A stretch of DNA of 59,866 bases, filler included, from Circinaria calcarea (lineage: Eukaryota): assembly GCA_051942165.1 (NCBI GenBank). It is 5 parts of 5 records of this genome, joined end to end, with 100 filler letters (N's around TTAATTAATTAA, not from the genome) between each part and the next. Parts side by side here need not be neighbours in the genome. Positions count along the whole stretch, not along the records: positions 48,003 to 59,866 come from JAVECS010000631.1; 4 more parts are not named here. One strand, given 5' to 3'. Made by a program: the position numbers and the translations under genes. Of the stretch, positions 1-59,866 are shown piece after piece. The notes under the pieces are model-generated. The model did no database searches. It was not told the origin of the DNA and was given only the letters and a program-made list of their open reading frames with translations. Positions within the stretch are counted from its first letter, which is position 1; each line of letters opens with the position of its first letter.

Positions 1-819
1 GGGACCGAGACACTGAGTCTAACCGGATTAGGGAATCCCCTTAATGGCGGTACCGGCCTAATACGCAGTGCTTTTCGGCCTAGTGACGATGCTACCATTC
101 TGGGGTATTTTATACCTGCTAATGCCATGATGTCCGTTGAGCTGAAACGCACAGCGTCGGTTCTTGAGGCTGCAGGAAAGCAAGATGTAGCGAAAGGATT
201 GCGGGAGCGAGCAGAGAGTATCGAAAAAGGTATTTGGGAACATGGGGTTGCAAAGCATAAGAAGTATGGAGATGTCTTCGCGTACGAAGTAGATGGCTAT
301 GGCTCGCAGGTGCTGATGGATGATGCTAACATACCCTCATTACTGGCGTTACCAATTTTGGGGTTTGTGAACGCTACTGATACGACATATCAAAACACAA
401 GGAGAATGATTCTCGAGAAGGCCGGGAATCCGTATTACCTTACCGGCAAGGATTTCTCCGGTATTGGAGGTCCGCATGTAGGTTTGACATACGCGTGGCC
501 GATGAGCAGGCTTGTTCAAGCTAGGACAAGTGATAAAGATGACGAGATTACGGCTAGTCTACAGGCAGTCCTACAGTCCAGCAGGCTGGGTTTGGTGCAC
601 GAGAGTATCAATGTCAACAGAATAGTGGACTACACACGTAAGTTCCGAATCTCCTCGCTCAAGATGTCATTCTAACATGTGCTAGGGGTATGGTTTGCCT
701 GGGCTAACTCCGTGTTTGCTCAAACAATTCTTGATTTGGCCGCCCGGAAGCCTTATCTGATATTTGGTGAAGGCGCTAGCCCCTATGTTATAGGGGAAAA
801 AGCCTCGAGGAAGGTATAA
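1..819 (+). CDS. Glycoside hydrolase family 125 (DUF1237/Mug157-like exo-alpha-1,6-mannosidase), 5'-truncated by the window start
   Basis: Open frame from base 1 with RSAFRPSDDA, YEVDGYG, MDDANIPSLL and GIGGPH motifs. GT-AG intron 638-685, then RVWFAWANS to TAA at 817-819. Confidence 0.85.
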
Positions 820-972
820 TTTAGCTGGAGTTAATTAATAATTTAATAGATGGCGGTTACAAGCATTTCAAACCCTGTTCTGACGAAGAGTCTTCTTGGG
901 GCAATGCATCCGTGCTCTTTTACGGTTCAATAAACCAGCATTCGTACATCTATCGTAATCCCAACCCCCTTT

Positions 973-1815
973 TCACGGACTCAATCTCTCAATCTTCCAT
1001 GTCTGCTCTCCCTTTCCCTTTCCCTCTCCTTCTCCCTCCCCCTCTCCCTCGACCAACGTGTACCGAAACCGATCATGCAACCGGCTCTCCCTGCCCTGCC
1101 AAAACTCCACCACCCTCGGCACCACCCTCATTCCCCCCCAAAACTCCGGCACCGGGATCCTCTCCTGCCCTTCAAACCTCCTCTCCACCTCCCGCACCCT
1201 CTTCTCCAGCACCTCCCGGCCGCCTTCCGCCTCGGGCAACACCTTGCTCTGCTCGCTCGCCCACGCCCCCACGCGACTGCCCCGCGCGCGCAAATCGTAA
1301 TACCGCTGACTCTCCTCCTCGCTCAGCCTCTCGACGGCGCCCTCGACGCGGACCTGCCGCTCAAGCTCGTGCCACCAAAACGCCAGCGCCGCCTGCGGGT
1401 TCGACCGCACATCGGCCGCTTTCCGGCTCGTGTCCCAGTTCGAGTAGACGACGAAGCCGCGGCCGTCGAGTTCCTTGAGGTAGACGTAGCGCGACGAGAC
1501 GGCGCCCGCGGGCAGGGACGCCGTCGACAGGCAGACGGTTTCCGGCTGGTGGACGGCCGAGGCTTGGGCGTGCGTGAACCAGGTGTGGAATTGGGTGAAG
1601 GGGGAGGGGGCGAGTTGGGTGCGCGAGAGGGTGCCTTTGGTGTATTGGTCGGCGCGGGCCGAGGAGGGTTGCGGACCGGCAGGGGCAACTGTGGGAGAAG
1701 GGAAAGGGAGGGATTAGCTTAGAGGGTGAGGAAAAGTGAGGGAGGGGAAGGAGGGAGGACAAGACGGAACCGTACAGATGAGTTTGCTCGTCGACGTGGG
1801 GGCGGTAGAAGCCAT
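973..1815 (-). CDS. PDX3: Pyridoxamine 5'-phosphate oxidase
   Basis: ATG at 1815 and intron 1775-1689. Motifs SSRYVYLKELD, RQVRVEG, GAWASEQS, P.FWGG, EFWQGRESRLHDRF and C-terminal ERLSP. Confidence 0.93.
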
Positions 1816-2421
1816 ACGGGTTAATTGAGAAAGACGAATGCCGGGCGTGCGCATTGAACAAGGTGACGATGTATACTTTTACTTTGCAACCGATGTGGGT
1901 ACGTGGTGGTTGGTATGTCTTGGGCAGATCACAAATACATGTGATCCCAGATCGAATTGTCACTGAACCCTAAAGTTGACGCTAAGACCTGGACAAGGCC
2001 TGGACATCTCCGTTGTCATACGGAACATATGGCTGACCCCTCTAATTGTTTTGTTTGAGCGTTGGAAATGACTTTGTTACGTTGATTAGTATGTTTGAGT
2101 TTGGTTATATACTTTATTTTGCAACTATGTAGATAATGAGTATCTCCATCTAGTTGTGAGTTGAGATTGTCTAATCCTATCGTACAGGTTCCACACATAG
2201 CCACCATTACCAACGGGCCTATCTGCCATGTGACACCAGCTCGACCGTAGTAATACAGGAGCACACCCAACGTTGCGCCTGAAGATGTGATAAAATTCAT
2301 GCTTGCCGCAACCTGGTAACGCCTTTTGGAGTACATCTGTGCTCGGGTATCTATTATGTCGTAAAAGAGAATGAAAGATTCGCCAAAGGTAGCTCTTCTT
2401 GAGGATAAAGTGTGTTGTCCT

Positions 2422-5400
2422 TTAGCACCACAGTTCCGGTGTCGTAGAAGGCACAGCACTATTGACTCTGCTGATACTAGGTCCTAACAAGTCTGATATC
2501 TTCCCTGATACTGCTGATGGATATCCTCGTGATAGCATCTCGTGTACCACGTTCGACGCACCGGTTCGGTCCTCCACAGCAAGGAAAGCTCTTGTCATAG
2601 CTTCATATGTACTTGGCTCCCTTTTATCCCTTCCAATACCATCATAAAATGACTTGGACTTTGCAATGTCTTGTTCCGTGGCCCAGCCTTTGATAAGAGA
2701 ATTTGCAATGTATGGCGTCATCTCCACACGTCTGGCAGACATGTCCTTAAGAATAGCCTTTGTGTCCTTCACGCAATGATTCGCACTCATTGACTCTATG
2801 AGAGCCTGGTATAGGCATGCTTGAGGCCGAACGTTCGTATTGAATAGTACATCGTCAAATATCTGACGGGCGCCAACCATGTCATGAAGGGCACATCCTT
2901 TCGCATGGATTAAGGCGGCGTAATGAGCGGCCTCAGGATGCTGACCGGACGCGCAGATCGTGCTAAGCACCGCTTCAGCAGCCACCACATTAATAGGATC
3001 AAGAGTTGCATAAGCTTCGATAAGGAGCTTGTAAGTGTGCATAGTAGGCTGGATCTTCTTCGATTGCATACGATGATAATATTCGAGGACCTTGGCACTG
3101 TCGTGTTTTGTGTTTATGAAGAATTGCATCATGCTGTTGTAAGGTGCTGCTCGAGGTTTGTAGTTGGATGCTTGTTCCATTTCCTCGAACATTTCTTCCG
3201 CCATGCTTTCGTCACTGACCCGACAGAGAGCATTTATGACTGTTCCAAACGTAACGCTGGTTGGACGAATGTTGCAAGTCCTCATTTCAGTGTAATATCT
3301 AAGGCAGTCGTCGATGCGTCGAGCTTTGGCGAGTTTCCCGATCAACACATTGTAGAGGAAGCTGGAAGGCTCGACACCCTCAGATTGAGCCCGCTGGAAA
3401 ATCTTAACGGCTTCGCTAGCTTCATCAAAGGTCTTGGTAGAGGCATTGAGGGTGGTAATGTATAAACCGAAAGTATTTGCCGTTGGCGCAGCACCAATAC
3501 TGAGCAATTCCTGATGGAACTGTTCAGCCATCGCTCGGTTACTTAGGGTCAGACAGGCGCCAGTCATAGCGTCTAGGATCGAAGCCCACCCATGTCGTAC
3601 AAGTCGGTTATGTGGTACAAAAGGGATATCACTTCTCGCCAACTCATGAATCTCGTGGACTAAATCCTTACGTCCCTCTTTGGCAGCAGCAGTAATCAAC
3701 TTGCCATAAACAATGTACCGCGGATGTCTTCCACTGCGCCGCATGTTTTTGAATCGCACCAGTATTTCCAATAGATTTATGCTGCTTCCAGAGCTATGTC
3801 TTTCAAGGTCTTCCATAATCAGCGTCGATCCTCTATAATCTGTAAGGGCCGCGTAGGGGTCGAAATTGTCCTCGGGCGACGAGACAGGAGTAGGAATGGG
3901 ATTTGACCGAAGGATCTTCGCAGAGGGCATCATTTCATGTTGTGAGGGTGATCCTGTCTGAACCTGCCATTTGTGGATTAGGTCTGGGCGTTGGGAGCTA
4001 ATGGCACCCAGTGATCTTTCGACAAGAGACATCGTTCGATTGTCAAGCGGCATATGGCTATCCAAAGCCGTTTCAAGAATCTTTGCAAATCTTGAAGAAT
4101 GTGCAATATCAAGACCTCGGCTACCGACAATGCCTGCTTCCACCTGAAGCGCCAAGCTCAAGTCTTGCAAGCTGAGCGCTGCAATATCGGCTGGACCCAA
4201 CCCGGCAAGTAGATGTTCAGTAATGGACGGTACAAGGCCTCCGTTCTCGATCATGGCCCAAATGAAGCTCATACTTGCTTGAGCGGTCGGGAAAATTCCT
4301 TTTTCGGACAGCGAGGAGCCAATCAACTCAATGCATTCATCCATTTCTTCCGTGATTGCAACGCGGTCAATGCCAGTATCCAATAAGGACCGGATGCGCG
4401 AGAACGACTGGCGAACCTGCATGAGACCTTCATCGACGTGGCCGCGTTCAATGAGGGCCACCGCATACATCGCCGTTGGCTTGATCAGAGCACTGGTAGG
4501 TTTCGAAGCCGTGGACAGTGTAGACCAGAGGTTCTGTGCGGATTCGAGATCTCCTTGGCGAATATACATGGCAAGCATTGCGATGGTTTCAGTGTTCGAT
4601 TCATCGATGTTCGAAGAGATGTAATGATAGGCCTTGGCGGCAGTCTCAACATGGCCTTCATCAGCTGCCGCTACACAGATGCGTCGTATCACTTGCATTC
4701 GCGAGCTGGCTGAAAGATTCTCCTCCTCTGCGTTTTTCAGAGCTTCCGCGAAATTTCCATTGTCAAGACAAGTTTGGATAAGAGCTTTAACAACAACGGT
4801 GTCTTGTACTTCCTGCAAACGTTCTGATCGTGACTCGGTAACGGTTGTGAAAGAATCCAAAATCTTGCCGTGGAACTTGCTGGCACCGTTTGCTTTCCCG
4901 CAGATCGCATATGCCTTCACCACGGCGGCGTAGACCTCACTGTCTTTGCGTTGGATGATGGAGAGTTTTCCATGATCATCGGCTATGGCCAGTGACTTGT
5001 ACCCGTTGTAACACTCCACAGCACTGATCAGGTCACCTGACTTGGCGAAGGCCTCGATCATGGGTGCAAAGATGGTAGCGAATGGCGCAACGTTATGCAC
5101 TTCCATATGACGGTATATAGGAATTATATGATCGATTTGGCCATGGGCAGCACAAGCATTGATTAGCAGCCGATAAGTGTTGGCAGAGTAGACGGGGTGC
5201 TGATGGCCTGCAATAGAGATTTTGAATATCCTAACAGCGTTGAGCAGGGCGTTGTCCTCCTCAAGGATATCATACTCCTCTTTCTGAGAGCGGAGCATAA
5301 AACTCTGTGGCCCCTGTAGGCTACCGAATCGAGCTTTGCTTTCCTCGAGAGACTTCTTTATGTTCACCACGTCAAGTGCCCTGTTCGAAAGAAGCTCTAA

Positions 5401-6384
5401 TAGGGTTGTGTAAGTGGCCGTATCAGGTAAGACCTTCCTCCGAAGCATGTCAGAATAGACGTCTAAGGCCTTAGGTACAACTTGCAGCTTGGCAACTGGT
5501 AAATGTATGGCAGCTTCTAATAGTCCATGATATGCTTTGGCGGTAGGCTGTACGTTAGAGCGAAGCATAGCCTCGAAGACTGCTGGAATTTCCGCATAGC
5601 GCTTGGCGCCACTGAGAGTGCTGATATGGTCTGTGAACGATTGAGATGCGATACTGTCGGATACAGAAGTGGCAGCAGTATCATCACTGATGGCAGATAT
5701 CGACTTGGGCGAATTTTTCTCCATGGTGGAAGCATCCGTGACGGATCCTGCCGATGCTCCATCAAAGCTGGTTGGCATCTGAGTCCCATGATTGGGAGAT
5801 AAGTCGGATTGTAGCTCGACATGGTAAAGTTTGCTCGGTACCTCGTCATTAAGCTGTGCAGCGGTAGACACCGCAGATACGTCTTTCTCCACTTTCTTAA
5901 TATCTTCCACGGCACTAGTGCTGTAGGCACGCTCCAGTCCCCCTCGAGCAAGCAAGGCATCACTCCGTAGGCCAAGCTCCTCTTTTTCTTTGCCCTTTCC
6001 ATCGGGCAACACCAAAGGGGCTTTCCATCCTATCCGCTTCTTGAATTGAAATTGTTTCCATTCTTTGTGCTCTCCACTAGTCTGATGTTTCTGCCATGCT
6101 TCATAGTACGCGTCCAAACCGCCGTCCCTACCGGTATCTATATTGGTAGCACTTCCCGTGCTACCATTCACAGTGGCAGCAGAGGTGCTCTGGAATGCAT
6201 TTTGTCCCTGCGATGTACCAGGTTTTCCAAACCTACTATATTTGTGGTGGCCAAGGGGCGGGAAAGATGTCGTGGACGATGCATAAGATGACTGTGCACC
6301 AGCTACGAGAGATTGGGCGTATCCATGAGGAAATGCTTTTGCGAAGCTATAACGTGCAACGTGGGAGAATGGCTTGAAAACCAT
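2422..6384 (-). CDS. Mitochondrial pentatricopeptide-repeat translation regulator (Cya5/PET309-like)
   Basis: Intronless 1320-aa ORF with repeated PPR-like units (YNVLIGKLAKARR, PTSVTFGTVINALCR, YNSMMQFF, PTMHTYKLLI) and a basic N-terminus resembling a mitochondrial targeting peptide. Confidence 0.85.
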   Translation of the reverse strand: MVFKPFSHVARYSFAKAFPHGYAQSLVAGAQSSYASSTTSFPPLGHHKYSRFGKPGTSQGQNAFQSTSAATVNGSTGSATNIDTGRDGGLDAYYEAWQKHQTSGEHKEWKQFQFKKRIGWKAPLVLPDGKGKEKEELGLRSDALLARGGLERAYSTSAVEDIKKVEKDVSAVSTAAQLNDEVPSKLYHVELQSDLSPNHGTQMPTSFDGASAGSVTDASTMEKNSPKSISAISDDTAATSVSDSIASQSFTDHISTLSGAKRYAEIPAVFEAMLRSNVQPTAKAYHGLLEAAIHLPVAKLQVVPKALDVYSDMLRRKVLPDTATYTTLLELLSNRALDVVNIKKSLEESKARFGSLQGPQSFMLRSQKEEYDILEEDNALLNAVRIFKISIAGHQHPVYSANTYRLLINACAAHGQIDHIIPIYRHMEVHNVAPFATIFAPMIEAFAKSGDLISAVECYNGYKSLAIADDHGKLSIIQRKDSEVYAAVVKAYAICGKANGASKFHGKILDSFTTVTESRSERLQEVQDTVVVKALIQTCLDNGNFAEALKNAEEENLSASSRMQVIRRICVAAADEGHVETAAKAYHYISSNIDESNTETIAMLAMYIRQGDLESAQNLWSTLSTASKPTSALIKPTAMYAVALIERGHVDEGLMQVRQSFSRIRSLLDTGIDRVAITEEMDECIELIGSSLSEKGIFPTAQASMSFIWAMIENGGLVPSITEHLLAGLGPADIAALSLQDLSLALQVEAGIVGSRGLDIAHSSRFAKILETALDSHMPLDNRTMSLVERSLGAISSQRPDLIHKWQVQTGSPSQHEMMPSAKILRSNPIPTPVSSPEDNFDPYAALTDYRGSTLIMEDLERHSSGSSINLLEILVRFKNMRRSGRHPRYIVYGKLITAAAKEGRKDLVHEIHELARSDIPFVPHNRLVRHGWASILDAMTGACLTLSNRAMAEQFHQELLSIGAAPTANTFGLYITTLNASTKTFDEASEAVKIFQRAQSEGVEPSSFLYNVLIGKLAKARRIDDCLRYYTEMRTCNIRPTSVTFGTVINALCRVSDESMAEEMFEEMEQASNYKPRAAPYNSMMQFFINTKHDSAKVLEYYHRMQSKKIQPTMHTYKLLIEAYATLDPINVVAAEAVLSTICASGQHPEAAHYAALIHAKGCALHDMVGARQIFDDVLFNTNVRPQACLYQALIESMSANHCVKDTKAILKDMSARRVEMTPYIANSLIKGWATEQDIAKSKSFYDGIGRDKREPSTYEAMTRAFLAVEDRTGASNVVHEMLSRGYPSAVSGKISDLLGPSISRVNSAVPSTTPELWC

Positions 6385-7386
6385 TTAGAAGATTAAGAGC
6401 CTCTCAGGCCCGGGAAGCAGATCTGAAAGTGGGGAGGTTAGTATAGGCTACTGGTATTGTGAGTTAAGCTTTGGTGGAACTTTGACTTACTGGCCAAAAG
6501 AATAGAACCGTGGGTGCAAGTTCATTTGACGGCAGGCCGTCCAAAAACGCGCATATGGGGAGGGCTGGTATAAGCCCAGGAGAGATTCCCCCAATGTGGA
6601 AGGAATGCTTGAGGATTGAACAAGTCACCGAACGTACTCTGTCCTGAAAGCGATTGCACGTCGTCAAGGTAGACAATGGATGCAAAAGTTGCTTGATTCT
6701 CCAGAGTGTGTGGAGAAGCCTGTACGAGAAGCACCGGATGGCCTCAGCTAAAAGCCGCTGCCGACTGAGATGAAGGATGCGGAGAACAAGGCAAAGGCTA
6801 TCACCTCTGGTCAGCTGCACAACTGGTCGGTGGATGATGTGAGAAACGGCCAGATATGGACACTCATCGACGCCCTCAGACGAAAATGCAATCGTGAGGT
6901 CAAGGAAGCGCTTCCGAATCTTTCCTTCGCGACGATTTAGTGGGCACTGTGATTGGTACGGAGGACTGATAGGGTACCACCCGCTTGGGTATTCGGCATC
7001 GGCATTCTGCAATTCCGGTTTGATCAACGCTAACATTAAAGGAATCGAAAATGCCCGATGACACGAGGCGGGTGAGCAAAAGTCGTTGCCGAGGACAATA
7101 TGATACTAGAGGACGCCTCACATATACATCACAGTATAGTCGATTCATAGGAGACCTTGAATGTATAGAATGTTTGATCCGGAGTAAAGACTCGCGCTAT
7201 AGGTAGTGGGATCCTTTCAGCGGCAACGACTTTTGCACACCGGCCTCATGAAGTAGCGAAGCGGTCATAGGAGAAAGATAGTCCAACTCTCCAAATAGTA
7301 GGCGCTGATGATGCGCTGGCTTCTGTGAGCGAAATTGCAGCTAAACCTGCCATTGACCACTGACCGAGTTTGCCTCGGTGTTGAGC

Positions 7387-9060
7387 ATGAGTCGTGGAGC
7401 AGAGCCAGGAGCGGCCGTCTCTGCCCCTGGCAAAGTGCTGATCGCAGGTGGTTACTTGGTCGTGAATAGAGCTTACACGGGCCTGGTCTTCGGCCTCGAT
7501 GCTCGAATCCATGTTCATATTCAGACACTACCAACGTCAGAGGGAGTGTCGCTTTCGGAGGTCATTGTGCGGTCCCCTCAATTTAGAGACGCGGAATGGC
7601 GCTATGGCTACCGTCTGACCGAGGACAACGGCGGCGTCGAGGTGATACAGTTAAGAGGGTAAGCTGATCCATGTTACGCCTGGGACTCATGGTGCAGCCT
7701 CTCAATCACGTACGCTGAGCTTGCTGTATAGTCAACTCGCATGTATGGCTCTCAATCTATATCTAGTTCATTACTTTCCTTCCATGTCGTTGTGGGTGGT
7801 CTCTATGTCTGGTTGAACTTGAAGTGATTACTATTCTGCAGAGGAGCATATTCATCAGCCAGCGTAATAGCTAGGAGCAATGCTGCTCTACTCTCTTGCA
7901 GACATCACTGATTATGCACTTTCTACAGTCACCCAGCTTCAACGCAGTTGCCGAACCCATTCGTGGAAACCACTCTAGCATATGCACTGAGTTACGTGTC
8001 ATCTCATACATCTGCAAGAATTGGACCTGCCTCGATTACAATACTCGCCGACTCCGACTACTACTCGGAAGTTGAAAACATTGATGCTAAGGAAGAGACT
8101 CCACGGAATCGATTCCGGGATTTCAAGGTACCACTTCACAAGGTACACAAGACTGGGCTAGGATCTTCCGCAGCGCTAGTCACGGCTTTCACTGCAGCAG
8201 TGCTGGAGCATTATCTTCCGGCTACTAGGAATGCACTACGAACGGCGACTGGAAAGACCCGATTACATAATTTGGCACAAGCTGCTCATTGTACTGCACA
8301 AGGGAAGATCGGATCTGGGTTTGACGTGGCGGCCGCTGTATACGGCTCATGTAGGTACCGGCGGTTTTCACCATCAATCATAGAGCAGCTGGGGGAATTC
8401 GGTAGGCCCGGCTTCTCAGGGAGGCTCAAGACTGTTGTGGATGATGATGCCGAAGCACCAAAGATATGGGACACCCAAATCGATAAAGCTGCATTTCATA
8501 TTCCGAAGGGCTTACGACTAGTTATGTGCGATGTGGATTGCGGATCTGAAACGCCTGGCATGGTCCAAAAGGTCTTCCAATGGCGCAAGGACCACCCAGA
8601 AGAGGCAGCTTTGCTGTGGGCGACGTTGCAGAAAGGAAATGAGGATTTCGCAGCAGAACTCCAAAAGCTTTCCGTCACGGCGACAGCAGGTGCCGCAGCC
8701 TACCACGACCTACGCGACATCATCCTTACCATTCGTTCGCTGATCAGAGAGATGTCCAGCAAAGCCGGCGTTCCCATTGAACCAAAGGCGCAAACCGACT
8801 TACTAGACGCATGTTCCCTTGTGCCCGGGGTTGTCGGCGGAATGGTGCCAGGAGCGGGCGGATTTGATGCCGTGGCACTGTTGATAGAAGAGCGCGAAGA
8901 CACCATCCAAGGATTGCGCAATCTTGTCGAAGATTACCGGGTTAATGTAGCGGAAGGCGAGGGCACAAATATCGGGAAGGTGAGATTACTGGGGGTGAAG
9001 CAAGAGATGGAGGGCGTCAGGGAAGAGCCAGCAAGGGCGTACCAAGAGTGGCTTCGTTGA
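7387..9060 (+). CDS. ERG8: Phosphomevalonate kinase
   Basis: SAPGKVLIAGGYLV, KTGLGSSAA, AQGKIGSGFDVAAAVYG and PGAGGFDA GHMP-kinase motifs. One 270-nt intron (7659-7928) joins the two ORFs in frame. Confidence 0.95.
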
Positions 9061-9946
9061 ATTCAAATCAAGATAAGAAGCTCCATGTGGAGTAGATCGG
9101 CGACCAAAGAAGTTGGCGGGTTTTCCCATCCGAATCTACGCAATGGAAATATCTCACTCAGCGTCCTGTAAATCTCTCTCTAAGGGCAAGCATATGGTAG
9201 TTTCTACTGGCGTGTCAGCCGGTCTTCCCGGAGCAGAATCTGAAGCTTAAATGCAGCTGCCCGCGCCCCGCCGCTTCCAAATAAATTACATGACACAGGC
9301 TGAGTAAGCGGGGGTCCATGAGCACCTTCCGTAGTCTACATGGGATAGTAGGATATCAAAAGCTACCGGGGTGTCAGTGAGCTTCACTACTCCGGATACA
9401 TTTGCATTATACTCGTCGCATTTGCCCTCCTGACCAGTACCATATCAGGGCCAATTGCTTATTCTCAGCATCTCACGGAATATTTCTTATTGGACCTTAC
9501 CGTCTTGCCGTTTCAACTGACAAGATTTCGTCATCCTCATTCGTCGAATCGGACCCCCCCACACCAAAAGCCGCAACGTCCGGAACAGTCTCGGATTGTT
9601 AATCTACCTAACCCCAGGAGGCGGGTGTACAACGTGCTTCTCAACTTTGGAGCACCCTTGCAGACGAGTCTTTGGGGTGAGCAACCTCTCACCAGGTCCT
9701 CTGATACCGATCGTTGGGACTCTAGATTCTTGCTTTGGAGAAGATCACACACGCATCCATTGCCGACGGTCTTAACGCCGTCCTGCAACGGACCCAGCAG
9801 TCGACCGCCTCTCCACCACGCGACCCGTCGATATCCGCTCACCGTATTACTGTTAATTCACCCTTTTATTGCATATCAAGAACTGCTCTACGCAAGAATC
9901 CTCCGAGTATTTTATCCCAGAAAGACAGCTGGTGAAAGTGGTGAAA

Positions 9947-10891
9947 ATGGCTTCAACGGACGGCGCTCCGGTAGTGGCAACCACTGCCCAAGATGCTGCT
10001 TCAAACCTTCACAATACGGATCATAATGAGTCCGCATCCCATCATCAAGCTTCATCCTCGACGGCAGACCCTTCTCAAGCCTCCTCGAAAGCGGTCGAGA
10101 TGACCAACCTGAGCTCTCAACCGAATCCACAAGGCATTCCCGAACCGCTCTCATCTTCCTCCACTGCACGAAACGAGATCGAGGATGTGGGGGAGGCTCC
10201 AAACGTTGGCACTGAGGATTCAAGTCCCGCATCAAACTTAAACAAGGAGAAAGCGTTGTCGCCTGCGACGAGCAGACCTGGTCTTGAGCGGGAGTATACG
10301 GTCCCAGCGATTGGGGCAGCAACAGACCAACCTACGCCCAAACTCGAAGCTTCGGAAATAGAAGCAGCGACTTTGATGATTACATTGCTATTGCATACAG
10401 GAGCGAGACACCCTTACAAGATCGATGCCAAGTACCTGAAGAAGAGGAATGTTAACGTGACGGATAACAATCCGATAAATATGAGCGTCTACACTCTCAA
10501 AGAACTCATATGGCGGGACTGGCGGGAAGGCAAGGCTACAATTCAACCTTTCCGTAGGCCATACCACCACCGCTAACTGTACTCTTTTAGAATGGGAACC
10601 CAGACCCGCCAGTCCCAGCTCAATACGCCTAATCCATTACGGGAAACTCCTAGACGACAAAGCTCACTTGAAAGGTTGCACCTACGTGCTTCGTCCCCAT
10701 GTATGCTTATGCTAACGTCGTGACTACCGTCAGATGGCCGGTTTATGATCGGAGATACCCCACACGTTGTCCACATGACCGTCAAGCCGCAAGACGTGGT
10801 GGATGATGAGGACGCCAGGATCGCCAAGGGGACGGCAAGGGACCGCGAAGGGAATGAGAGGAGCCCGGGGTGTAGATGTATAATCCTGTGA
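9947..10891 (+). CDS. Membrane-anchored ubiquitin-fold protein (UBL3/MUB-like) with C-terminal CAAX motif
   Basis: Disordered N-terminus, then SVYTLKELIWRDWREEWEPRPASPSSIRLIHYGKLLDDK and VVHMTVKP. Ends GCRCIIL-stop. Introns 10530-10590 (GC-AG) and 10675-10733. Confidence 0.8.
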
Positions 10892-11818
10892 AAAGAGAGT
10901 CATTTGGTTGGTGTGAGGGGGGGGCCTGTGGGAGATGGGCATCTTGTTTGTTTATCCCCGTTGCTTGAGTTGCCAGCGTAACGAGTTTTCTGTCTTTCTG
11001 CTTCTTCTCCCCTTGCAGCTTGCAGGATTTAAGAACAGCCCCGATGCATCCGCGTGGTGTAGTGTGGCATCGGTGTGGAGCCTGAGGTGGGCGTCTTTCA
11101 TGGAGAGGTGTGGTTCTTGGAGTATAAAAGGGGATGGCAGGCATGGGACATGCACTTAGCTTGGCAGGGGGAGGAGCTTCAGTTACGGGAACCACCTTGT
11201 ATTTATATTTCTTTGAAATTTCTCCCGCCTACCCTCTCTCTTTTCCCTTTTTGTATACATAGATGGGCATATGGGAATTCAATTGCTGTGAGGAGCTTGG
11301 AAGGTCTTTTTTGAAGTCGATATTTCAAATGGTACGGGGATTCGTAATTATGAAATGTGCGGTACTCAAAGGTTACTTGCTTGCATGGACTCGTGGTTAT
11401 GGGAGCATCAAGTGATTTAGATCATGGTTTATCTACCTAGGCGGTCTTCATCTCAGCTGCATTTAGGCTCCCCTTCAAACTCCTTTGCTGCTGCTGGTGG
11501 CCGGTAGCCCATGTCTAGGCATCACACAGCCTCTCACTTCCTCGGCACCTTCCGTTCACGTGCACGTGGCCTCCGATTTTCCAAACCAAGCAATCTTCTA
11601 TCTCGTCTTACCAGTTCATTCTCAACCGGCTCTCCATCTCCGAGTGAAAGTCCGCTCCTTCTCTCGTCTCGTCGCCTAAAAGTAAAGACCCCGATATCAG
11701 CCTTCACGTCCGGATAACCGCGGGCTCCACTCCCCCCCCCCCCTTTCCTTCTACCAACACCATTCCAAAATGTAGCAGGGAGAAAAACCGGAACCAAGCA
11801 ACTCACCAACAAACACAT

Positions 11819-11905
11819 CCTGTGGGAGATGGGCATCTTGTTTGTTTATCCCCGTTGCTTGAGTTGCCAGCGTAACGAGTTTTCTGTCTTTCTGCTTCTT
11901 CTCCC
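11819..11905 (+). repeat. 87-bp exact copy of 10925-11011 at the end of contig 1
   Basis: CCTGTGGGAGATGGGCATCTTG...CTTCTTCTCCC appears identically at both positions. Confidence 0.9.
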
Positions 11906-12005
11906 NNNNNNNNNNNNNNNNNNNNNNNNNNNNNNNNNNNNNNNNNNNNTTAATTAATTAANNNNNNNNNNNNNNNNNNNNNNNNNNNNNNNNNNNNNNN
12001 NNNNN
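11906..12005. other. Artificial contig linker (N44-TTAATTAATTAA-N44)
   Basis: 100-nt spacer with a six-frame stop linker, identical at four positions. Confidence 0.98.
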
Positions 12006-13081
12006 GAAAGGGGGGGAGAGGGGGCGTTTTATATGGCACAAGTGCTTCTTATTTTCGGGTGCAGGCGGAAGTGCAGTTCTATCTGGAACATGGGGAAACA
12101 GAGTTGGATGGAGTGTTTTGTCGGACGCATCTAATTTCATGCAGCCATAGCGATGCGAAAGATATGGAGCGAGGCCATTTTTCTCGTAGGGGTATGAGAA
12201 TGGAAAGGGATGATGCCCCCTTGCAAGGTTGAAAAAGGGAGGCTGATGCCAAGAGGTAGGGCAGGCACGAGGTGCTCAAAACATAATATCAGAGGTATAT
12301 ACAGAAAAAACTCTATCACACATGTACAACATTTAAATCGTGTCATCGCATTCGTCCGTTCGATTCGATCTCTCAATTCAAAACCCGAGACGGCTAGTTT
12401 TTTTAAAAAAAAGTCCCGAGCATAAAGATAGATATCTGATACCTATCTGTAACTTATCTGTAACCGTAACCGTCACAATCACCGTAACCATCAGATATTC
12501 TCTCCACATAACCAATAATTACTACCATATATGATTAAACCGTAAAATAGATTTAAAAAAAGGGGGAACAAGTTTTAAATTGGAACCCCTATTTGGATTG
12601 TTTGGTTGTAGCTTTGCACCAACCGATCCACGACCTTCCCCAAAATATTGGATATGTATGTACAACCTTCTGCACTCGTTTCACACACCCCTCTCTTCTC
12701 CTCCCCTCCTTTCGAACCCTCTCCCCTAGCCTTTGCCCTCACCCAAGATCAACGAATGAAAAAGAACAGAACAGAAACAAAACAGATGCTGCGCAACATC
12801 CTCCATTCCCGAATGCCCTCAAAATCCCCCCTCCTCCCATCGTAAGATGCACTAGCGCCCCAAGAAAGTACCAGCATCGAAAATCCTCCGCTAAAACCCT
12901 TTCCAGCCGATGACTGCGACCAACAGCCATGGCCACGACTATGATCGGGGCCTGGCTTACGCATCCAAAACAACTCCCTTATACACAAGAGAATCCATAA
13001 AGACAAATGGAGGGGTGGTAACCTGGGTATGATGCTCTCGATTCTTCCCTTACCCCCCATATGTCCATCGCACTCTGGTTC

Positions 13082-15515
13082 TTATAACCGCTCCACCTTT
13101 TGCCAACTGTTAAGATACGTCATGATCCCGACCCCTATCAACACGACTCCCAACATCGAAGCGTACGGCGCGGACTCCGTCAACAGGCCATTCCGACTCT
13201 CGGAATGCACCAAGGCAGTTGTGACCGCCTTATGTAAGTCGTGGAGATTATCAATAGGCTCGATGGCCTTGCCATTCTGGTAAGAGGGTTCCTTCGCCTC
13301 AGAAGTGGAAGATTTGGGTGAAGGGTCGCCGTTTTCCACAGGCGTGCTAGGGTTTTCTTCAGTCTGAGTGGCCATCTCGGTGCTCTTCTGCCTCGAATTC
13401 GAGACCTTCACAACGCTAGCGTCTGCTTCCCCCATCCGTATCCGCTCCACCATATCCAGTAGACCGCGCTTTTCATCTTCAGCGCCCTCTGCTCTGCGCC
13501 TATATTTCTCCATTTGCACCTTCATCTCGTCCATTTCTCTGACCATAGACTCTAGCCGTTCTTGCAGTCGTGATGTTGAGACATCCGCCTCTGTTGTGTC
13601 GCGCTGCATATTTTGCATGCTTTCATCAGGAGAGCTTGGTAGAGAATTCGAAATCGGGACCTTGCTATCACGAGTGTGACCTTCGTCATCGACTTCATAT
13701 CCGTTGGGTTGGGTCTGGCTCTCTTGGGCAACTGACTCAGTTGGTGGGTTGAATGCTTCTTCTTCGACGGAATAAGCTTCATCGTCACCAACACCTCGAG
13801 ATCGTGCTTCCAACAGTCGTCGAGTGCGCTCTTCTGCCGACTCACGAGCCTTACGTTCCTTGTATAGCAAGTCTTCTAGGTGCTTAACTCGATCGCCTTG
13901 GGAATCAATTTCCCGTTTCGCCGATGTAAGAGCCTCTACGAGAGAAAGAATCTGACTTGATGATGCTTCAAGCTTTGTGGGCAAGATGTTCTCACCAGAG
14001 CGAGGCCGTTCGGCACCCGCCTTTTTCAAAGACAGCATGTCAATTGATTCGGCTCCTGTGAAACGGCTTACATCTGGTTTTTCGGGTAGTGGTTGTTGAG
14101 GAGGAGGGGCGGGAGGTTGCGAGAATGGCGACATAGGGTCCATTTTAGACTGATGAGGTATGCCATTCATCTGCGCTTCATGGGGCGGAAGTTCTGATGT
14201 TGAAATGGGAGGATTTTTTCCTGATTCCTCTGTAAGGAGAATACCAAAGAAGTCGCCGGTACGGTTAAGATCTTGAGACTGCTGTTTGGCTTGTTTGAGT
14301 TCCGCCTTAGAAAACAATTAGTCTTGAGTAAAGGTAAAGATCTTCGCAGCGGCTTACAGCTAGCTTCCTAACCACCTGCTCAATTGAGACCGGACTCAGC
14401 CAAGAATTCATCTGCCGTTGCGCGACCAGACCATTTCCGTTCGTACCCGCTATTCCATTATGCCCAATCATTCGGGCATTACTTACTATAGAACCTAAAC
14501 TACCACCCCGGCTGCGATTCTGCGGCAGATGTTGAGGGAAGGGTGGTCCCATAATGCCTCCGCCCGAAGCAGGATCGATGTCGCCAAAATTCAGGTCCAT
14601 CACGTTCGTACCATTGTTGACCAGACCTGCATGTTCGACTCTGGCTGATACCTTGTGATGTACAATACTTTTCTGATCCTCGCTAACAATATCGATGCCC
14701 AACTCCAACATATCATGTTCTCGTAGTGCATGCGGTTCCGAATCTCTATTCTCCGGTGAAAGTCTGGTACCGTTGACAAAGGTCCCATTGGAAGATTTGA
14801 CGTCTCGTATCCATATCTTCCCGTTCCGATCCGCCCATACTTCCGCGTGTTGTCTCGAAAGCACCTTAGAGTCGAAGTAGCCATTGACCGGAGTTGGCAC
14901 GGTCTTGGCATTGGTTTGCCGGCCAATTCTTAACATCTCTGGGAGGAACGGCACAGTGATCTGTTTCCTTTCAAATGTACCGTTTACTGGTAAAAGGACC
15001 AGTACGGCCTGAGGTTCGGGAGGTCCGGACGTCGCTGCTGGCCGTGTACCATTCTGTTGTTGCACTGCTGGATTCATATTCTGTGATGGTAAAATAGGAG
15101 AAGGTTGATGTATGGCTGACATTGCTGATGCTGCAGATGGACCGGAAGGGGGCGTCGGCATAGGCTGTGGTCGAGCATCCGTAATACCAGACACAGGCTC
15201 CGCCTTCGAAGACGGCCAAAGCCCTCGGGCAGGTTTCTTACGATGTATCCAGCCTTCTGGGTGGCCGTTCGTCGTTGGAGGTGGTCCACCGTTGGTGAGA
15301 GGAGACGTTGATGATACCGTAGTGTTAGAGGAAGAGGACGTGGTAGATGAGATAGACGAAGACGAATTTGATCGCTGTGGACCTTTGCGAGACATGAATA
15401 TTCGTGTGACGTCGTCTGCGCTCATCGAGTTAAGCCCCCCGGGTGCTCCATTACCAGTGTTCCATCCCAATCGAGGCAGAGGCTCAAAGCTCGGTGGAGA
15501 TGCTACCGCAGTCAT
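13082..15515 (-). CDS. VPS64: FHA-domain, coiled-coil, tail-anchored protein (Vps64/Far9-Far10/SLMAP-like STRIPAK component)
   Basis: Start MTAVASPPSF at 15515. FHA motifs RIGRQT, FDSKVLSRQHA and DVKSSNGTFVNG. Intron 14357-14306, coiled coils, and a C-terminal TM segment (LGVVLIGVGIMTYL). Confidence 0.88.
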
Positions 15516-17312
15516 TGGGGAAGTTTCGACCTTGGGTGTATTCCAAAACAACTTCAGTCCAGCTCTTCCGATGCTAGTCAAATAGGCTGATCGATTGGTT
15601 ATATAGGCGCCAAATCATTGGCTGGCTTGGATGTCCCAAGATCCTCAGTACGTGTTGGCGGTGTTGTATCAACGGTCGATCAGACGTTGCACAATATTAT
15701 CGACTGATAAATCTGAACGGACTCAACTCTGGTCGGAAAGTTGAAGCAACGATGGTGGGAACGGCGTAGTGCAGGATGTCGAGACTCGTGAGACGGGAAG
15801 TCAGCATTGACAAAGGGCCGTTGAGTATCGGGCAAAATGGAGGCAACGATGATTATGGACAGCGCTGGTCCAAGTCGAGTTTTGGGCGGTCGAAATGCGA
15901 TTCTGTGGTCGTGTGCAGCGCTGAGGGAGCGTGGGGTGATGTTGTCCGTATCCCCTAACCCGGAACTGGTTTCCCGCCCGCGAAAGGTTTTGATCGCTCC
16001 ACAAGGCAGGTTGGAGGGCGGGTAGTGTGTGTGATGTGTGATGTGTAATCGGAAGGAACTCCGTAATGATGCTGGTACTGCTCCGCTGTATTGGAGGCTT
16101 ACTGTCGTAGGGGGAAACGTCGAAAGGGGAAGAATTATTTGATTGGCGTACGGGAGGACGCCCTCACGCTCCATCGAATAAGATGAGACAATGGAACAGT
16201 CCACTCGGAGTTGCCCCCTCTTGCATCACGTGACACTGCGCCAGCGTTTGCATTGTTTGATCGTGTTCATTGGAACCGATACAGGACAGGACAGTACAGT
16301 ACTTATTTGATACGGACAGGCGACTGTAGTCACACATCTCCAGGCATCCAGTTACCCGTGAGCTTGTCTCCAAAGAGGACATAGGACCGTCAATATGCCT
16401 CCGATGCCCACAAATACCGGTGGTCGCGGTGTGCGCGCCCCGTCGACGTTTGATAAATGTACTCTCCGACACCCGCAGCGGTCTGAACTCTTATGGCACG
16501 CAAACAAAGCTGATTCTGAATTCAGGGAAGATGGGTGCTATGCTAGGAGGATGTATGCTCAAGGGGGTCCGTCGGATTCGCATTTACGAAGCTGACATTG
16601 TCATCTACTAGCCGTTGGGATGATCATGGGCTTTCTCTTCGGTATAGATCAAGGATATCCGTATGCAAGGGATGTGCGCTAAGGGGTCGAACAGGAGGCT
16701 TCAATATAATGAGATTCGGGGCGGGTCCAAATGGTCCGATGAGGACTTTGGGCCAATACATGCTTGGCTCAGCAGCAACGTTTGGGTATGACTTACCCCA
16801 ATGTCCCAATCCCAAGCTGTGCTAACGGTCGCGCCTAGGTTCTTCATGTCCATCGGAAGCGTCATAAGGACCGAGGGAAGGTCACCAACGACAGCTGAAG
16901 CGTATGCGAGAGTACGAAGACAACCCATTATAATGCCAAGGCAGTACAATAGAAGGCCGGGAGATGGACGGTGAAAGAAAGGGGGGATCGCAAAGACAGA
17001 ATGACTTTCATTTCCACAAATGTGACATTGATGGTATTCCTTGACTGTTCGGACACTAACATAGTTGTCCTGTACCCAACCATGCCCTCCACCGTGAAAC
17101 CCAACTATTATTATACAATCCAAAAATGCCTTTTCCCCAAGCTGCAATATCCACAGGAAGTAGGCCGTCCATCCAAATCTTCATCGACTATCAAGCGACA
17201 AATGTCCAAGGGAAAAGAAAGTTGGCGAGAACGTCAAATCCAAGCCAAGGCTGGTAATTTACTCAGGAGAGCGTGAACAGTCGTGAGGGATAAGAGTTGT
17301 GCGGGTACATAT

Positions 17313-18335
17313 TCACATAACGACACACTTGCTTTCACTTTTCGCACCGTTTGCTCCTTTGACCGAAAGGGCCACTCGAGCTGCTTCAGTGAAAGCCTCA
17401 TTAACTCCTCGGTTTCTCTTCGCAGAACATTCTAATAGCAATGTCAGCATAGTGACCTCAATTGCTGTCAATTCCCGATTGTCATATACCCAGATATCGA
17501 AGGGCCTGGATCCTCCTAGCCACCTCTAATCCTTGCGTGTAGTCTATCATGTCCTTCTTTTCCGGCGTAGGAGCATGCTCTTCGCTTTCTTCTTCTTCTT
17601 CATCTGTTTGCTGTTCCCGCAGATCACATTTGAGTGCAACAAGCACTAATTTGACGCCTTGGCAGTTCTCAGCTATTTCACTCACCCACTTTGATTCAAT
17701 GTTTTCCAAGGAATCTTTAGAGTCGACCTAGAGCATGCATGTCAGATTCTCCAAGAATGAAGTTGTGGAGTGCGCCATACACTGAAGCATAGCATGATAG
17801 TGTGGGTGTCATCGTAAGAGAGCGATCTTAGACGATCGAATTCCTCTTGTCCAGCCGTATCCCATAGCGATAATTCAATGTGGACATTGTCCACGAATAT
17901 GTCTGGATATTTCCTCAGCTTGAGCATACGAGCGAAGGGTCTTGTGACAAACCGTGCACGTAGTTTTCTAGAGCGTATCAGCATCTTGTCCGGCACCGTA
18001 TCTAATCTCCTACTCACCGAAAACAGTAGGCTCACTAGGCAGTCAGACTGTGTCAGTCTAGAAACTATTTGTGGACGCTTCGTGAAGCAGCGCGACCTAC
18101 TATACAGTGGGAAAATACCTATTTCACACCAGGCGCATCAGTGAATACCCGTAGCATATACGGCAATCCTTAACATACCCTCGGGTGAATACGTTGAGGA
18201 GAGATGTCTTTCCGCAAGCACCGTCACCTCTGTTATATGCGATGTCAGCCGGTCATCACTTCGGCGTGAACAACAGACGACATACAACAGGACCAATTTG
18301 CGCTGAACAGTCTTGCTCCCGCCGCACAAAGGCAT
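17313..18335 (-). CDS. RHO3: Rho-family GTPase Rho3 (8 exons)
   Basis: Spliced product [26 protein letters not shown]...YFPTVYEPTVFENYVHD...[13 protein letters not shown]...LKCDLR...ECSAK...KCVVM-stop (CAAX). Exons 18335-18286, 18229-18179, 18118-18101, 18034-18018, 17967-17953, 17902-17781, 17727-17490, 17431-17313. Confidence 0.95.
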
Positions 18336-19029
18336 ATCGAACGCCGCTGATCCAGTTGTTGATAAGACGCCGGAGGCTCAATTGCGCAAAGTATACTACA
18401 GAGATTGGAAGGTAATGAATGATATATGGACTTGAGATGTGGTCAATCCAAATGTTGATGACATTTGACGTGAGACGCAGGGTAATCAACTGGCATAGCG
18501 TGATCCCAGTCCCAATCTCAATGATCCTATTATTATCTGCTGTCGGCACTCGGGAAGGACGATTTGCGCTACTGCCGGGGAGAAGATGTGCTACCGGGAT
18601 CTTACAGTCTAAATATTCGGGGAGCAGCCTTCTTGGGTTTTAGGGTGGTCTTCGAGTTCAACATCTTTCATCGAGTGGTATATCGAGGCCTTGTCATCTC
18701 AAGAGACGCATCAATCGTGGGTGCTTGACCTTCTCGTAGACAAGGACTTGTAGAATAGATATGCAGTCCTCGAGTCCACGAGCTCTGCTATGAGTACAAT
18801 ATATTTCCCGATTTATCTACCGGTTCACTCTCTTCACATTGATCAGTAGGGAATCGAGACGTTCTTATCGTAATCGTATCTAGGGTATCAACCAGCTGTG
18901 CTACTGTCACATTCAGTTCGCTCTTGCTTAAAGAAAAGAGTATCCGAGCAGGAGAATCTTCGGAGAATGTCAGGAGAATAGTGCCAAATTGCACTCGGCC
19001 GGTGAGCATCCATGCCTCTAAAGTCCTGA

Positions 19030-20199
19030 TTAACCGTCGTTCTCCCTCTGATATCCAGCCCTTCCCCTTCGCATACGTTCCCCCAAGTCCATATCGCCCG
19101 CTTTACGACTCAAGCCGTTGATATAATCCCCACTCGCACCATGTTTTGCCGCCTTTGCTCTCGCAACTTCGTCTACTTCTCTGTCCCTATTCTCCCTTTC
19201 TGACAACGCTGCGAGCCTCTCTTCCCTGTCTCGATCTAGCTTACTAGCGTCCTCTTGCATTGCAGCTAACCTCGAAGCCCGATTATCCCCTTCAGGCTCT
19301 GGTCGTGATCTCTGGTTCGAGTTATGGGAGCTCCTCTGCAATGGTGTACTCCAGCTCTTACTTGGCTTCAGCCGGTAGTGGTTGTCCCGATACCTATCCG
19401 GAGATCTCGACCTCCGAGATATCGGTGATGATTTCCTTGCGTGATAATAGGGCGAGGGTGATCGACGTCGATATGGGGATAGAGACCGAGAAGATGATGA
19501 AGATCCTGAGCGTCGTCTTTCGTAATGCCTTGGCTCCCGATATTCTCGGTCCCTGGCTTCTTCAAATCTACGTCGCTTGTGAGAACGACCGTCATCACGA
19601 TCGTCCCGACGGTGATGATGATGTTTTCTGCCGTCACGGTTGCCGTGATGCCGATGCTTGTGATGCTTGCGGTCCTTCTCTTTCGTGTTTATATCCTGGC
19701 CTGCAGCTTTGAGCAATAGACGTCGGCGAACTGGATCGTTTATCATAGCTTCGTAGGCAGCTTGTTCTTGCTTCTTGATAGCGAGCATGGGATCCTCCCG
19801 AATCTTCGACGTCGTATCTTTGACAGTGTTGGCATACTGTAAGGCCATGAAGGATTCCTCGGTAGCGGCCTTTTCGAGCTTCTTAGACTCCGTACCCTTC
19901 ACTAAGCCGTCAATCCTCCTCTTGCCCAGTAAATAACCCTCCATCTCCTCGGTAGTACCCGCCTGCCCGCTCGATGGTCCGGAGTACATCCAGTCGACTC
20001 GGTTCAGTCTCTTTTTACCGCCAGCCGCTTCTTGCATTTCCTGTAATTCCTGTATTTGCCTTTCCTCTTGCCTTTCCTTCATCATCTGATCGATACGCTT
20101 ACGCTCGTCGAGCGCCTTTTTCTCTTCTTCCCATACCCGCCGCTGATTGCTCATGAGCACGGGGTGCCATGACTTTTTCAGATTGAGATCTCCACCCAT
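19030..20199 (-). CDS. CWC25: Pre-mRNA splicing factor Cwc25
   Basis: Starts MGGDLNLKKSWHP at 20199. Contains RVDWMY, EGYLLGKRRID, KIREDPMLAIK and an R/S/H-rich tail. Confidence 0.93.
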   Translation of the reverse strand: MGGDLNLKKSWHPVLMSNQRRVWEEEKKALDERKRIDQMMKERQEERQIQELQEMQEAAGGKKRLNRVDWMYSGPSSGQAGTTEEMEGYLLGKRRIDGLVKGTESKKLEKAATEESFMALQYANTVKDTTSKIREDPMLAIKKQEQAAYEAMINDPVRRRLLLKAAGQDINTKEKDRKHHKHRHHGNRDGRKHHHHRRDDRDDGRSHKRRRFEEARDREYREPRHYERRRSGSSSSSRSLSPYRRRSPSPYYHARKSSPISRRSRSPDRYRDNHYRLKPSKSWSTPLQRSSHNSNQRSRPEPEGDNRASRLAAMQEDASKLDRDREERLAALSERENRDREVDEVARAKAAKHGASGDYINGLSRKAGDMDLGERMRRGRAGYQRENDG

Positions 20200-20569
20200 C
20201 TTGAATAGCTCAAACCACTTCGACTTGAGTGAGTTTAAGTAAAGTGGCACCTCAAGATATTCTGCACCCGCCGGAGACAATCTGCTGCTTACAAGTGTTG
20301 TGAGGTTGTTAAGTTTAAGCCCAGGGCCGTCAAATAAAGTAGAGTTGCGGTAAACCCCAGATGACGCTAAGCCTTGCAGATCACTTAGTTGATCATTTAG
20401 GTTTCCACCTGTCGGTACGTTTGGAGTCCGATGGCACGGACCTTTGCACGGACCAACGCCCGAATATATACCAGCTCTAAACATTAATTACCACTGGGTA
20501 ACAAACATCACCGCTCCACACATTCAAATCACCACCTGTCTGAGGTGTAATACCGAAGAAATCCCCAAC

Positions 20570-22337
20570 ATGTCTGACGATGATTTCATGCAAGACTCGG
20601 ATCCGGAGCAGTGAGGACCACCTGCCATAATTCGTTGGAGATGCGCTTTCTAATTACATCTTAGATATGACTTTGAATACGAAGATGATGACGACGAGGA
20701 AACCGGAGATGTTGATATCGAGAATAAGTACTACAACGCAAAGCAGATGAAAGGCGATAACCCTGAAGAGGCCATTACCGAATTCCTTGGATTACCAGCG
20801 CTGGAGCAAGAGAAAGGGGATTGGTCAGTGGATATCAATCCAACGCCTGGATGGTAGCTCATTGTCATTAAAAGGGGTTTCAAGGGCTTGAAGCAGGCGA
20901 TCAAACTTGAGTTCAAGCTCGGCCAGTATGACAAGGTAGGACTCTTGATGTAGACCAGACAGTGTCATGGTTAATAGTCTGAGCTTAGGCTATCGAACAC
21001 TATCGGGAGCTACTTACTTATGTCAAATCGGCTGTTACTCGTAACTACTCAGAAAAGTCTATCAATAATATGCTCGATTTCATCGAAAAGGGTACAGATG
21101 ACGAGAGGGCGTACAGATGCATGGAGCAATTCTACTCTCAGACACTTGATTCATTCCAGAGCACCAACAATGAACGGTTATGGCTGAAGACAAATATCAA
21201 ACTCGCCCGTTTGTGGTTGGATCGGAGGGAATATGCACAACTTGTGAAAAAGGTGCGCGAGCTACACAAGGCATGTCAGAAGGAAGATGGAACAGACGAC
21301 CCAAGCAAAGGAACTTATTCGCTAGAGATCTATGCTCTTGAGATCCAGATGTATGCCGATACAAGGAACAACAAGCGCCTAAAGGTAGTGAATTCTCCAT
21401 CCAGCTTTATGCTCCACCTTCAATGGACTTTAACATGGATCCATAGGCTCTATATCAACGTGCACTTAAGGTCAGATCAGCCGTACCCCATCCCAAAATC
21501 ATGGGCATAATACGCGAGTGCGGAGGGAAAATGCACATGAGCGAGGGTAAGAATCTCGCCGAGTACTCCTCGTTCTGATGTTAACCAGGAGTAGAGAATT
21601 GGAAGGAAGCTCAAACCGACTTTTTTGAATCGTTTCGAAACTATGACGAAGCCGGATCATTACAGCGTATTCAAGTACTAAAATATCTTGTCCTAACCAC
21701 TATGCTCATGAAGAGCGATATCAATCCTTTCGACTCCCAAGAGACTAAGCCATACAAGAACGACCCTCGGATATCTGCCATGACTGATTTAGTCGATGCG
21801 TACCAGCGCGATGATATCCACCAGTATGAATCGATCCTACAAAACAACAAAGACGTCCTTGCCGACCCGTTCATTGCCGAGAATATCGATGAAGTTACGC
21901 GAAATATGCGTACAAAGGCTGTGTTGAAGCTTGTAGCTCCATATACGCGTTTCACTCTAGCTTTCGTAGCAAAACAACTGAAGATTTCACAGACAGAAGT
22001 TGAAGATATCGTAGGCTTCCTAATCGTGGATAAAAAGCTGAACGGAAAAATCGACCAGGAAAAGGGTACTGTAGAAATTGAGAGCAACCTGGATACCGAT
22101 CGAACGCAAGCAATGCAAGAATGGACCATGGCTCTCAAATCCCTCTGGAAGACCATACTGAATGAAGGAGAGGGATTCAAGTCGGATGAGTCTTCGCAGT
22201 ATATGGGAGGATCAATGGCGCCTAGTCTAATGTCTTCGCAAATGGACATTGGGAGCATGACGCATGGCGGACCACGGGAGATATTTGGCTTCGGCAAGTC
22301 CAAAGGAGCTCAGAAGAAAGGTGCTGGGCGTGCATGA
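20570..22337 (+). CDS. CSN2: COP9 signalosome subunit 2 (PCI domain)
   Basis: MSDDDFMQ start, ENKYYNAK, AVTRNYSEKSIN, NERLWLKTN, IIRECGGKMH, INPFDSQETKPYKNDP and a C-terminal PCI region. Five short introns. Divergent from CWC25 across about 370 bp. Confidence 0.94.
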
Positions 22338-23378
22338 ATGAATGATAGGGATGATGTGATTGAGTTTTATCAAGCATTAACCAAGAAGCCATTCTGTTGT
22401 TCCCATGCATGGTACTAGGGTCTTCGACTCCAAACGATACTTGTCATGCTAGACCTTCTGGTTCTGGGAAAAGGGCTTCATCCATGGTCCAGGTTCTTAA
22501 ATATTGGAACCATTAGCGCCGTCAGTTGCAGGTACGATGGCTCTATGGTTATTATCTCCATGGAACCATTAATTATGGCGCAGCATAGGATTTGGCACTG
22601 CTTGGAGTGGGATATCTTGCAGAAGCCAACTGCAGGTGGGCAAGAGCTCAAGCTTGGTACGGATAATGGCATGGGAAAAGTGCTGATTACCCATACAATC
22701 TGGTCATTACACCGTGCACAAATTTCCTGGGCACCTTATGCATATGTGAGCACATATTGTAGCAAATCGTGATTGTAATTGAAAAGCGACATTGGTACAC
22801 GTTCGTTGTCTTCGTTCGGACCTTATGATAGGTCACAGACCTTTTGTAGCGGCCTAGCCAATTGATCAACTCTCGCACAACTGAGGTTATATGGTGCTCC
22901 GATACAACCCTCTCTCATGATATTAACTGAACATTAGGATCCATGGAAGAGGTGTAATCTTTCAACAGAATTGCAAATCTCGTTACATTACCCTTGCATT
23001 TGAGCCAATATTAGAAAGTCCTGAACACTTAGTGTTGAGGGACTTCCTACTTTTCTGAGCTGGGTATAGATAGCAGCAAGAGATACCAAGTTCATTCCAG
23101 CATACATATCGTAAGTCTATCTTCCACTGTCACGTGTCGTCGTGGTTTAAGTCTGTGGATTGAGCGAGGATTCCCACATGTCTTGTCAAGAAAGTGAATG
23201 TTGCACCAATGTAATGAGATGAATCATAGGTACTCACTAGGACGTTCTTACTGCATCTCAAACGGTTTTTATGTGCTGGCATTGTATTGCTTTCGAAATC
23301 ACATGCTTTTGATCATCTTGCCAACTGTGGTCTGTTAGTACAAGAGAACGGCACGCTTTAAGGCTCGCCCAGCTAGAC

Positions 23379-23910
23379 ATGGCAACTATGCCCACTGAAG
23401 AAGAGATGGCAGAGCTCCAGAAGAGGTCAAATGAATACCAGCCACAGGTCAAGGTAAAGTAGCCTGACGACATGGAAAATGTTCAATCTCAGACATATCA
23501 CCCAGGGTCTTCCCATTGGACCTCGACAATCCACTCAAGCCATTACGGCCGAGTATGCACAATCCGATCCGGTATATGTGACCAAAACGACGGTAAGCTG
23601 ATGGTTGGGAGTTATTTTCAATGCCACTCGGCTTACGCTCGGTCTGCAGGCACTTCCCGAACGGTTCTCGCATTACAGGGCTGTAAGGGGCGATGGGAAC
23701 TGTGGCTGGCGAGGTGCATCTCATATCTATATCTGATATACCGTAGAGCGAAGACTAAACTCTTTCCCTAGCCATAGTATTCGGCTACTTTGAGGCTCTT
23801 CTACGCATGAACGATCCAACAAAATTTACTCTGGAAGAAGAACGCCTGACATCTTTCAACAGTATTCTAGACAAAGTCGGATACAAGGAATTTGCCTACA
23901 GTGATTGGGT
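23379..23910 (+). CDS. Otubain-like deubiquitinase (peptidase C65), 3'-truncated by the contig end
   Basis: Splicing three short introns gives MATMPTEEEMAELQKRSNEYQP...HYRAVRGDGNCGWRAIVFGYFEAL. RGDGNC is the OTU/otubain catalytic Cys motif. Confidence 0.8.
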
Positions 23911-24010
23911 NNNNNNNNNNNNNNNNNNNNNNNNNNNNNNNNNNNNNNNNNNNNTTAATTAATTAANNNNNNNNNNNNNNNNNNNNNNNNNNNNNNNNNN
24001 NNNNNNNNNN
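23911..24010. other. Artificial contig linker
   Basis: N44-TTAATTAATTAA-N44. Confidence 0.98.
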
Positions 24011-25366
24011 CGGCAGTTAACCTACCTTGCTGTTGCGGTAAGGTACATGCCCGCCTTCCTTGCCCTGGCCCAAAGCTCCGATAACGTCCCCGAGGCAGCT
24101 CAGGCTCTTGTTGATGTTCTGCGTCTCCTTCAGTCGCTCGCCGGTGCTGCAATTATCGCTCAACCGTTCGCTCCCCGCTAAGTCTACCAGGTTCAAGGTA
24201 CCCTCACTTTTCTCCCCTGTTATGTGGTTGTCGCCAGTAAGCTTGAGGATGAAGACTGAATGACTCCGCGACGACCGCTCATTCGCTTTTGTGGCGGCGA
24301 CAGACCGATTAGTCGTGGCTTGCCGAAGGGTACTCTCTACTCTGGTGGGAGAGTCGAGCCGGACCGTGGTGATGCCAGTTATGTTCGTCTTGCACTTCTT
24401 CATGTCGTGCCGGATTTCGTGCTTTTTCTTATCCAAGTCGTCCGCCTTTCCAAGTAGGTCATTGATGTTTTCGTTGTAGACTTCAATGAATGAGCCCTCC
24501 ATTGAATATTTCCAGCCTTTCTCTTCTAGAGCCTGTGTGGTATCGTAGATCTGGTGGACGGCGCGAGGAATCATGCCATCCTCAGATGACATGGTATAAG
24601 TTTTACCAGCGCCAGTTTGTCCGTAGCAGAAAATACAGACATTATAACCGTCCAGAGCACTCTGGATAAACTGACTGATTTCTTCAAAGACATCTGCGTT
24701 TTGAGATTTTGAATGAAAAACATGATCGAAGGTAAAGGCATACGTCTTGCTTCTGACAGTTCCAAGACTGTTCTTCTCTTCCGGTCCCAGCACCTCAAGT
24801 TTCGAATTGCCTTGACTATCGGGGAAATTGATGCTCGCAGCTCCGTTGACTGGGTCGGTTTGCAGTAATAATCGAACACGACAAAAGACTCTAATGCTGC
24901 CTTTCAGTTCTTGCACCTGGTTGTGGAGTGTTCTTCTCAGCGACTCTTCGATGCGTAACTTGTTATTCGCCTCGGCCACTTGCTTAATAGCATCTTCGGT
25001 TCTTTGCTCCGAATCCGCAAAGGCTTGTGATTGAGTTCTGTAGTCTGATTCAAGAGTGTTGATTCGAGCATACAAACTTCGCATCGACGATTCAAGGCTT
25101 AGTGAATAGTCTTTTGCCCCAGAGAGTTCTGACTGCAGATCATGGTTAAGCTTGCGCTCTCGAGTTAGATCTAACTTGGCTTGTTCGAGATCTCCTTGTA
25201 TAGTGTGTGATGTACTTTCCAGGGCCTGTGTTTCTTCCCCGGGCCGGCTTACCTCGACGTCGTTACTATCAGAGTGTCCTTGATTATAGGGGCTGGATGG
25301 ATTTTTCACTAATTTTCTCAGGCGTTCTTTTTTCTCGTCTGAAAACATTGTGAATGTTGCTCGCAT
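24011..25366 (-). CDS. Kinesin-14 (Kar3/KlpA-like C-terminal motor) with a short N-terminus; 3' end lost at the contig edge
   Basis: Coiled coil, then neck LHNQVQELKGSIRVFCRVR, P-loop GQTGAGKT, switch I NERSSRSH, switch II LVDLAGSE and HVPYRNSK followed by intron donor GTAGGT near 24025. Confidence 0.85.
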
Positions 25367-25574
25367 TCTACGTCTGTGTGCTCGCTTTTTATGCTACGGA
25401 AAGCAACAGGCCGCTAGGCCGAATAAGATCTACAAGGGTTAAGGCGAAAACCGTTCCGCTAAAACGGTTAAATGCAAGCGAAATGTAAAGCGCGTGGAGA
25501 AAGTGGGAAAGGAAAAGCGCTAATTAGGTGCGCCCCTTTCGCTTTATATTTTTACCGAGCCACGTACTAGCGTA

Positions 25575-27719
25575 CCAGATAACCCTAAGCTATGCCGCAT
25601 CCGGTTAAATGCCGCAGTATTCCTTCCCCCCCAATTTTCAACAATTAATTATTACAGGATAACAAGAGCAATTGGCGCTGTAAAAATTAGATGTATTATA
25701 AATTAAATGAAAACGAATAAGGATTGATCATTAATGAATTAATAATTTAAATACTTAGGCCATGAACAAGCCTTCCATGTGATGTAATTCTAACCTCCTT
25801 TTCAACCTCCTCCTCTACTATAGCAGCCATTGACCTTTGGACCTTCTGCTTTCCAGTCTTCCTAACATCAGAAGGTTCCTTACTAACCCTCCGTAGCGCC
25901 AATTGCTCCTCTTTCTCCTGTTTAGCAGTTTCTTTTAGCTCTTTCTGAGCCTGCTTTTCTGCGGCCTTCGTAGCCTTTATTTCCTCCGCAATTCGTCGTC
26001 TCTCAGCCAGGGCTATTACCTTCTTTTCTTTGTCCTCCTCTTTCTGTTTCTTCTTAGCAATTGCCTGAGCCTTCCTGTCCTTAATTGCCTGCCTTTTAGT
26101 TAATTTATTTTCTTCTTTAACCGCCTGATGCTCTTTAGCAGCCTGCACCCTTGATGGACTAAAAAATTGAGGTCCAGAATCTTCCTCATTAAGTAGATTA
26201 AGGCGTTTGCCTCTATTCCGACGCTTCTTCTCTTGCTAAAATGCGTTAAGTAGCCCTTTGATGACATGTTGACTGATAGAACGTTCTGCAGCGAGGCGTT
26301 CGTTTGCGCGAAGGATTTTCGATATTAACGTATCTTTTGGCTTGAATCTGTATGCGCGGTGTAAGCGACGAATAGCACGATAGTTGATTGGCGTTTTTAA
26401 TGGTGTAGAAGTCTCAATTGGCTGTTTTTTGGTGATTTTGTTGAGAATAAGGCTCGGATTATATAGAAATACGCCGGTTTTCTCGAATCCAGAAGCAATG
26501 TTCTTTTGACAAAATGCGCGCTGCCAGGCAGGCCAAAAAATACTCTAAAATGTATATTTAGACATGCTTACCATATCTAAATTATTAGACAATAACTGAT
26601 TCAAACCTTATATATAATAGTTCGCTAGCGGAGCAAAAAGAGAAATATCAAGAGGTTGTAAACGATGTGTAGTATGCGGCGGTAAAATAAGCAACAGAAT
26701 ACGCAATGAATCGCATGTATCGATGAATTTTATATTGATATAACTGGAATGACCGTCTACTAATAATAGACGTCTTCTATTATTTGCTTTTGCCGCCGTA
26801 CAGCGCTGGAATACCGTTTCTAGCCACTTTAGGCCAATTTCATCAGAACTCCAGCCTTTGGATGATACGGCGAAATAAGCCTCTTGATTCGGTATCCAAT
26901 CCTCCATTTAAGTATCCTGAAGTGTGCCGGAATCGCCCTGATATATAAGAGCTGGTGGTAATGCGATTCCGGTAGCGCTGATATTAGCTAGTAGGGTAAT
27001 AGACTCCCTACTGCTATCTTGGCTTGCATGTGTGATCCGGCCAGAAAGGAGAGCTTCTAGCGTTATAATACGCTGTGTGGCACTTGCTATACTAATTAAG
27101 AAGCCTTTCTCATCCTAATTGTACGTGTTATCGGCGGTAATGTGGTATTTTTCGTAGGCGTTGAGTAACTAAAAAAAGATTAGTATAATGATTACTATAA
27201 AGCCAATTGAGGCTTACCAAGTCGTAGAACTGCTTGAATATAGGCGTATATTCGGATTGTATACGCAGTTTATCGATATTGCGCAGGTATAAGCTTATAA
27301 GCCTCTCTTTATGCCTCCGTACAAAACCCCCTGTCCAATTCTTTCCGACAGGGCCTTTCAGCACTTCCTCCGCAAGATTACGCACAATCCTGCTAGTTGG
27401 AGGTATTCCTCGGTCGGTTAGGCGATTGATTTGGCCTATCAATGCTTCTTCTTGACTGTTGGTAAGTCGTTGAATGTATTCCGAGGCGGCGTCTTGGCGA
27501 GACATGGTTTGGCGCTTCCAGCGTCTTCTTAGGGTGCTTTCGACCAGGTCGTATTTTCTGGCGGTGGCTCGTATATTTGGGCGCAATTGGGCGTCTAGAT
27601 CTGCAAGAGCTGAATCAATTGGAGCCATATTGGTGGAGTAATGATTTTTTGAAATGGTGGTTGGAATGCGGGGAAAATGCGGCATCGGGCCGGGTGCGGC
27701 ATCGCTTAGGGATATCTGG
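25575..27719 (-). mobile_element. Fot1/pogo-like (Tc1/mariner superfamily) DNA transposon, full length, inactivated
   Basis: Imperfect ~45-50-bp TIRs (CCAGATAACCCTAAGCTATGCCGCA... and ...TGCGGCATCGCTTAGGGATATCTGG) flanked by TA at 25573-25574 and 27720-27721. Encloses a transposase relic. Confidence 0.92.
25747..27628 (-). pseudogene. pogo/Fot1 DDE transposase pseudogene
   Basis: HTH N-terminus (IRATARKYDLVESTLRRR; QEEALI), N*DEKGF, LLLVDGHSS and LPPHTTHRLQPLD. In-frame stops at 27115-27117, 26908-26910, 26608-26610 and 26545-26547, consistent with TGG>TAG/TAA and CAA>TAA transitions. Confidence 0.9.
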
Positions 27720-27836
27720 TATTTCCTCCTCGTCTCTCTGCGCTTTGCTTCGGACTATAATTACTACGCAGCATCAGTACTTTAAGCATTCAAAAAAGAA
27801 AGAAGGGGGAAAAAAAATATGCAATCTATTCACGGA

Positions 27837-27928
27837 GCGCGTTGTTTAAGCCGGTGAGCCGGCGTGTTATTTGGGCTGACGTGTTACTTAAGCCGACACG
27901 TTATTTAAGCGGCGCGTTGCTTAAGCTG
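27837..27928. repeat. Array of five degenerate 16-17-bp repeats (consensus RCRYGTTRYTTAAGCYG)
   Basis: Units GCGCGTTGTTTAAGCCG, GCGTGTTATTTGGGCTG, ACGTGTTACTTAAGCCG, ACACGTTATTTAAGCG and GCGCGTTGCTTAAGCTG. Confidence 0.8.
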
Positions 27929-28189
27929 GAGCCCACTGGTTCGCTTATTAACCATGATTTCATCATCTGTTACGGGATAAGAGCACGCCAATTTGGTGGT
28001 CGTCGTACCAAATAGCATCCCTAAGATTCGCCGCTCTTTGCACGCTCTTTTCTTGCCATTACTTAACGCTTCAGTCATTTCTAATGCGCAAAGCCATCTT
28101 GCAATTCTAGCTGCTCTGGCCTCAACATTACCGCTTCAATTGAAACCGACGGAGCTTCAACTGCGCTAACTGCGCAGGCTTCATCATGC

Positions 28190-29150
28190 CAACATCAACA
28201 TAATCCCATCACCTACGCCGAGAGATCACCTAATCACTGTAGGCCCGGCAAACTCGAACACTTTCATTACCCAGGTGTTCACGATGGCTTGCGGGATTGA
28301 AGATAGGCAGGCATAGAAAGGGGCCTTATCGTGAAGGGTCCTGACATCCTTAGAAACATGTGGGACAAGGCCGGTCGCACTGGACGTGTGGAGGTGATGA
28401 GAGAGGTATTGTATGACATGATCAGTGCTCTTCGGGCTCGTGAGAAACACGAGGCGCTAAAACCTAACCTCATACCGCACGGTATTACGCCGAGCTGTTT
28501 CTAAGACGAGCTGGGTTTCTCTGGATTGGCTGGCAGGTTTGAAGCCCTCAGAGAAGAGTTGGAAATAAGTAACGCTGGTGAATAACTATTTAGGTTGCGT
28601 AGGCCAGTCGCTCTTGCGCATTTCTACAACGACTATACCCATGCCCAGGCTGATCCCCACGCGTTTCTGTACCCAGGACAAAGCGAAGAGCTCTCGCTTG
28701 AGACTTTGAAACCGACTCGAAAGTGGAAGAGAACATCATGGTCCAATGTGGCGAAGAAGCGCCGCGTTAAATTTCAACATCGATACATAATCGTGTTGTC
28801 GACCTAATATTCCCCGGCCTGATCTTGAGCAATGAGAACATCGACATCCAAAAAAGCAAGACTGAGGAAGACAGGGCCGAGCAAGCAGAAAAGGTCGCGA
28901 AGAGACAGGCTGCCAGCCAAAAAGTTCAGAATTGGAGAGCAAATGGCAAGCTGTGGTCTGCGCTGATCAGACGCTTCGATTGGGGGATTCTGCTACTCCT
29001 GCCGACAGATCTCCTGGACCAGAAGTAAGGGAAACAGGAATCCTCTTGACAGAATTCCTTACAACCGAGAGTATTGATCTCATTGACAGCTACAGAGACT
29101 TTGAACAGCGAGCCCAAGCGCCAACGTCCAACTCACATTGCAGGATGACA
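28190..29150 (+). pseudogene. Degenerate hypothetical gene (stops and frameshifts)
   Basis: Protein-like fragments in successive frames (FITQVFTMACGI, FYNDYTHAQADP, KVQNWRANGKLWSALIRRFDWGILLLLP) interrupted by stops. Boundaries approximate. Confidence 0.4.
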
Positions 29151-31109
29151 TAAATCGGACTGAGTAAGAGCTAAGACGTGTTCGGACCAATGCCTTGCCA
29201 ACTAATACCACCATCATGATCGATGTTGGAACTAATGTCGGTACACCTTTGGACACATTCATGGAATAGCAACTATCAGGGCCCTGACGCGAGGTACACC
29301 GACGTGCATCGTGGCGGCCGGCCGTGCCACGGCTCCGATCAGCAGGTGACGGGCAATCTTAACTCTTTGGGAAGTGATGGTTGCAGGACGAGCAGGGCCG
29401 TGGACAAACCGACAAGGCCGCAGCTTATCCCTTGATATCTATATACTCACTAGGCTGTGCGTTAGATAGTTCTCTGAGTCACCGATGGGAGATTCATGGA
29501 TGGCGAGGGCTAAGAGAATACTATATCGTGTGTCTGTATGGATGCGATTGGTAGAAGAAGGGGTAGCAAATAGATTAGGTGGTATGTAAGTCGACACGAT
29601 GAAGACGGTTGAGCAATTGCACTCCATGGCTGAAATGACTCCGAAAGGGACAGAGCTTGTTGCTATTGCACTGATCCACTTAAAATCACGCCAGGCTTTC
29701 TGTTCGGACCGACTAAGCTTTGCTTTAAAACTGTTGAATAGCCTAAGCTATAGACAGATTCCAGGTGCTATCCTCCCTCACTGAATGTATAACTAGAGAG
29801 CGTGGATCATACGGTGTGAATAGCAAAAGAAGCCGACCTGCATCAAGTGACTGGGCCCTGAGAAACAAATTGGCGATTTCCGGAGCCACGGGGGTTTGCA
29901 GCAATGCCACCACGGATCTGCCTTGTGTTGAAGACACTTTTAGCCACTCTCTGGAATGGCGCCGGGAGTGGAAGTACAAGGGGGGTAGCACGAGTCATAA
30001 GGAATGGTTTGAGACTAGTAAAGAACGAGCGAGGCAAGCAATAGTGGATTGGGCAGATTTTGTGAAAACTGCCCAGCTATATGATTCCAAAGGCGAGTTG
30101 GAAGACCGGTGGAGAAAAGTCGTAGAGATTGTGAACGGAAAAGGGGAGGTACACTGCTAAAAAGCTGTTGGAGCAGTATGAGGCTTGTTTGGTCAAAGAG
30201 ATGGCAATACTAAAGGGGCCAGGAGATCAGGGTCATACCCAGAAGATTATCAAGGGTTGGATTTGGGGTATGGACCAATGGCAGATTGCCCGGAGGCCCC
30301 CAATAATTCGACGCTCAAGAGAGCCCCATTATCAGAGACTGGGCCTTTCTTCAAGGCGGTATTACCGTTGAGGATTCAGCAGAAATCATCACCCAAGGAC
30401 TAACCAGTACGTGGAGCAGTATTAGAAACGGAGAGAACAGTGGTCAAGAAGGAGCTATCCGATGGACAGTCCCCTTCGTCTCCTTTACTACTCCTTCAAT
30501 CCACAACCTTGCTCCAAGACTTCCTTCCTTCACAGGAGACGAAACCTTGTCTAAACCCTGGAACCGAAGAAATCAGTTCATGATCTATAATCACCAACAC
30601 TGATACGCAGCTTACCGCCCTTGATACCTCGTCCAGCAGCAAGATCAATTTGTTGATCTCACTCTCCACCACAACCTCACAATCAGTCATACCCATCAAC
30701 ATCATCACCGCGTCCTCGCCTCCCCACTCCACAGATCCTTCTTCTGAACCCCGTCCATTCCAATTGATTATATATACCTCCCGCAAATCTGAAGTTGATC
30801 TAGTATGCGATGCTCCGGCGCCAGTTGTGTCAGAGATCTCGGAGGCGCTGCTTTCTTTGAGCGTTGACGAGGAAAAGGAAGTAGTGGAGACGGTAAATCC
30901 AGTCACGCAGCGTCAGCAAGATGTGGTAGGGGACAGGGAAGCGTCGTCTAAGGGGGTTTCTTTAGGCGTGACGGGCCGATTCGTGAAAGCATAGCAAAGA
31001 AAATCCAAACGATAAGGGCATCAAATTGGTCTAAACTCGAAGAAACGCTTGTGGAGGATCAGATAACAAGAACTTTGGAGAAGACGGAATTGGCTGGTCA
31101 AACAACCCA

Positions 31110-32358
31110 TCTATACCGGTCTTTTCGGAGCCATGTACGGCATTACATTGGTGGTAGGCCATCTTCTAGGAGGAGCTTTTACGGACCACGTCAGCTGGAG
31201 GTGGTGCTTCTATATCAACTTGCCTATTGGGCCATTTACCATCGGTGTGATTGGCTTGTATTTCAAATCTCCAAATCGCAAGACCCAGTCCGACAAGACC
31301 TGGAGGCAGAAGCTGGAATCTATGGATCCCCATCGGAACAGCCGTCTTCATCCCAGCGATCGTCTGCTGTCTCCTTGCCCTGCAATGGGGCGGCACCAAG
31401 TACGCACGGTCAAGTGCACGGATTATCGCTCTGTTCGTTCTGTTTGGTGTCCTAGTCGCAGTCTTCACCGGCATTCAATTTTGGAAAGGAGATAACGCCA
31501 CCATTCCGCCTCGCATCATTAAGCAGAGGACAATGGCTGCATCGGCTTGGTTCGCAACCTGCATTGGTGCCGCTTTCTTCATTTTCATGTAAGGCTCCTC
31601 CCTGCCACGTTCAACATCTGTCGTGCTACCGTTTCAACCTCTCTACTAACATTCCCCGTTTTCTTTCCAGATTCTACCTCCCCATCTGGTTCCAAGCCAT
31701 CAAGTCCGTCTCCGCCACCACCTCCGGAATCATGTGTCTTCCCCTCGTCCTCGCTCTGGTCCTGATGTCCATTCTTGGTGGTGCCGGCGTAACAGCAGTC
31801 GGTTACTACACACCCTTTTTCATCGTGAGCACCATCCTCCAATCCATCGGCGCGGGGCTCTTGACCACTTTCACAGTCGACACCTCCTCGTCGAAATGGA
31901 TCGGCTACCAAATCCTCTACGGCTTCGGTGTTGGCCTCGCGATGCAACAACCTCTGATCGCGGTGTAGACTGTTCTTCCGCTCGCGGACCTGCCCGTCGG
32001 CACCGCGCTGATCATGTTCATGCAGACGTTCAGCAGCGTGCTGTTCGTCAGTGTTGCCCAGAATGTGTCTCAGAACCGCTTGCTGTCTGGCCTGCTGCAA
32101 GAGGCGAGAGGGTTTGATCGCTCTTCGATTCCGAGGACAGGTGCCACGACGCTGAGGACCACCGTCCCGGCCGAGTATTTGCCCGGTGTGCTGGTCGCGT
32201 ATATTCGCGCGTTGACCCAAACGTGGTATGTGAGTGTGGCGGTGGCTTGCTTGACTGGGATTGGGGCGGCGAGTCTGGAGTGGAAGAGTGTCAAAGGGGA
32301 AGAAGATCGAGATGGGCATGGCTGCTTGAGGGGCCCTGTTTTCCACTTCCGGTTTTGA
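31110..32358 (+). pseudogene. DHA2-type MFS drug/toxin efflux transporter pseudogene (5'-truncated)
   Basis: [46 protein letters not shown] and WIGYQILYGFGVG motifs. Frameshift near 31330 and premature TAG at 31966-31968 (IAV*TVLP). No recognisable 5' half. Confidence 0.85.
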
Positions 32359-32758
32359 GGACCATTTTGTTTGGTTCGGTATGGCATTGTTGAGACGACG
32401 GCTTGTTTGATCAAGTATATATAGATCCCTGATAGGTTGGACGGGGAGAGGCTTGCCAGATAGATACCCGGGTTGGTTCGAGGGCATGATTTCGAGCGCT
32501 GGGAGTTTGCGTTTGCATAGCCATCCATCACTGATTCCCTACTCGGTTTTGAGTGGTTAATCAAACAATTTGTTATAATTCCCAATTAAGTTCTCGGCTA
32601 CAAAGGTGATCTATGATTTCTTGGTAGAATGACTGTCCTGACCCAAAGCTACCTGTTGAGTTTTTATCTCTGGTACATTCTTTCCGGTGTGGTTTTGAAA
32701 GGCAAGCTCGTTCCCCAGTAGCTGCGCTCGGGACTGGGCATAAATTAAGTAATTTAAC

Positions 32759-32918
32759 TGTTGGAAGTCATAGGGTTTATTGAGGCATGTGTTGTATAGG
32801 AGGTCTATGTTCAATACTTCTATATGCACTATAAAAGCACTTTTTCGTAGTATAAGTAATTATATAGTTACATACTCGTACATAGCATGAACGCCACCAT
32901 ACATCTTGCTGCTCAACA
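32759..32918 (+). mobile_element. Short LTR copy 1 (probable solo LTR)
   Basis: Begins TGTTGG, ends CTCAACA and contains TATAAAAG. Alignable over its length with 33570-33721. Confidence 0.65.
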
Positions 32919-32942
32919 CAAGCTGTAGATACCTAAACAGTC

Positions 32943-33165
32943 TACTACGAAGACGAGCGCAAGTAGTTCGTTAACGCCACCACGAAGCGAGCCATTGAGC
33001 ATCACTTGGTCAGCACCTTCCCAAAGCTCTTACTACCCAAGATGGTCGTTCATCTCAGTAACGAGGACCTTGAATACCTTGCTGCCCAGCCAAAAGAGCT
33101 TGCGGCTCGCCGTTTGCACTTAGAGTGTCAAATGAAAGATGCTAGAAGTTGGACAGCAGGCTTCT
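32943..33165 (+). pseudogene. C-terminal (GED-like) fragment of a fungal dynamin/Mx-like GTPase
   Basis: Manual translation YYEDERK*FVNATTKRAIEHHLVSTFPKLLLPKMVVHLSNEDLEYLAAQPKELAARRLHLE matches the pattern YY..A.K.F.D......IERHL....P.....P..V.....E.L..LAAE......RR..LE of fungal dynamin-like C-termini. Confidence 0.6.
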
Positions 33166-33569
33166 GGAAGACTGTACATGGTTAGCTAGGATTGATACGT
33201 AATATGCATTCCTGTTGTTATCTTATTCACGGATGAAGTAGAGCAGTATAAAGACGCCTCATATGTCGTGTGAACCTAAAGTACCCTGTTCAAAAGATTA
33301 GATCCGAACCCTGCCGAGCTGTCTAAAACATCCTGAAGAAAGTGAGTTGCTGTTATTATCACAGGATGCTAATACATGTACCAAGGACAATCGATATCAG
33401 GTTCGTGATAGAAAATAACTGAGAAGTCGGCCAGTAAATAGACACGATTTATGCCCTCGAATTTCGATGAAAATGCCTCTTTAATATTATTGAAGATCTC
33501 CCAACTCAATTATTATAGAATAGAAACAGAACATCGTATATTGAAGAATTTTAAACATCACTTTTTATC

Positions 33570-33721
33570 TGTTGGAAGTCATAGGGCTTACCGAGCATAT
33601 GTTGTTAGGAGGTCCATGCTCAACACTCTTTACACTCTATAAAAGCACTTTTTCGTAGCATAGATAGTTCCTCAGTTATATACTCAGGTAGAAATGCCAC
33701 CATATATTCTGCTGCCCAATA
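33570..33721 (+). mobile_element. Short solo LTR copy 2 with 5-bp target-site duplication
   Basis: TGTTGG...CCCAATA (CA>TA at the end), internal TATAAAAG, flanked by TTATC at 33565-33569 and 33722-33726. Confidence 0.75.
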
Positions 33722-33759
33722 TTATCTCCTTCCTTTACTCACTGCTTCTCGTTATTTAT

Positions 33760-34400
33760 ATTTTTATATTATTAATCGCTTCTCATAACGCTACACCATC
33801 GATGACATTAAAGAGAATAGATAAAGACGCTTTTTTACAGTCAAATTTATTTTATTGAGAAACCACCATATTTTGGCAAGAAACCCTTATTTTAATATCT
33901 TAAAATCGATTCGAATTAACCGCGTCGATATCTTCTAAAAGAAATATATAACGACTCGGGAGTTTGGCAAATAAACCATTTGGATTATTATTAGTGACGT
34001 CAGAAAAACTAAGAATATAGATATTAAAACAAAAATATTCAGCGATAGATTAGTTCAAGGGTTAATTTCTAGTCCTAGGGGGTCCATATAGAAAGTAACC
34101 CTTTCGGTAGGGAATACCGCCGTTGGATTATTATTATTAGGCCGTTTAATCGAGAAATCCCTCAATATCTTTAAGCAACTCTCTTTTCCTGCTCTCTTGA
34201 AGAATAACTGTCGAGATAAGTCTTATATCCGACACTACGGACCTTGCCCAGGTACCATTTTGGTGCTCATAAAGAGAGGTTTTGCCCTGAATAAGCTTTG
34301 AGTACTCGATGCAGCACCCATTTAAAAAGTGTTTCAGAACGTGTGAAGATTTGCCATAGCAGGAAATAGAGGCCTCTTCTCGACCAGTTAAATCTTCAGC
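33760..34400 (-). pseudogene. BCS1-like AAA ATPase pseudogene, heavily transition-mutated
   Basis: Manual translation ISTVILQESRKRELLKDIEGFLD...GIPYRKGYFLYGPPRTRN (from GPPGTGK)...LFAKLPSRYIFLLEDIDA...SLSILFNVIDGVA, with many TAA stops in AT-rich DNA. Boundaries approximate. Confidence 0.75.
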
Positions 34401-35659
34401 TCGACATTAATGCCGGGATACAAGCAGATGGCTATTATATCGAATAAAGAAGCGTCCATTCCAGGGCATATAGTGGATAATCTTTGGCTTCGTATCTCCA
34501 TCATTAGAACGCCGATCCCGCGTCAATGTAAAGGTCATCTCGGTAGTAGCGAGGGAGGACCGAGCGTGTTGGGTTAAGTTCTGCAAAAAGATTCATGTCA
34601 TGAGCGTATTATATACCTCATCGCGATTTCGAACAACATGAGCAGTTAAAGCTGCTGATTGTTAGAAATTGAAATCTTGCTCGAAGAGGGGTACAAACTA
34701 AAGTAAGTCCCCAGTAATCTCAAGAAGTACTCGCTGATACGTTTGCAAACAAGAACGGGCAGCCCAAGAATACACAGCAGGGGAACATAGAGGTCCAAGT
34801 CGACCGTGAGATGTTCTTGAACAGTAGTAGATATACGTGTAAAGCCTGGGAACATTACGAAGTCCAGGATCGAAGCTTGAGCGTCCGAGATTTGTCGAAC
34901 TGGTAGTGAATCATTCTTAATGGACTCTGCCATCGTTGGAGAGTGCTGTAGAGGTGACTTATAGATAGCTCAGATAACTTGACAGATAAGATGTTGACAC
35001 AAGTGAGAAGATTCAGAAGTTGCTTGCAGTTTGGAGGAATGCAGCGGTTCGTGAATCCTCATAGTGCAACCGCATTAGACGCTCGATGAAAGAGGTCGAC
35101 TCCTTCGCCTTTTGGATACACTTGCAGCCCATGGTTGCACCATGATATGTAAACGCCTTGATAATCAAGATGGTTTCTTCGTATATCTGGATCCGTCGGT
35201 GCGGGTGCCTGTCCTGAAATCACAAGCATTTGTTGGTTCCTTAATTTCAACAGAAGACATCCTAGTAGTAAGGGTAGCAATGAGTAATGGTACGAATATA
35301 ACGAGTGCGCCTACTTTCCGAAATGTTCGTATCTTGTGTTTTGAAGTCAGAATGGAGTGAGTCTTCGATTTAATAGCTTGCGTGGGATGGCAGAAATCAT
35401 GAATAAGTTACTATTGGTGCCCGCACTACGTTGTGGAAGCCGCAGCACCCACAGCTCAATGGTTGGCTCGGAATCAAAATCAAAATCCTTTATTCGATTC
35501 AATTTGGAATGCATGGTTCATGAGTCACGCAGGGAATGTGATTCCTCCATTCGGAACAGCCTGCAGCTCAACTTTTAATATATTCGTCACATGAGCCTAA
35601 TGCTGCTGCTACCTTTGGCTCATTCCCAAGAGCACTGTGAGGCGATCGGCGATCGGTGA

Positions 35660-35911
35660 TCAGCGTATGTGTTGGGCTTGATAGACAATGAAGGCAAATC
35701 TCTGGTGAGATCCGCCACTGCACGATGCCCGTCGGGTGGAGTAGAGATGCTTCCGCGTCCGGTTCGACCATATCTCTTGGAGAACTTGCACCTGCTTCGA
35801 GATCTCTGAACGCTCAAAGTCCACCAACACCACATTTCTGATCTCGGGATTCCATAGCACATTCGGTGGCCGTACATCACGATGCTCCACTCCGCAATTC
35901 AACAGCTTTGT
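35660..35911 (-). CDS. C-terminal end of a protein-kinase-like domain (Spok-like), 5' part beyond the contig edge
   Basis: Open frame from the contig edge: TKLLNCGVEHRDVRPPNVLWNPEIRNVVLVDFERSE (HxD..N catalytic loop and DFE motif). Confidence 0.6.
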   Translation of the reverse strand, partial: TKLLNCGVEHRDVRPPNVLWNPEIRNVVLVDFERSEISKQVQVLQEIWSNRTRKHLYSTRRASCSGGSHQRFAFIVYQAQHIR

Positions 35912-36011
35912 NNNNNNNNNNNNNNNNNNNNNNNNNNNNNNNNNNNNNNNNNNNNTTAATTAATTAANNNNNNNNNNNNNNNNNNNNNNNNNNNNNNNNN
36001 NNNNNNNNNNN
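35912..36011. other. Artificial contig linker
   Basis: N44-TTAATTAATTAA-N44. Confidence 0.98.
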
Positions 36012-36237
36012 CAGGTGAAACCCTGTAGTAGTAAATTTACATTGTACCAAACAGGGGCACAGCACAGCGATCGCCCCCTCGGATTTCCCACCCCCTTTTT
36101 GGCATCCAAAGCAAAACGAACCTCTCCAGCAAAAGGCCCCCGATACAATGGCGCTAAATGGCATACGACGAGAACCCACGATGTGATTGGATCAATTTCA
36201 AAAACCGGCAAGAGAGATAATCAACTCCCCCCCCCCG

Positions 36238-39200
36238 TTACCTACTCAATCCTCTGCTCGTCCTCCTCCCAAAGTACGCCGAAGATATACTCTTGGGACT
36301 GGTTGGGGTCTGGATAGGTGTTGACGGGGTAAAACCCAACCCCAGCCTCACTTCGCCAATGCGCCTCAGTAATCCTTGTAACGCCAATCGAATCTCGAGT
36401 CCCATTTCCCGACTCAACAAGTCCACTGCCAATGGATAGAAAGTGTCTACATGTTTCTCAAAATCCGCGCGGGGGAAGTTCGTATAACCCTCCATGACAT
36501 CTACAACGACGGGGCGCCACGCGACAATGTTGCGTTGCTGAGTTTCCTCATCGAGGATCACATAGCTTCGGATGATGTCTGCACAGAGACTGAGAGACAG
36601 GGTCAGCTTAAAATGTAAGTGGAGCGAGAGTACCTGATGCTTACGGGATCAAGGCGGCTTCGGTCTCGGCACGACTCCTCCTTCGCTCCTCGCCTTCGTC
36701 AAAGTACATACGCACTAGGATGCTCACGTATGTTGCAGCGCTGCCACTTTCTTGCTTGAGCAAATTTGGGGGCTGTTTCATGAAGCCTTCCCGCCACAGA
36801 CGCATTCGGAGATCCTTGTCGTTGTTGAATTTCTTGGCAAACGTGTAGCTTTTCTTCAGCAATGCCATCAATCGGAGAAGTTCAGGACTCGGTATTTGCG
36901 CATACACGTCATTGTTGGAGAATAACTCGTTTACGGTTTCTATCATCAGAAGTTGTAACACACACCGATTGATGATTGAGTTGAAGAAGCGGCGCCGAGT
37001 GGCTGTAACGATCACAGGTTGCTGCTGTGGGCTGGATTGGGGCCTGAAGTCCTCGAGCTCTGAGGTACTTGCGGATGGATGAGATGACGACGGTGATGCA
37101 TCGCGGTTCATTGATCTAGATTCTGCTCTGCTACCTTCCTCGGCAGATATTGATGATACCCCGTTGGGTCGTGTGGCATCATCGAGACTCGTTGAATGGC
37201 CTTCGTCCGCAGCACTATCTAGTGGAAGACCGTTGATTTCGATCGTAGATTTTCTTGCCCCGTTATCTTCTGAGATATGGGATGTGTTGGAAGAGGAGGT
37301 GGCCGCCGTAAAAAGCTGATAGGCTGTTGTACGATCAAAAAGCTCGACGAATGCCGAGACAATCTGATGCCAGTGTTCCAACTCGAATTTCACGACATTC
37401 TGCAAGATCAACGTCTGTAGACAGTTGCTACCAATTCTTGCAATCGTGTTATTTTCTTGGCAGATACAGAGGGCTAGGAGATCTAGAAAACGGTCTAGCA
37501 TATATTCTAGCGACTCGAAATAGTGCGTAAAGAGAGTAATCATGTTTCGCAAAGCTTGAATCATGGTAGTCGATAACCATACGGAGAGGTCTTCGTGATT
37601 TAGAACCTTGGTCATTTCCGACTTGGATTTCAGTACCATGAAGATTGGATAGAGCAGTTGACGCCACAGGATGTCCCAGAACTCGGGAGGGAAGTCCCCA
37701 CCGTATCTGATCAAAGTGTCAAATAGATAGTTAAGAGCCCTAGAGCACTGGTCAGGATTCTGCAGTTCAAGGTGAACGACTGACTTACTGTGATCGGACC
37801 TCTAGATCATCACCGGTCATAAGTACATCGTGAAATGCAAATAGTACCGGAAACCAAAACTGCTCCTCTTGGGTTTGTCGGCTGGCCTGTCTTTGAACAA
37901 CTACGTTCTCATTGCCAGTAGCAGCGGTCGTGTGATCTGGGCGGTGAGAAAGTGGACACTCAGGAGTCTTGAGCATCCGTGGTACCGTGGACTTCAAGGT
38001 CTCTATGGCTTGCAGTGACTTTTTCTGGAACTTCAAATTCTTAGAAAACTCGGTTAAGCACACCACGAGGTCAGCGAAAGCTCCTTGGGAAATGACCACT
38101 CCGAAACGGGTATTATAGACCTGAGTCACGTGATCAAACGCAAGGTTAACAAGACCTTCTGCAAGGGAGGGTTAGTTACTTGCAATCTGTTGTGATAGTA
38201 ATTTCGACATACCATATGGTTCTCTGGCGGCGATAGTAAATACGCCAAACATTGTCTTCCAGCCAGATCGAATGTTATCACCGCGGGCTTGAATCATTTG
38301 GATCAAGCACCGAAGTACCATGTCCTTTACGGTCACAGCCGAGCTATTGGCCATGACGTGCTCAAACGGTTTGAGAAAGTCTTTCTGGAATTTGAAGCCC
38401 GGTAATTCTTCAATCTCCATAAAGCGCATGGACAACTGCCGTAGCGAGTCGAGTGCGAAGAAGACAACACTTGTGTTGGGATGACAGCCAACTTGATTGA
38501 AGTGTTCGCCCAAGACCTGCCATATATTGGTCCATTCAAATCGAACTCGGGTCATGTTATAATAGCTGATTTCAACAAGCTTCTGCAAGCTGTAGGTTCT
38601 AGGTGAGTCGCTTTGCCCGGAAGACTGGATTTCTTGCCAGCTAACTTGGCTTAGAGCCCGAACAAAGTGGATTATGGCTTCCCCGTTCAGATCTGCAGTG
38701 CTGGTGAAGATGCGATCAACGCTCTTGATCATGTCCGTGGATCGACTTTCCTGGGCTACATCAAGGTGATAGGCTGAACTCGATGTTGACGCCGGCGGTC
38801 GTGGTCGTCTTGCTTGCTGCGTTGGTCTTCGGCCTGGTGTCGCTGATGGAACGATGCTTGCCTTTCGTACGTCCGGAACAACTTCTTCGTTCACGCCACC
38901 CGATATCAGCTGGAATCGATCAAGCTGACTAATACATGTTAAAACATCGCTCCAAGAGCCCTTTAGCATGTTGCCCTCAGAGAGTGCCACATCGAGTAGC
39001 ACCTTTAATGCCTCAATGTTTTTTGCTGTCATTTCCCGCAGATTCCCGAGATTTGTGAATTTGGCAAGAGCTGTTACGAAAGCGACTCTAGGGGTTTCAA
39101 GGTCAAAAAGACATGCAATTCGGATGGCTAACCTAAGGCCCTCCATACACATCTTGATCGTGTCTATGTTCTGAGCATTTTGCATTTGGCCAGAAAACCC

Positions 39201-42200
39201 AGATAGAAAAGACATCCATGTAACATCAAACATAGGTCCCACGTGCTTGAACGAGGTCGCAGGAATGTATTTGGGGATCTCCGGCTTAGTAGCAGTCTTT
39301 CTTTGTGATCGTAGAATGCTACGTATCCGCTGTTCCGCTTTGATCTGAATCTCTTCAGACGCCTGGAGAGCAGCTTCTCTTTGCAAATCTCGGTTCGTAA
39401 ACAGTGCCTGACCAGCCCGTTGTGCTATGCTCCCCGTGGCAGGCTGTACAGCTATTCCCATGGCGGCCGCGGTTTCACGTTCGGTCATCAAGACAATCTC
39501 GTTGTGGGCAATCTCATCATAAATGCCGCTTAGATACTCATCAGGGAGATCTGCATTGTCGTTTATGCCTCTATTGTTCTTGATGAAGTCTTCCCTGGTC
39601 ATTCTTTTACCTTTCATTTTCACACTATGCAGATCCGTATTGAGCAAAATAACAGAATAAGCCAGAACGTAGGCTGTATCGGCGTTTGCAAAGGCATTTG
39701 GGTTGCCCGTTATGTACCTTTCGGCGAATTTCAGCATGAACCGATCGATCTTCTGAGCCTCTCCAGGCAATCGAAAACTTTGAAGAAACTGTCTCAGCGC
39801 ATCAACGAATCTACGCTTGGTGAAGTCCATAGAGTCAACAAAAGCATGCATTATGGCGACGTTCCGTGGTTCGCCTTCACCCAGATATTCCCCAATCATA
39901 GCTTTATCCAGCCGATCATTCTGCGAGATAAATGCGGCAATGCCTTCTGGGGTATCATGCTTGATGAACCCATCGTTCAGTAGAGCTTTTATGCCACGCT
40001 TGGGCTTGAAGTTGAATAGTCGAATACCGTTTATCAAAGCCGTCTTTCGTTGCTTAGCTTTCTCGAGCTGACTAGGGTCGTCTTCCATTAAAGGGGTCGA
40101 TGGACCCATAGGTGTGTCAATTGCCAAAGGCCGCGGAGAACTGCCATTCTGAGCGGTTTCTATGGATTCCCGGAGATTGTCAAAAGAAGGTTTGCTATCG
40201 GTGTCTTGAAACCTGGACGACGTGGCAGCTAATGTTTCTTGGGACCAGTTAACTAGTGATTGAAGAGTTCGGACTAAGCATTCCAAAGACCGTTGCTTCA
40301 GTATAAAGTCCACTGGCAAATCCAATTCCTGACTAGGAGAATTCATCAGAGTCGCTGTGGTCAATGAAGGCGGTAGTTTCCCATGATCACGCCAGTCAAC
40401 GTCCCCTTCTAATCCCTTGGCATGTTGTTCTTGATAGATCACTTGCTGTTGAGACGAAACAGCTATGGAGGTGCTGGATATCCTAGAAAGGTGCTCAATT
40501 ATTCTCTGGAAGATGTTATCCAAGGCTGTTCGATCGCAGTCGTAATTTAAGTACATCTCGACAAGCGCTTGCGGCTCATTTGCAAGTCGGCTCAGGATCC
40601 TTAATATGTACAGCTTTTGAAAGCTAGGTGCATTTCGACGATCTAGAATGGTGAGGTAAATTTCTTTCAGGAAGACTTCAATCTCTCTCTGCAGTGAGAC
40701 TGGTCAGCATATATAGGATAATATGGGCTAGTACATACCTTCAGCATGACTCTCATGTATTTTAACATTAGCCAGAATATTTCACAGCTTGTCTCGAAAA
40801 CCTGTTTGACCGAGCTGGCCCCATTCCTGCTCAGGGTCAACCTGAGATACTGTGTAATTGCTTGACCAAAGCTTGCAGGCTCATTGTTCACACTACTTCG
40901 GATAGTGACCAATGGCGAAGTAAAGATTTCAATGTTGTTATTGAGCAAAGTACGAATGATGGCAAGGGATATCAGCTTCGAACGCATGACTTGGTTCTTC
41001 AGATCCTGTTGCTCATGCTGCATCGGTATCTTCTGAGCTAATCGGCACATCGATCGGAATACCAAGAATGCATCCTTGACATATATCTCGTCTTCTTCGT
41101 CTTCGTCTGAGATGCTATGCTCGATATGTTCCCTATGACCATTGAGGGAGGCCTGCTGTTCCGATACCGTCCGCAAAGCTTTGGCATTCGCAATTGCCCT
41201 TGTAACCATCGTTGGAGCATTGTCTCCAATTCTGGTGTCGTCAAAGTTTTTAGCGTTTTCGAAACTCTGCAAAGTCAATTTCTCGCCTGACTCCTTGCGG
41301 ACGGGTTGGTCGGATGGGATGATCGAGGCGGTCTCAGATGATCCGTCCACTTCAGTAGAAGTATCGTTCTCGTTGGTGGTGTAGATAGAGTTGTCTCCGC
41401 TTAGATCTACTTGACTTCCGTTGTCTGTCCCCTTTTCTGAAGCTAGCTTCGATATGCCCAGTCGAGCTTCCTTCATGACAAGTCTGACTTTAACCCTCTC
41501 GAAGACCGTACCGACCATCTGCGTCAAGGTGCCTTGGGCGACCTGCTGATTCGCACTGGATTTAGAGAGCAGGAATATGTTGTAAATCTGCCGCACGGCC
41601 TTTAAGAGACCAGCACCATGTACTATGATCTTATCGTTCAGTACGGCTGCAAGCAAGGACTTGACGATCTGAAGCTGGATTTCAGGAGGTGTTGCCTCAT
41701 CCTGAAAACAGTTGCAGATAGTATCGATAGCTCTTTCGATCAGTGGCATATGCGGCTGTTCTGAACCGGATATATCTTCTGAGGGATGCGCTGGCACTGA
41801 GAAATAGGAATATGTTATCAGTTTACCAATACAATCTAGGGCAGTAGTAGTTAGGGGTATGCTTGTATTGTCCGTAGCGAGGCGCAGGGGCTCAAATATA
41901 ACCTCTGGGTTCGTTGGGGCATCGCTCTTGAGTGCAGCCAGGGCGTGTTGTACGGAGTCATTCAGTCCTTTCCTTTTCCGCGCTTCTTTTGAGGCTGCAA
42001 TTGTCTCAAGAGCAGTAGACACGAACACCATAGAGCTCAAGGCGGAAGATCTTCGGACACCATTTGTAGCCTCTGGGCCTCGGCTGCCAGAGCGATCCCT
42101 ATCTCGACTCTGTCGTAAAGCGTTACTCATTGCCGAAGTGGATTTGATACTTCGAGCTTCGGGACTGTGGGGAGCGGGCGGTTGCTCTTCTAGCTTGTCC

Positions 42201-42505
42201 TTTTCTGGCGGCAGAGGGGGTTTGACTTCTTCTGGTCTATCTAATGTCGTGGGGTGATGATCATCATGGGGACTGAAGAAGCCATTCTTTGGAATATGCA
42301 TAGACTCATCCGCATGCCTCTCGTTTGACTCCTCCCCTGCTGCTTCCTCGCTGTCGTCCATCTTGAGCTCTATCCAATCCTGCCCGGTTTCCAATCGCGG
42401 CTTATCTCGTATAACCGATGTCTCTGAGTTATCTGTTGCTTTCTCCACCCCATTCTTCGCCATGGGTTGCTCCCCCTTAGCTCCTGAGTAGGCACCAGAG
42501 CTCAT
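36238..42505 (-). CDS. SEC7: Large ARF guanine-nucleotide exchange factor Sec7
   Basis: DCB/HUS regions (YLNYDCD), Sec7 domain with FRLPGEAQKIDRFM and LAYSVILLNTDLH, and HDS regions. Five ORF blocks joined by four short introns. Start Met at 42505 is the most 5' candidate. Confidence 0.95.
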
Positions 42506-42907
42506 TTTGAAGGAGCTGAGACTGTCCCCAGTCAACTAGATGACCACTAGGATTTCATAACTGTAGGGCTCTTTCTTTTTAACGCAGTTTGGTGGTAGTC
42601 GACATCGTAATGTCAGGGCGGTCGTACGTGGCTCCGCAACACCAACGTTACATGCATCGTGTCCGTGAGCTCGAAATAATGTTCTGTATCGTAAGATCGG
42701 CAAGTGACGCTAAGCTGCATGTGAGATCCTTGTTCACCGCGCACGCTAAAGTCCAGTAATGTAGAAAACGACCCAACAGCTTTGAAGACCGATCCATTGT
42801 ACAGCTTCATTGCACCTCTACTTTCTTTCACGAGAGGGGACTGCTAATCTGGTCAGGATTACTGTGTTTGTATCTTTGCGAATAGCCGTGGTTCTTCCTT
42901 TTTGGCT

Positions 42908-44607
42908 ATGTCTGCGACGGCAATATTATGCCGCGCATCGACACGGGCATGCTCTCGGGGACAGCATAGCTCGAAGGTGCTCACTTGGAATAGTACTCTA
43001 TCAGTCTCGCGGTACTGTCACTCCAAACATGTCAATGCATTAATTTAGCCTAGGCATTGCTAAGAGATCCTGTAATTGGACAGGAATATACCTGTTCTCC
43101 CCGCACTCTCAAGATACTATGCCTCGAAGTGTATGTTTTCTTTCTGGGCTATACACACAATGCAAACCAACTCATTGATTATCTTTAGCCTTTCCCCCAC
43201 ACACCGTCGTCAGTATGCCAGCGCTTTCGCCTACGATGACGTCTGGGAATATCGGGACATGGCAGAAAAAGCCCGGAGACTCGGTATCACCGGGAGATGT
43301 GCTGGTGGAGATTGAGACAGACAAAGCACAGATGGATTTTGAGTTCCAGGAGGAAGGGGTGTTGGCAAAGATATTAAAAGAGTCAGGGGAGAAAGATGTG
43401 GCTGTGGGCAACGTGAGCGTACCGATGGCAGTGGCTACAATTCTCGCTAATGCTGATCCAGCCCATTGCTGTAATGGTAGAAGAAGGGGAAGATGTTTCA
43501 GCCTTTGAGTCTTTCACTGTGGAAGATGCAGGAGGTGAGAAGGAGCCACCAAAAGAAGCGCCAAAGGAGGAAGCTTCACAATCATCCGAACCACCATCAT
43601 CAGGATCCCAAACATCCCCGCCTACAATTGAAAAGGCCGATTCGAAAGGCGATTCGAAATCCGAGCCCGCACCTGAACCCGAAGAATCGGAACCTATAGG
43701 CGGCAAATTGCAGACCAGCCTGGATCGTGAACCGTTAGCCAGTCCTCTTGCAAAAGCTCTAGCCCTCGAACGAGGCGTGCCAATCAAAGAGGTGAAAGCC
43801 ACAGGACCCAATGGCCGAATCACCAAGCAAGATATTGAGAAATACAAACCATCATCTAGTGCAGGACCTACAACGGCTTCCGCTGCCGCAGCTCCTTCCT
43901 ATGAAGACATTCCGGCTAGCTCAATGCGCAAAACCATTGCCAACCGCCTCGTTCAATCCATGAATCAAAACCCGCATTACTTCGTTTCGGCCACCCTCTC
44001 GGTCACTAAGTTACTGAAGCTCCGTCAAGCCCTCAACTCCTCCGCAGACGGTAAATACAAGCTCTCGCTCAACGATTTCCTCATCAAAGCCTGTTCTGTC
44101 GCCTGCAAGAAAATCCCGGCCGTGAATTCGAGCTGGCGAGAAGTGGACGGTCAGACCGTCATCCGCCAACATAACACCGTCGATGTCAGCGTTGCGGTAG
44201 CGACTCCGGTTGGCCTTATGACACCGATTGTCAAGGGGGTCGAAGGTTTAGGCTTATCAAGCATTTCAGCACAAGTCAAGGATCTCGGCAAGCGGGCACG
44301 GGACGGCAAGCTAAAGCCGGAAGAGTACCAAGGCGGCACCTTCACAATCAGCAACATGGGCATGAACGCTGCGATAGAGCGATTCACAGCTGTCATCAAC
44401 CCGCCCCAGGCTGGTATTCTAGCCGTAGGCACAACAAAGAAGGTCGCCATACCAGTGGAGTCGGAGGACGAGACGGCCGTAGCGTGGGATGATCAGATTG
44501 TCGTGACGGGCAGCTTTGATCACAAGGTGGTTGATGGGGCGGTGGGAGCAGACTGGATAAAGGAGTTCAAGAAGGTGGTAGAGAACCCGCTGGAGATGTT
44601 GCTGTAA
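42908..44607 (+). CDS. LAT1: Pyruvate dehydrogenase E2 (dihydrolipoamide acetyltransferase)
   Basis: Presequence exon from 42908, lipoyl domain MPALSPTM...[13 protein letters not shown]3-binding ASPLAKALA, catalytic [10 protein letters not shown] and FDHKVVDGA. Three introns. Confidence 0.95.
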
Positions 44608-45036
44608 AAGGTGGCCTGCTGTTCCTTCAAATGTGTAATATTGTTCTCCGTTTGCTCGCTGCAACTGTAGCTCCCCTGAGTTCGCTGTTGACCCATATAG
44701 CGGCTAGAACGAATGTCATGGATGATCCGTGATACTACTACTTTCCATATACTTTGCAAAATCACAGACCATGCAAACAGACTTCCTAGAGCTTCGAATT
44801 GCAATTTGAAAAGCATAGATTAGGTATGCAAAGGGCAGAAAGTTACTGAGTTATGCAGTGTGTAACGTAACATTTATATAGAGTGGGTCCACGACATTCT
44901 ATGTACAGCTCGCAAAGATGCCAATCAGAAAACGCCCCAGCTCATACACCACTTTAAACATACAATGTTCCAAATAAGCCGAGAGGTAACCCGCCTTAGA
45001 GAAAATGAATCTTCTCTCCAGGCTCCAATTCTAGTG

Positions 45037-46422
45037 TTATACAATGCCGAATCCATCCCGTGGATCGTTGTTCGAGTGAATCTCAAGTTGCCGCAAGATT
45101 CCCTGATAGAGGACCAGCATGGTTCCGCTTTGAACACTGGTCCAGACAGCTCGCGGTCCCACGCCTCGAAACCAACCCGCTAGACCCTCGGTCTTGTAGA
45201 TGAGCTTAAGGCCTGTGATGACGGATGAGGTGTCTAGGTTCACTGACCCCGGTTTCGGGATGGAGGTAGAGGGGGATGATGTTGATATATGCCGCCGCTG
45301 TTGGGCGACCTTCGGGATAAGGGGGTTTATCATGTTAGACTTGGTAGGAGGGGGAGCCGCAGGCTTTTTCTGCAGATTAGTTGTCTTGATTGGCTCGTGG
45401 CCTTCCTCGGGCGGATTCAACTGTGTTTGGATCCGGGTTTTAACAACATCCAGTGGACATGTCAAGACTCCGGCCATGCCACCCGCCGTAGCACCAGTGA
45501 CAATCTCCAGGCCAAGCCCAATATCTCGGTGTCCCACCCATTGCTTTGCCAATCGTTGTTCTTGCTCGTAAATGGCAAATTGAATGGCGGAGAATGGTAG
45601 ATCTCGAAATATGGTAGCCTTATAGCCGTGAAAAAGCGCGGAGACGCCTTCTTCGCGAACAATGGTCCTCGCAGCATCAAGGGTGGATCGATAGTTGTAA
45701 CCTGACTGGAAGAAAGGATTGTTGTAGCGACCTTGGAGTTGCAGTCGGGTTTTGAGAACTTCTGAAGGGACATAAACGAAGGAAGCGGCGAAATCAGCAA
45801 GGAATCCTGTTTATATTAGTCTATATTGAGATTGCATATGCAAAAAAGCGCACCTCCAGCCAGATATGCAAGTGAGTTGGGTACGCCTAAGTCTATTAAA
45901 TGCCGCTTGCTGTACTCGTATGTTCCGAAAAATATAACAGTACCAGGAAAGGAGCCAAGAAACGCCGGTGTCACTCCGCTGTAAAGTCCTCTCCGGACCC
46001 CTTCCTGCCGGAAAATCTTCGCATATGTAGAGGACATGGATGTGTATTTGGGAGGGATGTGAGGATCCCCCTGTTGGCGAGTCTTGACCGTGTCTATGGA
46101 ATGCATCAGAAGATCACCAGTGGTTCCACCGATGCCACCGGCAATCATAGACTGAGGCTGAATATCAGCATCTCCTAACCACAAAGAAAAACGTTACTCC
46201 GAGTAGGTTTCTTACGTGAAGGTACGGAGGGCGTTCCTCCTCTTCTTCCTCTTCCATAGCCCAGATCTCCGTTGACGGCATACCTCTGAATGATCCATAC
46301 GCTGAGCTTTTTGTGTTATTGACGCCATCACCGAGAGTGATTGTAGGGCGACCGTCCAATGGTGCAAGTTGCGGAGCTTGTGTCGGGATGAATAGGTTGG
46401 CCAGACGGGAGGCCAGGGACAT
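45037..46422 (-). CDS. Mitochondrial carrier family protein (MME1/PET8-like)
   Basis: Three carrier signatures (SIDTVKTRQQ, PSEVLKTRLQ, PLDVVKTRIQ). Two introns. Confidence 0.88.
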
Positions 46423-46780
46423 GACCCTTCCTCACGCTATTGGTTGTCGCTCTACAAAGATGCTCATGTGCACATCCTCATTCTCATGTGTGATATTGTT
46501 CTCCAAAAAACCGAACTAACAAACGTCCTGGACCTCATCAAATTTGAAGACGTAAACGGCGGAAGCTCTTTTGGCCGTTCCGCCGAGACGGCTTTGTCTT
46601 AGTGTTCGCGCGAAACCCTCTCCAGTACTCCCTAACGAGAAACAATGTAAACAACATCCCACCTCTTCATCGCCGCAACATCGACAAGCTCCGCCAACCT
46701 CGAAATTTTCTCAATAAATAATTGCATATATTCAATTTTATCGCAGCATTTACGCGACTGAATCTATCTTATTTGCGACA

Positions 46781-47902
46781 ATGTCTGGGGCTTCGACGTG
46801 GCTGCATAGCCAAAGGAAAGCCGAGCTCGTCTCGCTCGCTGAGAAGGTGGGCTTGGAAGAGTATTTTCTATGTACAACATATACTTCTACGCGTCAATCT
46901 CTAACACAGATCTAGCTGCGAGGGTCTAAAAAAGATTGAACTAGAGATGGCACTCGACGAGTACATGCGCGCAAACCAATCCAGGTTATCCAAAGACTCA
47001 AGTCTAGCAGCCTTTTACAGGCGCATTGCTACGCCTTCCTCGCCTGTAAAGAGAGAGAGTTCTGTCGCAGTAGTCGTGGGTGACGACAGCAAGAAGCCAC
47101 GAGCAAGGAGAACAACGAGAGCAAGAGATGATATTGAGCCGACGTAAGCTTGACTCAACCAATAATCATGGTCGCTAGCAGCCCTCTTTCTGACACTGAC
47201 ATGCTTTACCAATAGTGACGATTCCGAATTTGAACCAAGCAAATCCTTGGCAACCCGTAGTCCGCGCACCAGCTTATCTTTCGCCTCGACTGTCCCTCTT
47301 CCACCATCTCCTTCTGTCGTGGTTGACAAGATAGACCAACAAGCTGCCAACGTCCGTAACACGCTTGATGCATTGTGGGATCAGTCAGGCATTTCGCAGT
47401 TCTCCGATTCGCTACGTGATAAGCTCAGCAACACAGCCATAATCGAGACGCTAGCACTTGTCCTTGAGATATATGGGCTACGGCATGCGATCCTTCCATT
47501 TAAGTATTTTGGCATGATTCCATCCTATCACTTCCTCAACACGAGTACACCAAAGCTGGATCTCCAGGTACCTGACCTATTTGCGTTGCTCGACCCTGTG
47601 TTTTGGTCTACATCCTCATTGTGGTTTACCACGAGCGTTCTTCTGCCCTTAACCTTCGCTTACTACTTCAATTTCACTCGAAAGGCGAAGCGTGGACCGA
47701 GCAGACATACGAAGGCCTCCTCGGTAGGAGCCCAATACGACATGTTGACATTCAACATTGCGAAGGCATTGATTGCATGGTCAGTCTATAACCAGGGCCT
47801 AAGACTTGGTGGTCTTGTGGGGAATGACACGGTGCAGAGAATCGAAGAAGCCATTCCGGGCGGGCATCGAGGGATCCTCATCGGCGCAGGAATTGGGGTG
47901 TT
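46781..47902 (+). CDS. Conserved-looking fungal hypothetical membrane protein, 3'-truncated by the contig end
   Basis: MSGASTWLHSQRKAELVSLAEKVGLE start and two introns join it to ORFs 46947 and 47247. Several hydrophobic segments in the C-terminal half. Confidence 0.7.
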
Positions 47903-48002
47903 NNNNNNNNNNNNNNNNNNNNNNNNNNNNNNNNNNNNNNNNNNNNTTAATTAATTAANNNNNNNNNNNNNNNNNNNNNNNNNNNNNNNNNNNNNNNNNN
48001 NN
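47903..48002. other. Artificial contig linker
   Basis: N44-TTAATTAATTAA-N44. Confidence 0.98.
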
Positions 48003-49457
48003 ACCCGGTGGATGTATGCTGAGAGGATATTGTTCTGGCTTTCCATGGAAAGCTCCTTGGCCAAGTCTTCCTCCATAGGTATTTCAACCCATCCAGCAGC
48101 AACAACTCCTGCTAATCCTTCTTGCCTAAGCCAAACAGGATCACCGTTACGAATGAGAACCCAGTCACCGGATGACAACGTCACAGCAGATCTGACAGCA
48201 AAGCCTGAACCACCTTTTGACACAACCTCTGATACTGCATGGACAACGTCTTCTTGTTCTGTCCACCCGCCATGGCTTTTAGGACTTATCGGCCAACGTT
48301 CCAGTATCCCATGAGAGCTCGAAGCGACGAGAGTGACCTCAAAGTCAGTGTTCCTGGTAAAGTATACATTTGCATTCCTTGTGCTTGTCGAGAATGCTCC
48401 CTGTCCACCTACTCGAGGGAGATCGTATGCTTTAGCCACAGTTCGTGCGGCGACATCGATATGGTAAACCTGTGCCCAGTGTGAATCCGAGGTCTGATAA
48501 TGGACCAGGAAATGAGGTTGAGCGTTGGCGGTGTTGGGTGCGTGGACGGTAAGTTGTGTTATCGCCTCCTTTTCATAATCTCCCACGTTGATACTGGTAA
48601 CGTGTTTCGAGCCTAAAACGTTGATTTTCAAGGTCTTGGAAGATTTCTCCACCCACAATAGCGTCGGTGCCGCAACGTTCCCTGCAATCTGCACAATTGG
48701 CTCGTCACTATCTAGATTGAAGGTGTGATGCCATGTCTGTGTAGCCTTGACAGGATCTAATGTAGTCACCCCGATTTTGAACCCCTTTAACAATGCTGAA
48801 TGAAGGGAAACGAGATGAATATCCGTAGCCGAAGCCGATATTGCGAGCGGTGTATCTCCACTGTGCAAGTCAGCAATGAACCAAATTAGTCATGTCAATC
48901 TCCTGCCCATCTCACCTCTCATCAATATAAGTCCATACAACTTGTCCATCTGCAGTTCCCAGTCTCGTAATTATGCTTTTGCCCTCCTCTAGACTGAGGA
49001 CAATCACATCTTTACTGGCTCCCTCCATTTCCAGAACCTCCAAGTCCTGAATCATACCCTTCGTCTCCCATGCCCACGCCAATCGTCCGTCTGCCGCATC
49101 CCAAGCTTTCACAGCACCTCCTACAGCGCTAACAATTACATTCTCTCCTTCTCCGGCCTTCAAAAAGCTCCTCGCAGCTGTCCCGTTGTACACATCTTCT
49201 TTCAAGTATTGCCGCCAAACGATTGCGCCATCTTTGGGATTCACAGCACCTAGTACATGCTTTTCGGAGAGGGTGTAAAGTAGAGAAGCTTTCGAAGCGG
49301 CCGAGGGTCGGTGGAAGAATGTGGTATGCGGCTGGGGAGTGCCTAAAAGGGCATGGTGGTAGTCGTTTTGATAGGCTTCGTCTGCGTATATTGCTTGTGC
49401 GATTGGGACGAGTAAGGACAGAGGTAACAAGAGGAGGGAGAGCGCATGAGAGCGCAT
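48003..49457 (-). CDS. EMC1: ER membrane protein complex subunit 1 (N-terminal beta-propeller part), 3'-truncated
   Basis: Signal peptide, then AIYADEAYQNDYHHALLG, LGAVNPKDGAIVWRQ and WLRQEGLA...AYIHR. One intron near 48915-48862. Confidence 0.88.
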
Positions 49458-49911
49458 ATTATCGGACACAAGCACTGTATTGTATATGTCTTCTCAGAAC
49501 CACGACGAAGTATGTTACTTCCGACTAGCTTGTCCTTATTCAATGCAAAACATCATCGGACCCTGAAGATCACTGCCTCGATATCCAGCCCTAAGGGAGA
49601 TATCTCCTATCTAGAACAAGAGCACATTGGCTTATATAAACAAAACAAATTCAACCGTGTGTATTATTTAATTAACTGGACTTTTGTCTACTCAATCACA
49701 AGAGAGTCATCTTAGCTAAGTAACGCCTAGGTGAGATTCACGCAGCTCTTCGTCCAAACTCTGCGCATCTATTCGACATGGACGTCTGCTAACAACAGCA
49801 AGTTTCACCATTCCAAGCCTACTCAGGTCTAGGATAAGAATTATAGGAGTGCCAGTTAGAGATAAATCAGATAACGAAGGTAAATCCGTAAACGGTATTC
49901 GCTCATGCTAG

Positions 49912-52900
49912 TTATTTTCTCGACTTTTTGCTAGCCTTCTTCTCAGACTTGTTCTTTGGGCCCTTTTTGACTGGCACGACTTCACCGTCGGTGTCATTGT
50001 CGCTCTTATCGTCCTTGGAGACAACCATGGACCTGTGCCTAACTTGGGCTTTAGCACCCAACCTTGCCGGCTCGGGGAATTCCTCTACATCACTCTCCCC
50101 CCTGGTGTCGCCAGTCTTGGCTAGTGAGTCATCCTGCGAGCCGTCCTCCGTGTTATCTTCTGAGTCATCTGAGTCATCTGAGTCATCAGACTCTGACTCC
50201 GACTCGGTGTCGACATCTTTTTCACTTTCCGGCCTCCTGGCCTTGCTCGCCTTTCCTGCTCGCGCTGAACTTGGGGCTTTCGCCGAAGCTCTTGCCAGTG
50301 TTACAGGCTCTACCTTTTCCGGTTTTATCTTACGTTGATGCCAGCGGTCGTCTCTAACCTGATCGTCGTGTGCAATTTTGTACGCGTCCCTACCCTTATA
50401 GACCGATAGCAGGTACTCATCAAATTCTTTCGATGCTTGTGCCACTTTTTCGAACTGCGAACGATTCAAAATCGGGGTTGAATCATTTTTCACCTCAAAA
50501 TCGGCGATTGCAATAGCTGTTTGAACGGCGTTGCGGATCTGTCTGCAATAGGAGGCATTATAATTAGCCTTTTATGCGTAGTTTGGGTTAGCCATCTGGT
50601 ATGCGGGTTGAATTTCATACCTTCCATTCCAATTCCCCATACCTAGTCTTTTGAGCTCCTCGAAATGTGATTTGGCAAAGGCCAATATATCATTCTTTTC
50701 GATCTTGAATGCTTTCCCGTCTTTCTTCAAAGCCTCCTTGATCATTGACAAGTTATTCTTCCAGATCTGTACCGTCGTCGTCTTATCCAAAGCAGGGTAA
50801 TGAAGAGTGATATGGATTCTTGATTTGAACGCCTGATCGACTGTACCAACACGGTTGGTGGTGAGGAAGAGGATTCCCTGCGCATATGTAAGCTACCCTT
50901 TTTGATTGCAATGCTGAATAAGTAATTCATACACTGTAGTACTCTAAAGTTCTCAAGAAGACTGGTTTAACATCAGCAATAAGCCTTGGAGGATTGATTC
51001 TTTCGAGTTTGTCTTACCTGAGACGATGGCATTGCGTGTTAAGTCTTTAGTGGTACGTTTGTGCAGGAAAACACTTTCCAATGTTAGATCGGTCTAATGA
51101 AAAGATGTATGAACTTCTACAATCGAGTATTGTTGAAAATTGCTTTTCCGACTAAGAGCAAGCCGGCGACGCCAAGGGAGAGTAGAATAAATTCACTTAC
51201 TCGGCCTCGTCAAGAAGAAGAACACAACCCCATTTATGCGCGAGCTGGAAGTTTTTTTCAAGTTGTTCTTCTACCTTTTCTGCGTTCTCCCCAATATCGC
51301 CGCAGGTAATAGCGAATAGAGGTCGCTTGGTATGATCGGCAACGCACTCAGCGGTACTGGTCTTACCGACACCAGGCTCACCATGAAGAAGGATGATGAG
51401 TCCCTTACCCTTGCCTCGCACTAAATCAGATGATGAGAGCATATTCTTCTGGTTTTCCTGCTGCTCTGGATAACGTGCGCGATTTCGCACCAAAGCCAGC
51501 ACGGTTTCTTTATGCGTTGATGGGATTACCAGTTGATCCCATCCATCTGTGTAAGTGACATCTTGGACTTTGTCGATATCAAATGTCGCCCACTTTCGAC
51601 TTCTCAGAACAAAGCCGTAAACCCGCCAAGGTAATAAAATTTCCATATCTTTTTTTAAGTACTTAGCATCGTCTACTGGATCGAGCAGATTCTTCATGTC
51701 GTTCAGGAACTTGTTCTGGTTATTTTGGTCAATTAGAGAGTCAGGGAAAATATAATCATTCCCACAACATCCTTCTGTTCCACATCTACCAAGGTTCGCC
51801 GGGTCCTCCATATGTTCACGAGGATCATGATTGACAAGGGTACCTACTCCCAGCTTGGGTTTGTTTTCAGCCTTCGTTATAAAGCTTAGCTGAAAGTCAA
51901 TAATAATCTGTGAATCAACCTAGTACTTTGTAAGCTAGTCCTTTAGAGGTTTAAATTCTCTTGCGGGCTTACAGACCTGTTCCTGTTGTTGTTCGGCCGT
52001 TAACCCACTATACTGCTTGTGAGATACAACTTTAGTATTTGCAAGCCTTATAAATTCTTCCCCGCGTTTCCGCAAGTCTCGACGGGTTTTCTCCTGGTTG
52101 GGATCACACATTAACGGAAATACTGGCAACGAAGCAACGTCTTTTTCGCCGTCATATCTTCGAATCATGACTGTTTTGTTGACTGGTCCGAACTGCACTC
52201 CGTCGAAATCTACGTAAAAACATTCGACAACGAAGGCCTCCGCAGAGTATCCTTCCGCGCTGAGTTTTTGAGATGCGTGGTCCGGCGGAATGTCCTGTCT
52301 CGGCGACAGTACCTCACGGCCACCAGTGAATGCCAAAACACGGTAGCTTATAGGAGATAGTAAGCATGAGTTTAATAAACACAGGATTCATCGCTAGAGG
52401 AGCAAATACAATAAGAATTCTTACATTTGAATCTGTTTGTTATCAGGAGTCCGGACTTCTTGCCCATGTTCGAAGAGATGCCAAAGATCAGGAAACGCTA
52501 TCTTGCGCAAAGTTCCTGCTGCAAGACTACGACGCAACTCCCACATTGGATATAGATCACAGTCCATAAACTCGACTAAGAGACGGAGATGTTCCAATGC
52601 TTCGGGTGTTTCTGTCTCCTTAAGTGGGAGTTGAACAGCCGAAATGCTCCCGAGCTCGGCTTCCTTGTAATCATTGCATTCGCGGCTACCTTCAGCAGCA
52701 AGCTGCCTGTTCTGAAGATTAACCCGGTCCGACCCTAATTCTCCAATCGATGGGACTTTATCCAGGTCCTGACCCTCAGTAAGTGACGGTGTACACTTCT
52801 CCGTTGACGGTATTCCTGTGACTTTGTGCTTAGACTCAAGCAATTTGAGACGCGCTCGTATTTCATTCGCATAGGTGAATAGTAAGTTAAACGGACGCAA

Positions 52901-53827
52901 GAATACTAGTTTCTCTTTACTCTTACCCCCTTCTACCTTTGCGTTTGAGATCTCGTCTAGTATTTTTAAGAGTATGGTCGATCGAATGCGCAAGCGTATT
53001 GGAACACCTGTATTATGCCTGTTATGCATAATAGCTGCTTTCGAGGATTCGAGAGTATCTCTACTACCATAGCTTCTAGGCACCGAAGTCGCAGATGGCA
53101 GGCTAATTTCCTGGCTTTGAGCTTCCTGTATGTCGTCAATGCGGGAATCTTCAACCAAGACTTCCAAAACACTTTTAGTGGCCGGATCGTATTCGTCAAC
53201 ATGTTGCCACATTCTGAGGTCATTGGAGAAAGGTTTTACTTTGAAGTCTGCCCAAGCTAGTCGTACGACTTTCAAATGGTGTTTAGGACCTGAGTAAGCT
53301 GCAACTTCGTCAAGATACGGGGGACTTTGCTTTGATAGCAAGGCAAGTTCGGTTTCCAAAGCAACTATCCGATCTTCCACAAGTTTTGAGTACATATGGG
53401 CCTGTTTTGCTCGTCGGGCTGCTTTCATCCTGCGTTCTGAGAGCGATAATCTAGATCTGTCAACAACAGTAGTAAAGAAGTACTCGTCGTGTAGATCTTC
53501 GTCGCCTTGAGAGTCAGTATCGTCGTCGATCTCGCCAGACTTTATGACTCTATCAGTCTCTGTATGATCCTTTTTCCCATCCAATTTCTGCACATCCACA
53601 TTCTTATCGGCTATCGTAGCTTGAGCATCATCTTCCACGTTGCTCATTTTAGGAGTATTCGAAGTATTCATGGCTAGAGCTTGATCGATCCCATTATATC
53701 CCAGCTCTTTTTCGTTACTGCCATCCATTTTGGTAGTAGTATTGTTCATACTTGACTCGGATGTGGTTTGTTTAGCTGCAGCAAATTCTGGGGCTTGACG
53801 TGCTTGGTGATCCAGAAACGGCGGCAT
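49912..53827 (-). CDS. Large fungal AAA+ ATPase with long N-terminal domain (7 exons), apparently intact
   Basis: Walker A in GKGKGLIILLHGEPGVGKTSTAECVA, Walker B VLLLDEAD, VFLRTLEYYSGILFLTTNRVG, AFKSRIH and WNGRQIRNA. N-terminal motifs RLRIRS, FLRPF, I.FPDLWHLF, YVDFDG and VDSQIIIDF. All six introns reconstruct in frame. Confidence 0.88.
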
Positions 53828-54583
53828 GTGGTATGAAAGCTAAGTTGAAACAATTAATAGGGAGGGTTGAATAATAACGCTGCTGGAAAACGTCAAGAGT
53901 ATCAAAGCTCTGAGAAAGATAGAAGATGATTCGAAAAATGCGACGATCTCGTTCACTATGACTTATCTAGATCCATCAGGGGCAAGGCTTTAAAAGCCAC
54001 GATAACTGTAAGGGTAGCACGACATGTGCGGCTTAATCCTTTAGGCTTCAGCCAATTGTCTGTTGGACTTCGTGGAGGGGGAAAAAATAATCATTGGGTG
54101 AATTCTTTTGAGGCGGCAAGTTCAATTTTCCATATATCCCCATAATGTTCCAGCCTCCTCTAAAACGTTATTCAACATTGGTCAAGGGAGTTGGGTTACA
54201 CGGAATCAAACCAATTACCGAAAATCGCGCAACACACAATTAACCCAGTTAACGAAAATCGCGCAACGGAGCATCTACGTCCAGTAGCCGCATTACTCTT
54301 CAAATTTAGTTGGTCCCTTGTCCTATTTAGATCTCCTGTTTTGGTGGGATGGTGTGGTAGGAGGAGTTGGCACAAGTGCTTAGTGGTTGACAGCACCAAG
54401 CTACCGCTACCTTGGGTACAGCTCGTGGATCTTTTCATGTTCGGCGCCTGTTCGAGAGCCATTCTGTACGACGCTTGTCACCACACTTACAGCTATTAAG
54501 GTCTTAGGCTTTACCTTACTCTCTCCAATAGTTACGGTAATGCTATTCATGAGGAAGTGGACTACATCAATCTTTCAAGCACC

Positions 54584-57013
54584 ATGGCCTCCTACTTCCC
54601 ACGTCGCCGCCCAAAAGATATCCCTGCGAGGTTTATTGAAACCAATGTAGCACTATCACGCGATTTCGAATACGTCGAGTCACTGAGAACATTTATGTCA
54701 GGATCAGACGCGAGAGAGCACGAGCAAAAGATGTATACCTTTTAAACCTCAAATAAATTGGGAACTGGTCATCTAACTTCTTGCCGCAGTAAAACTCTCT
54801 GGGACGATACTCGCCAGCAAAAGGACGCTCTCTTTGGGGCTATGAAAGAATTCCAGAATAACTTAGCGAAGAAAGATCCCTCAATAATAGCGATAGATTT
54901 GAAGACATGTAGTTGGCCGGACGTTATGAGGGAGTTTAACCGAGCACAGCAATATCATAAAGAAAAGACATGGAGCAGGTATAAGCCTATCTCCCAATAT
55001 CTCCGGGCTTTTGGAGCAAAAGCCCAATTTCTGGGACAATGGGTAGAACTCCTTCCAGCTGGCGACTACGGAGCAGGTCTATGTGGTACGTGTTTCCCTC
55101 TAATCTTCTGTTTTCCCTTTTCCGACGGTTACTGATTAAAAACCACTGTATCTGGATAGGTGCTCTCAAATTGATCCTAGGCGTAAGAATAACTCACACT
55201 GCATGAATGCAATACGGAAATGCGGCTAACGAGGTGCTAAATTAGGCTGCAAGTCGTCTACATGATATTCGTACCTTTGTTTACATGGCTCTATCTGAGA
55301 TCCCTGATGCGGTTGAGAAAGCAAGACGCTACATGAATATTTACAAAAACACGTCAGCATTTCAACTTACACAAAGGACAATAGAGCTTTACAGCGCTAT
55401 CTTAGTAGCACTAAAAGATATTATGGATTATTTCCTAGATCGTCCGGCTAGTATGTCAACCTTGACAATTCATATAAGCCCTTATTAATTTATGGAAATC
55501 AAGGAAAGATCTTCTCCTCAATGATCTTTGGCAGCGGCTACAAAGCTAGTCTGGAGGAAAGCGTCAAGAAGATCAAAGATTGCGTGTCGCGCCTTGATGA
55601 CGAGGCGAATATGTGTAATCAAGAACGAAATGATACGATGGCAACAAATATCAGATATATTATGCAAAACTCCGAGGCAGTAGGTAGGGAGAGATATACA
55701 CACCAAATCACCGACGGAGCCGCAGACCTACGAAGGTTGAAAATCACCGAGGAAGACTTTGGTCAGGCCCAATACAGGAAGATCGAAAAAGATTTGATTT
55801 CAAACATCCTCAACACCTGTAAAGAATTGCTCTCGGCGAATCCTAGAATCGATCATTGCACTGGGTTGCCACGTGAAGAGGGTAAAGCCATATATTGTGT
55901 AATTGTTTTGCGGGTGTTTCTAACAAACAACAGTCAAAAAAACGAATCACGCGAATCGCCCTAGACGACATAGGCATACACCGAAAATCGAGTCGCTATC
56001 AGTAACAGAGGATATAAAACCTAAAGGTAAGTGCAGTTATATCGTACCTGGCGGGGGATCTGTGTGTGTTAGGCTGCAGTTGATCTGAGCTCTGGGAAAA
56101 CTGTATCTTCTGGCTGGGGGTCTCCGTTGGTAAAGCCGAGAGCGATTTTACCTGGCTCATGTCAACTTGACTCAAGCCTGCATGACGTGCTGTACTGTGA
56201 CAGGCTTCTTGACAATCGGAATAATTTTAACATGACCTTCTAGGTGTTCCGTCCGAAGAAATGATAGCACTTTTGATCTACCGACCCGACCACATTATCC
56301 AAGATTTGGAGGAATGCTGCATCTTTGGAGAGATGATGGGCGAGGAAGAAAAAGAACAAGCGTCCAGGGCTACTCGCTCCGACCAGCTGCGTAAATTCCT
56401 CACGGAATCTAGCCAGTCCCGCGCGCTGCTCATCAACGGGAACTTTGATGATCCCAATCCCACGTCGTCCTTGTCATTTCTCCTGGCAAAGATATCACTC
56501 ACGTACAGCGATGCCAAGGATGTCATAGTGTTGAGCTATTTCTGTTCACTTCATGCCGACGTCTTCGATCCTAGGGCTAATGCCATAGGAATGATGATCA
56601 GTCTAGTCGGCCAGCTACTCTCGTACCCAGGGCTCGATTTCGACCTGACATTCATGGATGAGGAGTTGTGCAATCTTATCGAAAGAGACGATTGCAAGGC
56701 ACTCTGCACCGTCTTCCTACATCTGATAGCGCAGCTGGCTAGGTTGAAACTAGTCTTCTGCTTCATTGACTCGATATCCATTTACGAAACGGACACACGC
56801 GTCGAAGACACGGAACTGGTGTTATCCACACTCACGAACCTTGTCAGCCAGGACGGTGGTGCCATTTTCAACCTACTGGTGACCGATCCTGGGAGAAGCC
56901 TCTGTGCGAGTAGATATATTACCGAAGATGAAGAAGTCTTGGAAATGGACGACTCCATAGACGATGATGGACATGGCATCCTCGATCTTGAGGGATTATC
57001 TGGAGGTCAGTAA
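54584..57013 (+). CDS. STAND/NACHT-like protein: helical N-terminal domain plus NACHT-like NTPase with degenerate P-loop and no sensor repeats (7 exons)
   Basis: Introns at about 54733-54789, 55086-55160, 55184-55245, 55451-55503, 55882-55933 and 56026-56243 give one open frame. Motifs LLPAGDYGAGLCGALKLILGAA, LY..IL, LLINGN at the Walker A position, VLSYFC, MMISLVGQLL, VFCFIDSISIYE (Walker B-like) and NLLVT. Confidence 0.7.
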
Positions 57014-57307
57014 TGGAGAGTCTTAATGGCTCTCGCACTGGTTTGGTGGTATTTGGATAAATTAAATTAGTAACTTCATTCTGGACGTTCCTGAATAAAA
57101 TATACCCATACTCGTATTATCTGCAAGCTTGCATGTTTGTATTGCCGTTTGGATATATTCGTTGCAACCAAAGACTTATGAATCCAGACCTAATTATCTG
57201 ACTAACATCTCGCCCTAAAGACCACTGTCTGTATGTACTAAGTAGCTCCCAGAAAAGAAAACCAAATTCATCGCAAAAGAAGTCAACTCGAGGCTCCTGA
57301 CCTTTTA

Positions 57308-59600
57308 TTAAGAAACGGGATAACTTAGTATTCTCGCAGCTTGTTTGTCCTGATAAAGGTACAAATCAATAATCGGTGAGATCCGTGGGCTTGGTAAGCT
57401 CGGGGTTGGCGGGAGGGGCCGGTCCAGTGCCAGTAGTTTGTGTGGAGCTGATGGATAAGTCACTTTTACGCCGCATATTGAGCTCTCAGCGGGCAGGTGA
57501 ATGGCGAACCTTTTGTTTCGGTTGGGGCTTATGAACGCGGAAGGCCCACCCATATCCGAACGAGCTATTGGCTCGCCTGTCATGGATTGATCTGACTGCG
57601 GCAGTTGCGTAACTTCTTGAACTGATACGGAAGTAGATCCTTCAACTCGCAGCTCTGCTATTCCGCTGTCATCCATTTCCCGATACCCGAAAAACAGGCT
57701 GTTGTTATCGATTTCCTGTACTTGGGAGATCTCCGGTGGCTCTATCTCTTCTGGGGGCCTCGAAGGGGTAGCGGCAGCGCCCTTCCGTCGTTCAACTTGT
57801 GCGGATCGCCATTTATGCCTGATGAAAGCCAGAAATAAAACTCCGAGCGTCAGAAACCCAGCAATTCCCAAGGCTATACCAATAATACGGCTCTTATTGA
57901 CTTGCGGAGCTGCTGGAGGATTCGTTGAAATAGCTGGAGGACTTGTTGAATCAGCTGGAAGATTTGTTGAATTAGCTGGAGGATTTGTTGAAATAGATGG
58001 AGGGTTTGTTGAAATAGCTGGAGGATTTGTTGAAATAGATAGAGGATTTGTTGAACGAGCTGGAAGATTTGTCGAATTAGCTGGAAGGAATGGCTATGAT
58101 GTCATTCTCAAGACCGTCTATGTATTTGCATTGAGAGACGGAAAAATTGGAGTGTTCGTAGTTGGTGATAACGTAGCTAGAAGAAATTTAGTGTCCTATA
58201 TGGCGAAGATAGTTTATTTTAGGATGCTTACGCTTCCTGTAAAAAAGTTCGACCAAGAGTGTATTGGGATTCATATTTTGCTTGTTGCAAAGGGAAGTAG
58301 CGCATGGGTCTCTCTTCAAATGGAGGGTTTGCCATGAGATTGAAAGCTGCATAGGGCAAGACAATATCCACAGTAGGCCCACCGGAAAGAAGACCTCCAA
58401 TTTGGAACGTAAAATTATATCCATTTGCGGTTAAGTTATCGTGCAAATCATCGCTTATCAAGTACAATTTAGTCAAATTGTCTAGGGCCAATCCAAGTTC
58501 CTCTTCAAATGCTCGACAAGCTTCCAAGGGCAGATAAATCCACGGTATGGTTGAATCGATAAAGGTAAATATCGGTGATGGAAGAAGCGGAATAGTGGAT
58601 CCAGCAGAGCTTGTCAACGAAATTGATTGGAGGCCGACGACAAGGTCACGGGAGATATCAGGAGCAAGGAAAAAAGGAACGTTGTTAGGCACAAAGCGTG
58701 AAAGATCATAGCCTCCAAACGTTAAGCTTCCGAAAACACCTTTGAGCTCTATGACGAATTAGAAACTATATTTGCACTCCATGATAACAACACGTAGATC
58801 GGGTTCAGGTCTCTCGGCAGCTTCTCCATGTTCCGCAGTATCTAAGACGAAAAGTTTCACTTACGATAGTGTGCACCCGCGGTGTAACTCCAGGAGAGAC
58901 TTGGAATCATATTCCTTGTTTTCAAAGTTGCTAAAAAGCTCGGTTGAGGATTTTTATAGTCGGACAGGTTGGTCGGCTGCTGACCCAAGCCAAACATGCC
59001 CACGTAGTAGTAGTACTCGTCAGCAATACCAGCGATCATTTGAGACTCTAAGGGAGCGGCACCGCTAAAGCCTAGCGCCAGTTTATCGTGCCCATATAGC
59101 CCGCTCACATTGTAGCCAAGATTGAGCTCGAGGCCTAGAGAGTAGTAGCCGGTGCTATTCCAAGACTCGGATTCGGTGTAATGGAAAAGGCCACCGCGAG
59201 ATTGATCACAGTTCGAAACGGTGCTACCCTGACAACCTAAGGGGATGACGACCCATGTTGCCTGCCCAGCAGTCGAGATAAGGACACGGACGACCTGCTC
59301 CGGAGTTCCTACCCGCAAGGCAAAGGATGACCATAAACCATCATCACCGTCCCTAGAAAGTATATCAGCAGCTACAAGACTGTGGATTAGGTTGAGCAAA
59401 CCAATATTGCGAAGGGGGCCAAGAAATAGGTGATGGTTGGAGAGTCATCATCACGAAAGGAAACCCAGAGACGTTCTGTATCAACCAAATTCATCTAGAC
59501 TGAAATCGCGGGAAAATCCAGTCTGATCTTACACGCAGCTGAGTAGGTTCAACGAGTTGTAGAATTAAGACAAGGAATAAGGACCAGGACAGCAAATCCA
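57308..59600 (-). CDS. Pepsin-fold aspartic-protease-like protein with S/T/P stalk and TM anchor; frameshifted (possible pseudogene)
   Basis: PPSQYWDGDDGLWSSFALRVGTP, IPSLSWSYTAGA, GSLTFGGYD, FIDSTIPWIYLP, YTLGRTFLQEAY and NFSVSQC. In-frame TAA at 58079-58077; the stalk, TM and tail lie in another frame. The 5' start is unresolved and approximate. Confidence 0.75.
57914..58087 (-). repeat. Coding minisatellite, about 8 x 21 bp (peptide consensus PPAISTN)
   Basis: Units encode LPANSTN, LPARSTN, PLSISTN, PPAISTN, PPSISTN, PPANSTN, LPADSTS and PPAISTN. Confidence 0.9.
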
Positions 59601-59866
59601 GCTAATGATTAAGGTCTCCCTCTAAAAGGTAACACCTGTTCCCAGATGGTTTTTGTAACCTTCTCTTACCTTTTTGTCTGGACTTACCTAGCCGTCCTTG
59701 TGCATTTGATACTTCTCTTGCCCAATAATTTCTCGTCCACCTAAGTGCGCCAAGACATAGGAGGTTTACCTACGCCCTGTAACTGAAAGGGAGTACATGC
59801 TTTAAAACGCTACTTGCCTTACCAGTCCTCAGCATACCAACGGGATGTTTTACCTGCTGGGTCGGA

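What the first reader, a model, noticed from the sequence alone, without database searches (positions are those of the whole stretch)
49912..57013. Head-to-head pair: intact AAA+ ATPase and sensor-less NACHT-like protein with degenerate P-loop (candidate two-gene immunity/incompatibility module)
Seen: two intact, 7-exon, non-housekeeping genes transcribed divergently across only 756 bp, next to EMC1. One is a large AAA+ ATPase with complete Walker A and B motifs. The other has a helical N-terminal domain and a NACHT-like fold, but LLINGN replaces the GxxGxGKS P-loop, and it ends without WD40, TPR or ankyrin repeats. Known: fungal NLRs are STAND proteins that often act with an adjacent partner gene. 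Inference: a co-regulated pair in which a pseudo-NTPase scaffold or sensor works with a catalytic AAA+ remodeller. I know of no functional description of this pairing.
Basis: partly seen in the sequence, partly recalled or inferred. Interest (0 to 1): 0.75.

Follow-up and report, generated by a model that had tools for sequence, protein, structure and literature searches.

The report
Conserved pseudo-NLR and AAA ATPase pair
Two intact, back-to-back genes of a lichen fungus, one an immune-receptor-like protein that has lost its nucleotide-binding loop and its sensor and the other a working AAA ATPase, are also neighbours in distantly related fungi, so they probably work together in a way nobody has yet studied.

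Summary
The names give the source as Circinaria calcarea. Window 49912-53827(-) is an intact 7-exon gene for an 1154-aa DUF7025-AAA-AAA_lid_13 ATPase with Walker A and B. Window 54584-57013(+) is an intact 7-exon gene for a 637-aa protein. It has a Goodbye-like/DUF7708 helical head and a confident STAND-type P-loop fold, with LLINGN in place of GxxxxGK[ST], and it ends without helical NOD subdomains or repeats. The start codons are 756 bp apart.

The dead P-loop is a family trait: 0 of the 150 best relatives has a canonical Walker A.

The pairing is conserved. The best non-self hit of each protein is a pair of consecutive genes in Trichoglossum hirsutum. Eight species had both families listed. 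In 4 the genes are consecutive, in 3 they lie on scaffolds of identical length, and in 1 they are on different contigs. A metagenome contig at 35% identity keeps the same divergent pair with unrelated flanks.

So this is a real, old two-gene module of Pezizomycotina. I found no paper describing it. An earlier scan note (e1-7679964) reports a like pair on other DNA. Function, binding and any immune role remain inference.

The parts
49912..53827 (-). DUF7025-AAA-AAA_lid_13 ATPase gene. It has 7 exons: 53827-52425, 52346-51977, 51919-51201, 51073-51018, 50961-50933, 50877-50621 and 50542-49912. The product is 1154 aa.
   Evidence: One search gives the spliced frame with one terminal stop and all introns GT..AG. 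One search gives the Pfam domains. In one search the first 830 residues equal database protein P0003, and blastp covers P0157, P0190 and P0004 through the lid domain.
51359..51382 (-). Walker A of the AAA ATPase (GEPGVGKT, residues 771-778).
   Evidence: motif position; sequence read directly.
51206..51223 (-). Walker B of the AAA ATPase (VLLLDE, residues 824-829). The codon after A830 is split by intron 3.
52109..52510 (-). DUF7025 domain of the AAA protein, spanning intron 1 (approximate limits).
   Evidence: PF22942 at 53.7 bits on exon 2, plus 16.5 bits (below the cut-off) at the end of exon 1.
50395..50790 (-). AAA_lid_13 (fungal AAA+ lid) domain, spanning intron 6 (approximate limits).
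   Evidence: PF23232 at 45.6 bits on exon 7 and 15.5 bits on exon 6.
53828..54583 (.). Shared 756-bp region between the two start codons. It is a presumed bidirectional promoter.
   Evidence: One search gives the distance. Promoter function is inferred and was not tested.
54584..57013 (+). Goodbye-like/DUF7708 plus Walker-A-less NACHT-type (NPHP3_N-like) protein gene. It has 7 exons: 54584-54732, 54790-55085, 55160-55182, 55246-55450, 55504-55881, 55934-56026 and 56244-57013. The product is 637 aa.
   Evidence: the spliced translation is identical to P0001.
55064..55625 (+). DUF7708 (Goodbye-like) helical N-terminal domain, residues 142-265, spanning introns.
   Evidence: PF24809 at 35.1 bits (cut-off 25). 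Atlas gives DUF7708/Goodbye/NACHT_N clusters at 0.94-0.90; helices H40-H289.
56252..56959 (+). C-terminal STAND-type P-loop NTPase-fold domain without Walker A lysine (residues about 385-620).
   Evidence: AF2 pLDDT 91.8, pTM 0.90; fold matches. Atlas NPHP3_N clusters at 0.98-0.96.
56426..56443 (+). LLINGN at the strand-1/P-loop position, in place of GxxxxGK[ST].
56753..56788 (+). Walker-B-like strand VFCFIDSISIYE. D557 is invariant in A2 and at least 90% conserved in A1; E563 is at least 90% conserved in both.

Best explanation
This is a conserved two-gene module of filamentous ascomycetes (Pezizomycotina).

The + gene encodes an NLR-derived protein. It keeps a Goodbye-like four-helix-bundle-type head and the core NTPase fold of a NACHT-type NOD. 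It has lost the Walker A lysine, the helical NOD subdomains and any repeat sensor, so it cannot act as a nucleotide-driven switch by itself.

The - gene encodes a catalytically intact AAA ATPase of the classical clade, with a family-specific N-region (DUF7025) and lid.

Shown: both genes are intact, both architectures are conserved, and the two genes are inherited together across classes while their surroundings change.

Inferred: they are co-expressed from the shared 756-bp region and act in one pathway. The AAA protein supplies in trans the ATP-dependent step that the dead NOD lacks. It would do this by remodelling or controlling the oligomeric state of the pseudo-NLR, and so the activity of its Goodbye-like head, in a cell-death or immune-type response.
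For: Gene integrity and motifs.

Fold of the + C-domain:
- AF2 gives pLDDT 91.8 and pTM 0.90.
- VIA-align gives Avs3 Z 13.1 (200 aligned, rmsd 4.2), Cdc6/Orc1 Z 12.7, ZAR1 11.7, CED-4 10.7 and Apaf-1 10.1.
- The Foldseek best hits are ORC/Cdc6, MalT and Avs3.
- NPHP3_N reaches the cut-off in 25 of 46 relatives, and none of the 46 has a repeat family.

Dead P-loop as a family trait: 0 of 150 have G-x4-GK[ST], and 103 of 150 have an LLxNGN-like motif.

Linkage:
- The best non-self hits of both proteins are consecutive genes in Trichoglossum hirsutum: GP486_001572 and GP486_001573 (KAH0565033.1 and KAH0565034.1) on one 24,819-bp contig.
- Consecutive numbers also occur in Cirrosporium (M1834_000955/000956), Coniochaeta ligniaria (OIW31234.1/OIW31235.1) and Xylariales sp. 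PMI_506 (KAH8649230.1/KAH8649231.1).
- The two families sit on scaffolds of the same length in Tuber indicum, T. brumale and Macrophomina phaseolina.
- Metagenome contig L001 carries the same divergent pair. tblastx shows that only these two genes are colinear with the window, with like spacing and unrelated flanks. Its + gene has LLVNGN.
- Pairwise identities of the partners correlate: Mantel r 0.65, 35 of 5040 permutations reach it, 7 pairs with T. brumale dropped.

AAA clade: the best PDB sequence matches are Rix7, NVL, p97 and Msp1.

Literature: Goodbye-like domains share a four-helix bundle with HeLo and MLKL, and their control was proposed to be non-amyloid (PMC9815663, passages).
Against: There is no direct evidence of interaction, co-expression or phenotype.

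Orientation is known only for the window and L001. For the four species with consecutive numbers, only adjacency in the annotation order is known. For the three same-scaffold cases, not even adjacency is known.

In Apiospora rasikravindrae the listed AAA copy and the + homologue lie on different contigs.

Thirteen of the 21 non-self + clusters looked up could not be assessed: 12 because only 120 of 1506 AAA hits were listed, and one because it carried no names.

The partner-identity correlation is also what two ordinary orthologues following the species tree would show.

The position that I take from memory to be pore loop 1 reads GDIG, without an aromatic residue (consensus). If that assignment is right, it sits awkwardly with a substrate-threading unfoldase.

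The AAA tail is rich in K/R, D/E and S (31, 34 and 20 of 144 residues). That could point to a nuclear role unrelated to cell death.
Confidence: 0.6

Rival explanations
1. Adaptor model. The pseudo-NLR is not the client of the AAA ATPase but its cofactor or anchor. It would recruit the ATPase to a third, unknown substrate or site, as cofactors do for p97 or Pex1/Pex6. The pair need have nothing to do with immunity.
For: Conserved linkage fits any obligate partnership. Both genes sit among housekeeping genes in the window. The AAA tail is charged and lysine-rich.
Against: Both domains of the + protein come from families otherwise found at the front of fungal NLRs (PMC4986451 and PMC9815663, passages). 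The + family is large and fast-diverging: 1478 representatives, and 24-41% identity between species of different genera against 34-48% for the AAA partners.
Confidence: 0.2
2. Allorecognition (het-type) locus. The pair would be a polymorphic incompatibility system, as the first reader suggested as one option.
For: NLR-like genes and gene pairs underlie several fungal incompatibility systems (recalled; PMC10197012 seen only in a search listing). The arrangement is head-to-head.
Against: The same arrangement and architectures are kept across classes. That looks like a conserved function rather than a lineage-specific het locus. No allelic data could be examined. The partners share no motif of the NWD2/HET-S kind (best local match E 1.1).
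Confidence: 0.08
3. No functional link. The genes would be neighbours by descent or by sharing a compartment rich in multi-copy families. The + gene would be a decaying NLR remnant.
For: Both families are multi-copy. One species has the listed copies on different contigs.
Against: Of the 8 species where both families were listed, 7 show linkage. The flanks differ while the pair is kept at 35% identity. The best hits of both proteins are each other's neighbours. The + frame is intact and folds with high confidence, and its motifs (D557, E563, F481-C482, Q505-L506) are at least 90% conserved over 80 sequences.
Confidence: 0.07

Closest known systems
Fungal NLRs with a Goodbye-like (DUF7708/Goodbye/NACHT_N) N-domain and a NACHT NOD (Dyrka et al. 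2014, PMC4986451; Wojciechowski et al. 2022, PMC9815663; passages read, plus one supplement row)
   Same: The N-terminal domain family is the same (35.1 bits). The NOD-core homology is the same (NPHP3_N in 25 of 46 relatives). One family member, EKG12893.1 (P0027), is already listed in the 2022 catalogue as GOODBYE-LIKE with the NOD and C-terminus 'unannotated'. Non-canonical P-loops were noted among fungal NLR candidates (PMC4986451).
   Different: There is no Walker A lysine, the NACHT 'DE' is missing after the Walker B aspartate, there is no helical third domain and there are no repeats. The protein is about 600-650 aa long in 80 of the 150 relatives. A dedicated AAA neighbour is not mentioned in the passages I read.
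NLR/effector gene pairs with amyloid signalling (NWD2/HET-S, FNT1/HELLF; PMC5485727 and bioRxiv 10.1101/2020.07.22.215483, abstracts only)
   Same: An NLR-family gene sits adjacent to a functionally coupled partner gene in fungi.
   Different: Here the partner is an AAA ATPase, not a HeLo/HELL effector. No short motif is shared between the partners. The NLR-like member is the one carrying the cell-death-type head.
Classical-clade AAA ATPases (Rix7/NVL, p97/Cdc48, Msp1/ATAD1)
   Same: These are the best solved-structure sequence matches of the AAA module (E 1e-10 to 1e-7). Walker A, Walker B, the sensor-1 asparagine and an SRH arginine are present.
   Different: There is a single AAA module with a fungal-specific DUF7025 N-region and AAA_lid_13 lid. 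GDIG stands where I recall pore loop 1 to lie. No transmembrane segment was seen (maximum Kyte-Doolittle-19 score 1.41). No member has been characterised in the papers searched.
Head-to-head paired NLRs of plants (sensor/helper pairs such as RGA4/RGA5 and RRS1/RPS4; recalled, not checked here)
   Same: Divergent arrangement of two co-acting immune-type genes, one of which can carry a degenerate P-loop.
   Different: The second gene here is not an NLR, and neither protein has a sensor domain.
   Same: It describes a head-to-head pair of a sensor-less, inactive NACHT-like protein and an intact AAA+ ATPase. It says a second lichen fungus keeps them as neighbours.
   Different: It is on different DNA: no look-alike stretch was found by sequence. 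I could not inspect its sequences, so whether it is the same two families is not verified.

Membership tests
NACHT/STAND NTPase (NLR NOD) | P-loop NTPase core of the STAND/ORC-Cdc6 type | tested here: met
   AF2 pLDDT 91.8. VIA-align gives Avs3 Z 13.1, ZAR1 11.7, CED-4 10.7, Apaf-1 10.1 and MalT 9.8, alongside Cdc6/ORC at 12.7-12.3. NPHP3_N reaches the cut-off in 25 of 46 relatives. P0001 itself gets no NPHP3_N hit, and P0002 gets 24.4 bits against a cut-off of 24.8.
NACHT/STAND NTPase (NLR NOD) | Walker A GxxxxGK[ST] | tested here: not met
   LLINGN followed by SSLS. There is no G-x4-GK[ST] in P0001 or in any of the 150 best relatives.
NACHT/STAND NTPase (NLR NOD) | NACHT Walker B hhhhD[GAS]hDE (consensus as quoted in PMC12258605) | tested here: not met
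   VFCFIDSISIYE. The D-S-I start fits, but S-I-Y-E replaces the 'DE'. The family consensus is FCxIDGISxYE.
NACHT/STAND NTPase (NLR NOD) | Helical third domain (HETHS/winged helix) after the core | tested here: not met
   The protein ends at residue 637, about 25 residues after the last core strand (E613-615). Only a low-confidence tail follows.
NLR (full architecture) | C-terminal repeat sensor (WD40, ANK, TPR) | tested here: not met
   No repeat family in P0001 or in 46 relatives. Eighty of the 150 relatives are 560-700 aa long.
Pfam DUF7708 (Goodbye-like N-domain) | Score above the gathering cut-off | tested here: met
   35.1 bits against 25, residues 142-265. Thirty of 46 relatives are above the cut-off. 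Atlas clusters carry DUF7708, Goodbye and NACHT_N.
Fungal DUF7025-AAA-AAA_lid_13 ATPases | All three Pfam domains in order, with Walker A, Walker B, sensor 1 and an SRH arginine | tested here: met
   One search gives the domains on the exon translations. One search gives GEPGVGKT at 771, VLLLDE at 824, TTN at 865 and FKSR at 876. One search shows the same architecture in the partner AAA proteins of 6 other species and in the Circinaria paralogue P0245.
NLR/effector pairs with amyloid signalling motifs | A short motif shared between the two partners | tested here: not met
   blastp of P0001 against the spliced AAA protein, word size 2, no filters: best E 1.1.
Conserved gene pair (module) | Adjacency kept in distant genomes while the flanks change | tested here: met
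   Of 8 species with both families listed, 4 are consecutive, 3 are on a scaffold of the same length and 1 is unlinked. L001 keeps the divergent pair with unrelated flanks.
Conserved gene pair (module) | Physical interaction of the two products | not testable with these tools
   This needs co-purification or a comparable experiment. See Tried and rejected for the one computational attempt.

The most novel reading that the evidence does not exclude
This is an ancient 'split' NLR-like death switch. The Goodbye-head protein has handed its nucleotide dependence to a dedicated AAA ATPase encoded across a shared promoter. Under one reading, the AAA ring continuously holds the pseudo-NOD protein apart, so that loss of ATP or inhibition of the ATPase releases oligomerisation and cell death (a guard-type or toxin-antidote logic). 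Under the other reading, the AAA ring strips the N-terminal extension of the Goodbye domain to arm it. Either way this would be a new way of wiring an NLR-type effector. It would also give the Goodbye-like domain, the commonest and still function-less N-domain of fungal NLRs, a compact two-gene test system.
Probability: 0.2. Interest if true: 0.85.

Novelty: new variant of a known kind. Interest (0 to 1): 0.65.

Why it matters
[quoted passage not shown] How they are controlled is an open question (PMC9815663).

This module is compact and conserved. It joins such a domain to a nucleotide-blind NOD and a dedicated AAA ATPase, and so offers a two-gene system that can be tested genetically and biochemically.

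It also shows that a whole family swept into NLR catalogues as 'unannotated NOD, unannotated C-terminus' is a distinct, sensor-less, P-loop-less class with its own partner. NLR counts in fungal genomes should take this into account.

Tried and rejected
- Whole genome: none is held for this window.
- Complex prediction: AAA residues 120-745 against the + C-domain gave no verdict, score 0.00 against a mark of 0.34, and the alignments were not used. This is not evidence either way.
- Sequencing runs: none was listed for 49912-57013 and no RNA holder was listed, so splicing and co-expression could not be checked with reads.
- PDB by sequence with the C-domain profile: only chance-level hits, E 0.04 and 0.83.
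- Fold of the N-domain: in the whole-protein search only weak helical matches appeared (designed helical protein and CAMP factor, Z 8.8). These are below what is meaningful for helical bundles, and the domain was not folded alone.
- Other collections: the scan of viral contigs with A3 found 8 pattern matches, none a relative. The scan of genome contigs with A4 found 68 pattern matches, none a relative. This is as expected for collections without fungi.
- Shared amyloid-type motif between the partners: none found.
- A third conserved gene: tblastx of window 40000-59866 against L001 found only the two genes colinear.
- Literature: no hit for DUF7708, for DUF7025 or AAA_lid_13, for five locus tags, or for the pseudo-NTPase/degenerate P-loop phrases. 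The four papers holding both 'Goodbye-like' and 'AAA' do not link the two in the passages I read.
- Scan notes by place and by sequence: nothing found.
- Rejected reading, pseudogene or NLR relic: the frame, the fold and the family-wide conservation speak against it.


Full report
**What is there.** The names returned identify the window as Circinaria calcarea, a lichen-forming member of the Lecanoromycetes.

On the minus strand, 49912-53827, I built a seven-exon model with six GT..AG introns of 55-127 nt. It gives a 3465-nt frame with a single terminal stop, that is 1154 aa. Its exon translations carry DUF7025, AAA and AAA_lid_13. Walker A is GEPGVGKT (residue 771), Walker B is VLLLDE (824), and TTN and FKSR follow.

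The database protein for this gene (P0003, Q9187_003654) stops at 831 aa. That model reads into the donor of intron 3. The first 830 residues are identical to mine, and the remaining four exons align with complete relatives through the lid domain.

On the plus strand, 54584-57013, my seven-exon model reproduces exactly the 637-aa database protein P0001. The two start codons are 756 bp apart and the genes diverge. EMC1 lies beside the AAA gene.

**The plus-strand protein.** Pfam finds DUF7708 at residues 142-265, with 35.1 bits against a cut-off of 25. The Atlas places residues 1-300 with DUF7708, Goodbye and NACHT_N clusters at scores of 0.94-0.90. Some relatives are named 'Fungal STAND N-terminal Goodbye domain' by UniRef.

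The last exon (255 aa) was folded with 39 relatives. The model has pLDDT 91.8 and pTM 0.90 and shows an alternating strand-helix P-loop-type core. VIA-align against 48,161 chains puts the STAND protein Avs3 first (Z 13.1, 200 residues aligned, rmsd 4.2). Cdc6/Orc1 and ORC subunits follow at 12.7-12.3, the ZAR1 resistosome at 11.7, CED-4 at 10.7, Apaf-1 at 10.1 and MalT at 9.8. Foldseek agrees.

P0001 itself does not reach NPHP3_N. Of 46 relatives scanned, 25 do, 30 reach DUF7708, and none has a repeat family.

Where a NACHT domain has GxxxxGK[ST], this protein has LLINGN. Where NACHT has hhhhD[GAS]hDE (consensus as quoted in PMC12258605), it has VFCFIDSISIYE. The chain ends about 25 residues after the last core strand. 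It is thus derived from an NLR NOD but fails four of the five defining features of one.

**The dead P-loop is a family trait.** phmmer of P0001 against 1.84 billion representatives found 1478 proteins at E<=1e-3, 634 at E<=1e-10 and 75 at E<=1e-30. Among the best 150:
- none has G-x4-GK[ST];
- 103 have an LLxNGN-like motif;
- 80 are 560-700 aa long;
- 39 are fragments of 330 aa or less.

D557 is invariant among 40 C-domains. Across the 80 full-length sequences, D557, F481-C482, Q505-L506 and E563 are at least 90% conserved.

One member, EKG12893.1, already sits in a published NLR catalogue as 'GOODBYE-LIKE, NOD unannotated, C-terminus unannotated' (supplement row).

**The AAA protein.** By sequence its AAA module is closest to Rix7, NVL, p97 and Msp1 among solved structures, at E 1e-10 to 1e-7. 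That places it in the classical clade. The family is large: 1506 clusters at E<=1e-3 among the 7999 candidates scored.

Two features deserve note.
- T-C-G-D-I-G is nearly invariant. It lies 22-24 residues after the Walker A lysine, where I recall pore loop 1 with its aromatic residue in threading AAA proteins. The assignment is from memory.
- The last 144 residues hold 31 K/R, 34 D/E and 20 S.

No transmembrane segment is apparent.

The best non-self hit of the + protein is P0002, GP486_001573 of Trichoglossum hirsutum. The best non-self hit of the AAA protein is P0157, GP486_001572 of the same species. It is 63% identical over the queried region, lies on the same 24,819-bp contig, and has the consecutive accession.

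I looked up names for 20 further + family representatives. I compared them with the 120 AAA rows listed out of 1506. Eight species had both families listed.
- Four have consecutive locus tags or accessions: Trichoglossum, Cirrosporium novae-zelandiae, Coniochaeta ligniaria and Xylariales sp. PMI_506.
- Three have both genes on scaffolds of identical length: Tuber indicum at 94,398 bp, T. brumale at 222,289 bp and Macrophomina phaseolina at 367,135 bp. I take these to be the same scaffold. Adjacency was not verified.
- One, Apiospora rasikravindrae, has them on different contigs.

Twelve named clusters came from species or strains absent from the 120 rows, and one cluster carried no names. None of these could be assessed.

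These species span Lecanoromycetes, Geoglossomycetes and Xylobotryomycetes. From my own knowledge of the genera they also span Sordariomycetes, Dothideomycetes and Pezizomycetes.

Independently, the one metagenome locus recovered (L001, 35% identity in the C-domain) shows the same two genes head to head. tblastx shows that only the two genes are colinear with the window. Window 50308-52909 matches L001 4497-6853, and window 54619-56917 matches L001 8615-10687. The spacing is similar and the flanks are unrelated. The L001 + gene also reads LLVNGN, YFC, CLVDSLSAYE and KLLVT.

Pairwise identities of the partners correlate: Mantel r 0.65, with 35 of 5040 permutations reaching it, for seven pairs with T. 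brumale dropped. Two unlinked orthologues would show the same, so I count this only as consistent.

I could not inspect that locus.

**How it most likely works.** Shown: both genes are intact, both architectures are conserved, and the linkage is conserved while the surroundings change.

Inferred: the genes are co-regulated from the shared region and act in one pathway. The pseudo-NOD cannot bind or hydrolyse nucleotide in the usual way and has no sensor, so control must come from outside. The one constant companion is an active AAA ATPase.

My preferred reading is that the AAA protein acts on the pseudo-NLR, setting its oligomeric state and thereby the activity of the Goodbye-like head. That domain shares a four-helix-bundle core with HeLo and MLKL, and its control was proposed to be non-amyloid (PMC9815663, passages).

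I give 0.6 to 'functionally coupled module' and about half of that to the specific client model.

The rivals are:
- an adaptor model, in which the pseudo-NLR recruits the ATPase to something else (0.2);
- an allorecognition locus (0.08);
- no functional link (0.07).

The non-aromatic GDIG and the charged tail are the main observations that do not fit a simple unfoldase-guard picture.

**Novelty.** Full-text searches found nothing on DUF7708, DUF7025, AAA_lid_13 or the locus tags. The NLR surveys I read in passages do not mention an AAA neighbour. The parts belong to known families. The conserved pairing, and the recognition of a sensor-less, P-loop-less NLR-derived class with a dedicated ATPase partner, appear to be new. 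I rate it a new variant of a known kind, with interest 0.65.

Noticed in passing
window 49912-51200 (-): The public gene model for the AAA gene (P0003, Q9187_003654, 831 aa) ends at LLLDEAE because it reads into the donor of intron 3 (GA|GTAAGT). Four further exons continue the frame to 1154 aa and carry the rest of the AAA fold and the AAA_lid_13 domain.
   Followed up: yes
window 55934-56026 (+): Exon 6 of the + gene is 93 nt long and encodes a basic low-complexity linker that AF2 leaves disordered (residues 358-377, pLDDT below 50). Skipping it would keep the frame, so an alternative isoform is possible. The annotated protein includes it.
   Followed up: partly
window 51299-51316 (-), AAA residues 796-801: T-C-G-D-I-G is nearly invariant in 45 family members. 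It lies where I recall pore loop 1 of classical AAA proteins, but it has no aromatic residue.
   Followed up: partly
window 49912-50343 (-), last 144 residues of the AAA protein: The tail is highly charged and serine-rich (31 K/R, 34 D/E, 20 S) and ends in a lysine-rich stretch. Relatives have similar tails. This may be a nuclear or nucleolar signal or a disordered interaction region.
   Followed up: no
window 57308-58093 (-): An ORF with tandem STNPP(A/S)I-like repeats followed by a hydrophobic stretch. It looks like a mucin-type single-pass membrane protein and has no Pfam hit. The long ORF on the opposite strand (57621-58337) mirrors the repeats and is probably spurious.
   Followed up: no
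window 58228-59444 (-): Fragments of an aspartyl protease gene (PF00026 at 20 bits on one exon) lie downstream of the + gene. L001 has no such neighbour.
   Followed up: partly
window 11906-12005, 23911-24010, 35912-36011, 47903-48002: There are paired runs of 44 N at regular intervals of about 12 kb. The last pair interrupts the EMC1 gene. The regular spacing suggests masking rather than assembly gaps.
   Followed up: partly
P0245 (Q9187_001547, Circinaria calcarea), not in the window: The same genome holds a second DUF7025-AAA-AAA_lid_13 protein (1146 aa, 37% identical to this one). Whether it also has a pseudo-NLR neighbour could not be checked.
   Followed up: no
L001 16034-16744 (-) and 19514-20089 (-): Two Myb_DNA-bind_8 ORFs lie downstream of the pair on the metagenome contig, with several ORFs without Pfam hits between them. 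None is shared with the window.
   Followed up: partly
C-terminal 25 residues of the + protein (window about 56936-57010) and relatives in A2/A3: After the last strand, close relatives share an acidic tail of the pattern [DE]-h-x-h-P/D-x-x-h-D-G/D-x-x-x-G-V-x-x-L-E. This may be a short linear motif and a candidate handle for the AAA partner.
   Followed up: no
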